Positions 1 through 64,000 of a stretch of 64,000 bases of DNA are shown here, piece after piece (within the stretch, counting starts at the first letter, position 1; each line of letters starts with the position of its first letter). Where the stretch lies: contig CAYSEV010000002.1 in NCBI GenBank assembly GCA_964430295.1, forward strand, positions 7,024 through 71,023, given 5' to 3'. The position numbers were made by a program, and so were the translations under genes. Under the pieces are notes generated by a model. That model was not told the origin of the DNA, made no database searches, and saw only the letters and a list, made by a program, of their open reading frames with translations. The DNA comes from an uncultured Gammaproteobacteria bacterium (GTDB taxonomy: Bacteria; Patescibacteriota; Microgenomatia; UBA10105; UBA927).

Positions 1-732
1 CTTTTTCAGTCGAAATTATACGAAAAAGAACGATCGCTTTTTTCATGGATACTTATCATCGCTGCATTCTTTGTCAGTCAACTGAGCAGTATTTTTTGGG
101 GATCACGTATACTTCAGCTTCTTGTGCAATTTCCGTATAGACTCTTTTTATTTTGGATTGTTTCCGGTGCATGGATAATTGCTTATATATCGGAAAGTTG
201 GAAAAAAGTAGGAGTGATGTTGTCTGTACTATCGCTATGTTGGATGGGATATGGATCTATTGCATATTGGAATGCGGAGAGTGTTGTAAGAGATGATGGA
301 TATTTCAGTACGAATGAAGGAACGACGACGGTTGCAAATGAATACATGCCAAAATGGGTTTCTATACTCCCAAACAGACGTACAGACGAACGCATAGAAG
401 TGATAGAAGGAAATGTCCTGATTACTCCAATTCAGATCAACTCAAACAGAATATACGTAAAGCTTCATGCAAAAGAAGACAGTGAACTTCAAATCAATAC
501 GATATTTTATCCGGGTTGGGGAGCCATGATAGATGGGAGACCTATTTCTATTTCTTATAACAATAGTCAGGGCCTTATGCGTTTGCCGCTCTTGACAGGG
601 GATCATACGTTATTTATGGAATTCAGAGAAACAAGGAGCAGATTTGCAGCGGATATGCTGACACTTATATGTATCTTTACCTATATTGGTATGTATTTGA
701 TTCCTCACGTGCAAAAGAGGAGGGGTCATTAG
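1..732 (+). CDS. C-terminal part of a YfhO-like polytopic membrane glycosyltransferase (5' end lies upstream of the window)
   Basis: Frame 1 is open from nt 1 with no stop (the 124 'start' is a GTG artefact of the ORF caller). Ends with the YfhO-type C-terminal motif NTIFYPGWGAMIDGRPISI...GDHTLFMEF shared by other paralogs in the window. Confidence 0.6.
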   Translation, partial: LFQSKLYEKERSLFSWILIIAAFFVSQLSSIFWGSRILQLLVQFPYRLFLFWIVSGAWIIAYISESWKKVGVMLSVLSLCWMGYGSIAYWNAESVVRDDGYFSTNEGTTTVANEYMPKWVSILPNRRTDERIEVIEGNVLITPIQINSNRIYVKLHAKEDSELQINTIFYPGWGAMIDGRPISISYNNSQGLMRLPLLTGDHTLFMEFRETRSRFAADMLTLICIFTYIGMYLIPHVQKRRGH

Positions 733-2427
733 ATGAAATTTCCTAACATTAACAGATATTGGATAGGGCTTATCTTTTCGATGCTATTACTATGGTGGGC
801 AGTCAAACCGCTTCTTAACAATGGGTACTTCCCTATGCACGATGATACACAGGTTGCCCGTGTGATTGCGATGGGTAGTGCACTTCGTGAATATCAGTTT
901 CCTGTCCGCATGGTAGACGGATTAGGATATGGGTATGGGTATCCGATTTTTAACTTTTACTCACCACTTCCATATTATGTCGGTGGAATTCTTTACGCCG
1001 TTGGTATAGATCCATTTGTATCAACCAAGATCATGTTCCTATTACCGATACTTTTTGGATGTGTGTTTCTCTATATGTTTCTTGCCCCTGCGTACGGTAT
1101 AGCATCTGCTGTTATCGGAGCTCTTCTCTTTACATATGCACCATATCATGCGGTTCAACTATATGTTAGGGGATCCGTTGGAGAATATTGGGCTATCGCT
1201 TTTGTTCCTCTTCTTTTACTCTCTATAATGCGTATAACAACACATAAAACATATGATTGGCTCGCAGTGGGGTCATTATCTATGGCTGCGATCATTACGT
1301 CTCACACAATTCTCTCGGTTCTTGTTTTGACGTTGTACATCCTATGCACCATACTATATTTTTTCTATCAGGTTAATAGTAAAAAGTTAAAAGATATATC
1401 TTCGTATGTATCTATTATTTTGATGGTAGTAGGTGGACTTGGAGTATCTGCATTTTTTTGGTTACCAGCGTTTTTGGAAATGAAGTATACAGGAGTTTCA
1501 TCAATGATAGCAGCTGCACCGACTGGGTTTTATGACCATTTTGTTTGTCTCTATCAGTTATGGGACTCACCATGGGGTTTCGGTGGATCTGCACCAGGAT
1601 GTGTGAATGACGGAATGTCATTTAAATTAGGAAAAGTGCACATACTACTTATCTGTGTATCTCTTTGTGTATATTTATGGAAACGATTTGTACATGCGAA
1701 AAAATATACTTCGTTTCAAATAATGATTGGAATAACGGCGCTTGTACTATCACTCTTTGGCGTAGTTGAATATTCAACAGCTGTATGGAAGTTATTTCCA
1801 TTCACTTCTGTTGTTCAATATCCATGGAGACTTCTTTCTGTCGCTATGCTTGCATCTGCAGTGGTAGGAGCCTATGGTATTTCATATATTTCAAACTCGA
1901 GACCCAGAATCCTCACAGCTCTAGTAGTGGGTATTGGCATTATTGCTATAAATGCTAAATTATTTGTTCCTAAATTTATATTTACTCCGGATACGACAAT
2001 TTTTTCAGCATCAGATATACAATTTCGTGTGTCAAAAATTTCGGATGAATATCTGCCTGATAGTCTTATAAAACCAAAATTAGCCAGTGATGTCCCGGGT
2101 GAAGTTCTAACAGCGGGGCCGGATTCCAGGATAACTATACAAACAAAAAAAAGTACATACATACAAGCTCAGATAGAACAGTCAAAGACAGATGTCATCA
2201 CACTGCAAAAAGCCGCATTTCCTGGGTGGCAATTTACTATAGATGGAAAATCTGTACAATCTGATACTATACATGGATTGCCAGTGTTTACCCTGGAAAA
2301 AGGTAACCACACATTTGAGGCTGCATTTAAAGATACGCCTATTCGATCACAGAGTACTATAATAAGTGTCATGACACTGATTTTATTGGGAGGATTATTG
2401 TTCTATGGACAAAAAACCAAAACTTAA
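733..2427 (+). CDS. Polytopic membrane protein, PTPS-related/YfhO-like GT-C family (subfamily A)
   Basis: N-terminus HDDTQVARVIAMGSALREYQFPVRMVDGLGYGYGYPIFNFYSPLPYY matches the HDG..H...PRW...GYG.P.F.FYYPLP.Y signature of paralogs at 23292, 32281, 36390. C-terminal AAFPGWQFTIDGK...GNHTFEA domain. Strong AGGAGG Shine-Dalgarno upstream. Confidence 0.7.
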   Translation: MKFPNINRYWIGLIFSMLLLWWAVKPLLNNGYFPMHDDTQVARVIAMGSALREYQFPVRMVDGLGYGYGYPIFNFYSPLPYYVGGILYAVGIDPFVSTKIMFLLPILFGCVFLYMFLAPAYGIASAVIGALLFTYAPYHAVQLYVRGSVGEYWAIAFVPLLLLSIMRITTHKTYDWLAVGSLSMAAIITSHTILSVLVLTLYILCTILYFFYQVNSKKLKDISSYVSIILMVVGGLGVSAFFWLPAFLEMKYTGVSSMIAAAPTGFYDHFVCLYQLWDSPWGFGGSAPGCVNDGMSFKLGKVHILLICVSLCVYLWKRFVHAKKYTSFQIMIGITALVLSLFGVVEYSTAVWKLFPFTSVVQYPWRLLSVAMLASAVVGAYGISYISNSRPRILTALVVGIGIIAINAKLFVPKFIFTPDTTIFSASDIQFRVSKISDEYLPDSLIKPKLASDVPGEVLTAGPDSRITIQTKKSTYIQAQIEQSKTDVITLQKAAFPGWQFTIDGKSVQSDTIHGLPVFTLEKGNHTFEAAFKDTPIRSQSTIISVMTLILLGGLLFYGQKTKT

Positions 2428-3139
2428 TATTGTCTTACCTGTCTATAATGAGGAAGAAGAACTCTCTGAACATACAGAGACGTTAGTCAGGTATCTGAAA
2501 AGTGACCTTAAAGATTTTATATGGAGTGTGACAATCGCAGATAACGCGTCGACTGATAAGACGCTTGTTGTGGCAAATAAACTTGCCAAAAAATATCCTG
2601 AAGTACGCGTACTTCATTTGGATCAAAAGGGTAGAGGCAGAGCTGTAAAAGCCGCCTGGTTAGGAACGCAGGCAGATGTACACTGCTATATGGATATAGA
2701 TTTATCTACGGATCTCAAACACCTACCCGGACTCGTCCGTTCACTTATTCGGGGATATGATATAGCCATCGGCACGCGTAACGCCCAGGGGTCACGGGTA
2801 TACGGTAGAAGCTTACTTCGAACAATTACCTCAAAAGCGTATATCCTTATGATTAAATCAATATTTTTTGTTAAGTTTTCCGATGCGCAGTGCGGATTCA
2901 AGGCAATTACCGATGAAGCAGCAAAAAAAATATTGCCTCTCCTAAAGGATGATGAGTGGTTTTTTGATAGTGAACTATTAATCGTTGCAGAGAAACTAGG
3001 ATATCGGATCTATGAAGAGCATGTAACCTGGATAGATAATCCCGGTTCCACCGTGCGCGTAGTAAAAACTGCACAGGGAGATATCGAAGGCCTTATGCGT
3101 CTTTTTTTGCAACGGCCGTGGAAAAAAGCAACACTATAA
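2405..3139 (+). CDS. GT2 polyprenol-phosphate sugar synthase (DPM1/GtrB/CsbB-like)
   Basis: NIVLPVYNEEEEL...TIADNASTDKT...DIAIGTR motifs of the GT-A fold; size and architecture of dolichyl/undecaprenyl-phosphate glycosyltransferases. Confidence 0.7.
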   Translation: MDKKPKLNIVLPVYNEEEELSEHTETLVRYLKSDLKDFIWSVTIADNASTDKTLVVANKLAKKYPEVRVLHLDQKGRGRAVKAAWLGTQADVHCYMDIDLSTDLKHLPGLVRSLIRGYDIAIGTRNAQGSRVYGRSLLRTITSKAYILMIKSIFFVKFSDAQCGFKAITDEAAKKILPLLKDDEWFFDSELLIVAEKLGYRIYEEHVTWIDNPGSTVRVVKTAQGDIEGLMRLFLQRPWKKATL

Positions 3140-3143
3140 TGAT

Positions 3144-4586
3144 ATGAAAGAAACAGATATACATGCTATTAAAAAGCGTTCATTAACGGGAATTATTGCG
3201 TTGACATCCCGTACATTTTTACTGCAAATTATCGCATTTGCTTCAACATTCCTCTTGACTGTATTTTTGAGCCCTTCGATATTTGGTGTATTTTATGTAG
3301 TATCTGCTATTATTTCTTTTCTTTCTTATTTTTCTGATGTCGGGCTTGCCGCTGCACTTATTCAGAAAAAAGAAACGTTAACAGACGAAGATTTGATTAC
3401 CACATTTACCATACAGCAGCTATTAGTATTTCCTGTGAGTTTGGTTGCACTATTATGTTCATCATATGTAGGTACCTTTTATAAACTGGATGCATCAGGC
3501 ATCGCACTATTTCAGTCTTTGGTTTTTTCATTCTTTATTTCATCATTAAAGACGATTCCTTCTGTCCTTTTGGAACGAGAATTACAGTTTAACAAATTGG
3601 TTATACCGCAGATTGCAGAAACCATAGGTTTTTATGGTGTGGCAGTCATCATGGCATGGAAGGGCTTTGGGCTTACCAGTTTTACCTGGGCAGTTGTGAC
3701 TCGGGCAGTCATTGGATTTGTACTTATGTATAGTATCTCTCCATGGAAAATACGACTTGGTATTTCAAAACCTGTAGCAAAACGACTTCTTAAATTTGGT
3801 ATACCGTTTCAGATGAATTCACTCCTTGCTCTGGTAAAGGATGATTTGATGACAGTATTTTTAGGAAAAGTTCTGACATTTGAGCAAATAGGATATATAG
3901 GGTGGGCAAAAAAATGGGCGGAAGTGCCTCTACGGCTTATTATGGACAGTGTTATTCGAGTTACTTTTCCTGCATTTTCCCGTCTACAGCATTCGAAAGA
4001 ACACTTAGGCAGTGCAATCGAAAAAACGCTGTTTGGACTATCTGTTGCGATGATGCCGATCTCTGTAGGTCTCTTATATTTTATAGAACCGGCGGTACGT
4101 TTGATACCAAAATATGGTAAATGGGAACCTGCTCTTTTGTCTTTCTATATATTTGTATTGACTGCACTTTTGGCAGGATTTTCTACACCGCTTACCAACG
4201 CGCTGAATGCGGTGGGAAAGATTAAAACCACTATGTTCCTTATGATTTTCTGGACTGTCGGGACGTGGGTATTTACGCTTCTGTTTATTCCTATATTTGG
4301 ATTTAACGGATTTGCTATTACTATGTTTATACTTTCGCTTGCATTATTTGCCGTTATAAAGCTTTCCAAGTCTATTGCGGATTTTTCGTTTATATCTCAG
4401 ATAAAATGGCCATTTATAGCATCGTTGTGTCAGTTGGTATGGTATCAGGTAGCACGGGGAACACAACCGTATTCAACACCAAGACTGGCAGTCGTTGCCA
4501 TATCCGGTGTTATACTATATGGAGCGATCTTGTGGCATTTCGAACGAAAACGGATTGCAGAAATTGTCACCATAGCCAGAACCTGA
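3144..4586 (+). CDS. Wzx-like polysaccharide/oligosaccharide flippase (MOP superfamily)
   Basis: 480 aa, about 12-14 predicted TM helices, hydrophobic throughout, typical Polysacc_synt architecture, placed directly after a polyprenol-P-sugar synthase. Confidence 0.6.
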   Translation: MKETDIHAIKKRSLTGIIALTSRTFLLQIIAFASTFLLTVFLSPSIFGVFYVVSAIISFLSYFSDVGLAAALIQKKETLTDEDLITTFTIQQLLVFPVSLVALLCSSYVGTFYKLDASGIALFQSLVFSFFISSLKTIPSVLLERELQFNKLVIPQIAETIGFYGVAVIMAWKGFGLTSFTWAVVTRAVIGFVLMYSISPWKIRLGISKPVAKRLLKFGIPFQMNSLLALVKDDLMTVFLGKVLTFEQIGYIGWAKKWAEVPLRLIMDSVIRVTFPAFSRLQHSKEHLGSAIEKTLFGLSVAMMPISVGLLYFIEPAVRLIPKYGKWEPALLSFYIFVLTALLAGFSTPLTNALNAVGKIKTTMFLMIFWTVGTWVFTLLFIPIFGFNGFAITMFILSLALFAVIKLSKSIADFSFISQIKWPFIASLCQLVWYQVARGTQPYSTPRLAVVAISGVILYGAILWHFERKRIAEIVTIART

Positions 4587-4593
4587 AAAACGT

Positions 4594-5505
4594 ATGAAAC
4601 AGACTCTTTCAGTTGTTGTCTCCGCATACAATGAAGCGCATACACTAGGTCGTTGTTTAGCTTCTGTCGCCTTTGCAGATGAAATTATTGTTGTTGATAA
4701 CGAGTCACTGGATGACACAGCAAAAGTTGCCAGAACATTCACCAAAAACGTATATAGGCAGAAAAATCTGCTCATGCTCAACACAAATAAAAATGTTGGT
4801 TTCTCTAAAGCCACATCAGATTGGATATTAAATCTGGATGCAGACGAAGTTGTCCCGGAATCACTTGCGAAGGAAATTATAAGGATCATACAAGAAAATC
4901 CTAAAGAAAATGGATTTTGGATAGCCAGACGCAATTTCTCATTTGGTAAATGGATACAGCATGGGCTATGGTGGCCGGATAAACAGTTACGGTTGTTTAG
5001 AAGAAATAAAGGATCGTTTCCGTGTATCCATATTCATGAATATATTTCCGTAGAGGGTGAGGTTGGTACCCTCACAGAAGCCTACGATCATTATAATTAT
5101 GAATCTATTCATCAGTATCTGACAAAAATCGATCGTGCTTCAACGAGTGAAGCATTATCACTCAAAGAATCAAACTACGCATTATCCTGGTTTGATGCCC
5201 TCCGATTTCCCGTTTCTGATTTCCTGAAAATTTATTTTGCCCAACGTGGATATAAAGATGGACTTCATGGATTGGTTCTTGCTCTATTTCAATCGTTTTA
5301 TTCGTTTGCGGTTTTTGCAAAATACTGGGAGATGAACGGCTTTACTAAACGTGATATTACACCCGGTGAAATCACAACAGAATTACAACATAATGCAAAA
5401 GAAATGCAGTATTGGCAACTTTCCATGGGTATTGATGAAGACAAAAGTAGTGTAGGAAAGCTTCATAAAAAAATACTTCGAAAATTCATAAAAACATCAG
5501 TATGA
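4594..5505 (+). CDS. GT2 glycosyltransferase (WaaE/KdtX-like subfamily)
   Basis: LSVVVSAYNEAHTLGRCLASVAFADEIIVVDNESLDDT...LDADE and C-terminal WIARRNFSFGKWIQHGLWWPDKQLRLFRR, shared with paralogs at 6400 and 33927. Confidence 0.7.
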   Translation: MKQTLSVVVSAYNEAHTLGRCLASVAFADEIIVVDNESLDDTAKVARTFTKNVYRQKNLLMLNTNKNVGFSKATSDWILNLDADEVVPESLAKEIIRIIQENPKENGFWIARRNFSFGKWIQHGLWWPDKQLRLFRRNKGSFPCIHIHEYISVEGEVGTLTEAYDHYNYESIHQYLTKIDRASTSEALSLKESNYALSWFDALRFPVSDFLKIYFAQRGYKDGLHGLVLALFQSFYSFAVFAKYWEMNGFTKRDITPGEITTELQHNAKEMQYWQLSMGIDEDKSSVGKLHKKILRKFIKTSV

Positions 5506-6422
5506 AACAATCAGTCTACGCAATCATCGTAAATTGGAATGGTATAGAGGATACATTAAACTGTCTTCAGTCACTTTCAAAAATAAACCGTTCGTATGCA
5601 AATTTAACTGTTTTGGTTGTTGATAACGGATCTACAAATGATTCCGTTTCCCAGATACATAAAAAATATCCTGATGTAACAGTACTGGAAACAGGGAAAA
5701 ATTTGGGATTTACAGGTGGCAACAATGTAGGGATGGACTATGCTCTCTCCCATAACGCTGATTTTATATGGATGCTCAATAACGATACTCTTGTCCATAA
5801 AGATGTGCTTTCATTTGTTAATCAATTCAACGATCCAAAGGTTGGGGCATGCGGAAGTAAAATATATTTTGCAAAAGGACATGAATATCATGCTGACAGA
5901 TATACAGATAAAGAGCGCGGGCATGTATTATGGTACGCAGGTGGCAAGGTGGACTGGCAAAATATCTATGCATCGCACCGGGGTGTTGATGAAGTGGATC
6001 ATGGGCAGTATGACACAGTAGAAGAAACCCCGTTTATAACCGGATGCTCGTTTATTGTACGCTCTGATATTGTTAAATCAGTCGGTAAACTTGATGATGC
6101 ATACTATTTATACCTTGAAGATCTGGACTGGAGTGTCCGTATACAGCGTGCAGGGTATACATTACAGTATGTTCCAACGTCCATGCTGTGGCATGTGAAT
6201 GCAGGATCCTCCGGGAAGCCTGGAAATCCGACACATGAGTATTACTTTACCCGCAATAGACTCATATTTGGATTTAGATATGCATCTCTTCGTACGAAAT
6301 TTGCATTGGTTCGGGAAGCAGGCAGATTTTTTGTCGGCGCATCCTCTGTGCGACGACGTGCAGTGTCGGATTGGCTGCTTCGAAAATTCGGTAAACAATA
6401 TGAGCCAAAAAAAATCAATTGA
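5502..6422 (+). CDS. GT2 glycosyltransferase (rhamnosyltransferase/WbbL-like)
   Basis: SVYAIIVNWNGIEDTLNCLQSL...LVVDNGSTNDS...GGNNVG motifs. Confidence 0.7.
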   Translation: MKQSVYAIIVNWNGIEDTLNCLQSLSKINRSYANLTVLVVDNGSTNDSVSQIHKKYPDVTVLETGKNLGFTGGNNVGMDYALSHNADFIWMLNNDTLVHKDVLSFVNQFNDPKVGACGSKIYFAKGHEYHADRYTDKERGHVLWYAGGKVDWQNIYASHRGVDEVDHGQYDTVEETPFITGCSFIVRSDIVKSVGKLDDAYYLYLEDLDWSVRIQRAGYTLQYVPTSMLWHVNAGSSGKPGNPTHEYYFTRNRLIFGFRYASLRTKFALVREAGRFFVGASSVRRRAVSDWLLRKFGKQYEPKKIN

Positions 6423-7194
6423 TGCAATCATCATAGCCAAAAATGAATCTGCAAGGATTAGAGCGTGCATACAGCATCTGTCGTTTTGTTCTCATATCTT
6501 TGTCATCGATAACGGTTCAACGGATGACACAATCGCATCTGCAAAAAAATCAGGAGCAATAGTCTACACAACCGATTCAAAAAATTTCGCAGATGTGCGA
6601 AATTTGGGAGCAACATATTCAACAGCAGACTGGCTGTTGTATATAGATGCAGATGAATTTGTCAGCCCTTCACTGCAAACAGAGGTAGAAGATGTGATCG
6701 CAGGAAATAGCGATATAAAAGGATATAGAATACTTCGTGATAATTATTACCTAGGGTATCTGTGGCCTACTCATGATGGTATGGTTCGGCTTATTCATCG
6801 AACATCACTTACAGCGTGGCGTGGAGATATCCATGAACATGCTGAAATTCAAGGGACTGTGGGAGTGCTAACAAACCATCTTATTCATGACACACATCGA
6901 ACGCTTCATGAGATGACGGAAAAAACAAACGAGTGGTCAGAAATAGAAGCGAAACTGCGGTTTGATACAAACCATCCGCAAATTGTCCCATGGCGACTGT
7001 TTCGTGTCATGTTGACGGGATTTTTTACGTCGTATATGAAAGATGGCGGATGGAAAATGGGAACTGTCGGGCTAATTGAAAGTATTTTTCAGGCTTTCAG
7101 TATGTTTACCACATACGCCAAACTGTGGGAATTACAACAGAAGGCGAATGATAAGTCAAAAGGGAAAAGTGTAAAGTCGAAAAATGATTTATGA
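6400..7194 (+). CDS. GT2 glycosyltransferase (WaaE/KdtX-like paralog)
   Basis: The listed ORF starts at 6199 but overlaps the upstream gene by >200 nt. The internal ATG at 6400 (MSQKKSIDAIIIAKNESARI...VIDNGSTDDT...YIDADE) gives a canonical GT2 N-terminus and a 23-nt overlap. C-terminal ILRDNYYLGYLWPTHDGMVRLIHR is paralogous to 4594 and 33927. Confidence 0.65.
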   Translation: MSQKKSIDAIIIAKNESARIRACIQHLSFCSHIFVIDNGSTDDTIASAKKSGAIVYTTDSKNFADVRNLGATYSTADWLLYIDADEFVSPSLQTEVEDVIAGNSDIKGYRILRDNYYLGYLWPTHDGMVRLIHRTSLTAWRGDIHEHAEIQGTVGVLTNHLIHDTHRTLHEMTEKTNEWSEIEAKLRFDTNHPQIVPWRLFRVMLTGFFTSYMKDGGWKMGTVGLIESIFQAFSMFTTYAKLWELQQKANDKSKGKSVKSKNDL

Positions 7195-9524
7195 GAAATA
7201 TTGTTCAAAAGTATTGGCCAATTTTCGCAATAGGTATACTCTGGGTTGTGTTTAGTGCGTCGTATTTCATAAAGGGACTTGTGCCGTTTCCGTCATCATA
7301 TCTGATTTCCTCATTTCCTCCGTGGAATGCACATACAGGCGTTCCTGTAAAAAACAATGCAATGCCCGATATTATTTCTCAAATTTATCCGTGGAAAGTA
7401 TTGACGGTGGATTCCTGGAAAAAGGGTGTAATTCCGTTATGGAATCCATATAGTTTTGCCGGCACCGGTCATGCTGCAAATTATCAGACAGCTATTTTCT
7501 CTCCACTTACACTTTTATTTTTTGTTCTGCCGTTTATAGATGCATGGAGTCTCTTAATCTTGCTGCAACCGCTTGTCGCGGGACTTGGCATGTATCTGTT
7601 TCTTCGTGAAAGAAATTCTAGTGCACGGGTAGGGTCTTTTATCGGTGCAGTAGCATTTATGTTTTGCGGATTTATGGTCGGATGGATGGCGTATGGGACT
7701 CTTGGGTGGTCTGCAGCCATGTTACCATGGATATTATTTTTTATCTCCAGATACGTATCAAAACATATATGGTATGCACCAATTCTGGCGTCTCTTTCTA
7801 TAGCGGCTTCATTTGTATCAGGACATTTTCAGATCAGTGTATATGTCCTGGGACTTTCACTTCTGTATACAATATTTATATCAGTTCGCTATAAACGGAT
7901 TACTGATGGATTTATTTTGTTACTGTATATACTGTTCGGTCTTGCTATTGCTGCCCCACAACTGCTTTTGACGTATCATGCATATCAACAATCTGTTCGC
8001 AGTACGAGTTTTATAAAAGGTGAAGTGATTCCATGGAATTATATAGTCTCACTATTTGCTCCTGATTTTTATGGAAATCCCGTGACACGTAATGACTGGT
8101 TTGGTCATTATGCCGAATGGGCGTCATATATTGGAATCATTCCACTTATTCTGGCTCTATTATCTTTTGCATATAAGCGAACAAAAGAACAGTTGTTTTT
8201 TATGTGTGTCGCAATCATAACAATGATCCTGGCATATCAGTCACCTCTGAGTGACCTATTATTTTTCCTAAAAATCCCTGCGCTTTCTACGAGTGCAGCT
8301 TCCCGTATTTTGATTCTAACAAGCTTTTCATTATCGTTTTTAAGTGCTGTCGGATGGAGTCATATACAGGATATATGGGTTAGTAAAAACCGAAAATTAT
8401 TTTTTATATATAGTGCCTGCATACTATCAATTGTACTCATTATCTGGGGAATTGTTCTGGGACTTCGTCCGTTTGATATTGAAAAATTGTCTGTAGCAAA
8501 ACGTAATTTGGTTTTGCCAACTGGTCTCACTCTTCTGTCACTGATACTCATGGTTGCAGGGTTTATGAAGTCAAAGATGATGAAAAGTGTCGTCATTCTT
8601 CTGATACTTTTCGGAGTGGTATTTGATCTGTATAGATTCTCTTCTAAATGGATGCCATTTGAATCCAGATCGGATATATATCCGCCGGTTGCATCTTTAG
8701 AATATCTTCGCGCACATGCCGGACCTAACCGTGTATTCGGAAATATTGGCGGTGAAGTTGCATCCACTTTTGGTATTTCACTTATCGAAGGATATGATGC
8801 GATGTATCAGAAACGGTATGGAGAATTTATGCAGGCGGCATCAAAAAAACTTCCGCTTCCTCCTGAACGGTCTGTTGTTCAGTTCGATAAAAACGGAGTT
8901 CACAGAGATACCGTATTGCAACTTCTGGGTGTGAAATATATCTATCATCGGAAAAGTGATGGTCAGGCAGTCTGGGCATTTCCGTTTTGGGAATACGAAA
9001 AAGCGGGGAGTATGAAACAGGTGTATGCTGATGATGACTACTGGATTTACGAATATACCGATGCCTTCCCACGCGCATTTCTGGCGGGAAATTATGTGGT
9101 AAAACAATCGGACCGTGAACTTCTTTCAGAGCTTTTTTCCGACCGCGTGAACTTACGAGATACAGTCCTTTTGGAAGAAGAACCATCTGTAAAACCTCAA
9201 GAGGGAAGCGCATCGGCTGAAATCGTATCCTATACACCCAACCGTGTGGAAATAAAAACAACAGCAGATTCACCAAAATTACTTTTTCTTTCCGATACGT
9301 ATGACTCCGGTTGGAGTGCCCGGTTAGATGGTGTAAACCCTACTCGAATTTTTCGCGCAGATTATGACTTCCGGGCCGTTGAAGTGCCAGCCGGTGTTCA
9401 TACTGTCGAGTTTATATATAGACCATCATCTGTATTGTTCGGATTCTGGATTTCCATCGCATCACTCATTTCGATTATACTGAGTACTATCTCATCGTAT
9501 CTTTATGAACATCGGCATCGTTAG
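7191..9524 (+). CDS. YfhO family polytopic membrane glycosyltransferase (subfamily B)
   Basis: 777 aa. IYPWKVLTVDSWKKGVIPLWNPYSFAGTGHAANYQTAIFSPL near the N-terminus (conserved in 10559 and 24907). C-terminal SDTYDSGWSARLDGV...AGVHTVEFIY beta-sandwich motif. ATGA overlap with upstream gene. Confidence 0.75.
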   Translation: MRNIVQKYWPIFAIGILWVVFSASYFIKGLVPFPSSYLISSFPPWNAHTGVPVKNNAMPDIISQIYPWKVLTVDSWKKGVIPLWNPYSFAGTGHAANYQTAIFSPLTLLFFVLPFIDAWSLLILLQPLVAGLGMYLFLRERNSSARVGSFIGAVAFMFCGFMVGWMAYGTLGWSAAMLPWILFFISRYVSKHIWYAPILASLSIAASFVSGHFQISVYVLGLSLLYTIFISVRYKRITDGFILLLYILFGLAIAAPQLLLTYHAYQQSVRSTSFIKGEVIPWNYIVSLFAPDFYGNPVTRNDWFGHYAEWASYIGIIPLILALLSFAYKRTKEQLFFMCVAIITMILAYQSPLSDLLFFLKIPALSTSAASRILILTSFSLSFLSAVGWSHIQDIWVSKNRKLFFIYSACILSIVLIIWGIVLGLRPFDIEKLSVAKRNLVLPTGLTLLSLILMVAGFMKSKMMKSVVILLILFGVVFDLYRFSSKWMPFESRSDIYPPVASLEYLRAHAGPNRVFGNIGGEVASTFGISLIEGYDAMYQKRYGEFMQAASKKLPLPPERSVVQFDKNGVHRDTVLQLLGVKYIYHRKSDGQAVWAFPFWEYEKAGSMKQVYADDDYWIYEYTDAFPRAFLAGNYVVKQSDRELLSELFSDRVNLRDTVLLEEEPSVKPQEGSASAEIVSYTPNRVEIKTTADSPKLLFLSDTYDSGWSARLDGVNPTRIFRADYDFRAVEVPAGVHTVEFIYRPSSVLFGFWISIASLISIILSTISSYLYEHRHR

Positions 9525-10554
9525 TCCATATTTTGATTCACTTGGTGGCGGGGAACGCTATATGTTTTCCATAGCTGCACGCGTATCGGGAAGTCATACT
9601 GTACATATATTTTGGGATGATCCAAACATTCTCCAAAAAGCATCAGAGCGGTTTATGCTGGACCTTCGAACTGTATCCGTCGTGCCAAATGTATTTGCTC
9701 ATGGCTCGTTTATAGAGAAGCTGTCTGTCACAAAAAAGTATGATGCTATATTTTTTCTGACGGATGGAAGTATTCCATTTAGTCTCGCAAAACATAACAT
9801 TCTTCATATACAGGTACCCTTTGCCCATATCGATATGCCATTCTGGAAACGGCTGCGATTTAACACTGTTATATATAATTCGAAATTTACATACGAGCAT
9901 GCGGATAGGTCAATTGCAGCTATTGCACATCAGATTATCTATCCGCCGGTGAAACCAATACAGGCATCTGCCGCATCAAAAACAAAACAGATTCTCTCAG
10001 TCGGACGGTTCGGCGGTCTCTATAATGCAAAAAAGTTTGATGTTCTGATAGATGCATTTGAAACATTCATACAGGAAAAAGCATATAAAGGCTATACACT
10101 TGCACTTGCAGGTGGCGTCCTTTTAACAGATACACATGCATTTGAAGCGCTCAGAAAACGGGTAGAAAAACTTCCTGTTGTTTTGTATCCGGACTGTCCG
10201 TATAAAACGCTTATTTCTTTGTACGAAGAGTCTTCTGTGTATTGGCATGCGGCAGGGTTTGGTGAAACTAAACCTGAAAATATGGAACATTTTGGTATTG
10301 CGCCTGTGGAAGCCATGAGTGCCGGAACAGTCCCAGTTGTATATAACGGAGGTGGACTGCCGGAAATAGTAACAGATGGTACAGATGGATATCTGTGGAA
10401 TACTCCCGAGAAGCTCGTGGCAAAAACCAAAGAACTGGTATCTGACCCGATCGTATATAACAAACTATCTGCACAGGCAATGATAACAGCACAAAAATTT
10501 TCAACTGACGCATTTAATACGCAGATAGATATGGTACTCAAGTCGTTCACATAA
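9505..10554 (+). CDS. GT4 (GT-B fold) glycosyltransferase
   Basis: MNIGIVSPYFDSLGGGERY N-terminus and FGIAPVEAMSAGTVPVVYNGGGLPEIV (E-x7-E region) typical of GT4/GT1 retaining glycosyltransferases. Confidence 0.75.
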   Translation: MNIGIVSPYFDSLGGGERYMFSIAARVSGSHTVHIFWDDPNILQKASERFMLDLRTVSVVPNVFAHGSFIEKLSVTKKYDAIFFLTDGSIPFSLAKHNILHIQVPFAHIDMPFWKRLRFNTVIYNSKFTYEHADRSIAAIAHQIIYPPVKPIQASAASKTKQILSVGRFGGLYNAKKFDVLIDAFETFIQEKAYKGYTLALAGGVLLTDTHAFEALRKRVEKLPVVLYPDCPYKTLISLYEESSVYWHAAGFGETKPENMEHFGIAPVEAMSAGTVPVVYNGGGLPEIVTDGTDGYLWNTPEKLVAKTKELVSDPIVYNKLSAQAMITAQKFSTDAFNTQIDMVLKSFT

Positions 10555-10558
10555 CTAT

Positions 10559-12787
10559 ATGAAACGTTTAGACATGTCAGCCATAGGATTATTCATACTT
10601 CTTGCCGGCGTATTTTTTTATAAAACGCTGCTGTTTGGTCTTCTGCCAGTGCCGTCTGACGATTTGGTTGGCTTATATCATCCGTACAGAGACCTCAAAG
10701 CCGCAGAGTATCCAAACGGTATTCCGTATAAAAATTTTCTGATAACCGATCCTATACGTCAGCAGATCCCATGGAGAAAACAGGCGATTGATTCATTCAA
10801 AAAAGGAAAACTTCCGTTGTGGGATACCACATCATTTTCGGGCACACCGCTTTTGGCAAATATACAATCAGGTGCATTGTATCCGTTTAACATTCTGTTT
10901 TTTGTGTTGCCGTTTCAATCAGCATGGACAGTACTCGTCATATCACAAATCCTACTTTCCGGCATATGTATGTACATATTCTTACGTGTGCTTTCTTTGG
11001 ATGCGATGCCGGCACTTTTTGGATCGGTGCTCTTTTCATTTTCAGGAACCTCAATTGCATGGCTGACGTGGGGAACTATTGTGTCTACATGGATGTGGAC
11101 GCCGCTTGCCCTTGCAAGTATCCATTCACTTTTCTTACATGAAAAAAAACAAACGCGCTTATGGATACTCCTTGGCAGTATCGCAATTATCTGTTCATTT
11201 TTTGCGGGGCATTTGCAGATGTTTGTGTACAGCATGCTGACAGTCGGCGCCTATGCAATCTGGCTGTACCTGTCACACGATAAAAAACGGATCCACTCTT
11301 CATTGATCGGTATACTTTTGAGTTCTGTAACGGTTATTTCGTATCAGCTTATTGCCATATTACGATGGCTTCCGCAGACAGCCCGGGCAGTTGGGGGGAG
11401 TGCATGGCATGCTGAAGGCTTTTTTATACCAATTCAGCACTTAGTTCAGTTTGTTGCACCTGATTTTTTTGGAAATCCTGCAACACTTAATTATTGGGGT
11501 ACATGGAATTACGGAGAAATGGTCGGATATATCGGCATAGCTGGACTTCTTTTTGCCCTTATTGGTATATCAAAACGTACAGCATTTTGGGGATTTTTGA
11601 GCGCAGTAGCGCTGCTATTTGCAGTGCAGTCACCGATCAGTGCTCTTCCATACATATTGCATATTCCGTTTGTCTCAAGTCTTCAACCGACACGGCTTTT
11701 GGTAGTAGTAGATCTTGCACTCTGTATCCTTGCTGCGTGTGGTTTTTCTGATGTACTCATAAAAAGTAAAAAACATGTGCTTCCGTTTGTGTTTTTGGGT
11801 GTTGTGCTTGTTGGACTGTGGGGTGTATATGCACTTCATAGTTCACTTGGTATATCGCTTGAAAATGCGTTTGTGATAAAGCGAAATTTATATATGCCAA
11901 TGCTTTTATTTGGGCTAGCTATCGCTTTTTCGATACTGCTTAGGTTTATAAAAAAACATGAACTGCGAATGGCAGTGGGCCTTCTGATTATTGGTGTTGT
12001 TGTCGTAGATTTGTTTAGATTTGGATGGAAATTCACACCCTTTACTGATCAGGCATTATTTTTCCCACGCACAAAAGTTATATCCTATCTGGAAAGTGCG
12101 CCAAAACCATTTCGCATCATGACGTTGGATGACCGAATTCTTCCTCCGAACACAAATACATATTACGGCATCGAATCTGTAAACGGATATGATCCGATCC
12201 ATTCGCTTCGATATGATCAGTTTATAGCGGCAATGGAACGGGGAGAAGCAAATATTGCGCCTCCATATGGGTACGAGCGCATTATGGTTCCAAAAAATAC
12301 GAACTCTCCGTTATTTAACTTGTTAGGTGTACGGTATTTATTGTCATTCAACGAGCTTACAGATCCACGATTTAAAAAGGTACTGACAGAAGGGCAGACA
12401 CATGTGTATGAAAATACTGCAGTTCTCCCACGGGCGTATTTAGTGAGTCGCGTAATTCATAAACAAACGGATCAGGAAATTATAAATACGCTGTACAGTA
12501 AAGATTTTGATTACCGTTTTGATGCTGTAGTCGAACAGCCTGTGGATGTATTAAATACAGAACTTCAACCGGGAGAGTCTGCAACCATAACTCACTACGA
12601 TGCAAACAGCATGACCATCCAGGTCAAAACCACTCAACCAAGGCTCTTAGTCATCGGCAACATGTACAACCCTAACTGGAAGGCTATGATTAATTCGAAC
12701 TCTAAACCTTTAATTAGGGTGAATTATATCTTCTGCGGGTTATTAGTCGAGGAAGGTGATTCCAAAATATTGTTCACATATCATTAA
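10559..12787 (+). CDS. YfhO family polytopic membrane glycosyltransferase (subfamily B paralog)
   Basis: 742 aa. PIRQQIPWRKQAIDSFKKGKLPLWDTTSFSGTPLLANIQSGALYPF motif and C-terminal GNMYNPNWKAMINSN domain. Confidence 0.7.
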   Translation: MKRLDMSAIGLFILLAGVFFYKTLLFGLLPVPSDDLVGLYHPYRDLKAAEYPNGIPYKNFLITDPIRQQIPWRKQAIDSFKKGKLPLWDTTSFSGTPLLANIQSGALYPFNILFFVLPFQSAWTVLVISQILLSGICMYIFLRVLSLDAMPALFGSVLFSFSGTSIAWLTWGTIVSTWMWTPLALASIHSLFLHEKKQTRLWILLGSIAIICSFFAGHLQMFVYSMLTVGAYAIWLYLSHDKKRIHSSLIGILLSSVTVISYQLIAILRWLPQTARAVGGSAWHAEGFFIPIQHLVQFVAPDFFGNPATLNYWGTWNYGEMVGYIGIAGLLFALIGISKRTAFWGFLSAVALLFAVQSPISALPYILHIPFVSSLQPTRLLVVVDLALCILAACGFSDVLIKSKKHVLPFVFLGVVLVGLWGVYALHSSLGISLENAFVIKRNLYMPMLLFGLAIAFSILLRFIKKHELRMAVGLLIIGVVVVDLFRFGWKFTPFTDQALFFPRTKVISYLESAPKPFRIMTLDDRILPPNTNTYYGIESVNGYDPIHSLRYDQFIAAMERGEANIAPPYGYERIMVPKNTNSPLFNLLGVRYLLSFNELTDPRFKKVLTEGQTHVYENTAVLPRAYLVSRVIHKQTDQEIINTLYSKDFDYRFDAVVEQPVDVLNTELQPGESATITHYDANSMTIQVKTTQPRLLVIGNMYNPNWKAMINSNSKPLIRVNYIFCGLLVEEGDSKILFTYH

Positions 12788-12869
12788 TTTAATGTAATAA
12801 ACTATTTATAAGTGCGTCAGTTAATTGATATAGAAAATTTTGTTGCATTATTGATATATAATTAAATAT

Positions 12870-14474
12870 ATGGCCATAGCTCACCCCCAAACAAAAACGT
12901 TAAGTGAGTTGATTTCTAAAAAAAGATATGTCGTTCCTACATATCAGCGACCATATGCGTGGGAGTTAGATCAAGCATCGGAGCTATGGGAAGATATTAG
13001 AAATAATACTCCCTCATATTTTCTTGGCATATTAATATTGAGGCAAAAAAAAGATAGTGAATATGAAATAGTTGATGGGCAACAAAGATTAGCAACACTT
13101 ATATTATTATTACGAGCTGTTGTTGAAGTTTTTGGAGAGGGATCACAAGAAGGAATCGAGATACAAAATGGATATATCCATCAAAAAGGGCCACTTGAAA
13201 AAAATGCAGAGTTCACGCTGACATTAAGCAAAAGAGATAAGTTAAAATTCGAGGCGTTACTTACAGGCGGCGACTATATAGCTAAAAGGAAGTATGCGTC
13301 ATGGCAAAGATTGGAAAAAGTAAAAAAATTTTTTGTATCTAAACTTGAAGAATTAAAAAACACTGAGGGGGTTTCTGGCATAACTACATTTATATTAGAT
13401 CGGGTAATGAAATTAAATTTTATAGATGTTCAAGTTGAAAATGACAGCGATGTCTATTTGTTTTTTGAAACATTAAATGATCGTGGAATGGACTTATCGA
13501 TAGCAGATTTATTAAAAAATCGTATTTGCGCTTTATCATCTAATCCTATATTTCCTCCTGACGACGATGCAAAAAGAGTAGACGATATTACTGAACTATT
13601 AGGTGAAGGCTCAATTAAAAGCTTCTTGCTTCACTATTGTTGGGCATATTCAGATGAAAAAAATCCACCTCCCCGAAAAGCTCTTATGGATTGGTTTAAT
13701 AAAGTTATCAACATACAAAAGAATAGTTTTCTATCGAAATTAGAAGAAAATGCGCTAGCTTACTCATATTTAATTAAGCCAGACCAATTAAGAGGAAAAG
13801 AAAAAGAAGTGCTTGTAAATCTGAAAGTATTAGGTGCAACTAGATGCTATCCACTCTTACTGATAGGAAAACATATTCTGTCAGAATCCGATTTCATAAA
13901 ATTATGTAGAGCAGTTGAAATTCTAACCTTTAGACATAGTACAGTATGTAAAAAAGACTCAAAAATTCTAGAGTCTGTTTACTATGATCTTGCTAAGGAT
14001 CTTAAAAAAGGTGTTTCAATCGATAAAATTCTTGGAATATTAAATATACAAAGTAAGAAAATATCTGATGAAACTTTTTTAGCTTTATTTAATGAATATA
14101 TACCAGAGAATCATAAGGTAGCAAAATATGTATTATTGAAAATAGAAGATTCGTATAACGATGGTAAATCAACTCCCCCAGATAGAGAAAAAGCAACGTT
14201 GGAGCATATTTTAGCCCAAAAACTAGATTGGATAGATAAAGATGAATATGTCGAAAGATTAGGAAATCTGACTTTATTATCTGAGCCATTAAATAGAGAA
14301 GCTGGCATGAAAGAATTTATATACAAAAGGGATTACTACACAAAAGAAATTGGAATTCAAATAACATTAGAATTATTAAAATATTCTGATTTCACGGTAG
14401 AAACAATCAAAGAAAGGCAAAGTCTATTTGCAAAACATGCGATTAAAATTTGGAATCCAGATATTCTAAAATAA
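12870..14474 (+). CDS. GmrSD-family type IV (modification-dependent) restriction endonuclease, single chain DUF262 + DUF1524
   Basis: N-terminal DUF262 signatures YVVPTYQRPYAWE and VDGQQRLATL. C-terminal DUF1524 His-Me finger signatures ATLEHILAQK and LGNLTLLSEPLNREAG. The gene looks markedly more AT-rich than its neighbours by eye, with non-coding DNA on both sides. Confidence 0.75.
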   Translation: MAIAHPQTKTLSELISKKRYVVPTYQRPYAWELDQASELWEDIRNNTPSYFLGILILRQKKDSEYEIVDGQQRLATLILLLRAVVEVFGEGSQEGIEIQNGYIHQKGPLEKNAEFTLTLSKRDKLKFEALLTGGDYIAKRKYASWQRLEKVKKFFVSKLEELKNTEGVSGITTFILDRVMKLNFIDVQVENDSDVYLFFETLNDRGMDLSIADLLKNRICALSSNPIFPPDDDAKRVDDITELLGEGSIKSFLLHYCWAYSDEKNPPPRKALMDWFNKVINIQKNSFLSKLEENALAYSYLIKPDQLRGKEKEVLVNLKVLGATRCYPLLLIGKHILSESDFIKLCRAVEILTFRHSTVCKKDSKILESVYYDLAKDLKKGVSIDKILGILNIQSKKISDETFLALFNEYIPENHKVAKYVLLKIEDSYNDGKSTPPDREKATLEHILAQKLDWIDKDEYVERLGNLTLLSEPLNREAGMKEFIYKRDYYTKEIGIQITLELLKYSDFTVETIKERQSLFAKHAIKIWNPDILK

Positions 14475-14520
14475 AAATGCAAATTTAAATTCCTAAGGAA
14501 ATTTATTTGCCAGTAATAAG

Positions 14521-14612
14521 AGAATTAGAGTTTATAGGGCAATTCCTTTTTGAGTTTATACATGTGGTAGAAATACATGTATGATTTTGGATCGCCGTTG
14601 GTGTGTCTAAAA
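14521..14612. repeat. Copy 1 of a ~90 bp direct repeat; duplicated fragment of the 3' end of the minus-strand gene 15764..17089
   Basis: ctttttgagtttatacatgtggtagaaatacatgtatgattttggatcgccgttggtg matches 15783-15848 with roughly 85-90% identity by eye. Read on the minus strand it encodes ...PKSYMYFYHMYKLKK-like residues. Confidence 0.6.
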
Positions 14613-14624
14613 AGCAGTTGCCAT

Positions 14625-14656
14625 TATCAGCATCCAGTGCTGATATGTCTTTTTTT
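14625..14656 (+). terminator. Putative intrinsic terminator (8-bp stem TATCAGCA/TGCTGATA, 5-nt loop, then TGTC and a T7 run)
   Basis: Hairpin followed by tttttttg, about 150 nt downstream of the GmrSD-like gene. The stem is AT-rich, so predicted stability is modest. Confidence 0.35.
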
Positions 14657-14820
14657 GCAAATATTCTTTTTTATCTCAAGGCGCTTTATTAGAGCCTATA
14701 GTATAGACAATTAGGCATTTTTACTGTATAATTCTTGCACCAAATATTATGAAGTCCCATTAGCGGGGTTAACATTATATTTGTATAAAATAGCACGTTA
14801 AAATTGCGGAATTATTTAGT

Positions 14821-14856
14821 CAGCCTGTGAGAGCATGTTAGTGCTTTGACAGGCTG
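14821..14856. promoter_or_regulatory. 8-bp inverted repeat (CAGCCTGT n20 ACAGGCTG) overlapping a TTGACA -35-like hexamer about 50 nt upstream of the lipoprotein gene
   Basis: Seen directly in the sequence. No convincing TATAAT at the right spacing, so it could be an operator or a structural element. Confidence 0.2.
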
Positions 14857-14907
14857 GCTTAATTCACATTGGCGATTTGTTCAGAAAATTAAAAAACGGA
14901 GTAAATA

Positions 14908-15624
14908 ATGAAAATGCCCAAGATTGTTTATGTATTGATAGCACTTTCTGTTCTCATAGCAGGATGCGGTCCGGCAGCCGCCCCTGAAATGAAGCCTATC
15001 AAGATGCTCGATAATGAATTCGCGACTGGAGCTGTAACATTCCAACATACTCTCCAGACACCCGACGGCGATGTCATCATTGAAACAAGCTATTCGACGG
15101 AGTATGACACGTCACAATGGCACATCACCACCCCGAAGTCGTTGGATATCAAGGCAAAGGTCATAAGCGCGCCTGTTGGGAAAACCATCTATATTGAGAA
15201 CATGCACGCAGATGTTTCACTAATCTGTGAGTATGAAACTTTAAATGGATGGAAGACTGATACGATGGATGACCACCTCCACACTGGGACCGCTCCTGGT
15301 TTTTTGATCACCAAGGATTATCAGTATGAAGAGTCATTCGCGATTGAAGGATTTTCTCAGACTCTTTTAGATGGGTGGGCATACTATAATCATGCAATCG
15401 GTATTGGTTCAGCAACAGTTGAGGAGAAGCCTCTGACTGAATCTAATCTGATTAACGAATTGCATGCAAAGGGGCAGCGATTGACCTTCGTGTACGATAT
15501 TTTGGTTCAAAACACAGGAGATGCCGCTCCTCACAAACACGTATTCTCTGATGAGTTCGGTGTTCCCGTTACCACGGTCGGGGTTAATCCTCCAAACTCA
15601 ACACCCACTGCAGAACCGCAGTAA
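14908..15624 (+). CDS. Lipoprotein of unknown function (type II signal peptide, lipobox LIAGC)
   Basis: MKMPKIVYVLIALSVLIAGCGPAAAPE... Good GGAG Shine-Dalgarno 7 nt upstream. GC content visibly higher (roughly high 40s %) than the surrounding locus. No recognisable family motif. Confidence 0.6.
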   Translation: MKMPKIVYVLIALSVLIAGCGPAAAPEMKPIKMLDNEFATGAVTFQHTLQTPDGDVIIETSYSTEYDTSQWHITTPKSLDIKAKVISAPVGKTIYIENMHADVSLICEYETLNGWKTDTMDDHLHTGTAPGFLITKDYQYEESFAIEGFSQTLLDGWAYYNHAIGIGSATVEEKPLTESNLINELHAKGQRLTFVYDILVQNTGDAAPHKHVFSDEFGVPVTTVGVNPPNSTPTAEPQ

Positions 15625-15756
15625 AGACTACTTACATGCCAATGTGAATATTTCCCGCGGTTTTTTGTTCGTGCAAACGCACTCTCCGACCAGTAGAATG
15701 GTTATCTTTTAAAAGATGTAACGTGAGGGTGTTTTTGCTATTTGCAAGATTAAATA

Positions 15757-15848
15757 GTCTACCTTAGAGCTTATATGGTAAAGGCTTTTTGAGTTTATAC
15801 ATGTGGTAGAAGTACATGTATGATTTGGGGTCGCCATCGGCGAAGTTT
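15757..15848. repeat. Copy 2 of the ~90 bp direct repeat (the native 3' end of gene 15764..17089)
   Basis: See copy 1. This copy is in frame as the C-terminus ...GDPKSYMYFYHMYKLKKPLPYKL* of the minus-strand gene. Confidence 0.6.
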
Positions 15849-17089
15849 ATGTAGCGGCCAGCCTCTGCTTCCTGCTGTGCAAATATAAAATTCTTTTTGA
15901 ATTCCTGCTTATTATCGCTTCCCATAAACTGATAGTAATTTGCTACTGCAAAATATCCCCAAAACACGAGTAAACCGAGTCTGATAAGTGTATTTTTTCG
16001 CATCCACAGTTCGTTACTAAACCACGCAAGAATCATGATGGCTACATAGAGTGTAGATGAAAAATAATAATCAGTCAGTTCACCCTTATATGTGGAAAAT
16101 ACAAACCATGGGATTACAAACCACAGCGCGGTTACGAAGCATAGAAGCATTGTCTTTTTGCTTTTATCCTTACGAATGAGTGCTAAGAAAAATACAGGAA
16201 CATAGAAAAACATTGCCAGTTTCAGTTTCTCATATGGCACCTGCATAATTGACTGAAATTTTATAAATGCATCAGGTGCCAGTTGGAGAACTCTTCGTAT
16301 GTGAAATCCGTGATAATAGGTGGCAAAATATCCTGAGTAATTATTGACACTTTTTGCATGAGCAGCTTGTGAATAATAGACAATCTGCGGGACGAAAAAC
16401 AGGAAAAATATCACAAGTGAAATACCATAATATTTTAGGTGTTCTTTATCCCATTTTAAAAACGGAGATGTACACAGGACTATCATCGGGTAAAAAATCG
16501 CAGTGAAGTGAATATGAAAAAATAATCCCATGACAACTGCCAGATATATACTGTATTTTGGGTGATCGGTCAGAAGTTTATAGAGATAATAGAGAATCAA
16601 CACAGAAAACGCAGGTAGTAAATTAACAGGCCACTGTGAGCGCTCAGCACCTGTAATATATGCACAAAACGTATAAATCGCCGTGGCCCATACTCCGACC
16701 CATGGTGAAAAAAGTTTTTTCGTAACTGTATAAATAATCCCAAAGCTAAACAACGATGTGACGGCAGCAAGAATAGGTGCTGCTATCGGGTTCAAGTCTG
16801 TGATCTTATACACGATGGCAACCAGGTAATAATACAGAGGCCCTATATACATACCGCTATTTTGTTTGGCAACCATACCGACAAGCGGGTATTTATGTCC
16901 TATCAATATTTTTGCGGCAGCCCAGGCATTATCCACCTGGTCCCAGTTAAAAGATGCCCACTTTTCCAGGTTATAGAATCGGAAAAAGAGGTGTGCTAAA
17001 AAAATAAGCCCAAGAACTATCAGGTGCGCATATGAAGAGCGCTTCGGTATGTCGGGTTTTTCTATACTCTGTTTTCGTTTTCCTGCCAT
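15764..17089 (-). CDS. Polytopic membrane protein, GT-C (PMT_2/ArnT-like) glycosyltransferase
   Basis: 441 aa, about 11 TM helices. N-terminal cytoplasmic stub, then FRFYNLEKWASFNWDQVDNAWAAAKILIGHKYPLVGMVAKQNSGMYIGPLYYYL, reminiscent of GT39/GT83 first-loop region. Confidence 0.55.
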   Translation of the reverse strand: MAGKRKQSIEKPDIPKRSSYAHLIVLGLIFLAHLFFRFYNLEKWASFNWDQVDNAWAAAKILIGHKYPLVGMVAKQNSGMYIGPLYYYLVAIVYKITDLNPIAAPILAAVTSLFSFGIIYTVTKKLFSPWVGVWATAIYTFCAYITGAERSQWPVNLLPAFSVLILYYLYKLLTDHPKYSIYLAVVMGLFFHIHFTAIFYPMIVLCTSPFLKWDKEHLKYYGISLVIFFLFFVPQIVYYSQAAHAKSVNNYSGYFATYYHGFHIRRVLQLAPDAFIKFQSIMQVPYEKLKLAMFFYVPVFFLALIRKDKSKKTMLLCFVTALWFVIPWFVFSTYKGELTDYYFSSTLYVAIMILAWFSNELWMRKNTLIRLGLLVFWGYFAVANYYQFMGSDNKQEFKKNFIFAQQEAEAGRYINFADGDPKSYMYFYHMYKLKKPLPYKL

Positions 17090-17138
17090 ATGTGTATTTT
17101 ACTTTATTTTCATAGGTATTACATGAGATAATAGGTAC

Positions 17139-18065
17139 ATGAAGAAAACAAACTCCACTCTCACAGTCTCCATCGTCATCCCAAACTGGAACGGTGTATA
17201 CCTCATGGAAAAACATCTCCAGAAAGTTATAGATAACGCACCCGGTGCCGAGATCGTGGTCGCAGATGATATGTCTTCCGACGGGTCAGTCACCTATCTC
17301 AAAAAGAATTTTCCAAAGGTTGTTGTGGTAGAAAGAAACAAACGTGAAGGCTTTGCCGCAAATGTTAACGCGGGCGTTGCAAAAGCGACAGGGGATATCG
17401 TCATACTTCTGAACACCGATGTAGAACCGGAAAAGGGATTTTTAAAACCGCTCTTATCTCATTTTGAACATCCGGACATGTTTGCTGTCGGTTGTCTGGA
17501 AAAAAGCCCGGAGGCAAATGGGGTTGTTCTTCGTGGACGCGGGTTAGCCCGTTGGACCAAAGGATATTTTATACATAGCAAAGGTGAAGTAGATGAGGGT
17601 ACTACAACCGCATGGGTATCCGGTGGCAGCGGCGCGTTCAGAAGGTCTATGTGGGTAAAACTGGGAGGTATGGATGTCCTTTATAATCCATTTTATTGGG
17701 AAGATATTGATCTGTCATATCGTGCACGTAAAGCGGGATGGAATATCGTGTTTGAACCAAAAAGTGTAGTGAACCATTATCATGAGGAAGGTAAAATTAA
17801 ACGCGAATTTACCCCCACAGATGTTAAACGCATTGTATACCGTAACCAGTTTGTATTTATCTGGAAAAATGTGTCAAATGTATCTATTCTTCTGTCACAT
17901 ATATTTTGGACACCAATTCGGTTAGTGCAAGCCACAGTATCGGGAGACATGCTTATGGTTCAGGGATATATCCGTGCAATTGGTATGCTTCCACGTATAT
18001 GGGTAGCACGGAGTAATCAGTCGAAGTTATGGAAAAAGGACGATGCCAGCTTAGGTGTGGAGTAA
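17139..18065 (+). CDS. GT2 glycosyltransferase
   Basis: VSIVIPNWNGVYLMEKHLQKVIDNAPGAEIVVADDMSSDGS...ILLNTDVE GT-A signatures. Confidence 0.7.
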   Translation: MKKTNSTLTVSIVIPNWNGVYLMEKHLQKVIDNAPGAEIVVADDMSSDGSVTYLKKNFPKVVVVERNKREGFAANVNAGVAKATGDIVILLNTDVEPEKGFLKPLLSHFEHPDMFAVGCLEKSPEANGVVLRGRGLARWTKGYFIHSKGEVDEGTTTAWVSGGSGAFRRSMWVKLGGMDVLYNPFYWEDIDLSYRARKAGWNIVFEPKSVVNHYHEEGKIKREFTPTDVKRIVYRNQFVFIWKNVSNVSILLSHIFWTPIRLVQATVSGDMLMVQGYIRAIGMLPRIWVARSNQSKLWKKDDASLGVE

Positions 18066-18069
18066 TGCT

Positions 18070-19743
18070 ATGAATAGGCAAATCAGATATTCATTTATGC
18101 GGTTTATAAAATCGCATGCGCTTCTTTTGTGTATTCTTGCTATTGGTATTTTTTTACGGGTCTATCACTTTAATCAAAATCCTCCTTCCTTAAATTGGGA
18201 TGAAGTATCAATCGGGTATAACGCATATTCCATCCTCAAAACAGGCAAAGACGAATTTGGCACTGTTATGCCACTCTATTTTCGTTCACTCGATGATTAT
18301 AAAATGCCGGTCTATGTGTATATGACAGCCGTCTCCATAAAAATTTTTGGATATAATAATACTGCAATCCGTTTACCGTCACTTCTATTTGGTATTCTTG
18401 CTATATATCTACTCTATATACTTGCAATGGAGCTTTCCCGAAAAAAAGACATTGCACTTACCGCCAGCTTTGTCATTGCGATCACGCCATGGAATGTTAT
18501 GTTTTCCCGTATGGCATCAGAAGCAAATGTTGCGCTGTCTCTCACGCTACTCGCGATAATCGTATTCTTACGAGGTCTAAGAAAAGATATAGCGTTGTTA
18601 TCCATATCTGTCCTTGTATTTGGTATCGCATCCTATACCTATTTGAGCTTTCGTGCAGTTGCACCTCTGATCGGGGCATCCCTCTTTCTTATTCACATAA
18701 AGGAAATCTTGAAATCAAGACAAACCCTGTTGTATATCCTGCTGCCGGGCATACTTGTCGGAGGTTTTCTTGTCAGAGACCTTATGTCCTCAACCGCTGC
18801 GATCAGATTCTCCGGAACTAATTTTTTATCCCATTCCAGTGAACTTCTTGAGATAAACGAAAAAGAAATGGCATATGATGGAACTCTTGGTATAAACATA
18901 CCACGACGTATTATTCATGACTCTCCAATATTTTCCGGGTTTCAGATTATTGCACGGGCATATCTTTCTCATTTTTCTGCAGACTTTCTTTTATATGGCA
19001 CAGGACACAAACAGGAAAGTTCAATATTTAGCGGGCTTATATATCTGTGGATGCTTCCATGCATGCTTTTGGGACTGTATATCCTCTTTGTTACACAAAG
19101 GAAGACAACAATAGCCGCAATTCTCTTATGGATTCTTATACCACCACTTCCCGCATCTATCACTTGGGATGCTCCGCATGCTATCCGCACATTGGGACTT
19201 TCTGTAGGACTCATCTTTCTTACCGCATTTGGATTATCAGGAATACTCACGTATATAACGAAACAAGCCGGCATACTGCAAAAAACAGGATTGTATATAC
19301 TGGTGAGTCTTCTGATTGGTTTTGAAGGATTTGTTTTTTTCCATCAGTACATGATTCATGTTCCACATGAGAGGTCAGCTCATTGGCAGTATTCATATAA
19401 AGAAATGTCAGAATATCTGGAATCTGTCAAAGACAGCTACGATAAAATTATTGTCTCAACCAAACTTGAATGGCCATATGCATTTATGTTGTATTATTCA
19501 CAATATGATCCAGCAACATATCTTGCACAAGGTGGGACCAGGTCCGGGAGCTGGAGTTCAGAGATAAACAAGTATGACAAATTCGAATTTCGCCGCATAG
19601 ACCAACAAAAAGATTTTGCCACACCAAATATCCTCATGGTTGGGGATCCGGATGATTTTTCCAATAGAAAAGATTTTATACGTTCTTTCCACTATCTGGA
19701 TGGCAAAACGTCTATTGTTGTTTTTGAATCCTCGAGAAAATAG
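18070..19743 (+). CDS. GT39 (PMT_2, ArnT/Pmt-like) polyprenol-phosphate-sugar dependent membrane glycosyltransferase
   Basis: FLRVYHFNQNPPSLNWDEVSIGYNAYSILKTGKDEFG first-loop motif (DE catalytic pair), 562 aa polytopic. The ORF-track start at 18055 is GTG inside the upstream gene; the ATG at 18070 lies 4 nt after the upstream stop. Confidence 0.75.
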   Translation: MNRQIRYSFMRFIKSHALLLCILAIGIFLRVYHFNQNPPSLNWDEVSIGYNAYSILKTGKDEFGTVMPLYFRSLDDYKMPVYVYMTAVSIKIFGYNNTAIRLPSLLFGILAIYLLYILAMELSRKKDIALTASFVIAITPWNVMFSRMASEANVALSLTLLAIIVFLRGLRKDIALLSISVLVFGIASYTYLSFRAVAPLIGASLFLIHIKEILKSRQTLLYILLPGILVGGFLVRDLMSSTAAIRFSGTNFLSHSSELLEINEKEMAYDGTLGINIPRRIIHDSPIFSGFQIIARAYLSHFSADFLLYGTGHKQESSIFSGLIYLWMLPCMLLGLYILFVTQRKTTIAAILLWILIPPLPASITWDAPHAIRTLGLSVGLIFLTAFGLSGILTYITKQAGILQKTGLYILVSLLIGFEGFVFFHQYMIHVPHERSAHWQYSYKEMSEYLESVKDSYDKIIVSTKLEWPYAFMLYYSQYDPATYLAQGGTRSGSWSSEINKYDKFEFRRIDQQKDFATPNILMVGDPDDFSNRKDFIRSFHYLDGKTSIVVFESSRK

Positions 19744-19764
19744 ATCGTATAAATGTGATATGTC

Positions 19765-19785
19765 ATCCCCGACCTGATCGGGGAT
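19765..19785. terminator. GC-rich hairpin ATCCCCGA-cctga-TCGGGGAT between convergent genes
   Basis: Perfect 8-bp stem, 5-nt loop. No T-run follows, so it is not a canonical intrinsic terminator; possibly a bidirectional terminator or RNA-stability element. Confidence 0.4.
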
Positions 19786-19810
19786 CCAGTAATATTTCTA
19801 TAACCCCTAG

Positions 19811-19830
19811 ATTCCCGCCTTCGCGGGAAT
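19811..19830. terminator. Second GC-rich hairpin ATTCCCGC-cttc-GCGGGAAT between convergent genes
   Basis: Perfect 8-bp stem, 4-nt loop, about 25 nt from the first hairpin. The outer sequences tgtcat / atgaca could extend a compound structure. Confidence 0.4.
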
Positions 19831-19850
19831 GACAAGTATATATATTACTA

Positions 19851-21569
19851 TCACTTACTTATAAATATTCTACAGAAAGTCTCAGCTGACATAGATTCCA
19901 CTGCAAAGTCCTTTAGGGTTATACCATGAGGATATGTAGATAAAGTATCCCTATTGCAGACATCGTTATTGTATATATCAAATATTGTTCCACCATCGGA
20001 AAGTCTGGATAGTTTTGTATATGTAGTTGTCTGTTTGGCCGGAAATCCACAGAGACTACTTACAATGTGAACAGCACTTGAACTTGCCGGATCAATTGAA
20101 TTATCACAGGATGTAAACGTGATTCCATCAAATGTAATCGGGCTATCCGGTTTCATTGGAATTGAAAGTACCTGTATGGTTTCAGGGGTAATCCTGTCTG
20201 CATAGACCAGATATTTTTTGAATATGTCGCTTCCCTGTGTGGAGTATACAATTACCGGTTTTTCTTTCGTTCGGGCCAGGTTCAGATATTTCGATAGTGT
20301 TCTCATGTGAAAATCTCCGGCTCCCTGCAGCGGTAATTGGTAAAAGTACACAAGTATAAAATTACCCACACTAAGAGCATATACAACGAAGTATATAAGT
20401 AATACAACATGTCGTTGTACTTTTGCCGTATGCGTATATATAAATGAAAGACCGTATCCAAGTATAAAGATGATGAACGGGAACATAAGTGCCAGATGTC
20501 CCGAAAAATCCGATTCTGTTCTATGAATAACATGAGGAAGTGCACCCAGCATAATAAAACCCAAAAGCACAATAAACATGCTTAGGTTGGAAGCAAATAA
20601 TGCACCGAATCCCAATATAATAACAATGCCCTCGACAGGATAGAAGAAACTATGTCGTGCCTGCAGGAAAAAATTATCTCCATCGGCAAATAAATATGAT
20701 GCGGAGAATATTCTAAATAGTTTATGCAAAAGGTGTTCTCCAAACAGTGTTGCTTTATTTACCATAAGAGATAAAAGAGGAGAGGGAATGGAAATTTTCC
20801 GTATACTGTCTACTTGTTTTGCAAATTCAGGTGACGTGGGTAAGAGAATATCAGATAACCGCGATTGGCCTGACAGTTTCAGTTGACTCATAAAAAATCC
20901 TACAAACACAACCGCCAGTATACACATGATCAATACGGATCTGGACGAAAGTTTTTTGTTTACCAACTTTGATACGATGAGTGCAAGGATAATAAACGGA
21001 ATAAATAAAATTTTTGTACCAATATATGAATAAAATCCCAATATAAACAGAGGGAATGCGTATAACAGTTTCTCCGGATTTGTGATAACTATATATAGCC
21101 CGAGTAGATAAAAAAATGTTGCAGGGGTAGATTCATATCCCGTTCTTCCCATAACGATGAGCCATGGGTTTATTGCGGCCAAAAGACCGGTGAATATGGC
21201 TGCACTCGTTCCAAACAGTTTTTTTGCAATCAGATACATGATAGCGACAATACCGATACTCATAAGTGCAAATGCATACCTATAGGCAAATAGAGAGAAC
21301 GGCAAATAGGAATCGGCTATCAAGTGAATGAAATATGGGAGTTCCGCCTGCAGTTCACCGGGCGGGTAACGGAATGCGAACACAGAAAGGGGATTCCATC
21401 TGCCGGTTATATCGTGGCCTGTTAATGCCATAGATCGGGCTGTTGTGGGGTAAATAAGCTCATCACCTGTTATGGCTGTCGGAACAGAATCCAAAAGTAC
21501 AAAACGAAAGGCCGCGGCAAGTATCAGTATGGCAATAAGAATTCTATGTGTGTATAAGTATTGTTTCAT
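19851..21569 (-). CDS. GT39-like (PMT_2 family) membrane glycosyltransferase
   Basis: The likely start is MKQYLYTHRILIAIL (ATGA overlap with the upstream stop at 21566-21568), not the longer listed ORF. LLDSVPTAITGDELIYPTTARSMALTGHDITGRW first-loop region, polytopic. Confidence 0.6.
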   Translation of the reverse strand: MKQYLYTHRILIAILILAAAFRFVLLDSVPTAITGDELIYPTTARSMALTGHDITGRWNPLSVFAFRYPPGELQAELPYFIHLIADSYLPFSLFAYRYAFALMSIGIVAIMYLIAKKLFGTSAAIFTGLLAAINPWLIVMGRTGYESTPATFFYLLGLYIVITNPEKLLYAFPLFILGFYSYIGTKILFIPFIILALIVSKLVNKKLSSRSVLIMCILAVVFVGFFMSQLKLSGQSRLSDILLPTSPEFAKQVDSIRKISIPSPLLSLMVNKATLFGEHLLHKLFRIFSASYLFADGDNFFLQARHSFFYPVEGIVIILGFGALFASNLSMFIVLLGFIMLGALPHVIHRTESDFSGHLALMFPFIIFILGYGLSFIYTHTAKVQRHVVLLIYFVVYALSVGNFILVYFYQLPLQGAGDFHMRTLSKYLNLARTKEKPVIVYSTQGSDIFKKYLVYADRITPETIQVLSIPMKPDSPITFDGITFTSCDNSIDPASSSAVHIVSSLCGFPAKQTTTYTKLSRLSDGGTIFDIYNNDVCNRDTLSTYPHGITLKDFAVESMSAETFCRIFISK

Positions 21570-23305
21570 AAAGGTTTGAGTATCTGAAATACTTCCTGAC
21601 CATTCGGTTGGTAGACAGTGCGCAGAAGCTCTGCAGATTGTGTCGCTACAGGACAACCACGGTATTGTACAAAAAGCGAATGTAGATCAGTATCCGTCAA
21701 TGCCTTCGGAGTATATGGCATGCCTTTTTTAAATCCTAAACGTGTGTTAAGCGGACAATCATCGCTTTCAAATTCATACATAGAAAAATTAATGCTGTCG
21801 GATTTATTTTTATCTGTATTTATTGATTCTTTCTGATACCTGCCGGGGTCGTAGGCCGTGAAAAAGAGAAAAAATACAGAAGGAGCAGATTCAGCATTTG
21901 TGATAATAATTTTTTTATACGTATCTTTTTGCTTTGCAATTTCACTCACAAGTTCGCTATATCCTGCATTTCGAAACTGTGCGCTTTGTATAGGCTGATG
22001 AATATAATATGCATCCAGATATTGAACCATATTAAACAGGTACACGATGGTAAGAAACAGCATAGGAACCATCAAGTATTTTACAGAGCGCATTTTTTCA
22101 CACAGTGCATATATCCCAAATGCGATCAGAATTGATAATGCAGGCTGCATTAGTAGCGTCCGTTGCATATTTGGGACATCATCATACGTTAAAGCGCTTC
22201 CAATGGGGGCTATAAGTATCCACAAACCGATAAGCAAATGATATCTCGATCGTCTCGTTACGATTATATATATACCTAACAGAATAAATATAAGTTCAAC
22301 CATATAGAGATTTCCTGCTCCGAATATGGTCATACGGGTGGGTAATGCTTTATCGCGAAAGAGAAAGTCAAAAGAGAAATGTGAAACATAATTATTGATA
22401 ATCTCGTTCCCATATCCAATAGCTTTGTTATGAAGGAGTCTCGTGAATTTAGAAGGTACAAATTTACCCCCATCTTCCCGTATTGCCTCATCAACCTTGA
22501 GTTGTGCATGAGGAGATTTAAATACACTTAACGACTGGATACGTAAAGAGAGAATAGGAGATTTGATGATGAATAAAAGCGGCAAAACAATACAGAGGAC
22601 ATACAAAATTCCTGAAAATACGAGATATCTTTTCGCGATATGTTTTCTATAAAGGTACACCAGGAGAGGAAATATAAACGGAACAAATGCACGGGGCGCT
22701 TGATACACTGTATACGTCAGTGCAAACATTACCACAGAAAAAATAAGATACACTAGGCTTTTTGATCGAATAGAGTAGAGAAATAGAAGAGTCGCACAGA
22801 TAAGCAGTAATACAACAAGAGTAATTTCTATACCAATGCGTGATGCATTTATATGCCATGGAGATATGGCAAGAACACCGGCAGAGAGAAGTGATATGGC
22901 ATCAGTATTCCGTAATTCCCCGGCTAACTTTTGTGCAGTATCTTTGATATTAAGTTCTATCAACAGAAGCAATCGAACAAGGAAAAATGTCAGCACTATA
23001 CTGAGTGTTCCAAACAGCGCGGATGCAAATCTGGCGGAAAATTCACTCAGCCCAAAGATGCTGATAAATGGAATACTTGCATAGGAATATCCCGCCGGGC
23101 TCCAGAAAAAAGATTGCAAATGAACTGGCAACACATTCCCGCTCATATCCTTACCGGTCTTTAGAATTGAATATGCGTTGTATGCCAAAAACGCTTCATC
23201 ACGATGAAAGCCAACAGGGTTAATTCCGAGGTGCCAAAAACGAAGTATACCCCCCAACAATACAATACAGAAAAGCGATATATAAATTTGCTTATGAATG
23301 CGCAT
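21566..23305 (-). CDS. GT39 (PMT_2) membrane glycosyltransferase
   Basis: LRFWHLGINPVGFHRDEAFLAYNAYSILKTGKDMSGN motif, 579 aa polytopic. Confidence 0.7.
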   Translation of the reverse strand: MRIHKQIYISLFCIVLLGGILRFWHLGINPVGFHRDEAFLAYNAYSILKTGKDMSGNVLPVHLQSFFWSPAGYSYASIPFISIFGLSEFSARFASALFGTLSIVLTFFLVRLLLLIELNIKDTAQKLAGELRNTDAISLLSAGVLAISPWHINASRIGIEITLVVLLLICATLLFLYSIRSKSLVYLIFSVVMFALTYTVYQAPRAFVPFIFPLLVYLYRKHIAKRYLVFSGILYVLCIVLPLLFIIKSPILSLRIQSLSVFKSPHAQLKVDEAIREDGGKFVPSKFTRLLHNKAIGYGNEIINNYVSHFSFDFLFRDKALPTRMTIFGAGNLYMVELIFILLGIYIIVTRRSRYHLLIGLWILIAPIGSALTYDDVPNMQRTLLMQPALSILIAFGIYALCEKMRSVKYLMVPMLFLTIVYLFNMVQYLDAYYIHQPIQSAQFRNAGYSELVSEIAKQKDTYKKIIITNAESAPSVFFLFFTAYDPGRYQKESINTDKNKSDSINFSMYEFESDDCPLNTRLGFKKGMPYTPKALTDTDLHSLFVQYRGCPVATQSAELLRTVYQPNGQEVFQILKPL

Positions 23306-24923
23306 CCTTAAATAATTTCCACGTCATATATGCTATGACCGCTGTACCCATTATACCGCTTATTATATCTGACGCCAGACGCAGTGGCGTTTCATGAAAC
23401 GATACGTCTATGGCATGTACACCTTTTGAAAGCGTATAGGTTATAAGACCCCGATGATTGGCATTTTGAAATTCTATTGGAAGTTTAGTTCCATTCTCTT
23501 TGACCTGCCAGCCGGGATAATACAATGTGTTATCGACAATATTCGTCTCTGTATCTGACGTAACGGTGTACATATGTCTGGTATTTGATTTTGTGAATCC
23601 CGATATAGTTGCAGTTCCTGAAACCACTTCAACAGGAGCTTTCGGATATGTGGAAAAATCACCGGTTGACCATACTGTGGTTGCTTCACCGTGAAAGTAT
23701 GTTGTGTTGGGAAAATTTTTGTAAAACCCGACCGGTCTGTATTCATATCCGGCAACACGAAGAGCAGGGAGAGTGCTGACAAGTGTAAGTCCTATAAACA
23801 ACATAGGGATACCAAAAACCTTGAGTTTCAGATTCTTTCCATAAAAAGATAGTGATGCAAATAATGCAAAATTTGCAATTGCCATAAACCGCCATGGAAA
23901 CTGTATGATTTTTAAAAATGGGATACGATTCCATACGATCGAAGATATTGGCATAGTCATCAGTGTGCTGAGTAACAAAACGACAGTCCAGAATAATGCT
24001 TCACGATCAAGCTTTTTTATAGAGAGAAGGCGGATTATGCATATAACGCATATAACAACTGGAACTATACCAAGTTGAGGTGCGAATCCTCCCGGCGCAT
24101 TTACATCCGGTCCAAATCCCCAGGGAGCAAACACAGGTGCAAATCCGTGCAGGAAATTGCCGGAATAGAAATCTCCCGTAAACAGGGTAATATTTGTATA
24201 CTTTTTCTCAAGGAGTGCCGGTACCCAAAAAAATGCAGATAACGATAATCCGAAGGATATCATAGCTATATAAGAAATCGCTGATTTTATCTGTTTTGTT
24301 CCCGCAAATTTTATAAGCATATATATGAATATAATAGGAGAAAACAGAAGGCTTATGCCGTTATGTGAAAGAATTGTGAACGCATACATGATGCCTCCTA
24401 AGACTACAGTATGTATGGTCTGCTTTTTTGCATCGATATATAAAAATAGAAGGGGGATAAAGGTAATGCTTACAAGTTCAGCAACGTCTCCGCGCACAAG
24501 AAGATTAGCCACATGATACAACGAAAATCCATACATCATACTTATTGCCATGGCATACTGTTTTTGCACAAATTCTCGTATCCACAAATAGAAGGTGATA
24601 GGGGATGCTACAAATGCCAGAACTGAAATAACTTTAAAAATGCTTTCGGGATTTTTTATAAACAGTGACAAAAAAGATGCAATATAACCTGGGAGCGGGT
24701 AAAAGAAAATAAACACGGGAGAACCGTATGAATAGTTCAGATACCCGGCCCAACGGGGAAGGATATGAAGCTCTGCGAATGCTCGGGTATACGCGACAAA
24801 ACGCGCCACATGATTGACACCGTCATGTGTTATGTACAAGCCGCTATGAAATACCAACGATGCAATAATGGCGAGTGATATACAAACACTTATGCCGAAA
24901 AATACATTATATCGTTTTTCCAT
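23292..24923 (-). CDS. PTPS-related/YfhO-like GT-C membrane protein (subfamily A paralog)
   Basis: ITHDGVNHVARFVAYTRAFAELHILPRWAGYLNYSYGSPVFIFFYPLPGY plus C-terminal LYYPGWQVKENGTKLP...GVHAIDVSF. Start tentatively at MEKRYN (24923), overlapping the upstream gene end by 17 nt. Alternative starts are up to 24992. Confidence 0.65.
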   Translation of the reverse strand: MEKRYNVFFGISVCISLAIIASLVFHSGLYITHDGVNHVARFVAYTRAFAELHILPRWAGYLNYSYGSPVFIFFYPLPGYIASFLSLFIKNPESIFKVISVLAFVASPITFYLWIREFVQKQYAMAISMMYGFSLYHVANLLVRGDVAELVSITFIPLLFLYIDAKKQTIHTVVLGGIMYAFTILSHNGISLLFSPIIFIYMLIKFAGTKQIKSAISYIAMISFGLSLSAFFWVPALLEKKYTNITLFTGDFYSGNFLHGFAPVFAPWGFGPDVNAPGGFAPQLGIVPVVICVICIIRLLSIKKLDREALFWTVVLLLSTLMTMPISSIVWNRIPFLKIIQFPWRFMAIANFALFASLSFYGKNLKLKVFGIPMLFIGLTLVSTLPALRVAGYEYRPVGFYKNFPNTTYFHGEATTVWSTGDFSTYPKAPVEVVSGTATISGFTKSNTRHMYTVTSDTETNIVDNTLYYPGWQVKENGTKLPIEFQNANHRGLITYTLSKGVHAIDVSFHETPLRLASDIISGIMGTAVIAYMTWKLFKDAHS

Positions 24924-27336
24924 GACGGGATTTTTTAGAAAAAAACGTGTGAGACCCATATACCATAAAGAGTAAAACCCCTGTAAGTACACTTATAATC
25001 GTGCCTTTCATAAATGAGTTTGAACGATATGTAAATATGACTGTATGATCGCCTTTCGGGATAATCACACCTCTGAATGCATAGGTCATTTTATATACAT
25101 GAGTTTCGTGTGTATCTATTGTTGCTGTCCAATTCGGATCATATGCATCACTTAAAAATAATACCTGTTCTGTATTGGTATGCGTATGGATTGTTACGGT
25201 ATTTGGTGAATAAGATAGTAGTTCGGCCGAGCCTGTGCCGGATACTACATCACGAAAATCATTTTTATATATAGATTCTATAAGAACAGAAGAACCGGTT
25301 ATGAATGAAGGTGAAAAAAATATCTGTTCAAAATCTTTTTCAGTATCATAAAAGTGTAAATCTCCTGTTACAAATGTTCGGGGTGCTGCATGCAAATTTT
25401 CATAGACAGTCCATGCATCTTTTTGCCAAACGGGTTTGAAACGAGTTGTGTCAAATGTCGTATCATCCTTCGGGTTATCTACTCTGTCTATGACATACTT
25501 TACGCCAAGTTGATCCATGAGTTTGAGCCTATATGGATTGCCCGGCAAATCTTTTTCTCCGTATCCGGTGGCAAGTTTTGCATCAGATCTCGTGCTTCGT
25601 GTGAACGTAGTTGGTATATGGCCGTCTTTTGAGGCCTGGATAAACTGGTTATACCATTTTAGGTTTAATGGATCAGTTCCGTCTGTAGAGTATAGTCCGA
25701 CCTGTGTAGCAAAATTTGCCTCCATTTCCGCAGATCCATATCCCCACACCCTGCTAACGCCTTTCTGATTTTGGAGAAATTGTACCAGTGAATTTTCCGG
25801 GAATACAAACGTTGCCGGCACAAACGGATTGAATTTTAAAAAGCCATATGCCAGTTCAATTGTACAAAGGGGGATAATAAGAAGTAGAGCAATGCGTATT
25901 TTTTTGGAGGATAGTATCAATACAATTGTTCCGAATAAAAAAGCAGTTGCAAACAACATTGACCGTTTTATGATGCTCACAACTTCCGGAGTCATGGCAG
26001 TATGAGGATGGGTGAGTACAACGAACCACAATATGCAGAATATTCCCCACAAGAGTGCTATCGGTGCAATCAACTTTTTGCCTGGTTGTTTTTTAAGATA
26101 ATCGTATCCAAATCCTGCAAAAAGAGATAATGAAAACGCTAAAAGAAACAGAATTCTGGTTGGGGTTCCTGTTGATAATACAGGCAATGGGAATCGGTAA
26201 AATAATTCACTCAGAGGTGTTCGTATGGTTAATAACAATATAACCACCGCTGTTCCTAAGAAAAATTTCTGTTGCCATGATTTTTTTGTATTGAACAATG
26301 AAAAAACCGACAGGACAAAACCCACGACTCCTATAGATAGCGTTTTGCCGACGTAGTCACCAGTGATACTTGATCCTGTAGCAGGGTTTCCAAAGAAATC
26401 TGAAACTGCAAGAAGAGGGAGTTGCCACCACTGAACCAACATGTTTTGAATAATATTTACATAATCATGCGTGACACGTGCGGAGGTTTTAAATAGTTCT
26501 ATAGTGGGTAACAGTTGCGGTAGAGTCAGAAAAAAAGGAATTGGAAATAATGTGCAAATTTTCGTAAAGAAAAAAGATTTTTTTTGCGCGACTGTCATAT
26601 CTCTATCACCGAATATGCGTGCCACTGTATAGATGCAAACAAATAGAAATGTGTTTATAAAATCCTGCGGATGACCGCCCGTAACCGAAGATACTCCTGC
26701 TAATATAAATACAATCTTTTCTGAAAGCGAAAATGATGATTTTTTAACTCCTCGTTCGACAATATATAAAAGAAGTGGTAACCAGAGAATCGTATGCCAT
26801 ACAGTTGTGAATTCCATCCAAACGCTTGCAAACCCGGAAAAATTAAACAGTAACGCAGCAAGCATAGCGGCAATAGTTGAAAACCCTAACTCGACAGCAA
26901 ACAGATACATGAATATGACACCCAATATAGGTTGAAGGATAACCATCAGAGACCATGCTGTAAGCTGCGGAAATAACAGATACAAAATCGAAAATGGGTA
27001 AAATACCTGCGCCTGATAATTTGCCAGTAATGGACTTCCCGAAAAATTGTACGGATTCCAAAAAGGTATGTTTCCTTTCTTTATTTGATCAATGACAATC
27101 GTTTTCCATGGATACAGTTCACGTATCACATCAAAATACTGGTTCTTTGTCGGTATGGCGCCGGCCACATATCCGTCATATGACTGATGCCTCCACGGTC
27201 CATATTGGGTAAGCAAAAGATCACCCGGGAACGGATATTTTCCTAAAAAAAGTGTTTTATAAAAAAATCCAAGGACGATAACAATAAGGACAATAATTGG
27301 GAAAACAGCGCGTAATTTCGAAGGATTAGTACTCAT
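24907..27336 (-). CDS. YfhO family polytopic membrane glycosyltransferase (subfamily B paralog)
   Basis: 809 aa. ELYPWKTIVIDQIKKGNIPFWNPYNFSGSPLLANYQAQVFYPF and C-terminal SDAYDPNWTATIDTHE...GDHTVIFTY. Confidence 0.75.
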   Translation of the reverse strand: MSTNPSKLRAVFPIIVLIVIVLGFFYKTLFLGKYPFPGDLLLTQYGPWRHQSYDGYVAGAIPTKNQYFDVIRELYPWKTIVIDQIKKGNIPFWNPYNFSGSPLLANYQAQVFYPFSILYLLFPQLTAWSLMVILQPILGVIFMYLFAVELGFSTIAAMLAALLFNFSGFASVWMEFTTVWHTILWLPLLLYIVERGVKKSSFSLSEKIVFILAGVSSVTGGHPQDFINTFLFVCIYTVARIFGDRDMTVAQKKSFFFTKICTLFPIPFFLTLPQLLPTIELFKTSARVTHDYVNIIQNMLVQWWQLPLLAVSDFFGNPATGSSITGDYVGKTLSIGVVGFVLSVFSLFNTKKSWQQKFFLGTAVVILLLTIRTPLSELFYRFPLPVLSTGTPTRILFLLAFSLSLFAGFGYDYLKKQPGKKLIAPIALLWGIFCILWFVVLTHPHTAMTPEVVSIIKRSMLFATAFLFGTIVLILSSKKIRIALLLIIPLCTIELAYGFLKFNPFVPATFVFPENSLVQFLQNQKGVSRVWGYGSAEMEANFATQVGLYSTDGTDPLNLKWYNQFIQASKDGHIPTTFTRSTRSDAKLATGYGEKDLPGNPYRLKLMDQLGVKYVIDRVDNPKDDTTFDTTRFKPVWQKDAWTVYENLHAAPRTFVTGDLHFYDTEKDFEQIFFSPSFITGSSVLIESIYKNDFRDVVSGTGSAELLSYSPNTVTIHTHTNTEQVLFLSDAYDPNWTATIDTHETHVYKMTYAFRGVIIPKGDHTVIFTYRSNSFMKGTIISVLTGVLLFMVYGSHTFFSKKSRHGKTI

Positions 27337-27371
27337 GTATAGTGCTTCTATGATACTATTTATAGGGATTT
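27337..27371. promoter_or_regulatory. Short AT-rich divergent intergenic region, presumed divergent promoters for the minus-strand block and the plus-strand GT39 genes
   Basis: 35-bp gap tatagtgcttctatgatactatttatagggattt between divergently transcribed genes, with TATGAT/TATTTA-like -10 elements. Inference only. Confidence 0.25.
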
Positions 27372-29006
27372 ATGAAAAGATTTCTTCTTCTGGCAGGTAT
27401 TGTTATATTCGGATTGTTTATCCGCACGTATCACGTCGCAGAAAATCCTCCTTCTTTGTCTTGGGATGAAGTATCTATTGGGTATAACGCGTATAGTATC
27501 CTCAAAACAGGAAAAGATGAGCATGGCAGATTCCTTCCGCTTGATTCATTTATAGCGTATGGCGATTACAAACCCCCGCTTGCTATATATAGTGCCGTTC
27601 CATTTGTATTTCTATTCGGACTCACTGATTTGGCAGTGAGACTTCCTGCCGCTGTATTTGGGACACTCAGTATTCTTCTTACGTATTTTGTTGTTTTGGA
27701 ATTATTTTCTACATACTCACAAAAAAATAATATAGCGCTTCTATCATCAGCACTGCTCTCTATTTCACCCTGGCATGTGAACCTTTCACGCGGTGGGTTT
27801 GAAGCAAATGTCGCGTTATTTTTTGTGCTGCTTGGTGTTTGGTTCATTCTATCGTCACGCCATGTGAGGAGTAGATATATCTATATGTGGCTGCCATTTG
27901 TGGCTGCTATTTATACATTTAACAGTGCAAGGTATTTTGTACCTTTGCTGTCCATAGCATTATTACTTTATATCGCTCGGAATATTCAAAAACAATATAA
28001 ATTGTTTATTACCGGTGTAGCGATTGCAATTGTGTGTATGTTACCGATACTTCCACACCTCGTCTCAAAGGAAGCGCGGTTGCGGTTTGCGGAGGTAAAT
28101 ATATTTACGGATACATCTGTTATTACACAGGCGAATGAGCGCACATCACGTACGGGAAATTCGCTTCTATCTCTTCTGGTTAATAACAGAAGAGTGGGAT
28201 TTATCCGTAGTTATTTTATGCATTTCACAGATAACCTGCAGCCTGAATTTCTATTTATCAAGGGTGATGGTAATCCGAAATTTTCCGTACAGGATACGGG
28301 TGAACTCTATATAATAGAAGCGCCGCTTCTTCTCATAGGATTTTTCACTATGCTCTTAGCGTTTCCGACACAGGCAGCACTCCTTCTGTTCTGGCTCCTT
28401 GCCGCAATCGTCCCGGCGGCAACAGCACGGGAAACACCTCATGCACTTCGAATCCTTAATTCGTTGCCTACATGGCATATCTTCATAGCATTTGGAATTT
28501 TTACACTTGTTACCTCTATACATCGTAGACGTACGAAATTGGCACATGCAGCAGTGCTTCTTCTTTCATTGATATATATTTTTCAGGTTGGGTATTATCT
28601 GCATGAGTATTATGCACATTACCGGGTGGAGTATTCCGGTGAATGGCAATATGGATATAAACAAGCTATCCAAAAAATACTACCTATTCAACGAAACTAT
28701 TCCCATGTGGTCATAACCGATTCCATCGGAAGGCCATATATGTATACAGCCTTTTATACAAAAACTGACCCAATAGAATTTTTGCAGTCGAAGAAATCCT
28801 ATACTGACTCGGCCGGTTTTTATCATGTTGATGGGTTTGGGAAATATATATTTAAAGATGTACTGCCTACTGATCTTTCCGATCGTACATTGTATGTCTG
28901 GGATGCGACTGAAGTGCCTAAAGGGGTCAGAGTACTTGATACAGTAACATTGCTTAATGGCGTTGCTAAATTAGTCATATTTGATTCAGGAGATGTGGCA
29001 TTATGA
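27372..29006 (+). CDS. GT39 (PMT_2) membrane glycosyltransferase
   Basis: FIRTYHVAENPPSLSWDEVSIGYNAYSILKTGKDEHGRFLPL...YGDYKPPLAIY motifs. Confidence 0.75.
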   Translation: MKRFLLLAGIVIFGLFIRTYHVAENPPSLSWDEVSIGYNAYSILKTGKDEHGRFLPLDSFIAYGDYKPPLAIYSAVPFVFLFGLTDLAVRLPAAVFGTLSILLTYFVVLELFSTYSQKNNIALLSSALLSISPWHVNLSRGGFEANVALFFVLLGVWFILSSRHVRSRYIYMWLPFVAAIYTFNSARYFVPLLSIALLLYIARNIQKQYKLFITGVAIAIVCMLPILPHLVSKEARLRFAEVNIFTDTSVITQANERTSRTGNSLLSLLVNNRRVGFIRSYFMHFTDNLQPEFLFIKGDGNPKFSVQDTGELYIIEAPLLLIGFFTMLLAFPTQAALLLFWLLAAIVPAATARETPHALRILNSLPTWHIFIAFGIFTLVTSIHRRRTKLAHAAVLLLSLIYIFQVGYYLHEYYAHYRVEYSGEWQYGYKQAIQKILPIQRNYSHVVITDSIGRPYMYTAFYTKTDPIEFLQSKKSYTDSAGFYHVDGFGKYIFKDVLPTDLSDRTLYVWDATEVPKGVRVLDTVTLLNGVAKLVIFDSGDVAL

Positions 29007-30676
29007 AAAAACGTTCAATGATGTTTTGGATTATCCTCATAGTGTCTGCTGTGCTTCGTTTATATCAATTGGGTGCTGTCCCTATAAGCCCCGATTGGGA
29101 CGAAGCTGCTCTTGGATATAATGCGTATACACTTCTACATACAGGCAGGGATGAATATGGGACGAGGCTGCCAACATCTATACGGTCATTCGGGGATTAT
29201 AAGCCGCCGGTGTATGCATACATGGCGGTTCCATCTGTTGCGCTATTTGGACTCAATGTGTTTGCAGTTCGGCTTCCATCGGCAATCATGGGAATACTTG
29301 CTGTCGTTGGTGTGTTTTATTTGACTTTTGAGTTACTTGTTCTTGCAAAGAAACATACAGGGAGTAAAGAAATCATAGCGGTTCTTACGCAGTATCAGCG
29401 TCACATACCGCTATTTTCAATGGCTCTTCTTTCTATTTCACCATGGCATCTTCAATTCTCCCGTGTTGCATTTGAAGCAAATATTGGTCTGACGATTCAA
29501 ATATGGGCTATCACTATCTTTTTAATGAGTTTGAACAAACGTGTACTATTGCCTGTTTCCGCATTCTTATTTTCGTTAGGCATGTATGCGTATCATAGTG
29601 AACGTGTATTTTTACCACTTATGGGACTGCTTTTAGCAGCTCTATTTCGAAAAGAATTATTTGAAAAAAACCACATAAAATATACAGTATTCTCAATAGC
29701 TATTATTGCTGTCTGCCTTGTCCCACTCGTTCGCAGTATGACAGATGATGCAACCGTCGCGAGGCTCAAAGGAACAAGTTCATTTACAAATCAGGTAACC
29801 ATGCTGAATCGTTCCATTCATAAGCTCGAAGAGGATCAGAAAAATGGTAATAAACTGGGTGTATTGTTTGATAACAGACGATTTGTTTGGGTTCGTACAG
29901 TCGTGTCAGGATATTTGTCTCACTTTTCAGTACAGTGGCTGTTTTTAGCGGGAGATAATCCGAGGCATCATGCACCGAGTATGGGGATGATGTATCTATG
30001 GGAATTGCCATTCCTGCTTATTGGTATAGTCTTTTTACTCAATTATATTCATTGGCGCACGGCGGCTATCATCATCGGATGGATACTTATCGCACCAGTT
30101 GCAGCATCTGTAACTACCGGGTTGCCGCATGGGGTGAGAACTCTTACATTTCTGCCGACGTTTCAACTACTTGTTTCAATGGGACTTGTGTATACCTTGT
30201 ATCTCCTTAAAACATATTCATCTGCCATCCAAAAAATTGCCGGTGCGCTTGTGATTGTTTCAGTTGTCTATGGATGTATCTATTATTTCACCATGTACTA
30301 TGTCCACATGGATGCGGAGGTCTCTGAAGATTGGCAATATGGATACGCCCATGTTGTTGCGTATACCGAGGGGCATAAGAGTGCATACAAAAAAGTAGTT
30401 GTTTCAACTTCATTGGATCAGTCGTATATATTTTTCCTCTTTTATACGGCGTATAATCCATCATCATATCTCTCCCGCGGTGGAACAGGTGGTATATATG
30501 GGGGAGACGTTCGCGTTGCATTTGATAGATATGAATTCAGACCTATTCGTTGGGATAATGAAGTGAAGGATGGGAGTATATTATATGTAGGAGCACCAAA
30601 CGAGATCCCACATCCGAACATCAAAGAGTTTACATATCTAAACGGCAAAAAATCGTTTAGTATCGCGGATAGATAA
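29003..30676 (+). CDS. GT39 (PMT_2) membrane glycosyltransferase
   Basis: LYQLGAVPISPDWDEAALGYNAYTLLHTGRDEYGTRLP...FGDYKPPVYAY. ATGA overlap with the upstream gene. Confidence 0.75.
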   Translation: MKKRSMMFWIILIVSAVLRLYQLGAVPISPDWDEAALGYNAYTLLHTGRDEYGTRLPTSIRSFGDYKPPVYAYMAVPSVALFGLNVFAVRLPSAIMGILAVVGVFYLTFELLVLAKKHTGSKEIIAVLTQYQRHIPLFSMALLSISPWHLQFSRVAFEANIGLTIQIWAITIFLMSLNKRVLLPVSAFLFSLGMYAYHSERVFLPLMGLLLAALFRKELFEKNHIKYTVFSIAIIAVCLVPLVRSMTDDATVARLKGTSSFTNQVTMLNRSIHKLEEDQKNGNKLGVLFDNRRFVWVRTVVSGYLSHFSVQWLFLAGDNPRHHAPSMGMMYLWELPFLLIGIVFLLNYIHWRTAAIIIGWILIAPVAASVTTGLPHGVRTLTFLPTFQLLVSMGLVYTLYLLKTYSSAIQKIAGALVIVSVVYGCIYYFTMYYVHMDAEVSEDWQYGYAHVVAYTEGHKSAYKKVVVSTSLDQSYIFFLFYTAYNPSSYLSRGGTGGIYGGDVRVAFDRYEFRPIRWDNEVKDGSILYVGAPNEIPHPNIKEFTYLNGKKSFSIADR

Positions 30677-30682
30677 TATCAA

Positions 30683-32284
30683 ATGTATTCTATGAAACAA
30701 CATAAAAAAATAAAAAAAGAGCTGCAACCCACTGTTCCTTTTCAACAGACTGGAACAAACAGACTGTATATAGGGCTGATTATTTGTATAGTTGTTTGGG
30801 GTATATTTCTTCGGAGTGTAGAATTGTTTAATGGAAATTTTCTGTTTGGGCTTGACCATGGGAGAGATTTTCTGGCTGCATATAATATAGTAGAGAATCA
30901 CAAACTGACGTTAATCGGAGCAGAGGCAGGCTCCGGAGTGGCTGGTATTAATGGCATTTTTCATGGACCGGGATACTTTTATCTTATCGCACTCTCATAT
31001 ATTCTTTTTGGCGGAAACCCTATTGGAGCAGAAGTGTTTATGGTGTTGTTTGGCGTGCTTGCGATTCTTTTTTCTATTAAATTTGGCTATGAATTGTGTG
31101 GAAAAGTTGGCGCAGTTCTTGCAACATTTTTTGTAACTGTCTCTCCACTTATTGTGTCGCAATCGCGATTTATCTGGAGCAGTCATCCTATTACTATTTT
31201 TGTATTGCTTTCCATATACTGTGTCTATCAGATACCAAAAAAACCGATTCTGTTTGCACCACTAGCTGTGTTTCTTGCAGGATTTACATATCATTCACAA
31301 CTGGGAGTTGCTGTCCCACTTACAGTTTCTGTACTTCTTGCCATACCTCTTGTATATAGAATTTCGGATTGGAAGGTGTATGCGTGGTCTTTTTTTGCAT
31401 TAATCATTGCGTATAGTCCTATGGCGTTTTTTGAACTGCGGCATAATTTTATGGCGGTACGAAGTGCCATTTCCTATGTGACGATCGGTGACTCTACCGG
31501 TGTTCATACACCGATTCTTGATCCTTTACGCCTGGCTAACCATACATTTGATTATTGGAATAATTTTTATAATACATTCACCTATGAATTTGGGTGGATA
31601 CCATGGGCAAAACAAATGGTGGTGCTTAAGATTATTCTACCGATTGTGGGTCTAGGTGCACTGCTCGTGAAAGAGAAGAAACAAAGACAATTTCTTTGGT
31701 TTATACTTCTCATGACCGTAACCACATGGGCAGGATTTTTACTGCTCAATAATACAGTATGGGATTATTATCTGACTCATACGCGCATCGGCTATATTCT
31801 ATTTTTTGTTATCTGCATGACAGCGCTGTGGAGGCAGAGAAAGCAATCTATTATCAAAAACGTCGGCGTTCTGCTTTGTGCAGTATTCATCGCGACAGTG
31901 GCATTTGGTTCCGTATTTCGACAATATGTTTCGTACACAATAGATATAAAAGACACAAATGTCATAGATAAAGTGAGGGCAAAGAAAGCAGTTATAGATA
32001 TGATGTATACCGACGCGGCCGGTCAGCCGTTTTCTGAATTTATTTTTGTTCCTCCTATTTATACATACGCATATGATTATTTATTTATGACCTATGGAAA
32101 AAAGCGGTATGGTTACGTTCCGGGAAAAGAAAAACATGGAATTGCATATCTGTTGATAGAACCGGATAATGGTCAACCATGGAGACAAAAAGGATGGCTT
32201 GAAACGGTGGTGCAGGGAGGGGAAACTGTTTGGAAAAAAACTATATATAATGGCATCATACTTGAAAAGAGGGTATATCCATGA
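30683..32284 (+). CDS. GT-C (ArnT/PMT-like) membrane glycosyltransferase
   Basis: 533 aa polytopic. FLFGLDHGRDFLAAYNIVENHKLTLIGAEAGSGVAGINGIFHGPGYFYL first extracytoplasmic loop with acidic residues, analogous to the GT39/GT83 DE loop. Confidence 0.55.
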   Translation: MYSMKQHKKIKKELQPTVPFQQTGTNRLYIGLIICIVVWGIFLRSVELFNGNFLFGLDHGRDFLAAYNIVENHKLTLIGAEAGSGVAGINGIFHGPGYFYLIALSYILFGGNPIGAEVFMVLFGVLAILFSIKFGYELCGKVGAVLATFFVTVSPLIVSQSRFIWSSHPITIFVLLSIYCVYQIPKKPILFAPLAVFLAGFTYHSQLGVAVPLTVSVLLAIPLVYRISDWKVYAWSFFALIIAYSPMAFFELRHNFMAVRSAISYVTIGDSTGVHTPILDPLRLANHTFDYWNNFYNTFTYEFGWIPWAKQMVVLKIILPIVGLGALLVKEKKQRQFLWFILLMTVTTWAGFLLLNNTVWDYYLTHTRIGYILFFVICMTALWRQRKQSIIKNVGVLLCAVFIATVAFGSVFRQYVSYTIDIKDTNVIDKVRAKKAVIDMMYTDAAGQPFSEFIFVPPIYTYAYDYLFMTYGKKRYGYVPGKEKHGIAYLLIEPDNGQPWRQKGWLETVVQGGETVWKKTIYNGIILEKRVYP

Positions 32285-33945
32285 CGTTGTTACGGAAAAT
32301 TCCGATATGGATTTGGCTCCTTATTGCAGGTATTTTACCGATACTATCTTTAATTACTCCGGGACTTCCTATCACGCATGATGGGTCGGATCATGTGGCA
32401 CGAATTGCAAATTTTTATTTGGCTCTAAAGGAAGGAATAATCGTTCCGCGATGGGCTTCAAGTTTAAATTGGGGGTACGGACATCCTATTTTGATGTTTC
32501 TCTATCCACTATCTTCTTATACAGCGTCGCTGTTTCATGCGATAGGATTCTCATTTATAGATAGTACAAAATTGGTGTTTGCAGTTGGATATGTAGCAAG
32601 TATATGGGCAATGTATCTGTGGGTAAAAAAAATGTTTGGAGAAAAACCGGCGATTATCGGCTCATTATTATATGGTTTTGCTCCATACCGTTTTGTGGAT
32701 CTGTATGTTCGCGGAGCTATCGGTGAACATATGGCATTCATATTTCCACCACTCTTCTGTTATTTCCTTTTGCTTCTTTCTAAGGAAAAATCTGTGCGAA
32801 AAAATATAGGTTCAGGGATTGGCTTAGCGGTATCTTTCGCCGGCCTCATGCTGGCGCACAACGCTATTGCACTTATGATGATCCCGCTTTTTGTTCTGTA
32901 TGGAATATATTTGCTGAAGTTTGAGGCAGTGAAAAAACTTCAGTTTATTATTCTCTCAAAAATATCGGTTATTCTAGGCTTTGGATTATCTGCATTTTTT
33001 TGGATTCCGGCTTTTTTTGAAGGAAAATATACACTACGCGATATTGTTACTGCTGGAGAGGTTTTAGAACGGTTTGTCCCTTGGACAAACTTTTTTTATT
33101 CACCATGGAATTTCGGCGGGACAGATATGCTCTCAAAATCCCTGGGAGTAGCAGGAATTTTCTTAGTTGGTGCATCAATCTATACCATTACAAAATGGGG
33201 GAATCAAAAGCTAAAATTATTTACAGTCGTAAATCTGTTGATATTACTTATAACACTTGTGTTGATGACCTCCATTTCAAAACCCATATGGATGGCACTG
33301 ACAATTCTACAAAAATTTCAATTTCCCTGGCGGTTTCTTTCTGTAACAACAGTACTTGTTTCACTTATTGGTTCAACTGTCGTATATCTAATTGAGCAAA
33401 AAATATCTAAACATATATTTTCTTTATTGTTTATTAGCTACTGTTTATTGATCATTTTTTCAACTGTCCATATGTGGCACCCTAAAGCATATCAGAAAAA
33501 AAATGAATCCTATTTTACCGGTATATATATGAGTACTACAGATACCGGTGAAAGTAGTCCTATATGGTCCATCAGATTTATGGAACATACACCTAATGCC
33601 GTTTCTGAGGTTATAGATGGGGAAGCCACTATACAGCAGACCTATCGTTCAACCACGAGACATACATATACGATAACTGCATCTAAACCATCCAGGATTT
33701 TGGAAAATACGTTATATTTTCCAGGATGGAACACATACGTAGACAATACTCCCGTCACTATGCAGTTTCAGGATCCGAATTACAGAGGACTGATCACATA
33801 TGATATTTCGCAGGGGTCTCATGTTGTCTCTGTCCGGTTTGAAGATACAAAAGTTAGAAAGCTTGCGAATATCATATCTATAGTCAGTGGTTTTCTACTT
33901 GTATTCCTATTTATACTATGTACTGTATGGAAAAGAAAAAAATAA
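32281..33945 (+). CDS. PTPS-related/YfhO-like GT-C membrane protein (subfamily A paralog)
   Basis: ITHDGSDHVARIANFYLALKEGIIVPRWASSLNWGYGHPILMFLYPLSSY plus C-terminal LYFPGWNTYVDNTPV...GSHVVSVRF. Confidence 0.7.
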   Translation: MTLLRKIPIWIWLLIAGILPILSLITPGLPITHDGSDHVARIANFYLALKEGIIVPRWASSLNWGYGHPILMFLYPLSSYTASLFHAIGFSFIDSTKLVFAVGYVASIWAMYLWVKKMFGEKPAIIGSLLYGFAPYRFVDLYVRGAIGEHMAFIFPPLFCYFLLLLSKEKSVRKNIGSGIGLAVSFAGLMLAHNAIALMMIPLFVLYGIYLLKFEAVKKLQFIILSKISVILGFGLSAFFWIPAFFEGKYTLRDIVTAGEVLERFVPWTNFFYSPWNFGGTDMLSKSLGVAGIFLVGASIYTITKWGNQKLKLFTVVNLLILLITLVLMTSISKPIWMALTILQKFQFPWRFLSVTTVLVSLIGSTVVYLIEQKISKHIFSLLFISYCLLIIFSTVHMWHPKAYQKKNESYFTGIYMSTTDTGESSPIWSIRFMEHTPNAVSEVIDGEATIQQTYRSTTRHTYTITASKPSRILENTLYFPGWNTYVDNTPVTMQFQDPNYRGLITYDISQGSHVVSVRFEDTKVRKLANIISIVSGFLLVFLFILCTVWKRKK

Positions 33946-34709
33946 CTCTTTCAGTTGCTCTTGCGGTTTTTAATGAATCAAAAAATCTTCGGATGTGTCT
34001 GGATTCTATTAAAGATATTGCCGATGAACTCATTATCGTGGATGGGGGATCATCCGATAATACCGTAGCTATTGCAAAAGAATATCATGCAACGGTCATT
34101 CAGACCGATAATCCGAAAATATTTCATATAAATAAACAAAAAGCACTCGATGAGTGTACATGTATGTGGATATTGCAACTGGATGCTGATGAGGTTATTC
34201 CCGAAGATCTTAAAAAAGAAATCGTTTCAACAATTAACAATGAACAATCAACCATCAACGGTTACTATATCCCAAGAAGTAATTATTTTTGGGGACATTT
34301 TATGAAAAAGGGAGGACAATACCCGGATAGTGTTATCCGTCTGGTTAAGAACGGGTACGCGACATTTCCTTGCAAAAGCGTACATGAACAAATTTTAATT
34401 CAGGGTAATGTTGGTACATTACTACACCCGATGAAACATTACACGTATCGTACACGCGCAGATTACTGGAAAAAAGCACATATCTATACATCACTGACTG
34501 CGTCGGAATTGAAAAACACGTATGGAAATACAATCGGTGCAAAAATAAGACTACTGTTTATATACGGATTATTGAAGCCAATAATCACATTCTTGACAAT
34601 ATATATCCGCCACAAAGGATTTGTAGATGGACTGACCGGATTTGAGTTTTCTCTCTATAGTGCTCTTCATTATACGTGGGCATATATAAAGTATCTTCGA
34701 AACATATGA
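33927..34709 (+). CDS. GT2 glycosyltransferase (WaaE/KdtX-like paralog)
   Basis: ITLSVALAVFNESKNLRMCLDSIKDIADELIIVDGGSSDNT...LDADE and YYIPRSNYFWGHFMKKGGQYPDSVIRLVKNG. The start could also be 33918. Confidence 0.7.
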   Translation: MEKKKITLSVALAVFNESKNLRMCLDSIKDIADELIIVDGGSSDNTVAIAKEYHATVIQTDNPKIFHINKQKALDECTCMWILQLDADEVIPEDLKKEIVSTINNEQSTINGYYIPRSNYFWGHFMKKGGQYPDSVIRLVKNGYATFPCKSVHEQILIQGNVGTLLHPMKHYTYRTRADYWKKAHIYTSLTASELKNTYGNTIGAKIRLLFIYGLLKPIITFLTIYIRHKGFVDGLTGFEFSLYSALHYTWAYIKYLRNI

Positions 34710-35245
34710 AAAAATATTTCTTAAATAGTGTATTAATTATTGCTTATTTTTTACTTACACATCCTTTGCAGGTTTATGCGGAATATATGCTTCCATATCC
34801 ATCAACAATGCCGGGAAATAAGATATATAAAATTTCGCGAGTTTTGGATTCGCTAAAAGCATATTGGTATGTTGGTGACATCGCGCAGGTAAAATACCAT
34901 CTTATGCTAAGTGATAAATATCTGGTCGAATCAAAAACACTTTTTGAATATAAACAGTATCTTTTGGCACGAGATGCTCTAAAAAGATCAGATGTGCATT
35001 TTACTGCACTCAAAGAGGCACTGGTTCATATAAAACAAAGCGGGAAAAATGTTACTGAGAGTAGCCGTACTGTTTCTGAAGCGGCAGATGCACATATTCA
35101 GGTTCTTAATACGTTACAAAATGTAATGCCTGAAGTGTTTGATTGGATACCCGAGAAAGGCGAAAAAACTCATATATCAATAACAGAATTACTTTCAAAT
35201 GCAAAACAAATACGTATGTCTGTTCGCCAAACTATTGAGAAATAA
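34706..35245 (+). CDS. Secreted alpha-helical protein of unknown function
   Basis: Signal peptide MKKYFLNSVLIIAYFLLTHPLQVYA, then a charged, helix-prone sequence. No recognisable catalytic motif. Confidence 0.45.
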   Translation: MKKYFLNSVLIIAYFLLTHPLQVYAEYMLPYPSTMPGNKIYKISRVLDSLKAYWYVGDIAQVKYHLMLSDKYLVESKTLFEYKQYLLARDALKRSDVHFTALKEALVHIKQSGKNVTESSRTVSEAADAHIQVLNTLQNVMPEVFDWIPEKGEKTHISITELLSNAKQIRMSVRQTIEK

Positions 35246-35247
35246 CT

Positions 35248-36393
35248 ATGAAGCGTATTGTGTATGTTATCTCCATATTCATTGCTTTTTATATACTTTT
35301 TCTTTCGTATGCATTTCTGGATGTACATATATCACTTGCTCCATCATTTCCTGTAGAGTCATATCTAGTACAGATTAATGCATATGCGAGAAATCATCGG
35401 CCGGAAATGACAACACTATGGCTATTGGCATGCTGTGCGTTAAGTGCTTGTTACGTATATATTCTAAAAACAGCACATACTATAGGAAAAAAATCTTATA
35501 AATTCGTTTGGATTTGCATTGCGACTACTGCCATCATACTAGCGTTCGCATATCCCGCCACCTCCTATGATCTTTTCAACTATATAACAACGGCAAAAGT
35601 TACATATTACTATAAAGAAAATCCATATATCGTTATGCCTGTGGAATTCACGGGTGAGCCATATCTTGCATTTACCAGAGCTGCAAATAAAACTGCGCTC
35701 TATGGTCCTGTATGGATACTTATTACTGCAGTTCCATATATGTTGGGTGGTGAAAATATCTGGGCAACTATAATAACCTTTAAACTGTTAAATACAGCAG
35801 TTTATTTATTGTTCTTATATTGCATTTTCCGCATAACCAGATCAATGAAAAATGTTCTTTTTTTTGCATTTAATCCGTTGGTATTACTCGAAGTCCTTGT
35901 ATCAGGACATAACGATATATATATGATGATTTTTTCGTTAAGCGGCATATACCTCTGGTGGCACAATAGAAAAATATCCGGGTTTTTCTTATTCTTCCTT
36001 TCCTGGTTTATAAAAGGCATGACGATAACATTTTTGCCGCTTCTTTTCTTTCGAAATAAATCCTGGGAGCACATACTTCGATTCGCGTATTGGGTCGCAT
36101 TGTTTGTGTTTTTTGTTTTCGCCCCGCTTCGCGAAGAGTTATATCCTTGGTATGCAATATGGTTTATATCAATTGCCTCTCTTATGAATTTTGAAACTAA
36201 CCGGTTTATATATTCTCTTACAGTAGTCTTGTCTCTCACTCTGGAACTGCGACATTTACCGTATATGTGGATGGGTTACTATGAAGGTCCGGGGCCGATG
36301 CTGCGGATGCTTATCACCGGTATTCCTGTCTGTATATTTCTTCTAATATACCCTCTAATGAAATATAAACAATCACTATCTGTAAGAATATGA
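35248..36393 (+). CDS. Polytopic membrane protein, possible GT87/DUF2029-like GT-C glycosyltransferase
   Basis: 381 aa, about 9-10 TM helices. ATSYDLFNYITTAKVTYYYKENPY loop after early TMs resembles the DUF2029 mannosyltransferase family. Weak call. Confidence 0.4.
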   Translation: MKRIVYVISIFIAFYILFLSYAFLDVHISLAPSFPVESYLVQINAYARNHRPEMTTLWLLACCALSACYVYILKTAHTIGKKSYKFVWICIATTAIILAFAYPATSYDLFNYITTAKVTYYYKENPYIVMPVEFTGEPYLAFTRAANKTALYGPVWILITAVPYMLGGENIWATIITFKLLNTAVYLLFLYCIFRITRSMKNVLFFAFNPLVLLEVLVSGHNDIYMMIFSLSGIYLWWHNRKISGFFLFFLSWFIKGMTITFLPLLFFRNKSWEHILRFAYWVALFVFFVFAPLREELYPWYAIWFISIASLMNFETNRFIYSLTVVLSLTLELRHLPYMWMGYYEGPGPMLRMLITGIPVCIFLLIYPLMKYKQSLSVRI

Positions 36394-37973
36394 GTATACG
36401 TAGCATTGTTTTGTGGATTTGTTGTTTGTTTCTCATAGTGAATGCAGTTTTTTCATTAACCGGGTCATCATATATACCGACACATGACGGTGAGTACCAT
36501 ATTATTCGCATTGTCGAATTTTCAAAAATGCTTAGGGCAGGATATCTCTTTCCCCGATGGGCACCCGACTTAAACAGCGGATATGGTATTCCTATATTCC
36601 AATATCATTATCCGCTCCCAAATTATATAGGCTCTATACTACGATTTGTTGCGCATGATGCAGTCTATGCATTTCAATGGTCATTGGTTTTTGCATACAT
36701 TGCTGTTGTAATAGGATTTTTTTATTGGTTATCCTGTTTTTATTCAATTCCCATAGCATTTTTTGGGTCAGTGATTGGGTCTTACACACCGTATCTTTTC
36801 CTTGATATCTATGTACGGGGTGTTATTGGAGAGGTATGGGCAATCGCATTATTTGGATTTATATTAGGAAATATAGAGCGCAAGCGTTACTTATTTGCAT
36901 CTTTGTGTTTTGCTCTTCTAATACTTTCTCATAATATTTCTGCAATGATATTTGGCATATATGTATGTTGCTACGCACTCTATAGGCATCGAAACGTATA
37001 TTTTTTGGCAATCGGTGCACTTTTGGCATCTTATTTTTGGATACCTGCTGTATTTGAACAAACGTATGTAGTAGGTTTAAACACAGTTAATTTTCGTGAC
37101 CATTTTGTACAACTATATGAATTTCTGATCCCTTCATGGGGCACACAGTTTTCAGCAACGGGTGCAATAGGAAATAAAATGTCATTTCAGTTCGGAATTA
37201 TACCTCTCAGTATCAGCATCCTTGTAGTCATTGGCAGTGTGCGTGAAAAAAATATGAGAGTTGCATCACCACTGCGTTTTTTAGTGTTAACGATGTTTGC
37301 CTTTATGTTGTTATTTCCGATTTCAACGCCAATCTGGAATGTGTTGTTTCCTCTGCAGTTTGTACAATATCCATGGAGATTTTTATCGTTTGCTATTCCT
37401 ATTACAGCATTTGGAGTGTCATACATTATATATAAACGTAAATCTTTTATGCTCTCTCTGTTGATATTAGTTAGTGTCTTAGGTCTTACATGGAAGTATG
37501 TTCGACCAGTTTTGTATCAACCAAGGAATGAATCGTATTATCTGTCTAGGTCAAATTTTACAGATGGCACATCATCTATGGGAAACAGTTTTTCTACAGT
37601 GTGGTCTTCGTGGAAAGAAACAAGACCAATATCAGATATTACAGTGAATCATGGGATCATTACGACGAGGATAGTATCCCGCTACCTTAAAAAAACGTTC
37701 CAGGTCAACATGTCTCAACACGGAGAAGTGCAGGTAAATACCGTATATTTCCCTGGTTGGATTGCATATGTAGATGGTAAGCAAACAGAAATAGAGTATA
37801 AAAAAGATGGAATAATACACATATCTGTACCTGAAGGAGTTCATGAGATAACAATTTATTTTACTGAAACGCCACTGCGATTGTTCGCAGATGTTTTATC
37901 AATTGCCAGTTTAATAGGTGTACTAGGATGGGGTATACTTTCACTACGAAACGCAAAAGATCGCGTTACATAA
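36390..37973 (+). CDS. PTPS-related/YfhO-like GT-C membrane protein (subfamily A paralog)
   Basis: IPTHDGEYHIIRIVEFSKMLRAGYLFPRWAPDLNSGYGIPIFQYHYPLPNY plus C-terminal VYFPGWIAYVDGKQTEIEYKK...GVHEITIYF. Confidence 0.7.
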   Translation: MSIRSIVLWICCLFLIVNAVFSLTGSSYIPTHDGEYHIIRIVEFSKMLRAGYLFPRWAPDLNSGYGIPIFQYHYPLPNYIGSILRFVAHDAVYAFQWSLVFAYIAVVIGFFYWLSCFYSIPIAFFGSVIGSYTPYLFLDIYVRGVIGEVWAIALFGFILGNIERKRYLFASLCFALLILSHNISAMIFGIYVCCYALYRHRNVYFLAIGALLASYFWIPAVFEQTYVVGLNTVNFRDHFVQLYEFLIPSWGTQFSATGAIGNKMSFQFGIIPLSISILVVIGSVREKNMRVASPLRFLVLTMFAFMLLFPISTPIWNVLFPLQFVQYPWRFLSFAIPITAFGVSYIIYKRKSFMLSLLILVSVLGLTWKYVRPVLYQPRNESYYLSRSNFTDGTSSMGNSFSTVWSSWKETRPISDITVNHGIITTRIVSRYLKKTFQVNMSQHGEVQVNTVYFPGWIAYVDGKQTEIEYKKDGIIHISVPEGVHEITIYFTETPLRLFADVLSIASLIGVLGWGILSLRNAKDRVT

Positions 37974-37975
37974 AT

Positions 37976-39013
37976 ATGCATATTGCAATAGATATTTCAC
38001 CACTTGAATCTGGCCATAATGGAAGAGGCGTTGGTGTGTATACAAAGTTACTTATTGAAGCGATACAGACATATCAGAAAGAGCATGTTGTATCCCTCGT
38101 TACTCATCAACATGATATTCCCGATACATGTAATATCGTGCACTACCCGTACTTTGATCCGTTTTTTTTAACATTACCGCTTATTCGGAAATATCCTACT
38201 GTAGTAACAGTTCACGATGTTATACCTCTATTATATCCGGACAAATTTCCTGCAGGGATAAAGGGGTCTATTAAATTCCAAATTCAGAAATTTTCACTAT
38301 CGTCTGTAAAACGGATTATTACTGATTCAAATACTTCTAAAGAAGATATTAAAAAAGTATTTAATCGGGACCCGAAATCCATAGATGTTGTGTATCTGGC
38401 TTCATCAATACGTGAACATGGAAGCACAACGATAGGTTCATCTCAGAAAGAATTAAAATCATCACCGTATATCATGTATGTAGGTGATGTGAATTGGAAT
38501 AAAAATATTCTAGGACTGCTGACTGCCTTTGCCAACATAATAAAGACCCATCCGACTCTTCAACTATTACTTGTTGGTAAATCGTTTTGCGACGAATCCC
38601 TAGTAGAAGTTCAAGAGATAAAACAGCAAATAAATTCACTTAATCTCGAATCACATATACAAATGCCCGGGTTTGTTGACACAAAAACACTTGTAGAATT
38701 ATATAAAAATGCTATTTGCCTTATTCAGCCTTCTTTTTATGAAGGGTTTGGTTTTTCCGTGGTTGATGCTCTATCTTTAGGATGTCCGGTTGTCTGTTCC
38801 CGAGTTTCATCTCTTTCAGAAATTAGCGGACCTTCTATGCAAATTGATCCAAATGTTCCTGAAACAATGACAGAACGAGTATTGGAGTTGCTTCAAATGT
38901 CCGATATGAAACGCAAAAAAATGATACAGGATGGATATGATTGGGTTTTGCAATTCACATGGGAAAAAGTTGCCAAAGAAACCATAGAATCATATAAAAA
39001 AGCTATCGTATGA
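37976..39013 (+). CDS. GT4 (GT-B) glycosyltransferase
   Basis: MHIAIDISPLESGHNGRGVGVYT start just after the upstream stop. EGFGFSVVDALSLGCPVVCSRVSSLSEI C-terminal motif. Confidence 0.7.
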   Translation: MHIAIDISPLESGHNGRGVGVYTKLLIEAIQTYQKEHVVSLVTHQHDIPDTCNIVHYPYFDPFFLTLPLIRKYPTVVTVHDVIPLLYPDKFPAGIKGSIKFQIQKFSLSSVKRIITDSNTSKEDIKKVFNRDPKSIDVVYLASSIREHGSTTIGSSQKELKSSPYIMYVGDVNWNKNILGLLTAFANIIKTHPTLQLLLVGKSFCDESLVEVQEIKQQINSLNLESHIQMPGFVDTKTLVELYKNAICLIQPSFYEGFGFSVVDALSLGCPVVCSRVSSLSEISGPSMQIDPNVPETMTERVLELLQMSDMKRKKMIQDGYDWVLQFTWEKVAKETIESYKKAIV

Positions 39014-39696
39014 AAAAAATTTCCATTATTATTCCGGTCTATAATGAAGAGCATACTATTGCAAAAGCAGTTGATAGTGTATGTGACACTGAACTCCCAG
39101 GTTGGCAGAAGGAAATAATTGTAGTTAATGATGGATCAACAGATAGCACAAAACAGATTCTTGATTCCCTGAAAAGAAATATACGCATCATTTCAAAGGA
39201 GAAAAATGAAGGGAAGGGAAGCGCTCTACAAGAAGGATTTAAAGCTGCGAAAGGGGATATAATCTTAATTCAGGATGCAGATTTGGAATACAGTCCCAAA
39301 GATTATCCTATACTTTTGGCACCGTTTGAAAATGAACAGGTGGATATTGTATATGGCTCCAGATTTTTAGGTGCACATTTATCGACAATGTTTGTTTATG
39401 AACTTGGAAATAAATTTGTGACTCTTATAACAAATATATTATTTAATACAAATATTACCGATATGGAAACAGGGTTTAAAGTGTTTCGAAAATCCGTTCT
39501 GAAGGATATAACTATACGGGCAAAACGATTTGATGTTGAACCGGAAATTACGGCAAAAGTGCTTAAAAAAGGATATCAGATTTATGAAGTCCCGATTTCT
39601 TATTTCGGTAGAACTTTCTCAGACGGGAAAAAACTTACGTGGAGAGATGGTATAGTCGCATTTTGGACCTTAATAAAATATAAGCTATACACATAG
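39010..39696 (+). CDS. GT2 polyprenol-phosphate sugar synthase (DPM1/GtrB-like)
   Basis: ISIIIPVYNEEHTIAKAV...IIVVNDGSTDST...DADLEY...FDVEPEI, 228 aa soluble-type DPM synthase architecture. Confidence 0.7.
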   Translation: MKKISIIIPVYNEEHTIAKAVDSVCDTELPGWQKEIIVVNDGSTDSTKQILDSLKRNIRIISKEKNEGKGSALQEGFKAAKGDIILIQDADLEYSPKDYPILLAPFENEQVDIVYGSRFLGAHLSTMFVYELGNKFVTLITNILFNTNITDMETGFKVFRKSVLKDITIRAKRFDVEPEITAKVLKKGYQIYEVPISYFGRTFSDGKKLTWRDGIVAFWTLIKYKLYT

Positions 39697-39749
39697 GCAA
39701 AATCAAAAGAGAAAATAGTTTTGCTATATAATGATTGAATTGAATTTTT

Positions 39750-41003
39750 ATGAAAAGAATATTTTCTAAATTTGAGAAAAACCCGCTCGCAAAAAGCGGA
39801 ATGATAGTATTTTTAGGAACATTAGTTACGAACGCATTGGCGTATTTATATCATTTGCTGATGGGTAGGCTCTTAGGTCCTGTGGGGTATGGGGAATTAT
39901 CTTCGCTATTTTCGCTTCTTTATATAATAAACGTTCCTATATTGGTTGGTCAGACAGTACTTATAAAATTTGTTTCATCGTATAAAGCGAATGATGAAAT
40001 AGGAAAGACAAAAGCACTGCTTATCATGGTAACCAAATATTTTATTATGGGTAGCTTGCTACTCCTTCCTCTTGTTTTATATTCGTCACCTTACATAACA
40101 GAATTTCTTCACCTTAAATCGAATGATTTATTTGTATTGGTTTACGGTATGGTTGTGTTTTCTCTTTTGGGAATCGCAATGGCGAGCGTTCTGCAGGGAT
40201 ATCAAATGTTTGTATGGTCCAGTATCCTAAGTGTCTTTTCAATGGTTTTTAGAGTTTCCATCAGTATCCCTATGGCAGGATTGGGAGTATCAGGAGTTAT
40301 GTGGGCAGCTCTGATCTCTGCGTTATTAGTATACATATTATATTTTTATCCGCTGAAATTTCTTCTTCCGGTTCAGTCAAAATCTATAGAAATGAAATTT
40401 TCTGAGGCGCTAACATATACTATTCCGACGTTTATTACATTATTGGGTATAACTTCAATATATTCCACTGATATCATGCTTGTGCGTCATTATTTTAACG
40501 CGTCTGATGCCGGGCTCTACGCAGCTCTCGCAGTATTGGGAAAAATTATTTTTTATGCATCCAGTGCTATCACGACAGTTCTATTTCCAATAATAGCTGA
40601 AAAAACAGCAAGCGGTAAAAAAATGCTGTCAGAAATACGTATGGCCATTGGCATAGTGAGTATGATCTCACTTGCGCTGTGCGTGTTATTTTTTATGTTT
40701 CCCGGGTTTATTGTACGGGCATTATTTGGCAATGCGTATAGTCACGCATCTGGCCTGTTAGGTTTCTTTGGAATTTTTTTGGCAATTTTTTCTGTAGGAA
40801 ACAGCTTGGCAATGTCGTGTTTGGCTGCAGGGAAAACAAAAGTATGGATATTTGCCGCAACAGCATCGATTGTACAAATTATCGGTATAGTATATTCTCA
40901 TGAACATATTATCGAAGTTATTTGGCTAAATATTGCTGTGAGCATACTATTTGCCGTAGGGTCAGGAATATATCTCTACCGTTCAATGTATGAAAAAATT
41001 TAG
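39750..41003 (+). CDS. Wzx-like flippase (MOP superfamily) membrane protein
   Basis: 417 aa, about 12 TM helices, sandwiched between two DPM1/GtrB-like GT2 genes. Confidence 0.55.
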   Translation: MKRIFSKFEKNPLAKSGMIVFLGTLVTNALAYLYHLLMGRLLGPVGYGELSSLFSLLYIINVPILVGQTVLIKFVSSYKANDEIGKTKALLIMVTKYFIMGSLLLLPLVLYSSPYITEFLHLKSNDLFVLVYGMVVFSLLGIAMASVLQGYQMFVWSSILSVFSMVFRVSISIPMAGLGVSGVMWAALISALLVYILYFYPLKFLLPVQSKSIEMKFSEALTYTIPTFITLLGITSIYSTDIMLVRHYFNASDAGLYAALAVLGKIIFYASSAITTVLFPIIAEKTASGKKMLSEIRMAIGIVSMISLALCVLFFMFPGFIVRALFGNAYSHASGLLGFFGIFLAIFSVGNSLAMSCLAAGKTKVWIFAATASIVQIIGIVYSHEHIIEVIWLNIAVSILFAVGSGIYLYRSMYEKI

Positions 41004-41781
41004 TTTAATCATTCCGGTCTATAAACAGGGCAGCACTATAAAAAAGAATATTGAGGATATTCTGGGTACATTGTCTGTGTTGAATATTCCATTTGAAATT
41101 ATCCCTGTGGTTGATGGTGAATTTGATAATAGCATGATTGAGTTGCGCAAAATAAAAGATGAAAGGGTAAAACCTGTAGGATATAAAACAAATCATGGCA
41201 AAGGATATGCCGTTCGATATGGTTTTTCGCATGCCGATGGTGATGTTATAGGGTTTATGGACGCGGGTGGAGAATTACGATCAAGTGCCCTGCCATATAT
41301 GTTGACTCAATTCGAATTTGAGAAGTGTGATGCTATCATTGGCAGTAAACGCCATCCTAATTCTAGAATTTACTATCCCGTATACCGAAAAATATTTTCA
41401 TGGGTGTATCAAAGATTGGTTCGTGTATTGTTTGGATTAAACATCAGTGATTCTCAGGTGGGAATGAAAATTTACAGCAGAAAGCTTCTTGAGCAGGTGT
41501 TGCCCAGACTGCTCGTAAAACAATTTGCTTTTGATATAGAAATATTAGCCGTATCCTATTATTTGGGGTTCAAAAATATTAAAGAAGCTCCGGTTGAAAT
41601 AGATTTCATATTTGCCACTTCCACGATTGTGTGGAAAAAGATGTTTTACGTAGTATTTAATATGGTCAAAGATACTCTGGCGGTTTTTTATAGACTGCGT
41701 ATTCTTCATTACTATGATGATAGTAGTAAGCGTAAGTGGAGATTTGATCCTGAATTAAATTTCAGGATTAATATTGGATAA
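40990..41781 (+). CDS. GT2 polyprenol-phosphate sugar synthase-like (GtrB/DPM1-like)
   Basis: FSLIIPVYKQGSTIKKNIEDI...VDGEFDNS...FMDAGGEL...FAFDIEIL GT-A motifs. Confidence 0.65.
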   Translation: MKKFSLIIPVYKQGSTIKKNIEDILGTLSVLNIPFEIIPVVDGEFDNSMIELRKIKDERVKPVGYKTNHGKGYAVRYGFSHADGDVIGFMDAGGELRSSALPYMLTQFEFEKCDAIIGSKRHPNSRIYYPVYRKIFSWVYQRLVRVLFGLNISDSQVGMKIYSRKLLEQVLPRLLVKQFAFDIEILAVSYYLGFKNIKEAPVEIDFIFATSTIVWKKMFYVVFNMVKDTLAVFYRLRILHYYDDSSKRKWRFDPELNFRINIG

Positions 41782-41783
41782 TC

Positions 41784-42908
41784 ATGAATATACTTCTTTT
41801 AAATTGGCGTGATGTATCGCACCCAAAATCCGGAGGAGCAGAGCTGGTAACAATGGAACATGCGAAAGGGTGGGTAAAAAAAGGCCATTCAGTAACCTGG
41901 GTTACGGCAGGCTATAATAATGCCAAAAAAAATGAAACCGTAGATGGAATCCGATTTGTACGAAGGATGGGCTCATTTTCTATTTATCTATATGTTCCGT
42001 TTTATGTATTATGGAACAGCTTCCAATTCGATGTGATTGTTGATGAAGTACATGGATTTCCTTTTTTTACTCCGCTTGTAACTAGAAAACCGATTGTCGT
42101 ATTTATACATGAAATAGCAGGAGAGATTTGGGATTTTATGTTCCCATTCCCGAAAAATAAAATAGGAAAGCTTCTTGAATATGCGTACTTCCATCTGTAT
42201 ACATCATGCATTTTTTGGACTGATGCCCCTTCCACCGTAAATGAGTTGATCAGTCGCGGCATTCCAAAAAACCGGTGTGTAGCAATACCTTGCCCAATTC
42301 CCAGAATGAATGCTTCCATTCTTGGTTTATTCAAAAAAAAGCCAGTCAAAGAAACGAACCCTACATATCTTTTTGTATCTAGAGTAGTTCGTATGAAAGG
42401 TGTGGAAGAAGTTATAAAGGCGTTTGCCTTCATATATTTGACCGATCCGACTTCTGTATTGTGGATTATCGGCAGTGGAGAAGCAACATATATCACCGAA
42501 CTTAAACAAATGATCTCAGAATACGGATTGACAAATAATGTTGTATTTTGGGGGAGTATTTCTGATACGGATAAATATTCACTCATGAGTAAATCACATA
42601 TTTTGCTTCACGCATCTGTAAAAGAAGGGTGGGGTTTAGTAGTCCTTGAAGCAGCGTATGCAGGTACCCCCTCTGTTGTATACAATGTTGGTGGTCTTCG
42701 GGATGTTGTTAAGCATGGCGAAACCGGAATTGTTGTTGATTCAAATTCTCCGAAAGAGATGGCGGAAAAGGCTATACAGCTATATAAAAATAAAAAACTA
42801 TATGCGAAAATGCAGATTTCAGGAAAAAAATGGGTACAATCTATAACGTGGACAAATGTGATTCAACGAAGTTTAAATATACTCAGGAATAGTATACAAT
42901 TTAGGTAA
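41784..42908 (+). CDS. GT4 (GT-B) glycosyltransferase
   Basis: MNILLLNWRDVSHPKSGGAELVTME and EGWGLVVLEAAYAGTPSVVYNVGGLRDVV motifs. Confidence 0.7.
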   Translation: MNILLLNWRDVSHPKSGGAELVTMEHAKGWVKKGHSVTWVTAGYNNAKKNETVDGIRFVRRMGSFSIYLYVPFYVLWNSFQFDVIVDEVHGFPFFTPLVTRKPIVVFIHEIAGEIWDFMFPFPKNKIGKLLEYAYFHLYTSCIFWTDAPSTVNELISRGIPKNRCVAIPCPIPRMNASILGLFKKKPVKETNPTYLFVSRVVRMKGVEEVIKAFAFIYLTDPTSVLWIIGSGEATYITELKQMISEYGLTNNVVFWGSISDTDKYSLMSKSHILLHASVKEGWGLVVLEAAYAGTPSVVYNVGGLRDVVKHGETGIVVDSNSPKEMAEKAIQLYKNKKLYAKMQISGKKWVQSITWTNVIQRSLNILRNSIQFR

Positions 42909-42912
42909 ATAT

Positions 42913-44037
42913 ATGAAACAAACCATAATCCCTTTTGTAGACCTCAAGACTCAATATATCGCACTGAAAAATGATATGGATTCTGCGATGCTTTCTGTGG
43001 TTGAAAACACCAGATTTATACAGGGAAGTGATGTACGCGATTTTGAGAATAATTTTTCCCAGTACCTTGGTGCGAAACACTGTATTGGAGTGAATTCAGG
43101 AACTGATGCACTTATACTTGGAATTCATGCCTTGGGTTTACAACAAGGGGATGAGGTTATAGTTCCTGTAAACACATTTATTGCAACAGCTTTAGGTGTT
43201 ACTGAAAACAACTTGAAACCTGTATTTGTTGATTCTGAAGAGAATGGGTACGGTATCTCTCTACAGGACCTGAAAAAAAAGATAACAAAGAAAACAAAAG
43301 CAATCATTGTGGTTCATTTATATGGAAGACCGGATAAATTGGATGAAATTGCACAAATCATAAAAGAATCAGGTCAACATATACACCTCATTGAGGATGC
43401 ATGCCAGGCTCATGGAGCAATCTATAAAGATAAAAGAGTTGGCACGTTTGGGATTTTTAGTGCCTTCTCTTTTTATCCGGGGAAAAACCTGGGAGCATAC
43501 GGTGATGGAGGTGCAATAGTCACGAATGATGACATTTTGGCACAAAAGTACCGTATGGCAAGGGAATATGGACAGAAAATCAAATATGTACATGAATCTC
43601 TTGGAGTAAATTCCAGACTTGATACAATTCAGGCAGCAGTGCTGAATGTTAAACTGCCACATCTAGACGAATGGAATACAAAGCGAAGAACTCTTGCATC
43701 ATATTATACTAAAGCCTTACAAAAGAACATTTCCGCAGTGAAAACTCCTTCAGATTCTCCTGATAGATCATCTGTATTTCATTTATATGTCATAGAAGTG
43801 GAGGATCGTGATAGCGTTCTGGAATATTTAAATTCAAATGGAATTCAGGCACTTATACACTATCCGGTCCCGTTGCATGTTCAAAAAGCCTTCTCATATC
43901 TGAATTATAAAACAGGTGATTTCCCGAATGCTGAAAAAAGCTCGGAACGTATACTTTCACTGCCATTATTCCCCGAGCTTCGCACGGATCAGATAGATAC
44001 AATCGTTTCTACACTATCAAAATTTTATGCAAGCTGA
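42913..44037 (+). CDS. DegT/DnrJ/EryC1/StrS-family PLP-dependent sugar aminotransferase (WbpE/WecE/PglE-like)
   Basis: FVDLKTQY...GVNSGTDALILG...LIEDACQAHGAIYKDKRVGTFG...SFYPGKNLGAYGDGGAIVTND, the canonical Lys-containing family core. Confidence 0.8.
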   Translation: MKQTIIPFVDLKTQYIALKNDMDSAMLSVVENTRFIQGSDVRDFENNFSQYLGAKHCIGVNSGTDALILGIHALGLQQGDEVIVPVNTFIATALGVTENNLKPVFVDSEENGYGISLQDLKKKITKKTKAIIVVHLYGRPDKLDEIAQIIKESGQHIHLIEDACQAHGAIYKDKRVGTFGIFSAFSFYPGKNLGAYGDGGAIVTNDDILAQKYRMAREYGQKIKYVHESLGVNSRLDTIQAAVLNVKLPHLDEWNTKRRTLASYYTKALQKNISAVKTPSDSPDRSSVFHLYVIEVEDRDSVLEYLNSNGIQALIHYPVPLHVQKAFSYLNYKTGDFPNAEKSSERILSLPLFPELRTDQIDTIVSTLSKFYAS

Positions 44038-44503
44038 TTTATTCCAAATCATTCGTGAATGCAAAATAGGTAAACGCACCAAAATGTGGGGATTTATTAA
44101 TCTGTATGGGTGTGAGATAGGTGATGATTGCCTGATTGGCACATTCGTTGAGATTCAAAATAACGTAAAAATAGGCAACAAAGTACGGGTGCAATCTCAT
44201 TCTTTTATATGCAGCGGTGTCAGTATTGAAGACGATGTTTTCATAGGACACCATGTGGTATTTATAAATGACAATTATCCGCATGCCGTAAATGCAAAAG
44301 GGGATCCCATTACACAGGATGATTGGGAATTACGGCCTGTTCAAATTAAAAAAGGAGCTACAATAGGATCAAATGCAACAATTTTGGGTGGTATAACTAT
44401 TGGTGAATATGCAATGGTTGGTGCCGGAAGTGTTGTAACAAAAGACGTTCCTGCGCATGCAGTTGTGTATGGAAATCCTGCAAAGATTAAGGAAAAAAAC
44501 TAA
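44027..44503 (+). CDS. Left-handed beta-helix (hexapeptide repeat) sugar N-acetyltransferase (WbpD/PglD-like)
   Basis: Imperfect hexapeptide repeats IGDDCLIGTFVEIQNNVKIGNKVRVQSHSFICSGVSIEDDVFIG...IGSNATILGGITIGEYAMVGAGSVV. Confidence 0.7.
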   Translation: MQADLFQIIRECKIGKRTKMWGFINLYGCEIGDDCLIGTFVEIQNNVKIGNKVRVQSHSFICSGVSIEDDVFIGHHVVFINDNYPHAVNAKGDPITQDDWELRPVQIKKGATIGSNATILGGITIGEYAMVGAGSVVTKDVPAHAVVYGNPAKIKEKN

Positions 44504-44504
44504 T

Positions 44505-45524
44505 ATGAAACACATTGGTATAGTCGGTTGGGGTTACTGGGGGAGGAATTACGCAAAATATTTTGATGCATACCTTGGTGCTGTATTGTCGCATGTATGT
44601 GATCTTCGACAGGATATGTTGGATGATGCAAAAAAACTATATCCTCATTTCATAACAACAACAAAGCTTCAGGATCTGATTGATGCCAAATTAGATGGGG
44701 TGATTATTGCCTCTCCTGCCAGTGCTCATTTCCCGATTGCGAAAGTCTTCCTGGAGGCGGGTATCCCCTTGCTGATAGAAAAACCACTGACAAATTCCAC
44801 GGAAACCTCTAAAGAACTTATGAAAATAGCTAAAAAAAATAAAACAAAAATATTGGTTGGTCATACGTTTATATATAATCAATCAGTGCGTTTTCTAAAA
44901 AACGAAATAGATGCAAACCGATTCGGAAAAATATATTATCTGGAGTTCCGTCGCCAAAGTTATGGTCCTGTCAGGGACGATGTGAATGTTATTTGGGATT
45001 TTGCTCCGCATGATGTTGCCATAGCACAGTATCTACTCGGAGGTATCTCTCCGATTTCTGTATCTGTCCAGAGTGGTATCTTTTCCCGACATAACAAAGA
45101 GGATATGGCGGTCATCGTATTGAAATATCCGGGTAATATTATGGTAAATATAAATGTCGGTTGGTTATATCCTATTAAAATACGTTCAGTCACACTATTG
45201 GGAGATAAACAAATGGCCGTTTTTGAAGATACAAATACAGCAGCTCCCATAAGTATTTACGATACAAGTCTTACTTATCCTAAAGAAGAAGATCCTTCAG
45301 GTGCATCTTTTCGGTTGGGGGAAATACGAATCCCCAGAATTCAGTCTGTAGATCCGCTTAAAACACAACTTCAGCATTTTATGGCGTACTTAGACGGAAA
45401 TGAAAATCCTCTGACACCAGTTGAAGATGGACTCACTATTGTGTCTATTCTTGAAGCGATGCAGGAATCTGTTAAAACAGGTAAGACGATAGATATGAAC
45501 GAATGGTTTGCTCATCATTCATAA
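44505..45524 (+). CDS. Gfo/Idh/MocA-family NAD(P)-dependent sugar oxidoreductase (WbpB-like)
   Basis: MKHIGIVGWGYWGRNYAKYF Rossmann N-terminus and EKPLTNS motif. Start at 44505, just after the upstream stop; the listed 44457 start is inside the upstream gene. Confidence 0.7.
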   Translation: MKHIGIVGWGYWGRNYAKYFDAYLGAVLSHVCDLRQDMLDDAKKLYPHFITTTKLQDLIDAKLDGVIIASPASAHFPIAKVFLEAGIPLLIEKPLTNSTETSKELMKIAKKNKTKILVGHTFIYNQSVRFLKNEIDANRFGKIYYLEFRRQSYGPVRDDVNVIWDFAPHDVAIAQYLLGGISPISVSVQSGIFSRHNKEDMAVIVLKYPGNIMVNINVGWLYPIKIRSVTLLGDKQMAVFEDTNTAAPISIYDTSLTYPKEEDPSGASFRLGEIRIPRIQSVDPLKTQLQHFMAYLDGNENPLTPVEDGLTIVSILEAMQESVKTGKTIDMNEWFAHHS

Positions 45525-46516
45525 TGAAACCTCCGATTCTGACTATAGTTACTCCGGTATATAATGCCGCCAAAGATCTTCCGAGATTTTTTTCTTCATT
45601 GAAAGAACAAACCTTGAAACGGTCAGATTATGAAATACTAATCATTGATGGAGGATCAACTGATTCAACAATTGAGATTTCACGGAACGCCAGAGCTCGA
45701 ATAATTCACAATCCTAAAAAATTAGCAGAACCGGGTGTTTCATTGGGTATACAGAATGCAAAATCAGATCTGATTATGGTTTTGGCGGTGGATAATATTT
45801 TTAAGCAATCAAATGCCTTAGAAACAATGTTAACAATTCTTCAAAATCCAAATATATCTGCTGTTTTTCCGAAACATGAATCTGCACCTGATGATTCCAT
45901 CTTTTCCAAGTACTTCAACACGTTTACAGACCCGTATACACATTTTGTGTATGGTTCAGCTTCAAACGGCAGAACATTTTCAAAGATCTATGCAACAAAA
46001 ATACACAATGAAACATATGATATTTTTGATTTTTCATCGTCAGATGTTTACCCACTCATTGCACTGGCACAGGGATTTTGCATCAAAAAAAAGGATTTAC
46101 CAAAACGGACAGATAGTGGAAATGATGATGTGCTGACAGTATATTCACTGTTGGATAAGGGGAAAAATATTGCGTTTGCACATAGTGTTTCACTGTTCCA
46201 TTTTACTATCCGGGATCTGGGAGATTTTATGAGAAAACAGAAACGGGCAGTAGAAAATGCGTTAGTTCGAAGAAACTCAGGTATCTACCAGCGGAAAAAA
46301 TATTTGACACGATATCAAAAACTGAAACAGTTGCTTTTTGTTCCATACGCAATCACAATTGTTGCTCCGACGATTAACTCAATTTATAATGCGGTAGTAA
46401 GCGGTAATGTAATATGGTTATTTCATGTTCCTATATCGTTTTTATCCGCTTGTGCGATCGTTTTTACAGTAGTGGAACTAAACATACATAAATTTTTTTA
46501 TGATAAAACTCATTAA
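45524..46516 (+). CDS. GT2 glycosyltransferase with C-terminal membrane anchor
   Basis: MKPPILTIVTPVYNAAKDLPRFFSSLKEQTLKRSDYEILIIDGGSTDST. TAATG overlap with the upstream gene. C-terminal hydrophobic helices paralogous to 54362. Confidence 0.7.
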   Translation: MKPPILTIVTPVYNAAKDLPRFFSSLKEQTLKRSDYEILIIDGGSTDSTIEISRNARARIIHNPKKLAEPGVSLGIQNAKSDLIMVLAVDNIFKQSNALETMLTILQNPNISAVFPKHESAPDDSIFSKYFNTFTDPYTHFVYGSASNGRTFSKIYATKIHNETYDIFDFSSSDVYPLIALAQGFCIKKKDLPKRTDSGNDDVLTVYSLLDKGKNIAFAHSVSLFHFTIRDLGDFMRKQKRAVENALVRRNSGIYQRKKYLTRYQKLKQLLFVPYAITIVAPTINSIYNAVVSGNVIWLFHVPISFLSACAIVFTVVELNIHKFFYDKTH

Positions 46517-47675
46517 ATCAACGTTCTTAGATGAAAAAAAGACTAAAAAAGCATTATGTGCTTTTATTACGAAGGCGGATACCCTTAGTATTGGAAAGGA
46601 ATGCAGGCTTTTTGAACATAATTTTGCTTCATGGCAAGAATCGAAGCACTGTATTTTTTTAAACAGTGGAAGTAGTGCAAATCTTGCCGTTATACAGGCA
46701 TTGTTGAACTTAGGGAGAATTCAAAAAGGCGACAATATAGGGTTTTCGGCACTTACATGGTCCACAAACGTAATGCCATTAATCCAATTAGGGTTAAACC
46801 CGATTCCCATAGATTGTGAACTCGATACGCTAAATGTGTCTTCCAGAACACTTACCACTGTGCTTAAGAAAACAAATATAAAAATGCTTTTTTTGACCAA
46901 TTTGCTTGGGTTTTGTGATGATATAGATGAGATAGCACGTATTTGCGATGAGGAGAAAATTCTTTTAGTTGAAGATAACTGTGAATCTTTAGGTACAGTC
47001 TATAAAGGTAAAAAACTGGGAAATTACGGATTAGCAAGTACGTTTTCGTTTTATGTGGGACATCATATGTCTACAATTGAAGGCGGAGCAATCTGCACAA
47101 ATGACACAGAATTGGAAACAATGATCCAATTGGTTCGTGCTCATGGTTGGGATCGTAACCTTACCGAAGATAAACAGCTTTCCATACGCACAAAACACCA
47201 TGTTAATGAAACATTCTATTCCAGATATACATTTTATGATTTGGGATACAATCTTCGAACAATGGAAATACAGGGATTTATCGGTAACACTCAGATTAAA
47301 TATCTGCCCATTATTATAGAAAAGAGGCAGGATAATTTCATGACGTTAGCCCGGCAGATTTATAAGAAAACCGATCTGTATTATCCGCTGCGATATACCC
47401 ACATTGACACAGTTTCCAATTTTGCAGTTCCGATTATTTGCAGATCACAAAAAATTCGAGATGAACTGGTCAAGAAATGTGATGGTTTAGTTGAAATCCG
47501 GCCTATTGTAGGTGGAGATATGACCAAGCAGCCATTCTATAGTAAATATATACAATCAAAAAAAGCTCCCTCAACCGTGAATGCCCATATAGCACATGAG
47601 CAGGGACTCTATTTTGGAAATAATCCTGAATTAACCAAAAAAGATTTGCGCACACTCCTTTCTATCTTTTCATGA
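46500..47675 (+). CDS. RfbH(DdhC)/ColD-like PMP-dependent nucleotide-sugar 3-dehydratase (DegT superfamily, His replaces the Schiff-base Lys)
   Basis: NSGSSANLAVIQALL matches the RfbH NSGSSANL block. FSFYVGHHMSTIEGGAI has His at the position where DegT aminotransferases have Lys, the hallmark of E1/ColD dehydratases. Confidence 0.6.
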   Translation: MIKLIKSTFLDEKKTKKALCAFITKADTLSIGKECRLFEHNFASWQESKHCIFLNSGSSANLAVIQALLNLGRIQKGDNIGFSALTWSTNVMPLIQLGLNPIPIDCELDTLNVSSRTLTTVLKKTNIKMLFLTNLLGFCDDIDEIARICDEEKILLVEDNCESLGTVYKGKKLGNYGLASTFSFYVGHHMSTIEGGAICTNDTELETMIQLVRAHGWDRNLTEDKQLSIRTKHHVNETFYSRYTFYDLGYNLRTMEIQGFIGNTQIKYLPIIIEKRQDNFMTLARQIYKKTDLYYPLRYTHIDTVSNFAVPIICRSQKIRDELVKKCDGLVEIRPIVGGDMTKQPFYSKYIQSKKAPSTVNAHIAHEQGLYFGNNPELTKKDLRTLLSIFS

Positions 47676-47688
47676 TAGAAACGTATTT

Positions 47689-48735
47689 ATGAAAGATTCT
47701 TTGGTTTCAATTATCATAGTAAATTGGAACGGTCTGCGCTGGCTTCCTGAGTGTTTTTCATCTTTATACGCACAAGAGTATAAGAATTTTGAAATTATAT
47801 TCGTTGATAACGCTTCCCACGACGAATCTGTAGTGTGGGTAAAAAAACATTTTCCTAAAACAAGAATAATTATAAACAGTCAAAATCTTGGGTTTGCAGA
47901 GGCCAATAATGTAGGATACAGAGAATCCAGGGGTGAATATGTGCTTTTTCTCAATAATGACACTCGGGTGACAAAAACGTTTCTTAAAGAATTATTAGCC
48001 AAATTCAAAGATCTCACAATTGGCGGTGCTCAAAGTAAAATTTTGCTTATGGATCATCCTGATACGCATGACAGTGTCGGCGCCTATATGACACCTACCG
48101 GATTTTTATATCATTTGGGTTTTGGGAAAAAAGATTCCCCTGTATATGACAAAGATATTGAGCTCTATACCGCAAAGGGTGCGTGTATGATCTTTAGAAG
48201 CAGTGTCCTAAAAAAGATCGAATATAATGGTTGGGTGCTGGATCCTGCTTATTTTGCATATTTTGAAGAATCTGATATGTGCCATAGAGTTTGGTTATCA
48301 GGATCGAGGATAGTGTATGCGCATAAATCCGTGATTTACCATAAAATGGGTGCTACAAGTAGTAGCATGAATAATGCCTTTATTCAGTATCATTCATTTA
48401 AAAATAGAATAAATTCATATCTTAAAAATATGGAAATGAAATGGTTAATACTGTATATCCCTATTCACATTCTTTTGGTGTTATGTTTTGCGGTATTTTC
48501 ACTTTTTCAAAAAAAATGGCAGTTGGGTATGGCAATTTTTAAGGCAATATGGTGGAATATTCGCACACTTCCAAGAACAGTTTGTCTGAGAACATATATA
48601 CAAAATAACATCCGTATTATTTCAGATGATACACTGCGACCAAAAATATTTAGGTCACCGGGGTTTGACTATTATAGACATCTGATTTCAGGAACTCTGG
48701 TTGAATATAAAGAAAATCCTGATATGATAGTCTGA
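47689..48735 (+). CDS. GT2 glycosyltransferase
   Basis: VSIIIVNWNGLRWLPECFSSLYAQEYKNFEIIFVDNASHDES...LNNDT motifs; C-terminal TM helix. Confidence 0.7.
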   Translation: MKDSLVSIIIVNWNGLRWLPECFSSLYAQEYKNFEIIFVDNASHDESVVWVKKHFPKTRIIINSQNLGFAEANNVGYRESRGEYVLFLNNDTRVTKTFLKELLAKFKDLTIGGAQSKILLMDHPDTHDSVGAYMTPTGFLYHLGFGKKDSPVYDKDIELYTAKGACMIFRSSVLKKIEYNGWVLDPAYFAYFEESDMCHRVWLSGSRIVYAHKSVIYHKMGATSSSMNNAFIQYHSFKNRINSYLKNMEMKWLILYIPIHILLVLCFAVFSLFQKKWQLGMAIFKAIWWNIRTLPRTVCLRTYIQNNIRIISDDTLRPKIFRSPGFDYYRHLISGTLVEYKENPDMIV

Positions 48736-48736
48736 T

Positions 48737-49519
48737 ATGAAATCCTCGGATCTGTCTATATTATTTATTTCATGCGATAAATATAGTGATTTATGGAAGC
48801 CATTATTTCAATGTGTGGATGAACAGTGGCCAGATTGTCCGTACCCCATGTATCTAGGAAGTAACACTAAGAAATTTATTCACAAAAAACTCAAAACAGT
48901 ATTAAGTGGTCCAGATAGTGATTGGTCTTCGAGTCTTAAACGACAGTTATCTCAATTATCATCGACGTATGTATTTCTGTGGCTCGACGATATGTTTCCG
49001 ATAGAAAAAATAGATACACAACAATTTACTGAGATAGTCGAGTTCATGAAAAAAACATCAGCCAGGCATATACACATGGTTCCAAACCCTTCACCGGATA
49101 GGACCGTTGAGCAGGGAACATATGGTATGTACGAAAAAGGTGCGCCATATAGGGCTACAGCGCTTGGTTTTTGGAATGTAGAATATTTGAAGTCAATCCT
49201 GATAGATGGTGAAAACCCCTGGAATTTTGAAATATTAGGGTCGTATAGGACGAGATATAGTGACGGTTTTTATTGTCTAATGAAACCATTATTTAACAGG
49301 TTGCATGTGGTGGAAAAAGGGAAAATTTTTTCTGAGGCTGCTGATTATTGTCGTACTCATTCAATACCGCTTGACATACAGAGCCGTAAAATTCTTCAAA
49401 GTGGTAATTTTGTTAAAAGCGAATTGCAGAAATTATATTTTAATACCATTATAAAAATACCATGGAAATACAGAGTAAGAGCCATGAATACGCTTAGAAA
49501 ACTGTTTATCAGCTACTAA
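48737..49519 (+). CDS. Hypothetical protein (possible GT-A-like nucleotide-sugar transferase)
   Basis: 260 aa soluble protein. FLWLDDMFP could be a DxD-like motif. No confident family assignment. Confidence 0.35.
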   Translation: MKSSDLSILFISCDKYSDLWKPLFQCVDEQWPDCPYPMYLGSNTKKFIHKKLKTVLSGPDSDWSSSLKRQLSQLSSTYVFLWLDDMFPIEKIDTQQFTEIVEFMKKTSARHIHMVPNPSPDRTVEQGTYGMYEKGAPYRATALGFWNVEYLKSILIDGENPWNFEILGSYRTRYSDGFYCLMKPLFNRLHVVEKGKIFSEAADYCRTHSIPLDIQSRKILQSGNFVKSELQKLYFNTIIKIPWKYRVRAMNTLRKLFISY

Positions 49520-49520
49520 A

Positions 49521-50504
49521 ATGGATACAGATATATTTTGGAAACATAAAAAAGTACTGGTGACTGGAGGAACCGGTTTTATCGGTAGTCATCTGGTGGA
49601 AAAACTACTGGATGCAGGAGCTCAAGTTCGCGTGCTTGACAGGATGTCATCCGGAAAAATTCGTCACATTGGATATTTAGAAAATTCAGTAGAGTTTATA
49701 AAGGGGGATTGTTCGAACTCCGATGATGCAGTGCGAGCATGTAAAGGTATTGATGTTGTTATGAATCTTGCCGCTAAAGTAGGCGGTATTGAATATAACA
49801 TGTCTCACCAGGCAGATATGTTGGCGGAAAATATGGCAATCTCATCAACCATGATCGCATCTGCGCAGAAAGCGGGAGTGGATCGATATTTAGTAGTATC
49901 GTCCGCTTGTGTGTACCCGCATGACGCAAAGATTCCAACACCTGAATCCGAAGGAATGCGCAGTGAGCCTGAACCTACAAATAGCGGGTACGGCTGGGCA
50001 AAAAGATTTAGTGAAATCGAGGGTCAGCTGTATTCAAAGCAATATGGCATGAAGGTTGCGATAGCCAGACCTTATAACGCCTATGGGCCGAGAGATGATT
50101 TTAATCCTGCCACATCACATGTGATTCCTGCATTAATACGAAGGGTTATGAGTAACGAAGACCCGGTCATAGTGTGGGGAAGCGGAAAACAATCACGGGC
50201 ATTTCTTTATGTGGAAGACTTTGCAAAAGGTCTTATGCTGATGATAGAAAAATATACAAATGCGGACCCGGTAAATATTGGATCAGATGAAGAGGTGACA
50301 ATAAAAGATTTGATTGAGATGATAGTAAGCTTATCCGGTAAGAAAAAAACAATTATGTATGACACATCGAAACCTGATGGAAGTCCCAGAAGAAATAGTG
50401 ATAATACAAAAGCACAGGTATGTACAGGATTTTCAGCTTCGACACCTCTGAGGGTGGGGTTACAAAAAACCATTGAATGGTATAACGCTTCGTTTCATAT
50501 ATAA
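49521..50504 (+). CDS. Fcl/ColC-like NAD(P)-dependent nucleotide-sugar epimerase/reductase (GDP-L-fucose synthase family, SDR)
   Basis: VLVTGGTGFIGSH Rossmann. NLAAKVGGIEYN, SSACVYP, YGWAK (YxxxK) and ARPYNAYGPRDDF blocks match GDP-fucose synthase / GDP-colitose synthase. Confidence 0.65.
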   Translation: MDTDIFWKHKKVLVTGGTGFIGSHLVEKLLDAGAQVRVLDRMSSGKIRHIGYLENSVEFIKGDCSNSDDAVRACKGIDVVMNLAAKVGGIEYNMSHQADMLAENMAISSTMIASAQKAGVDRYLVVSSACVYPHDAKIPTPESEGMRSEPEPTNSGYGWAKRFSEIEGQLYSKQYGMKVAIARPYNAYGPRDDFNPATSHVIPALIRRVMSNEDPVIVWGSGKQSRAFLYVEDFAKGLMLMIEKYTNADPVNIGSDEEVTIKDLIEMIVSLSGKKKTIMYDTSKPDGSPRRNSDNTKAQVCTGFSASTPLRVGLQKTIEWYNASFHI

Positions 50505-50513
50505 ATATATACT

Positions 50514-51593
50514 GTGGTAAAAAAAATAACGCATCACTCTGTAGATTTTTCTGTAGTAATTCCCACATATAATCGAAGTGAGTTTTTGAAATCAGCAATC
50601 TTATCTGTATTGCGGCAACGGGGAGTAAAGTTGGAAATTGTCATATGTGATGACGCCTCTACTGACGAAACCGGAACAATAGTTCGATCATTTAAAGATG
50701 GAAGAATTAAGTATTATAGAAATTCTACGCGCCGCGGGACGTCGATGAATTTTCTAAACTGTTTTAAATATGCAAGAGGAAACTATATTTTTAATTTGGG
50801 AGACGATGATCTGATATTGGATGATACTACACTTCTGCGAGTGCTGAGGACAATGAAACAAACCGGATCGGGTATGGGTAAAATTGGGACGATTACATAT
50901 GAACGTTCTGTTTTTTATCCGTATCAGGTATCCGCTTTAAGCGAAAAACCGTTTCAAGTATCTCCTAAATCCAAACAAAATATTTTGATAGATACTATTC
51001 CTTTCGGATTGGGCTTTTATTCAGGGCTAATATTCAACAACAAATTGGTAAACAAATCATATCTTATTATGGATCATGTTTGTTTCCCTGATCATATGTG
51101 TCATTCTTACCATAAGATTGCATATGATCTCATTCTTAAAAGGGGGATTATTTATATTCCAAATGAATTTATACTTTCTCATTTGAGTGTGGATTTAATC
51201 CCGCGATATTTTAATATAGAAAAGCATGGACGTATATATTGGGAAGATCCTATAAATGAAGCAAAATCATTTTTGTCAGATAAAGATTTTGCCTCATATG
51301 CTCGTGCATATACCAGATCTCAACTTGTGATGCTTCCAAATATAAAATATTTTACATCGTATGCTGTTTATGTTCGCACACTTAAAAAAATAATTCAGAA
51401 TGATCTGACTCTTATATACTATCCGTATTTTATTATTTGGGCGATCGCAGGCCTTTTGCCAAAAACGATGATAGGATTTATGAGAAAAATAAAAAACCGG
51501 ATGTCGATGTATTCAACCAAGAGGCAATTAGAGAATATTCACTATGGTGAGAAAATCAGAAAACTACTCACTGCTATTTCTAAAGATAGCTGA
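50514..51593 (+). CDS. GT2 glycosyltransferase
   Basis: FSVVIPTYNRSEFLKSAILSVLRQRGVKLEIVICDDASTDET...GDDD motifs. Confidence 0.7.
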   Translation: MVKKITHHSVDFSVVIPTYNRSEFLKSAILSVLRQRGVKLEIVICDDASTDETGTIVRSFKDGRIKYYRNSTRRGTSMNFLNCFKYARGNYIFNLGDDDLILDDTTLLRVLRTMKQTGSGMGKIGTITYERSVFYPYQVSALSEKPFQVSPKSKQNILIDTIPFGLGFYSGLIFNNKLVNKSYLIMDHVCFPDHMCHSYHKIAYDLILKRGIIYIPNEFILSHLSVDLIPRYFNIEKHGRIYWEDPINEAKSFLSDKDFASYARAYTRSQLVMLPNIKYFTSYAVYVRTLKKIIQNDLTLIYYPYFIIWAIAGLLPKTMIGFMRKIKNRMSMYSTKRQLENIHYGEKIRKLLTAISKDS

Positions 51594-51594
51594 A

Positions 51595-52320
51595 TTAATG
51601 TTTCAGCATTTTATCTATTCCTGAAAAGTCAATCAGATTTAGTATCTGTTCTCTATTCTTAACAAAATAATTCCAATCTAAGCTATTGTAATGAACTTTT
51701 TTTAGTATTTTCTTCTGTTTTCTTTTTTGAAGTACCGAGCAACAAAATCCTTTTACTGTAAAAACTCTTATATCCTGCCTATTCATTCGTATATTTGCCA
51801 CAGATTTCCAGACGTCACCGTTGTATGCTTTTCCTACCAGTGATGTTGTATGTGAAGCGTTATGAGGGTAGGAAATACTTTTAAGATATGATAGTGTCTG
51901 CTCGATATCAATCTCACAGGCTTCCTTGGTTGGTGGATCTGTGTCATGAAGGACTATATATCCACCTTTCTTTAATATCTTGAAAGCCTCATCAATTTCG
52001 TTATCAACGATTAGTGATAGATGTGCCGCATCTATGAATATGACATCATAAGATTTATGAAAAAAAAGTTTATTTAGGGCAAAAAACATTTGAGATGTCA
52101 TCCTGTATGTAACATCATATGTTCCATATGGATCAACACCATCTTTCATGGGACTGTTGATTTTTTTATATGTTCTTCCCTGATCAACCCCGATTTCCAA
52201 GTAAGAGGTTGGTTTATGGAAGGTAGAAAGAAGATGATTACAAAGTATTGCCTGTTCTGTTACATATTGATCTGTCAAAAAATAGTATTTTTCTTTTATT
52301 AATTTAAAAATATTGTTCAT
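51595..52320 (-). CDS. Class I SAM-dependent methyltransferase (CmcI/Methyltransf_24-like, probable sugar O-methyltransferase)
   Basis: YLEIGVDQG, VIFIDAAH and GGYIVLHDT blocks. It is the only minus-strand gene in the distal locus and ends 1 nt from the convergent upstream stop. Confidence 0.55.
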   Translation of the reverse strand: MNNIFKLIKEKYYFLTDQYVTEQAILCNHLLSTFHKPTSYLEIGVDQGRTYKKINSPMKDGVDPYGTYDVTYRMTSQMFFALNKLFFHKSYDVIFIDAAHLSLIVDNEIDEAFKILKKGGYIVLHDTDPPTKEACEIDIEQTLSYLKSISYPHNASHTTSLVGKAYNGDVWKSVANIRMNRQDIRVFTVKGFCCSVLQKRKQKKILKKVHYNSLDWNYFVKNREQILNLIDFSGIDKMLKH

Positions 52321-52423
52321 AATTTATACAGGATAGTTGATATGTTATGTCATTTCAATATCTTTCGTGTTGGTCGCATCTTGTGAACAGCATAAAAGAT
52401 GAGTATTATTAACCGGCTATTAT

Positions 52424-53551
52424 ATGAAACAAAGAATAATATATTTATTTATCGGAACGACCGCTGAACTTATTAAACTTGTTCCTGTTATCCGCGAATT
52501 CAAAAAACGTAAGATAACATTTACTATTATAGCCACCGGCCAAAATGATATAAGGTTCGAAGAATATGCCCGGATAATCAAGGGAGTAAGGATTTTGAAA
52601 GCCGTTACTCCAAAAAGTAAGGATTCATCTGTGTGGTCGTTCTTTATATGGGCTGTTCGCACATTTTTTTCTCTTCTTCTGGGAATGAGGTCTAACTTCA
52701 AAGGCCTAAATAAATCTAATTCCTACTTTATCATTCACGGTGATACAGTGTCCTCACTGATGGGATCACTTGTGGCATCATTGTATGGATTAAAACTTGT
52801 ACATATAGAATCAGGATTACGCTCATTTCATTTTTTTGAACCGTTTCCTGAAGAGATATCTCGGTATATTGTCTCACGACTGGCAGATATACATTTTTGC
52901 CCAAATGAATGGAGTGTCAAAAATCTTTCCTCGTATAAGGGAGATAAAGTAAATACCCACCAAAATACGCTGATTGAGGCTTTTTACAATGCAATGGAAC
53001 AAAAAATTAAAAATAATCAGATACATAAACTCATTCGAAAAAAACGAAAATATTTTGTCATGGTTATACACCGTCAGGAACATGTTTCTTTCGGATCGAA
53101 ATCAATGTATCCGATCCTCAGTCACATTTTTGCGCAAATTCCGGAAAATTTAGATTGTATTTTTTTGCTGCATGATCAGTCCAGAAATTTTATTAATATG
53201 TTTCAAATGATAATTCCTAAAGAAAAGATTAAGCGAATTATACGGATTGGAAGGCTTCCGTATACAGATTTTATGCATCTGTTACACAAATCGGAGTTTA
53301 TGATTACTGATGGGGGAAGTAATCAAGAGGAAATGTATTACATGGGCAAACCGTGTCTGCTGATCCGGAAATATACAGAGAGAATCGAAGGTCTAAAAGA
53401 AAACGTTATTTTAAGCAAGAACTCCAAAGAAATTACTTCGTCATTTATATCAAATTATAAATTTTTTGTGCGAAAACCTATTAGGATTAAAAAAGCTCCA
53501 TCAAAAATTATAGTGGATTACCTATTATCATATGACGAAATATCAGGGTAA
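52424..53551 (+). CDS. UDP-N-acetylglucosamine 2-epimerase family (Epimerase_2/WecB-like) protein, divergent
   Basis: IIYLFIGTTAELIKLVPVIREF resembles the WecB N-terminus (GTRPEAIKMAPL). FMITDGGSNQEEMYYMGKPCLLIRKYTER matches the TDSGG.QEE...GKP.L..R..TER block. Confidence 0.55.
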   Translation: MKQRIIYLFIGTTAELIKLVPVIREFKKRKITFTIIATGQNDIRFEEYARIIKGVRILKAVTPKSKDSSVWSFFIWAVRTFFSLLLGMRSNFKGLNKSNSYFIIHGDTVSSLMGSLVASLYGLKLVHIESGLRSFHFFEPFPEEISRYIVSRLADIHFCPNEWSVKNLSSYKGDKVNTHQNTLIEAFYNAMEQKIKNNQIHKLIRKKRKYFVMVIHRQEHVSFGSKSMYPILSHIFAQIPENLDCIFLLHDQSRNFINMFQMIIPKEKIKRIIRIGRLPYTDFMHLLHKSEFMITDGGSNQEEMYYMGKPCLLIRKYTERIEGLKENVILSKNSKEITSSFISNYKFFVRKPIRIKKAPSKIIVDYLLSYDEISG

Positions 53552-54263
53552 ATATTCTCTTTTAGACTGGGACAGTAAACTGTTCGGATATTCTGTAGCT
53601 AAAATACCGGAGACCATATCTGGCGCAGATGTATATGAAGTCATAGAATATCTAAGGAAAAAGCGGGTAAAACTAATCTATATCATAGGAAATCCATCAG
53701 ATAAAGGGCGTAATGCTGTAATTGCAAAGCTTGGAGGAAAACTGGTTGATATAAAACGGGTTTATTCCAGAAATATAGATATGTTTGAAGGTGAGAAATC
53801 GGATTTTCCTCAGATTTCTCCATATACGGATACGAAGGTGAATATCACGTTGCGCAAACTAGCATATCAAAGTGGAATCCACTCGAGATTTTTTATAGAC
53901 ACCAAATTTACGCATAACGAATACCGTAAATTGTACACAAAATGGATCGAAAAAGCAGTGCTCGGAATTAATGCATTTGAGGTGCTTGTATACAGAGATG
54001 AAGAGGGTGTAATAGGCGGATTTATAACTTTGGAGAAGGAAGGGACATCAGGAAAAGTCGGATTATTGGCTGTAGATCATACACTACGTCGTAAAAAAAT
54101 TGGATCAAAACTCCTTATGCGTTCATTTGATTCCTTTAGATCACACGGACTTAAACGTATGAGTATTACGACCCAAAAATCGAACGACCCTGCATGCCGA
54201 CTCTATGAAAAACACGGTTTTCATATCGTGTCTGAACAATATATATATCATCTCTGGCTATAA
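53532..54263 (+). CDS. GNAT-family N-acetyltransferase (WecD/TDP-fucosamine acetyltransferase-like two-domain layout)
   Basis: C-terminal VGLLAVDHTLRRKKIGSKLLMRSF...RLYEKHGF, a GNAT motif A/B arrangement. Confidence 0.55.
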   Translation: MTKYQGKYSLLDWDSKLFGYSVAKIPETISGADVYEVIEYLRKKRVKLIYIIGNPSDKGRNAVIAKLGGKLVDIKRVYSRNIDMFEGEKSDFPQISPYTDTKVNITLRKLAYQSGIHSRFFIDTKFTHNEYRKLYTKWIEKAVLGINAFEVLVYRDEEGVIGGFITLEKEGTSGKVGLLAVDHTLRRKKIGSKLLMRSFDSFRSHGLKRMSITTQKSNDPACRLYEKHGFHIVSEQYIYHLWL

Positions 54264-54361
54264 TGTACGTAAAATCATCGGATAACATCTGCAATTAGTG
54301 TAAATAATTTCATCTATAATTGAGTCTGTTTATGCGTTATAGAAGCATATATAATTATGCA

Positions 54362-55429
54362 ATGATCCCTCAACATATAAGCATCGTAATCGCAACATAT
54401 AATTCAGAGAAAACACTACCATTGGTTCTTGCCTCTATTAGAAATCAAACATATCCCAGAAAACATATAGAAATTGTAATAGTTGATGGAGGGTCTGTTG
54501 ATGCCACACTTCAAATTGCCCGACAATATAAATGCAAAATAATCCATAATCCAAATGTAGAACCGCTATACGCAAAATATCTTGGGTTTATTCATTCGAA
54601 AGGCAAATATATTGAGTATATTGATCATGATGAGGTTATTGTAAATGAAAATAGTATTCGTACCCGTATTCATATCTTTGAAAAATTTTCTGATGTAAAA
54701 GCCCTTACAGGTTGCGGCTATTATAGTCCAAGTGGATACCATATTATTAACAGTTATATAAGTGAATTTGGAGATCCCTTTTCCTTTTTTATGTATTCAT
54801 TAACAAAACATGCAGATTTTTTTATGTCGGTTATGAAATCCAGATATACAACGAGTCTGGATAATGATGAGTTTACGATATTTGATTTGAAGGGAAGTTC
54901 AGAAATGCCGCTTGTTGAGTTGGTAGCGGGTGGCGGGATGGTTGATCGTGCATATATGTTAAAAAATTTCCCGGAATTGAAAACAAAACAGTATCTTTTG
55001 CCGCATCTGTTATATCTGTTACTCCAAAAATCTACGATGTTGGCTATTACAAAACATGACCCGATAATACACTATTCTTCGGATACAATAAAAAGTTATA
55101 TGCATAAGCTTATATGGCGAATAAAAAATAATATATTTTTTAAAAAAACTACTGGAATTTCAGGATTTTCAGGTCGGATTGGCAGTAATACATTGAGAGT
55201 CAAATTACGTAAATTTTTATTTATTCCATACGCACTCAGTATTATTATTCCTTGTATAGATGCTATAAGGCTTATATTTTCCAGGAAAAATATCGGGTAT
55301 ATAATACACGTTCCGTTAACCTTTATAACTGCAGTGCTTATCATTTATTTTTCATTTTTAAAGCTATTTGGAATTCAGATGCAGCTTCAAAATTATGATG
55401 GAACCGTCAGAGCATATGAACATGCGTAA
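54362..55429 (+). CDS. GT2 glycosyltransferase with C-terminal membrane anchor (paralog of 45524)
   Basis: MIPQHISIVIATYNSEKTLPLVLASIRNQTYPRKHIEIVIVDGGSVDAT. C-terminal FIPYALSIIIPCIDAIRLIF helices parallel LFVPYAITIVAPTINSIYNAV in 45524. The listed TTG start at 54320 is less likely. Confidence 0.65.
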   Translation: MIPQHISIVIATYNSEKTLPLVLASIRNQTYPRKHIEIVIVDGGSVDATLQIARQYKCKIIHNPNVEPLYAKYLGFIHSKGKYIEYIDHDEVIVNENSIRTRIHIFEKFSDVKALTGCGYYSPSGYHIINSYISEFGDPFSFFMYSLTKHADFFMSVMKSRYTTSLDNDEFTIFDLKGSSEMPLVELVAGGGMVDRAYMLKNFPELKTKQYLLPHLLYLLLQKSTMLAITKHDPIIHYSSDTIKSYMHKLIWRIKNNIFFKKTTGISGFSGRIGSNTLRVKLRKFLFIPYALSIIIPCIDAIRLIFSRKNIGYIIHVPLTFITAVLIIYFSFLKLFGIQMQLQNYDGTVRAYEHA

Positions 55430-57671
55430 TTCCAACAAAATTTCATATAGTCAAATTATCGTATATCTTTGTGCTCTCGTGTTGTTCTTAATTCCTTTTT
55501 TTTGGTTTGAACCAGGGTATATAAATCTTGGTGGAGATGGCGGAAGACTTTATTTCTTGGATCCGTTGGCTGTTGCGAAAAGCGCTTTAAACTACACTAA
55601 TTCCGCCTATGGATATTCTTTTTCGTTCATCCCGTATCTTTATTTTTTGTATAGTATGCTTCAGGTTCTGCGGACACCAACAAATCTGATTGCCTTTGAA
55701 CACGGATTAAATTTATCTCTAAGCTTTTTATACATTGTCTTAATTCTCAGAGTATTTCTTTCAAACCATAAATATAAAAATCGTGTAATTATAAATGACT
55801 CTATAGGAATAACTGCGGGTGTTGCATATATTTCACTCATTACAAAAACCGGATGGCCTGTGGCGCTTCCGACACTAAATCAGATATTTTTAAACGTGAT
55901 GATTTTTTACCATATGCTTCAATATATACGCACATCGAAATTCAGACATCTAATTTCTATATGTCTTGTCACACTGGTGTTTTCAATTAATTTCGGATTG
56001 GGAAATGCGCCGCAATTGCTGTCTTTTTATCCGCTATCTCTGATATTTATTTATATCTATACGAGATATATAGAAAACATTCCGTTTCAATGGAAGAATA
56101 TATTTATACTGATACTAACGTTGGTGGGTATTCACAGTTTTCACATATTTCCAATTCTTATGTCTCTGTTTAATTCATCAAGCATAGTTCATTCTCAGGT
56201 CTTTAGCGAATCTGTGATAAAAAATGCGGGATTATTCTATTTTACTGAAAATCATGCGGCATCAGGAAAAATAAGCCGGGAATTATTTCAGTGGTGGCTT
56301 AGCAAAGATATATTGATTTATATCTTGCCTATCACAATCGTCGGCGGATTCTTATCCGGAAAATCAAAATTACTACTGTTACTTGGAAGCATGTTTTTGG
56401 GCACATTATTTCTAGTCTCTGCGAATATTACTGAAATAGGGGTGAAATTATATACATTATTTTTCTATATCCCGGGCTTTTCCATGTTTCGATCATTTAA
56501 TGAAAAGTGGTTTTATGTATTTGCATTTTATTATGTACTGTTATTTGGAATGTCACTGTATTATATGCTCAGAAGAAGACATATATGTTCTGTCATTTCC
56601 GTTTCGTTCATACTAACGTCATTGTTTATTTATCGATTGCTCCCATTTTTCAAAGGTGATGTTGTCCATTCCACGTTGTATATGTCCAATGGCGTATCAA
56701 GCGTTTTTACGGTTGATCCTGATTTAGTGGATAGTTTGTTATATGTTAAAAAACTTCCGAAAGACGGAAAAGTATTGACACTTCCGTTAACATTTCCATA
56801 CTTCCAAATATCGTATGGACAAAAGGGTGGTGCGTATGAAGGGATTTCGATGGTATCGAATATTGCCAACAGACAGGACTTTGCAGGGTTATGGTCATTC
56901 GGACCGTACGAGAAGCCAATGATAGAAGCCATACTATCAAAGGATTTTAATCAGATTAGACAGATACTTTCAATGCTCAATGTTCGATATATTTATAGGA
57001 ACTCTGATGACAGGGTTATGGACCGTTTTCCGAAATACCCATATGTGCCTATAAAAACATTTGAATCTAAAGATGATATACCCGCGATTAAAAATCAACG
57101 TGCATATGACGATTTTTTATCAGGTCTGCATGCAAAATTAATCTATCAAAAGGGGTTTTATAGCATATATGAACTCGATCAGCACATTGTTAGGCCACTT
57201 ATATATATTCCGGATTATATAAAAAGCACGGCAGATTACTCCGATACCAACTCGTTTTCATGGGCTTTTTTAGATACCCGTGATTGCAGAAAAATTTCAT
57301 GCGATGCGACAATATCCGGGATACCGAATATTTCATACACAAAAAAAAGTGAAACATTGTATGAAATTACCCTTGATATATCAAAACAAAAAAAACCGTT
57401 TCTTTTGGTGTTTACGCAGCCATATGTGTCTGATGTGCAGCTTTCACTGGATGAAAAAACGATTCAAAATACTTCAGATCATATTCTGGTGAATAATTAC
57501 GCTAACGGGTGGGTCATATATCCGGAAAAATATTCGTCAAATAAACGGTTGAAGGGTTTCATATACTTGCGTTCAATACGTAATGCATATATAGGAAGTA
57601 TTGTGTCCTTGATTTTTGTTTTTCTTGTACTGGCAGCATTTGTATTTTCGTACAAATATAAAAAATTATGA
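55416..57671 (+). CDS. Large polytopic membrane protein, unrecognised family (putative GT-C-like transferase or polymerase), paralog 1 of 3
   Basis: About 750 aa. N-terminal TM then FEPGYINLGGDGGRLYFLDP motif, many TM helices, then a large C-terminal soluble domain and a final TM anchor. The start is ambiguous (55395-55422). Confidence 0.5.
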   Translation: MNMRNSNKISYSQIIVYLCALVLFLIPFFWFEPGYINLGGDGGRLYFLDPLAVAKSALNYTNSAYGYSFSFIPYLYFLYSMLQVLRTPTNLIAFEHGLNLSLSFLYIVLILRVFLSNHKYKNRVIINDSIGITAGVAYISLITKTGWPVALPTLNQIFLNVMIFYHMLQYIRTSKFRHLISICLVTLVFSINFGLGNAPQLLSFYPLSLIFIYIYTRYIENIPFQWKNIFILILTLVGIHSFHIFPILMSLFNSSSIVHSQVFSESVIKNAGLFYFTENHAASGKISRELFQWWLSKDILIYILPITIVGGFLSGKSKLLLLLGSMFLGTLFLVSANITEIGVKLYTLFFYIPGFSMFRSFNEKWFYVFAFYYVLLFGMSLYYMLRRRHICSVISVSFILTSLFIYRLLPFFKGDVVHSTLYMSNGVSSVFTVDPDLVDSLLYVKKLPKDGKVLTLPLTFPYFQISYGQKGGAYEGISMVSNIANRQDFAGLWSFGPYEKPMIEAILSKDFNQIRQILSMLNVRYIYRNSDDRVMDRFPKYPYVPIKTFESKDDIPAIKNQRAYDDFLSGLHAKLIYQKGFYSIYELDQHIVRPLIYIPDYIKSTADYSDTNSFSWAFLDTRDCRKISCDATISGIPNISYTKKSETLYEITLDISKQKKPFLLVFTQPYVSDVQLSLDEKTIQNTSDHILVNNYANGWVIYPEKYSSNKRLKGFIYLRSIRNAYIGSIVSLIFVFLVLAAFVFSYKYKKL

Positions 57672-57997
57672 AATATCCCATGCATCGTTTCATGATATCG
57701 CTCTTATCTGTCTCGTTTTTTTTTCTGATATTTTTCCTCGATGTAAAACATTTTTTCTCTTTTTCTGATGTCGCATTTATTGTGGCGATTTGTACCTATG
57801 TATTCTTTATAAATTTAGAGCGATATTCTTCGAAATTCACCTTTATTCTTACTATATATTTTGTTCTAATTATGGGAGTTTCATATCTGCAAAACGGATT
57901 TGATACAATAACAGAACGAATCGGTGAGTGGTTTTACATTTTTTTTGCCATAGGACTGATACAATACTCCCGTGAATTAAAAGATACGGATATATGA
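57668..57997 (+). CDS. Small 3-4 TM membrane protein (possibly GtrA-like polyprenol-P-sugar flippase subunit)
   Basis: 109 aa. FFINLERYSSKFTF loosely resembles the GtrA [FY]..N[RK]..TF motif. ATGA overlap with the upstream gene. Weak call. Confidence 0.35.
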   Translation: MKYPMHRFMISLLSVSFFFLIFFLDVKHFFSFSDVAFIVAICTYVFFINLERYSSKFTFILTIYFVLIMGVSYLQNGFDTITERIGEWFYIFFAIGLIQYSRELKDTDI

Positions 57998-58920
57998 AAT
58001 GCATAATTTGTACTTCTACTGATTGGAAATATTTATTTGATTCAAGAGATCGGATGTTTGATATGGGGGGAAAATTTTCCATGTTTAAATGTCTCTCATG
58101 CGGGTTTGCCCGATTATCTCCAAAACCTACAAACAAGCAACTTAAAAAATATTACCCTTCTTCAAATTATTACTCATATGGTGAAAATGAGAATTTAAGC
58201 TTCTTCGGAAAACTTCGCAGATATTTGGTGCTTCATTATTATCATCCGGATTTAGTATCCCGGATTATAAGTTTATTTCTTCATGTTCCTGCAATGCCTT
58301 CATTTATTGCACATGGAAAGATTATGGACATAGGGTGCGGCAGTGGGGAAACGCTGCTGCTTCTTAAGGAATCAGGATGGGATGTATTTGGTATGGATAT
58401 AGATACAAACGCCATCAAGGTTGCAAAAAAAAGAGGGTTGAAGAATGTTCATATAGGGACATATGAAAGTCTCAATGAATACAAAGATAATTATTTTGAT
58501 GCCATACGTATGTATCACGTAATAGAGCATATAGATGATCCGATTAATTGCATGCGCCTTGCATACAAAAAACTTAAAAAAGGCGGAGAGATTATTATAG
58601 GTACTCCCAATATATCAAGTTTTATAGCATCGCTTATGAAACAATATTGGTATAATCTGGATAGTCCCAGACACTTGTACCTATTTTCTCCATATACGTT
58701 GACAAGAATAGCTCAAGTGAGTGAGTTTAAGGATTGTAGAATCCGTTTTTCTTCCGCCGGGGGAATTATAGGCAGCATCCAATATCTTATACGCGAATAT
58801 ACTTCATCTCATATTGATTTGGTCAATAGGCCACTGTTAATACTTATGCTGTATCCTTTTGAAAAATTATTGGATTTTTTCAAAAAAGGCGATGTGATAA
58901 TCTTATCCGCAAAAAAATAA
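57994..58920 (+). CDS. Class I SAM-dependent methyltransferase with N-terminal Cys4 zinc-ribbon
   Basis: CIICTSTDW...FKCLSCGF (C-x2-C...C-x2-C), then the MDIGCGSGETLLLL motif I and DAIRMYHVIEHIDDP. Confidence 0.65.
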   Translation: MKCIICTSTDWKYLFDSRDRMFDMGGKFSMFKCLSCGFARLSPKPTNKQLKKYYPSSNYYSYGENENLSFFGKLRRYLVLHYYHPDLVSRIISLFLHVPAMPSFIAHGKIMDIGCGSGETLLLLKESGWDVFGMDIDTNAIKVAKKRGLKNVHIGTYESLNEYKDNYFDAIRMYHVIEHIDDPINCMRLAYKKLKKGGEIIIGTPNISSFIASLMKQYWYNLDSPRHLYLFSPYTLTRIAQVSEFKDCRIRFSSAGGIIGSIQYLIREYTSSHIDLVNRPLLILMLYPFEKLLDFFKKGDVIILSAKK

Positions 58921-58923
58921 ATA

Positions 58924-61149
58924 ATGAAACGTGCAGATACATTCAGGCAATATATTTTGAGATATTGGCAAATTGTACTTCTTATAAGTATAACCATATC
59001 AATTTTTCTGATCCCTAATTTATTTTGGGGTAACCTGTATCAGGTGGGCGGGGACGATGGGAGATTTTACTATATATTCCCCTGGGAGTATCTGAAAAAT
59101 TTTTCATTTAATATTATTTCAAATAATACACTTGGCGGAAATATGGGATACTTGCCTGTAAGTTATTCCGCCCCGACTATATTTGTTTTATATATATTAA
59201 AAACCTTGTTTCCTGCTTTTAATACACAACTTCTTGCGTATGGTCTAATACTATCAATAAGTTTTTTATTCATGTATCTGTTCTTGCATGAAGTTATTGC
59301 TTCCAAATCTGTTTATTTATATTGGGGAAGATTATTAACCTCTATATATTATATTTTTTCTGTTTACCTCACAAAAACATTTTATCAGCATCAGCTTATA
59401 TCTATGTACTCAATTATGGTGTTACCGGTCTGTCTGTATCTATTTACAGTCGGAGTTAAAAAAATGTCATATAAATATATCATTGCCTCATCATTATTTT
59501 ATTCAATATTTAGTTCCACATTGTACGGTCTACCTTGGCTATTGCCTTCAGTCATCACACTTATTCCTTTCCTTATATATCTGCAGAATCATAATCGATC
59601 GATGTTTATAAAAGCGTTATTTATCTTTGTGATTTTTACTGTTCTTTGTAACATGTATTGGATAATTCATTATGTAGTTCCGTTTATAACAAAATCAGGT
59701 GGAGATGTTTTTACAGATCACTTACTTTCCGATACGTATCGGGAACAAAATAATGATGCTATCGCCGCGATAACCCGTCTAAATGCCCCTGTAAATCAAC
59801 TTATAAACCACCTGCGTACGTCATGGATGGATAGGGAGAGTGTTACTCTACATGAAACAATTGGTGTTGTATATTTTTTGGTTGCTTTATATGCCGGATC
59901 TTTACTTCGACTTGTGAGAAGGTCATCACAAATACTGTTTTTAACAGTATTTACAGGATTTTGTCTAACACTATTTTTTGTAACTCCTAACTTCGGCGAG
60001 ATGAATTTGAAGATTTTTCAATTTTTAAACAATACTATTCCTTTCTTCGTCATGTTTAGAAATATGTATGATAAATTTGCGCTGGCAACAGCATTTCAAT
60101 ATGCATTTATGGTGTATATCACGTTATATATATTCGGCGAGGCAAGAATGAATAATATCTGCAAGTATTTTATTCTACTAACACTCTGTATTGTTACCGG
60201 TATAAAGATGTATCCTTATGTATTTGTTCAGTATTCAGATGATATATATTCAACAAGAATAAGTGGACGATTAAATACCGATTTTTTTTCTTTAATGAGT
60301 TACGTTGGACAAATGGATACAACCTCCAGATTTCTTTGGTATCCGATGACGTATCCCGGATACATATTTATACGGGATGCGGTTGGGACACATAATTTTT
60401 ATACCGGATTATCACCAATGCAAATTTTAGCAAAAAAAAGCGATATAGCAGGATACTATGGTATTCAAACACAGTCTAAGCCTGATTTAAACGCAGTAAT
60501 ATATGACTCGTTAAAACGTCATGAATATGAAATTATTGGGAAACGCCTTCAGGAGCAAAATATAGGTTTTATTATAGAAAATAAGGATATTCCTGATACA
60601 TTGGCTCTGAAATTTTTGGATGAAAACGGATTTATGTCCAGTCAGTCATCAGAGTATTTTCATGAAATAAAAGGGGATAAAATAAAGGACTTTGGAACAT
60701 CATATTCGTTATATGCTATTCAGAAAAAATACCTGTCACAGACAGTTTCCATGGCTGATTCTGTCCAACTTGATAGTGTAAATACACAACAGGTCAAGTT
60801 TAAGAAATTACAAAACGGATCATACGATATGTACATTGACCGATTAAAAGATTCGAAATATCTGATTTTTTTGGAGCCGTACAATCCTTTATGGAACATC
60901 CGTCTCGTAGATGGTAATAGGAAAAAAACGATATCCATACGACCAGCCAGAGCTTTTGACTATGGGAATGTATGGAAACTGGATTCGAAAGAGCTTCTTT
61001 CCCGCTATCCTGATATGTTGAAGAAGAATTCTGACGGAACTATTTCTATGCACGCTGAAATTATATTTTCACCTGCGAAATATTCATTGCCATTTCTTTC
61101 AATGAGCATACTTACAGGCCTGATCGGCTTACTTATTATATTTTTATAA
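58924..61149 (+). CDS. Large polytopic membrane protein, unrecognised family, paralog 2 of 3
   Basis: 741 aa. LIPNLFWGNLYQVGGDDGRFYYIFP parallels FEPGYINLGGDGGRLYFLDP of 55416. Same overall architecture, including a C-terminal TM anchor. Confidence 0.55.
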   Translation: MKRADTFRQYILRYWQIVLLISITISIFLIPNLFWGNLYQVGGDDGRFYYIFPWEYLKNFSFNIISNNTLGGNMGYLPVSYSAPTIFVLYILKTLFPAFNTQLLAYGLILSISFLFMYLFLHEVIASKSVYLYWGRLLTSIYYIFSVYLTKTFYQHQLISMYSIMVLPVCLYLFTVGVKKMSYKYIIASSLFYSIFSSTLYGLPWLLPSVITLIPFLIYLQNHNRSMFIKALFIFVIFTVLCNMYWIIHYVVPFITKSGGDVFTDHLLSDTYREQNNDAIAAITRLNAPVNQLINHLRTSWMDRESVTLHETIGVVYFLVALYAGSLLRLVRRSSQILFLTVFTGFCLTLFFVTPNFGEMNLKIFQFLNNTIPFFVMFRNMYDKFALATAFQYAFMVYITLYIFGEARMNNICKYFILLTLCIVTGIKMYPYVFVQYSDDIYSTRISGRLNTDFFSLMSYVGQMDTTSRFLWYPMTYPGYIFIRDAVGTHNFYTGLSPMQILAKKSDIAGYYGIQTQSKPDLNAVIYDSLKRHEYEIIGKRLQEQNIGFIIENKDIPDTLALKFLDENGFMSSQSSEYFHEIKGDKIKDFGTSYSLYAIQKKYLSQTVSMADSVQLDSVNTQQVKFKKLQNGSYDMYIDRLKDSKYLIFLEPYNPLWNIRLVDGNRKKTISIRPARAFDYGNVWKLDSKELLSRYPDMLKKNSDGTISMHAEIIFSPAKYSLPFLSMSILTGLIGLLIIFL

Positions 61150-61152
61150 CAT

Positions 61153-62124
61153 ATGAAGCGTATTGGAATGCATTTAGCGATTGTCATTATACTTTTACTA
61201 ATTGGTTCATGTATGTCTCTTATTTTCTACCGTGAAGTGCATTACACTGCTATACAGGTGTATGAACATAGAAATATTGAGAATGAAGGACCTCTTTTAA
61301 AAAATAGTACAATTCGTGGAGAAGTCACTTCTGTATATGACAATTTTGGTACAGTAAAAATTCGTGTTAACACATTTGGCAGATTCAATTATGACACGAT
61401 TCATTTCCGATTACGGGAAAAGGGGACACAGGAGTGGATTGTGAAGAATTCGTATGCAGTAGATACATTTAGAAATAAACTTCTATATGGTTTTGGCTTT
61501 CCTATATTCCGGAATTCGGCTGGTAAGACGTACGAATTTGAACTCACGTCCGATACTGGAACACCCGATAATTCGATAGGGTTTTATACAGGAAAGTATT
61601 CCTTGGCTACTCAGTATGTTTTTTCAAAAAATACATTAATGAATAACCCTGAAAAAATGCCCGTATTTTTGAAGACAAAGATAGTAAGCCTGATTTCGGA
61701 CCCGTTTGTCCTGTTATATTATGCGATTTTTCTGTTGCCTGCAGTACTATATTCGTGTTTATTCTTATGTAAAAACGCGATACACCTTTATGCTATAGAG
61801 TTTTTTTCATTTTTATATATGCTTATTGCGTACATGTTTATACCAATTGCCATATCTTGGGATACTATATTGTTTATTGTCTTTTCCGCAGTTTTTATAT
61901 TCGAAGCTCAGTCATATTTTGTAATAACAAATAAAAATCACGTTTCCCGTGGTTCTTTCATAGCCTCTCATATGTACCATTTACCAATGCTGCTTATAGG
62001 TATTATGCTTTGGAATGTTGCTATAAAGAATGATCTTGTAGCAAATCGGGCGGCAATAGGCGTTTTTTACCTTACTGTTTTATCGTTGATATTATCGTAT
62101 AAGGAAGTACTATATAACAAATAA
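61153..62124 (+). CDS. Membrane protein of unknown function (N-terminal TM, extracytoplasmic domain, C-terminal 5-6 TM bundle)
   Basis: 323 aa, translationally coupled to its neighbours. No recognisable motif. Confidence 0.45.
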   Translation: MKRIGMHLAIVIILLLIGSCMSLIFYREVHYTAIQVYEHRNIENEGPLLKNSTIRGEVTSVYDNFGTVKIRVNTFGRFNYDTIHFRLREKGTQEWIVKNSYAVDTFRNKLLYGFGFPIFRNSAGKTYEFELTSDTGTPDNSIGFYTGKYSLATQYVFSKNTLMNNPEKMPVFLKTKIVSLISDPFVLLYYAIFLLPAVLYSCLFLCKNAIHLYAIEFFSFLYMLIAYMFIPIAISWDTILFIVFSAVFIFEAQSYFVITNKNHVSRGSFIASHMYHLPMLLIGIMLWNVAIKNDLVANRAAIGVFYLTVLSLILSYKEVLYNK

Positions 62125-62125
62125 T

Positions 62126-63886
62126 ATGCAGAAGTATTTCGCCTTTGGTGATGCACCGTTTTTTTTTCCGGAACAAATATCAGATATTTCCTGGATTCCC
62201 CGTATTTGGGATCAATCTTACGCGTTTGGAAGGAGTATGATAGCTCAGCTTTGGATTGATTATCCTATCAGATTGTTCATTAAGCTTGCCTACATATTCG
62301 GACTTAATTGGTGGAGCATCGATAAGCTTTTATGGGTTGGAGCAGTGGTATTATCTATATTTTCTGTTTGGAAAATTTCAAAATATATCTTTCAATCTAG
62401 ATTTATAAGTTTGATATCTATATGTATTTATACATTCAATACATATGTGCTCATGTTATTTGATGGAGGGCAACGCGGTGTTATGTTAGCATATTCGTTT
62501 GTTCCCTTTATCCTATATAGATTTATATCTTCTATAGACCATGTATTTGACACAGGTCGTTTACCGCATCGAAAAAATATTCAAAATGGATTGTTATTGT
62601 CTATACTTATCGCATTTGACCTACGATTAACATATGTAGTCGTATTAATATTGATTGCGTATTGTGTAGGAGTCATGTATTTCAATGAGTATAAAAAGAA
62701 GCATTTCATGTCAAATCTTTTGCTGTTTTTTAAAACTATTTTTCCATCGTTCATAATCCCGCCGTTCATACATGCATATTGGATACTACCGATGGTTTTT
62801 GTGAAGGATGGGGTTTCGTTAGGGGAAGAGTATACAGGAGTCGGTATGTTAAAGTTTCTTAGCGTTGCTGACTTTTCTCATGCGTTTTCTCTATTACATC
62901 CGAATTGGCCTGAAAATTTATTCGGAAAAGTCTATTTCCTGCAACCTGAATTTTTAATCATTCCGCTTGTTGCCTTTGGATCTCTACTTACTATTAACAG
63001 TATAAGAACCCAATCGAGGCGAATTCGTAAACATATTATCTTTTTTTCGCTAGTATCTCTAGTTGGTGTCTTTTTGGCGAAAGGTGTTAGAGAACCATTT
63101 GGAAGTCTATATGTTTGGGCTTTTAGTACTATACCAGGATTTGTAATGTTTCGTGATCCTACAAAATTCTATCTTTTAATAGCATTGGGATATTCATTGC
63201 TTATTCCATATGCATTATATAGTTTCGCTACATGGGTGCAGCGGCACATACATCGTCCAACGGGAAAATATGCCATTATTCTGCAATTTTTTCTGATATG
63301 GGTGGGGTTGCTGCGATCAATTTTTCTGGGGGGGGTGAGCGGTAATGTTTCACCTAAAATGCTTCCGACTGAGTATATACATTTAAAAAATACTCTCGTA
63401 GCTGATAAAGAAGCATCACGTGTATTATGGCTGCCGGTAGCGGAAAAATTCAGCTATGCTTCAGACATACACCCAATTATCACATCTGAGTCTTTATTTA
63501 ATACTGCATCTGTTTCCGGCATACTTGAAGCAATCAGTTCTCCAGATTTTGAGACAGTCTTGAAGAAATCAGGAATTAAATACGTTGTTATTCCAAGCGA
63601 CGAATGGCAGAGAATATTTCTAAAGGAATATACGTATGACGAGAATCTTAGAAACCAGATAATTCATGCGTTAGAGTCAAAAAAAATAGTTCGGGATACT
63701 TCATATGCACGCTTGGCTGTATTTAGGAATACTGAGTATACATTCGAGCCACATAAACCTGCATTCGTTGACTTACAGGAAGTATGGATGTATAGAGGGT
63801 TAGGTATTAGCGGTATAGCACTCGTTATAAGTTTGATACTCATTATGATACCAAAAAAAGATAATCATGATAGAATAAATGAATGA
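62126..63886 (+). CDS. Large polytopic membrane protein, unrecognised family, paralog 3 of 3 (shorter)
   Basis: 586 aa. N-terminal [29 protein letters not shown] and a similar TM core to 55416 and 58924. Confidence 0.5.
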
Positions 63887-63909
63887 GCAATCAACATAGA
63901 GGAGTTTGT

Positions 63910-64000
63910 GTGGTGACTGGGGGATCAGGTTTTATTGGTTCGCATTTATGTGCTGCACTCCTCAAAGATTCTTATAGTGTTATATGTCTGGATAATCTCG
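63910..64000 (+). CDS. NAD-dependent nucleotide-sugar epimerase/dehydratase (SDR), 5' fragment that continues beyond the window
   Basis: GTG start 6 nt after a GAGGAG Shine-Dalgarno. [30 protein letters not shown] is a classic GxxGxxG Rossmann N-terminus of UDP-sugar 4-epimerase/decarboxylase enzymes. Confidence 0.55.

Follow-up and report, generated by a model that had tools for sequence, protein, structure and literature searches.

Does a ColD-like gene followed by an Fcl-like gene in a tiny candidate-phyla-radiation bacterium (Patescibacteria, Microgenomates-like) specify the end of a rare-sugar pathway? The two genes sit within a huge cell-surface sugar island, in a large surface-glycan operon, on the 64-kb stretch of DNA that was analyzed (here called the window). 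A vitamin B6 enzyme that removes the 3-OH from an activated sugar, combined with a reductase, is an established route to rare 3,6-dideoxy sugars. The pair is probably a module of two enzymes that completes an NDP-3,6-dideoxyhexose, and this sugar is most likely GDP-colitose-like. This reading draws sequence-level support from homology, catalytic residues, the absence of an Fe-S motif, gene pairing, and gmd adjacency and gene fusions in relatives; we infer the nucleotide, the stereochemistry of the sugar, the cofactor and the transferase that uses the product. The co-directional genes from 41784 to 51593 (window coordinates) are separated by gaps of -47 to +13 nt, and a terminator-like hairpin (51589 to 51607) lies between convergent genes. 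The genes concerned are as follows.

46500 to 47675, plus strand: putative ColD-type PMP-dependent NDP-4-keto-6-deoxyhexose 3-dehydratase, DegT family, 391 aa, assigned by homology
47689 to 48735, plus strand: GT2 glycosyltransferase (PF00535, E = 1.1e-25), between the dehydratase and the SDR
48737 to 49519, plus strand: unannotated 260-aa protein with a predicted GT-A fold (AF2 pLDDT 88.5; Foldseek), between the GT2 and the SDR
49521 to 50504, plus strand: extended SDR of the Fcl/ColC/GME clade ("Type I"), 327 aa, putative NDP-4-keto-3,6-dideoxyhexose 5-epimerase/4-reductase, assigned by homology
50514 to 51593, plus strand: GT2 glycosyltransferase (PF00535, E = 2.2e-27), final gene of the co-directional block

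The 260-aa protein has 367 homologues and gave no Pfam or NCBIfam match even at E values up to 5; in the PDB, Foldseek matched it to GT-A enzymes (TM 0.44 to 0.54), among them B4GALNT1, TarP and the GDP-fucose-dependent WrtF.

Using Pfam, the dehydratase was matched to PF01041 (E = 2.4e-57), and in a phmmer search of the PDB, ColD (2gms) ranked first (1.8e-55, 191.6 bits), with E1 (3bcx) weaker (1.3e-39, 139.4 bits). Identity to the genuine ColD of E. coli O55 was 33% (E = 4e-60), and many uncharacterized relatives are closer, at 40 to 49%. All of the top 12 Foldseek matches to the AF2 model were ColD (TM 0.78 to 0.80), the model itself being moderate (pLDDT 71.4), with low confidence near the active-site loops. 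The matches of the dehydratase and the SDR (E = 1e-47 to 1e-55) reflect homology rather than a chance likeness of motifs. Conserved features of the dehydratase are listed below.

46662 to 46685, plus strand: NSGSSANL block (residues 55 to 62), Gly/Ser-rich loop, counterpart of ColD SSGSTANL
46971 to 46994, plus strand: EDNCESLG motif (E158 to G165), matching ColD EDNCESMG
47061 to 47063, plus strand: codon of His188, predicted catalytic base replacing the Schiff-base Lys, aligned with ColD His188

The sequence-only reading had placed NSGSSANL and GHHMST in this protein, and both are there, the latter at residues 187 to 192 (47058 to 47075). In 19 relatives, N55 to A60 and L62 of the first block are invariant and N61 nearly so. 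Its further claim, that His stands in place of Lys at the Schiff-base position, was borne out by several alignments. In the phmmer alignment, G187-H188-H189 pairs with S187-H188-H189 of ColD, and the ColD mutants H188N, H188K and S187N/H188K (3b8x, 2r0t, 3gr9) depart from the wild type at exactly that column. A single MAFFT alignment has His188 in 82 of 82 family members, with the His-His pair invariant, and Lys in the same column of the DegT aminotransferase encoded three genes upstream (42913 to 44037). Also found in all 82 members were E158, D159, C161, E162 and G165, Asp159 occupying the position of the usual pyridine-N partner. The protein had been described as ColD/RfbH-like, of which the ColD half stands; it is of ColD type rather than RfbH/E1 type because the Cys-rich Fe-S insertion of E1 is absent. 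Only one Cys of the E1 Fe-S motif is matched, by Cys161; in the alignment the remaining E1 cysteines (DCYCAPGCDNTC insertion) are missing.

That the His-variant protein is no 3-dehydratase at all, and instead an aminotransferase that has degenerated or a PMP-dependent enzyme catalyzing another reaction, is highly improbable. Its score with the NCBIfam RfbH model (213) is below the equivalog cutoff (423), and Gly187 replaces Ser187 of ColD, a residue reported to be nonconserved among characterized dehydratases (bioRxiv 10.1101/2021.09.04.459008). Decay is disfavored because conservation is 59 to 83% over the 80 retrieved loci and the His-His pair is invariant, and a context with gmd and reductases suits dehydratase function.

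For the SDR, the top NCBIfam model was GDP-L-fucose synthase (214.5 bits, below the cutoff of 500), compared with 111.1 bits for GalE, and the top 17 PDB sequence matches were all GDP-fucose synthases or GDP-mannose 3,5-epimerases. The protein groups with Fcl/ColC/GME, as had been proposed, and not with the UDP-glucose 4-epimerases. All three of the reported motifs, AAKVGGI, YGWAK and PYNAYGPRDDF, are present. Identity was 27% to ColC of E. coli O55 (BLAST, E = 9e-37) and 38% over 262 residues to E. coli Fcl; the PDB matches are independent of the Fcl sequence used for this comparison and for the alignment of 35 SDRs. The positions predicted to matter for function are as follows.

49638 to 49640, plus strand: Asp40 at the end of beta-2 (VLDR), a Rossmann signature of NAD(H) type and not NADP(H) type, from the alignment of 35 SDRs plus Fcl
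49902 to 49910, plus strand: Ser128-Ala129-Cys130, predicted catalytic Ser and epimerization Cys, from alignment with Fcl and ColC
49989 to 50003, plus strand: Tyr157-x3-Lys161 (YGWAK), SDR catalytic pair, from alignments
50118 to 50120, plus strand: His200 in TSHVIPAL, aligned to Fcl NSHVIPAL and ColC SSHMIPAV, counterpart of the epimerization acid/base His179 of Fcl

Ser128 and Cys130 correspond to Ser107 and Cys109 of Fcl (E. coli GMER numbering). As in SDRs generally, Asp40 predicts a preference for NAD(H); it is followed by a 17-residue insert missing from Fcl and ColC (alignment, BLAST gap). Of the earlier Fcl/ColC-like label, then, the clade held but orthodox Fcl/ColC membership did not: with its NAD-type Rossmann N-terminus, the protein belongs to a distinct subfamily.

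These features raise the question of whether the two genes are partners. If not, the SDR would be a redox-neutral epimerase resembling GME that binds its NAD+ tightly and acts on another sugar of the glycan, and the dehydratase product would be reduced by an enzyme encoded elsewhere. SDRs that retain NAD+ typically have such an Asp and a long N-terminus, GME (8sg0) is matched over the full length (1.7e-42) and Fcl (7ll6) only over residues 77 to 315 (1.2e-51), and the C-terminal RRNSDN resembles GME. Set against this is the His at the Fcl His179 position, where GME uses a Lys. Scanning of the window turned up no second SDR in the part covered, and therefore no other reductase is at hand. The pair is split by two glycosyltransferase genes in the window, and in about half of the related loci the dehydratase has no SDR nearby. 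Of the 65 related loci whose flanks both extend 4 kb or more, 28 have an Fcl-like SDR no farther than 4 kb from the dehydratase, and in 14 it follows immediately downstream on the same strand. In many loci a Type I SDR is directly 3' of the dehydratase, 0 to 47 nt away, and by lineage three different Fcl subtypes occupy the downstream position. Fusions of Fcl-like to ColD-like proteins exist (P0316, P0382), as do a Gmd::ColD-like fusion (P0325) and a short-SDR::His-DegT fusion (P0245, 54% identity). The order in the window (HIS-GT2-c65-SDR) recurs in L002 and L059, and in E. coli O55 the genuine colC and colD are likewise neighbors that overlap by 4 nt. The functional pairing that had been suggested is backed by the fusion proteins and by an adjacency conserved across many genomes, and two unrelated roles for the genes are improbable.

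The window lacks gmd and manC, as had been stated. A Pfam scan of its ORFs of at least 150 aa other than 29003 to 30676 gave neither an NTP_transferase nor a 4,6-dehydratase, and tblastn queries for Gmd, 4,6-dehydratase and an RfbF-like transferase yielded nothing further in the 64 kb. The two closest loci, L002 and L059, likewise show no gmd, manC or 4,6-dehydratase out to 10 kb. L055 and L066 carry a bona fide gmd (TIGR01472, 518.9 bits; cutoff, 415) upstream of the dehydratase, at a distance of 4 to 17 nt; in L079 gmd is about 1 kb upstream, and in L035 it abuts the dehydratase on the downstream side.

In a neighbor-joining tree the window dehydratase falls in a clade with L001 and L006 to L011. 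In the clade, and in more distant loci such as L020 and L021, an RfbF-like gene (TIGR02623, 281.8 bits in the clade; cutoff, 300.25) is found 6 to 8 kb downstream together with an SSDKAYG-motif SDR, and no gmd within 10 kb. The SDK motif of the clade's clustered SDR is typical of CDP-glucose 4,6-dehydratase. The same clusters hold an SDR (STNKVYG, SPYGCSKG) that is CDP-tyvelose-2-epimerase-like by its RfbE-type motifs, and in some loci a gene named SDR11B, directly upstream of the dehydratase, holds the slot that gmd has elsewhere. The chemistry might accordingly be the same on a different nucleotide, with CDP- (or other NDP-) 4-keto-6-deoxy-D-glucose from the RfbF-like and CDP-glucose-4,6-dehydratase-like enzymes leading to an ascarylose-, paratose- or tyvelose-type sugar. 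This would place ColD-type, Fe-S-free deoxygenation on a scaffold for which only the E1/E3 system is known. We regard it as unlikely. The closest characterized relatives of both enzymes are GDP specific. Gmd-linked and RfbF-linked dehydratases share 166 fixed columns and differ at one, which argues for one substrate across the family. In L049, RfbF and a 4,6-dehydratase are nearby, yet the SDR abutting the dehydratase is a near-canonical Fcl. Elsewhere, UXS-like and UDP-glucose-dehydrogenase genes come after the RfbF-like gene, which therefore may serve another sugar or nucleotide. GDP and colitose stay provisional, the activation genes near the closest clade being RfbF-like and CDP-glucose-dehydratase-like, not gmd.

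Under the preferred reading of a GDP-colitose-like module, the ColD-type, iron-sulfur-independent dehydratase would form a Schiff base between PMP and an NDP-4-keto-6-deoxyhexose, of which the likeliest is GDP-4-keto-6-deoxy-D-mannose supplied by a Gmd whose gene would lie beyond the window. His188 would take the C4' proton of PMP and the 3-OH would leave; hydrolysis would give the NDP-4-keto-3,6-dideoxyhexose, with PMP regenerated by glutamate. The SDR would then epimerize C5 via Cys130/His200 and reduce C4 via Ser128/Tyr157/Lys161, NAD(P)H being the reductant (NADH predicted), producing GDP-L-colitose or a stereoisomer, which the interleaved glycosyltransferases (47689 to 48735, 48737 to 49519, and 50514 to 51593) may add to the glycan.

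The module had been thought unexpected in such organisms, a view contradicted by its distribution. Matching stretches number at least 565; from these, relatives at 59 to 83% identity were recovered in 80 genomes, mostly Patescibacteria, and such relatives probably occur in several hundred genomes of mostly this group, across which the dehydratase/reductase recipe appears to be common, though unreported.

Among known systems, the nearest is ColD (WbdK; E. coli O55/O111, Yersinia; 2GMS, 3B8X), the GDP-4-keto-6-deoxy-D-mannose 3-dehydratase. Shared are the DegT fold, the His188 column, the lack of an Fe-S motif, the motifs EDNCESxG and RAHGW(D/T)RNL, a similar length (391 versus 388 aa) and pairing with an Fcl-family SDR, whereas the low identity, Gly187, the absence of gmd/manC from the window cluster and the two intervening glycosyltransferase genes differ. 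E1 (AscC/DdhC/RfbH; 3BCX), the CDP-6-deoxy-L-threo-D-glycero-4-hexulose 3-dehydrase, and SpnQ share the catalytic His for Lys and the logic of C-3 deoxygenation, and Tyr217 and Asp194 of E1 correspond to Tyr185 and Glu162. Unlike E1, the window protein has no Cys-rich [2Fe-2S] ligand insertion, the Cys193 equivalent alone being kept, and no E3-type reductase is encoded nearby; according to a review (PMC8987622), E1 and SpnQ contain the cluster and ColD lacks it. ColC of E. coli O55 (WP_000698393.1), a GDP-L-colitose synthase annotated in the GDP-L-fucose synthase family, belongs to the same SDR clade, with Ser/Cys, YxxxK and SH(V/M)IPA aligned and its gene adjoining a ColD-type gene, but it has a short Fcl-type N-terminus in place of Asp40 and the insert. 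Fcl/WcaG/GMER (1BWS, 7LL6) is the best-scoring family, with five catalytic residues kept, although the N-terminal 76 residues are unaligned and the score is below the equivalog cutoff. GME (2C59, 8SG0) aligns throughout, including the NAD-type N-terminus, but scores lower than Fcl and differs at the second acid/base position. The reduced-genome endosymbiont Ca. Organicella extenuata, of another phylum (Verrucomicrobia), keeps just a ColD/ColC pair and none of the upstream enzymes, from which the authors of that study infer that it depends on exogenous precursors (PMC8204192).

A very large glycan-biosynthesis island fills the window, with GT2 and GT4 glycosyltransferases by the dozen, flippases, and the membrane proteins YfhO, PMT_2, and PTPS_related. 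Nearly all of the genes are on the plus strand, and the G+C content is about 34 to 42%. As the named homologues of the window proteins are from Microgenomates and other Patescibacteria, the organism was taken to be a candidate-phyla-radiation bacterium. The genes between 41784 and 51593 are co-directional, with intergenic gaps of -47 to +13 nt, and the block ends in a hairpin between convergent genes; apart from this hairpin, scanning for promoters and terminators gave no useful signal, promoter-like sites being fewer than in shuffled sequences. Two genes inside this block were the focus of the analysis:

46500-47675, plus strand: putative DegT-family dehydratase, 391 aa
49521-50504, plus strand: short-chain dehydrogenase/reductase (SDR), 327 aa

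They are separated by one GT2 gene and one gene for a 260-aa protein without a family match, and the order dehydratase-GT2-GT-A-SDR was found again in the related loci L002 and L059.

Other sugar genes were identified in the window. The region 42913-45524 encodes a DegT aminotransferase with an intact Lys, a hexapeptide acetyltransferase, and a GFO/IDH/MocA oxidoreductase whose best match was an archaeal UDP-GlcNAc 3-dehydrogenase (NF040723; 142 bits, below the cutoff), which together suggest a separate branch that makes a GlcNAc3NAc-type 3-acetamido sugar. A UDP-GlcNAc 2-epimerase-family gene followed by a GNAT acetyltransferase gene (52424-54263) may be another sugar-modifying branch. The start of a second extended-SDR gene, cut by the window end (63907-64000), had its best local match in a UXS/ArnA-like cluster; the fragment is not long enough to be classified and may encode a dehydratase or a decarboxylase. 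A gene for a GmrSD-type (type IV) restriction endonuclease (12870-14474) is located in the middle of the glycan island.

The sequence-only reading had proposed that the DegT-family protein is a 3-dehydratase with His in place of the Schiff-base Lys, paired with an Fcl/ColC-like reductase; the observation was correct and its interpretation essentially right, with all the motifs it quoted present in the two proteins. The dehydratase matches PF01041, the fold-type I DegT/DnrJ/EryC1 scaffold (2.4e-57). Using phmmer against the PDB, ColD (2gms) ranked first (1.8e-55, 191.6 bits), followed by E1 (3bcx, 139.4 bits) and the putative NDP-4-keto-6-deoxyglucose 3-dehydratase 9wvy (113.1 bits), with true aminotransferases after these. 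Alignment bore out the His, placing His188 on His188 of ColD and His220 of E1, and G187-H188-H189 of the query on S187-H188-H189 of ColD. Entries for the ColD mutants H188N, H188K, and S187N/H188K differ from the wild type exactly in the His188 column, thereby pinning down the catalytic position. In a joint alignment His188 was present in 82 of 82 family members, and Lys occupies this column in the internal control, the true DegT aminotransferase encoded three genes upstream (42913-44037). Residue 187 is Gly in 80 of the 82 members, not the Ser found next to the catalytic His in ColD; as Ser187 reportedly varies among characterised dehydratases (bioRxiv 10.1101/2021.09.04.459008), Gly187 carries little weight. 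The genuine E. coli O55 colC-colD pair was obtained by a search with a back-translated ColD sequence, and the window protein shares 33% identity with this ColD (E = 4e-60). An AF2 model of moderate confidence (pLDDT 71.4), built from 19 close homologues and used for fold ranking only, returned ColD chains as its 12 best Foldseek matches (TM 0.78 to 0.80), with E1 at rank 16. The protein is predicted to be a member of the PMP-dependent NDP-hexose 3-dehydratase family that catalyzes C-3 deoxygenation.

E1 and SpnQ have a [2Fe-2S] cluster and a reductase partner, whereas ColD lacks the cluster and its PMP is recycled by glutamate (PMC8987622). In the alignment with E1, no counterpart of the Cys-rich E1 insertion DCYCAPGCDNTC was found in the dehydratase; the region opposite it is RAHGWDRNLTEDKQL, which resembles RAHGWTRNLPKKNKV of ColD. 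Only the equivalent of Cys193 of the four-Cys [2Fe-2S] motif of E1 is kept (Cys161, within EDNCESLG), and ColD has the same Cys. In addition, RAHGWDRNL of the window protein corresponds to RAHGWTRNL in ColD. The RfbH equivalog model (NF011936) gave 213 bits, below its cutoff of 423. An E1/RfbH type was rejected because the Fe-S cysteines are absent. Thus, of the "ColD/RfbH-like" description given to the protein previously, the ColD part stands and the RfbH part falls with the missing [2Fe-2S] Cys insertion; judged on sequence, the dehydratase is of the ColD type and not the E1 type.

The SDR groups with GDP-fucose synthases and not with GalE, the respective model scores being 214.5 and 111.1 bits. 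The GDP-L-fucose synthase model (NF047922) was the best NCBIfam match, yet its score is below the cutoff of 500. The protein matches PF01370 (1.1e-62), and its 17 best PDB sequence matches were GDP-fucose synthases and GDP-mannose 3,5-epimerases (GME). It has the GxxGxxG motif (G16/G19/G22) and the triad Ser128, Tyr157, and Lys161 of an extended SDR. Ser128, Cys130, Tyr157, Lys161, and His200 aligned with Fcl, in which the equivalents are Ser107, Cys109, Tyr136, Lys140, and His179, and match residues of the genuine ColC; Cys130 and His200 would form the acid-base pair for epimerisation. Identity is 27% to ColC and 38% to E. coli Fcl, with the Fcl alignment beginning only at residue 73-77. At the N terminus, beta-2 ends in Asp40 and a 17-residue insert is present, in contrast to the short NADPH-type segment of Fcl. 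A GME-like epimerase that is not the partner of the dehydratase is an unlikely alternative. GME, which has a Cys/Lys acid-base pair and tightly bound NAD+, aligns with the SDR over its full length and has the NAD-type N terminus in common with it, but the SDR has His at the second acid/base position where GME has Lys. On these sequence features the SDR is classed as a non-orthodox member of the Fcl/ColC group, in a distinct subfamily named Type I, of which many homologues at 61 to 81% identity were found, the named ones all from Patescibacteria. Two Type I SDRs (L008:11184-12158 and L010:11226-12275) have Val for the epimerisation Cys (SSAVVYP); reduction without C5 epimerisation, and therefore a different sugar, is predicted in those lineages.

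By scanning one genome per species, at least 565 stretches encoding relatives of the dehydratase were identified, of which the best 80 loci, mostly from Patescibacteria, are 59 to 83% identical. All ORFs of the 80 loci were clustered and their SDRs classed with local HMMs, and pairing was counted in the 65 loci that had 4 kb or more of flanking sequence on each side. An Fcl-like SDR was found within 4 kb of the dehydratase in 28 of these 65 loci, and 0 to 60 nt downstream on the same strand in 14 of the 65. The partner SDR varied by lineage: Type I SDRs take this place in Microgenomates-like loci, short Fcl proteins of the canonical type in Parcubacteria-like ones, and an Fcl close to that of E. 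coli in L049. The recruitment of three SDR subtypes to one position speaks for function over shared ancestry of the arrangement. The E. coli O55 genes colC and colD share a 4-nt overlap. When 1.84 billion representatives were searched exhaustively, 644 clusters of dehydratase homologues were found at E up to 1e-30, including fusions of a ColD-like protein to Gmd (P0325) or to an Fcl-like protein (P0316 and P0382); P0245 (54% identity) is a fusion of a short SDR and a His-type DegT protein. Inteins are present in the homologues P0244, where the intein splits the EDNC|E motif, and P0288, P0291, and P0312, where inteins with LAGLIDADG domains are inserted just past approximately residue 192, beside the catalytic His. 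No SDR was found within 4 kb of the dehydratase in L036, L037, L040, L042, L046, L060, and L077 or in L012, L015, L019, L022, L027, L028, L034, and L041. Loci lacking the SDR represent two recurrent contexts, u29-dehydratase-GT2-like-GT4-HexAcT and a Saccharibacteria block with GT4 genes; several loci of the latter carry gmd and an Rmd-like SDR gene 6 to 9 kb from the dehydratase.

A Pfam scan of ORFs of at least 150 aa and tblastn found no gmd, manC, nucleotidyltransferase, or 4,6-dehydratase gene in the 64-kb window, and the nucleotide was assessed from relatives. It is probably GDP. Both enzymes have their nearest characterised relatives among enzymes that use GDP-sugars, and the Gmd fusion in P0325 was likewise counted for GDP. 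In L055 and L066 the dehydratase is preceded at 4 to 17 nt by a bona fide gmd (518.9 bits; cutoff 415); gmd is also found approximately 1 kb upstream in L079, directly downstream in L035, and 6.6 to 9 kb away in Saccharibacteria loci. A column-by-column comparison of Gmd-linked dehydratases with those linked to an RfbF-like nucleotidyltransferase identified 166 fixed columns in common, with only one differing, which was also counted for GDP. Alternatively, the substrate may be linked to CDP or be another NDP-glucose derivative, as no gmd was found within 10 kb in the clade of the window dehydratase (L001-L011), several loci of which carry, 6 to 8 kb downstream, both an SSDKAYG-motif SDR and an RfbF-like gene (281.8 bits against a cutoff of 300.25); a CDP-tyvelose-epimerase-like SDR also occurs there. 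However, elsewhere the RfbF-like gene precedes UXS-like and UDP-glucose-dehydrogenase genes, and in L049 it occurs together with a canonical Fcl adjoining the dehydratase; thus, it may serve another sugar.

An SDR sequence cluster, SDR11, encoded directly upstream of the dehydratase in many relatives, is absent from the window. Its designation as a plain CDP-glucose 4,6-dehydratase was not upheld, as the cluster divides in two. Copies with SSDKAYG adjoin the RfbF-like gene, and copies abutting the dehydratase (SDR11B) have STSHVYG, in which His replaces the Glu of Gmd and UXS, and their beta-2 is followed by an NADP-like GLSR. SDR11B takes the place immediately upstream of the dehydratase that gmd has in other lineages, and is a candidate for a divergent 4,6-dehydratase or a reductase. 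A further SDR subfamily beside the dehydratase-SDR pair is CDP-tyvelose 2-epimerase-like, with Phe for the catalytic Tyr (SVFGVSK). SPYGCSKG is retained in a sister subtype (L006:5904-6926, L009, L032, and L058).

L006:9064-9999, L007:9049-9990, L017:9054-9995, and others: SDR11B
L006:13041-14087, L007:12132-13205, L013, L020, L021, and L074: SVFGVSK subfamily

Beyond the homology, catalytic residues, and synteny observed here, a route is proposed in which the substrate, cofactor, stereochemistry, and transferase are predicted. Following the published mechanism (PMC8987622), the dehydratase would form a PMP-ketimine with a 4-keto-6-deoxy sugar, His188 would take the C4' proton and the 3-OH would leave, and hydrolysis would yield a 4-keto-3,6-dideoxy sugar and ammonia, with PMP regenerated by glutamate. 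The SDR would epimerise C5 via Cys130 and His200 and then reduce C4 via Tyr157 and Lys161, with NADH the predicted cofactor because of Asp40. From a GDP-mannose-derived substrate, the product would be GDP-L-colitose (3-deoxy-L-fucose), and the interleaved glycosyltransferases are candidates for its transfer. One of these, the 260-aa protein (48737-49519), had no Pfam or NCBIfam match; of its 367 homologues, those with a name are mostly patescibacterial, and some come from Lutibacter, Thiobacillus, and Deltaproteobacteria. Its AF2 model (pLDDT 88.5) has a GT-A fold, and it is therefore probably a member of an unannotated glycosyltransferase family; PDB neighbors include the GDP-fucose-dependent WrtF, of similar size, at a TM of only about 0.45 to 0.54.

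Candidate-phyla-radiation bacteria are mostly uncultured and host attached, with tiny genomes, and their surface glycans are probably central to host attachment. In Gram-negative pathogens, 3,6-dideoxyhexoses are strongly immunodominant. The analysis predicts a specific and testable surface-glycan component for the radiation, a colitose-like 3,6-dideoxyhexose, and delimits a distinct SDR subfamily of Fcl/GME-hybrid type together with a GT-A family lacking annotation, both travelling with the dehydratase, that could be of use in glyco-engineering and in annotating these genomes. Homologues in these genomes mostly carry generic labels, with existing pipelines naming some "CDP-6-deoxy-D-xylo-4-hexulose-3-dehydrase" or "GDP-L-fucose synthase." Literature searches found no work linking Patescibacteria or the radiation to colitose or dideoxyhexoses. 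The chemistry of the module is already known; what the analysis chiefly adds is that the module occurs widely in the radiation and is conserved there to an unusual degree. The verrucomicrobial endosymbiont "Ca. Organicella" keeps only ColD and ColC in its reduced genome, from which its authors infer exogenous precursors (PMC8204192). It is conceivable, if rather unlikely, that Patescibacteria share an unrecognised envelope 3,6-dideoxy-L-hexose, the product of a ColD-type dehydratase that is highly conserved and Fe-S-free and of a new reductase subfamily, an NAD-type Fcl/GME hybrid, and that the Microgenomates lineage including the window uses a CDP-linked substrate (ColD chemistry on an E1 scaffold) or a 4-keto precursor supplied by the host or made outside the cluster, in line with the proposal for "Ca. 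Organicella."

Compared with E1 and SpnQ, the window dehydratase is without the Fe-S motif, with His188 falling on His220 of E1. It shares with ColD both the His column and the lack of this motif, differing in Gly187 for Ser187. Relative to ColD/ColC systems as a whole, the window branch has no clustered gmd or manC and a divergent reductase, the N terminus of which, unlike that of Fcl and ColC, resembles NAD-binding SDRs such as GME.

Follow-up and report, generated by a model that had tools for sequence, protein, structure and literature searches.

Organization of the locus

The window analyzed here is a 64-kb stretch of DNA from a member of the Patescibacteria. It carries a cassette of tightly packed genes in the order GT2, A, small protein, methyltransferase, B, D, C, which is also kept in two related loci, L001 and L003. 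All ORFs of the cassette were found on the + strand at the coordinates given below, in agreement with the initial annotation.

The first gene (54320..55429) encodes a GT2 glycosyltransferase of the GT-A fold with two predicted C-terminal transmembrane (TM) helices (Pfam Glycos_transf_2, E = 6.7e-20). Its 3' end overlaps the start of A, and in L001 and L003 a GT2 gene directly precedes the A-type gene as well. The NCBIfam and PDB matches of this protein are to generic GT2 only, and its assignment as a GtrB-type synthase was therefore dropped. The GT2 adjoining A is thus not specifically of the polyprenyl-phosphate-sugar synthase type, which counts against reading A, B and C as GT-C transferases.

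Gene A (55416..57671; the NCBI gene call starts at 55395) encodes a protein of 751 aa. The ATG of the next gene overlaps its stop codon (ATGA); this gene (57668..57997) encodes a small protein of 109 aa with three TM helices, and its homologs are found directly after A-type genes in loci L001–L005. Stop and start codons overlap again at the junction with the methyltransferase gene (57994..58920). The encoded class I SAM-dependent methyltransferase, cytoplasmic and 308 aa long, matches Methyltransf_23 (E = 1.3e-25) and Methyltransf_11 (E = 7.4e-19) in Pfam and bears an N-terminal CxxC...CxxC motif; its interleaving with the membrane proteins was thus correctly noted at the outset. Methyltransferase genes adjoin the cassette in related loci, and L001 and L003 have one to three of them at the equivalent position. 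Then follow B (58924..61149, 741 aa), D (61153..62124, 323 aa), a membrane protein gene overlooked in the first list of interleaved genes, and C (62126..63886, 586 aa).

Orthologs of D follow the B-type genes in L001 and L003. The possibility that D and C are parts of a single split or fused gene was rejected, as their orthologs are separate genes with a GT2 gene between them in L003. Genes encoding proteins of 591 aa (L001) and 560 aa (L003) were initially taken for the orthologs of C; this assignment was revised, the true orthologs being the genes for 492 aa and 509 aa, respectively.

Architecture and conserved motifs

As had been described, each of the three proteins combines a core of several TM helices with an extracytoplasmic domain and a final TM helix. 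The predicted layout of A consists of TM1, the first extracytoplasmic loop (EL1), ten further TM helices, a periplasmic domain (approximately residues 413–719) and the terminal TM helix (720–749). B has the same architecture. In C the periplasmic domain is smaller (approximately 401–545), the terminal TM helix spans residues 546–574, and TM1 is missing. The N-terminal TM helix, ascribed earlier to all three proteins together with the glycine/aromatic-rich loop behind it, is therefore present in A and B and absent from C.

In A, the helix is followed by the motif GGDGGRLYFLDP (residues 39–50; 55530..55565, + strand). Its Asp41 is invariant among 54 homologs, and D37, G39, G40, R44, D49 and P50 are each conserved in at least 90% of them. 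The corresponding motif of B, also following the N-terminal TM helix, is GGDDGRFYYIFP (residues 42–53; 59047..59082, + strand), with G42, G43, D44 and D45 each retained in at least 90% of 48 homologs. C begins 8 residues ahead of a reduced motif, FGDAPFFFP (residues 7–15; 62144..62170, + strand), in which G8 and the conserved Asp9 occur in at least 90% of 47 homologs. Such a short N-terminus is typical of the C family: in 44 of its 47 members the protein starts 6–13 residues ahead of the conserved GD. Longer C-type relatives have 'IIGGDWP[YF]' directly behind an N-terminal TM helix, and therefore Asp9 of C corresponds to the EL1 position. Hence an acidic residue is conserved in the first loop after TM1 in A (D41) and B (D44/D45), and at the equivalent place in C (D9). 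EL1 is predicted to face outward. Since C has no TM1, the putative catalytic loop of this protein could reach the outer side of the membrane only in some unusual way, a point against its being a GT-C transferase.

The second conserved region includes the A motif IPGFSMFRSF (residues 352–361; 56469..56498, + strand). In the A-family alignment P353, F355, F358 and R359 are invariant. The region is common to all three proteins, being aligned to residues 372–385 of B and 336–349 of C. The FR(D/N)xxK motif, as well as the EL1 Asp, is invariant or near-invariant in the A, B and C families.

An extracellular loop of GT-C enzymes usually bears a DxD motif or a modified form of it (PMC8035078). In AftD, D41, which lies in EL1, is essential (bioRxiv 10.1101/2019.12.22.885152). 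The essential residues of that enzyme are K39, D41, E251, K361 and D474; the Asp equivalent to D41 is conserved here, and K361 may have its counterpart in the FR(D/N)xxK motif of B and C.

Relations among A, B and C

The three proteins had been regarded as paralogs of one family. This overstates their relationship. A and B are similar over 584 residues by BLASTP (E = 2e-17) and align over their full length at the profile level (A3 vs A1, hhalign: probability 100%, E = 7e-71, 684 columns). C is related to B with a BLASTP E-value of 1e-4 and not significantly to A; comparison of the A and C profiles (A1 vs A2) yields a probability of 97.4% and E = 9e-12. Judged from these alignments, A and B represent sister families and C a separate, more distant one, the homology of A and C being secure at the profile level only.

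GT-C fold and database searches

In structural comparison the TM cores superpose on solved GT-C enzymes, with AftD as the top match for A. At the fold level A, B and C thus belong to the GT-C superfamily, a class of membrane glycosyltransferases that transfer sugars from lipid carriers to acceptors outside the cell. STT3 and PglB also rank high, and an OST-like identity was therefore considered; reading of the sequences by eye revealed no WWDYG-type motif. The confident match to a transporter or protease that would contradict the GT-C assignment was not obtained, the Foldseek probability for transporters being only about 0.1. It is highly improbable that A, B and C are transporters, or else Wzy-, WaaL- or EpsG-type enzymes that polymerise or ligate glycans. 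In favour of such roles are their polytopic nature, their position in a polysaccharide locus with Wzx-like flippases, and weak, scattered single matches to Wzy_C (1 of 47 C-type relatives) and EpsG (4 of 47 small proteins).

At the sequence level the proteins escape curated collections. A, B and C have no match in Pfam, including PF09586, PF11847 and PF10131 at E ≤ 1, and no NCBIfam model reaches its cut-off for any of them. Sequence models of characterised GT-C families match neither A nor B. Single-sequence searches of PDB were empty with A and B, and the one with C returned noise alone (lysostaphin, E = 0.6–1.1). In profile searches of PDB, A1, A3, A5 and A8 produced nothing or noise, and A2 a marginal match to AftD (E = 0.45); a search with P0188, aimed at a longer alignment with AftD, yielded none. 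The A1 profile finds 5362 cluster representatives at E ≤ 0.001, of which 560 are at E ≤ 1e-30; a Pfam scan of all A1 members gave only noise. Among B relatives, 5 of 48 weakly match DUF6044. We found no literature on DUF6044 or on GT-C proteins in Patescibacteria. A, B and C are thus families recognised by no curated database and previously uncatalogued members of the GT-C superfamily, as the initial annotation had supposed in calling them GT-C-like glycosyltransferases of an unrecognised family.

Comparison with AftD, YfhO, PTPS_related and MmpA

The initial annotation saw no way of mapping the proteins to AftD or YfhO, but remote relations to both were found. Besides the structural match of A, the GT-C_AftD model PF11847 is matched at E ≤ 0.1 by 11 of 47 C-type relatives (best E = 7.5e-9) and by 2 of 48 B-type ones. 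The C-terminal module of A, that is, its beta-domain and terminal TM helix, is homologous to that of the YfhO-like paralogs encoded in the window (probability 96.2%, E = 2.3e-9). C aligns by hhalign over nearly its full length, 481 columns, with the four PTPS_related (PF10131) paralogs of the window (probability 91.3%, E = 9e-7). Together with the weak matches of a minority of relatives to PF11847, PF19510 or PF10131, these similarities speak for the view that A, B and C have simply diverged within one of the known families, YfhO, AftD or PTPS_related, with nothing new at the family level.

We consider this improbable. The window also contains three YfhO-like ORFs (7191, 10559 and 24907) that match PF09586 with E-values from 1e-19 to 1e-24 and four PTPS_related-like ORFs, all of them recognised by Pfam, whereas A, B and C match none of the three models even at E ≤ 1 and A-type relatives match none of them at E ≤ 0.1 (0 of 54). 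The TM cores of A and C fail to align with the YfhO paralogs at the profile level. The PF10131 paralogs retain TM1, unlike C; the PF10131 family is itself uncharacterised. Sequence identity of A, B and C to AftD (PDB 6w98, 6wbx) is 11–14%. AftD, the arabinofuranosyltransferase D of mycobacteria (Actinobacteria), is about 1400 aa long and has three periplasmic carbohydrate-binding modules and a C-terminal 5-TM bundle that binds an acyl carrier protein (bioRxiv 10.1101/2019.12.22.885152). These modules, the bundle and the acyl-carrier-protein partner are all absent here: the Patescibacteria proteins, of 586–751 aa, have a single periplasmic domain and just one TM anchor at the C-terminus, and C additionally lacks TM1. 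Finally, neither the partner module discussed below nor the loss of TM1 has been described for those families.

The only curated match of C is to the NCBIfam model NF053599, "MmpA family trehalose lipid delivery protein" (E = 2.8e-8); neither A nor B matches it. MmpA (NCgl2761 / Rv0226c) is homologous to the N-terminal region of AftD; it is described as transporting trehalose lipids, not as transferring glycosyl groups, and its authors proposed that it anchors a complex in the membrane (PMC8698533). By this parallel, and given that C has no TM1, the three proteins might be non-catalytic GT-C-derived scaffolds or lipid handlers, aiding glycolipid export rather than transfer. There is a small chance that this is so. 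The match, at 32.8 bits, lies far below the cut-off of 210 and is confined to residues 293–444, and MmpA, unlike C, keeps a TM helix or signal sequence at its N-terminus. In Mycobacteriales, MmpA is linked to the export of mycolate-trehalose lipids, and the window contains no recognisable genes of that pathway; around A, B and C lie genes for sugar nucleotides and glycosyltransferases rather than for lipid synthesis. The near-invariance or invariance of the EL1 Asp and FR(D/N)xxK in all three families is what active enzymes would show.

The 3-TM module and its pairing with A and B

The small protein had been called GtrA-like. This did not hold: GtrA (PF04138) is matched by none of the 47 members of its family at E ≤ 0.1, and five members tested show no match at E ≤ 1. 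The resemblance to GtrA is limited to the size and the three TM helices. The protein itself has no match in Pfam, NCBIfam or PDB; D34 and E83 are invariant among the 47 sequences.

In D, the N-terminal TM helix is followed by an extracytoplasmic domain (about 150 aa), and this by a TM region ending in a 3-TM module (residues 211–323). Pfam and NCBIfam scans of D gave no significant match. The D profile aligns with that of the small protein with a probability of 98.4% and E = 7.9e-15 (hhalign); this comparison is significant only with deeper profiles, shallow alignments being negative (probability 1.3%). In addition, the A4 HMM matches the C-termini of 13 D-type ORFs. By profile comparison, then, the 109-aa protein and the 3-TM module at the C-terminus of D are homologs.

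In 73 genome loci, the gene directly downstream of an A-type gene encodes the small module in 31 of 61 cases, and the gene directly downstream of a B-type gene is D-type in 13 of 17. The small protein thus typically comes after A-type genes, and D-type genes after B-type ones. Tentatively, the 3-TM module, which stands alone behind A-type genes and is joined to an extracytoplasmic domain in D, might be an obligate subunit of a new, two-component GT-C enzyme, serving either as a built-in non-GtrA flippase of the lipid-linked sugar or as a structural part of the active enzyme. TM1-less C-type proteins might moreover receive a helix in trans from the product of an adjacent gene. We regard this as a possible, rather unlikely, arrangement. 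Family and PDB searches revealed no similarity of the module to any known flippase.

Gene context and proposed function

The cassette had been placed at the end of a sugar-nucleotide locus. Sugar-nucleotide genes do lie upstream, but the locus does not end there, as an epimerase/dehydratase gene begins at about 63908, beyond C. The island encodes aminotransferases, a 3-dehydrogenase, acetyltransferases, a 2-epimerase and methyltransferases. Three DPM1/AglJ/ArnC-like GT2 genes (2405, 39010 and 40990) and two Wzx-like flippase genes were found in the 64-kb window; none of the GT2 and Wzx-like candidates reaches an equivalog cut-off.

Taken with the fold and the motifs, A, B and C are probably GT-C-fold integral-membrane glycosyltransferases encoded in a conserved Patescibacteria cassette. 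The proposed mechanism is modelled, by analogy, on multi-component transmembrane glycosylation systems (PF09586, YfhO), where, as in the cassette, genes for a GT2 enzyme, a GT-C enzyme and a small 3-TM membrane protein adjoin. The partner in YfhO-type systems is GtrA, whereas the small partner here is not of the GtrA family; moreover, D, the partner of B, adds an extracytoplasmic domain, and methyltransferase genes are embedded in the cassette, unlike in the YfhO-type system.

A, B and C most likely transfer polyprenyl-phosphate-linked sugars on the extracytoplasmic side. By the above analogy, modified nucleotide sugars would be made in the cytoplasm by enzymes of the island, GT-A enzymes would load the sugar onto polyprenyl phosphate, and the lipid-linked sugar would be flipped across the membrane. 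On the outer face, each GT-C enzyme would transfer the sugar to its acceptor, a glycopolymer or protein of the cell surface, using the conserved Asp of EL1. A would work with the 109-aa protein and B with D; these would be cognate subunits, either in an enzyme complex or as a dedicated lipid-sugar flippase. The terms "polymerase" and "methylated sugars", applied to these proteins before, derive from gene context alone.

About 19 GT-C genes are packed into 64 kb of this organism. Patescibacteria (candidate phyla radiation) have tiny genomes, and such a number of GT-C genes suggests that surface glycosylation is central to the episymbiotic lifestyle of this organism. With the A, B and C families defined, thousands of membrane proteins now labelled "hypothetical" could be annotated better. 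The conserved pairing with a shared 3-TM partner and the existence of a GT-C family without TM1 bear on how GT-C enzymes receive lipid-linked donors and on how much of the canonical fold is dispensable.

Composition of the cassette and its surroundings

Seven closely packed genes lie on the + strand within 54320–63886. They encode a family 2 glycosyltransferase (GT2; 54320–55429), membrane protein A (55416–57671, 751 aa), a small protein with three transmembrane (TM) helices (57668–57997, 109 aa), a SAM methyltransferase (57994–58920), membrane protein B (58924–61149, 741 aa), membrane protein D (61153–62124, 323 aa), which the initial annotation did not list, and membrane protein C (62126–63886, 586 aa). 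Start and stop codons overlap as ATGA at two junctions, A/small protein and small protein/methyltransferase. The N-terminus of the methyltransferase (residues 1–38; 57994–58110) carries a CxxC...CxxC pattern (C3, C6, C33, C36) that resembles a zinc ribbon and precedes the class I methyltransferase domain.

Upstream of the cassette are genes for two DegT-type aminotransferases, a UDP-GlcNAc 3-dehydrogenase-like oxidoreductase, hexapeptide and GNAT acetyltransferases, a WecB-like 2-epimerase and a GDP-fucose-synthase-like reductase. The cassette had been placed at the end of this sugar-nucleotide locus. The locus in fact extends beyond C, since a + strand gene for a Rossmann-type, NAD-dependent epimerase/dehydratase begins directly after it, at about 63908, and runs past the window end (64000).

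The whole window (1–64000) is a glycosylation island with about 19 GT-C-type membrane protein genes, which include four further paralog groups: PTPS_related-like (starting at 124 (partial), 733, 23292 (− strand), 32281 and 36390), YfhO-like (7191, 10559 and 24907 (−)), PMT_2-like (15764 (−), 18055, 19851 (−), 21566 (−), 27372, 29003 and 30683) and GT87-like (35248). The island is also rich in GT2 and GT4 genes. A GmrSD-type restriction endonuclease gene (12870–14474, +; Pfam GmrSD_N, E 1.9e-36, and GmrSD_C, E 1.1e-19) is located inside it, flanked by a YfhO-like gene and the PMT_2-like cluster.

Relationships among A, B and C

The three large membrane proteins had been described as paralogs. 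The homology of A and B is clear from sequence comparison: they are aligned by BLASTP over 584 residues with 23% identity (E 2e-17), and the alignment of their family profiles (54 and 48 homologs, respectively) spans the full length at a probability of 100% (E 7e-71). C is much more distant, being related to A at the profile level. BLASTP yields E 1e-4 for C against B and no significant match for C against A. Profile alignment of the A family with the C family extends over 431 columns (probability 97.4%, E 9e-12), and we therefore consider the A–C homology real. The N-terminal TM helix followed by a glycine/aromatic loop, ascribed to all three proteins, is present in A (residues 39–50) and B (42–53) and does not hold for C, which has no N-terminal TM helix.

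C begins 8 residues ahead of a reduced FGDAPFFFP motif, and the start is 6–13 residues ahead of the conserved GD in 44 of 47 C-type relatives. Longer C-type relatives (loci L002, L004 and L005) have a TM helix at the N-terminus; where enough sequence is available (L004, L005), it is followed by IIGGDWP[YF]. This places the GD of C at the canonical position after TM1, and the C-type subfamily of the window has thus lost TM1. Residues 1–61 of C (62126–62310) form a segment of about 60 residues equivalent to extracytoplasmic loop 1 (EL1), with the conserved Asp9; this segment would need access to the outer face with neither a TM helix nor a signal peptide preceding it.

Fold and family assignment

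Pfam models gave no match to A, B or C, and a Pfam scan of the A-type relatives gave a meaningful match in none of 54. The PDB was matched neither by the three sequences nor by the A and B profiles. AlphaFold2 models built with the family alignments reached a pTM of 0.90 for both A and C, with pLDDT values of 89.9 and 89.7, respectively. In Foldseek searches the A model matched AftD (E 7e-8, query TM-score 0.52), and transporters reached a probability of only about 0.1. The predicted structures thus settle the identity question in favor of a GT-C fold, and the fold searches contradict assignment of the three proteins to Wzy, WaaL or transporters.

Weak sequence links lead in the same direction. 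PF11847 (GT-C_AftD) is matched by 11 of 47 C-type relatives (best E 7.5e-9), and AftD is the best, marginal hit in a profile search of the PDB with the C family. C aligns with the four PTPS_related (PF10131) paralogs of the window (probability 91.3%), the C-terminal beta-domain and terminal TM helix of A align with its three YfhO (PF09586) paralogs (probability 96.2%), and DUF6044 is weakly matched by 5 of 48 B-type relatives. Plain membership of A, B and C in YfhO or AftD fails the HMM tests: these HMMs do not match them, yet Pfam does recognize seven ORFs of the window as YfhO-like or PTPS_related-like. Given the predicted fold and the weak links, A, B and C are uncatalogued branches of the AftD/YfhO/PTPS_related part of the GT-C superfamily.

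The topology of A was inferred by combining the DSSP string of the model, hydrophobicity and the positive-inside rule. The putative order is TM1 (residues 11–29), a long EL1 with amphipathic helices (30–87), TM2–7, EL4 (~253–298), TM8–9, EL5 bearing the IPGFxMFR motif (335–360), TM10–11, a periplasmic domain (413–719) and a terminal TM segment (720–749). In AftD, EL4 lies between TM7 and TM8, EL5 between TM9 and TM10, and the soluble domain follows 11 TM helices (bioRxiv 10.1101/2019.12.22.885152). The predicted layout of A is the same in the positions of EL4 and EL5 and in the 11 TM helices ahead of the soluble domain.

Invariant residues are D41 and R359 in the A family, K384 in the B family, and D249, R343, D344 and K347 in the C family. 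Conserved in at least 90% of sequences are D37, R44, D49, Q156, N160, H240 and H243 (A), D44, D45, R379, N380 and D383 (B), and D9, D165, H252 and H258 (C). The signature of GT-C catalysis is an acidic residue that is conserved in the first outer loop (PMC8035078), and D41 is essential in AftD (bioRxiv 10.1101/2019.12.22.885152). This conservation argues that A, B and C would be active enzymes rather than degenerate scaffolds. The sole NCBIfam match of C is MmpA (E 2.8e-8, far below the cut-off), which its authors report to be homologous to the N-terminal region of AftD (PMC8698533). The invariant loop Asp and the surrounding sugar genes nevertheless make a non-catalytic, MmpA-like role of the three proteins unlikely.

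Enzymes of this kind are known, and the families are uncatalogued. The A profile alone retrieves 5362 cluster representatives at E ≤ 1e-3, of which 560 remain at E ≤ 1e-30; no literature on the A, B or C families was found.

A common 3-TM module in the partner proteins

The HMM of the small protein matches the final ~100 residues of 13 D-type ORFs (E 1.9e-9 to 4e-4). With deeper profiles, residues 8–108 of the small protein align to residues 211–323 of D (probability 98.4%, E 7.9e-15). The module is free-standing next to A; the version next to B is joined to an N-terminal TM helix and an extracytoplasmic domain of ~150 aa. D34 and E83 of the module are invariant in 47 sequences. The label "GtrA-like" given to the small protein rested on size and TM count only; GtrA matches none of 47 family members. 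Matches of the module to other Pfam families were at noise level, and the PDB gave none. Taken together, gene pairing and module homology indicate that A and B each have a putative cognate partner, the 3-TM module being common to both. In the literature we found no description of such pairing or of a C-type family devoid of TM1.

Conservation of the cassette

Two related loci from other metagenomic genomes (L001 and L003) have the order GT2, A-type, small protein, one to three methyltransferases, B-type, D-type and C-type, with one additional GT2 gene in L003. L002, L004 and L005 also have small-protein homologs after their A-type genes. Scanned with the A profile, the GTDB species representatives yielded 73 loci, almost all from Patescibacteria; the hosts include Levybacteria, Gottesmanbacteria, Woesebacteria, Microgenomates, Parcubacteria, Falkowbacteria, Magasanikbacteria, Moraniibacteriota and Saccharimonadia. 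Many of the cassette-bearing TPA MAG records are titled "uncultured Gammaproteobacteria bacterium", probably a placeholder or mislabeled taxonomy.

In these loci, the gene that follows an A-type gene (n=61) encodes the small protein in 28 cases, a longer ORF with the same module in 3, another A/B-type protein in 14 (complete tandem arrays terminate in a small-protein gene), a C-type protein in 7, and another product or none in 9. B-type genes (n=17) are followed by D-type in 13 cases, C-type in 1, another A/B-type in 1, and other or none in 2. The module is N-terminal in ORFs of ~335–370 aa after the A-type gene (L009, 5048–6100; L010, 5129–6136; L026, 2910–4028), which hints at a fusion with a second domain, perhaps a methyltransferase. 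Long A-type variants (~1180–1260 aa) have an inserted or extended periplasmic region (L002, 18675–22340; L004, 13356–17150; L005, 8001–11537) and are followed by TM1-bearing C-type genes (~686 aa). Among the 73 loci, a small-module gene often precedes such long forms.

Proposed pathway

The scheme below is built on the predicted fold, homologies, motifs and gene linkage, which are the only parts of it that are shown. The island enzymes would make modified nucleotide sugars, amino or acetamido and possibly methylated; methylation is an idea taken solely from the methyltransferase genes adjoining the cassette. GT-A enzymes would charge polyprenyl phosphate with these sugars, and the window contains three DPM1/AglJ/ArnC-like GT2 genes (2405, 39010 and 40990). 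A flippase would carry the lipid-linked sugar outward. Candidates are the products of two Wzx-like genes (3144 and 39750) or the 3-TM module, for which this role is possible and unsupported. A, B and C would then transfer the sugars to surface acceptors.
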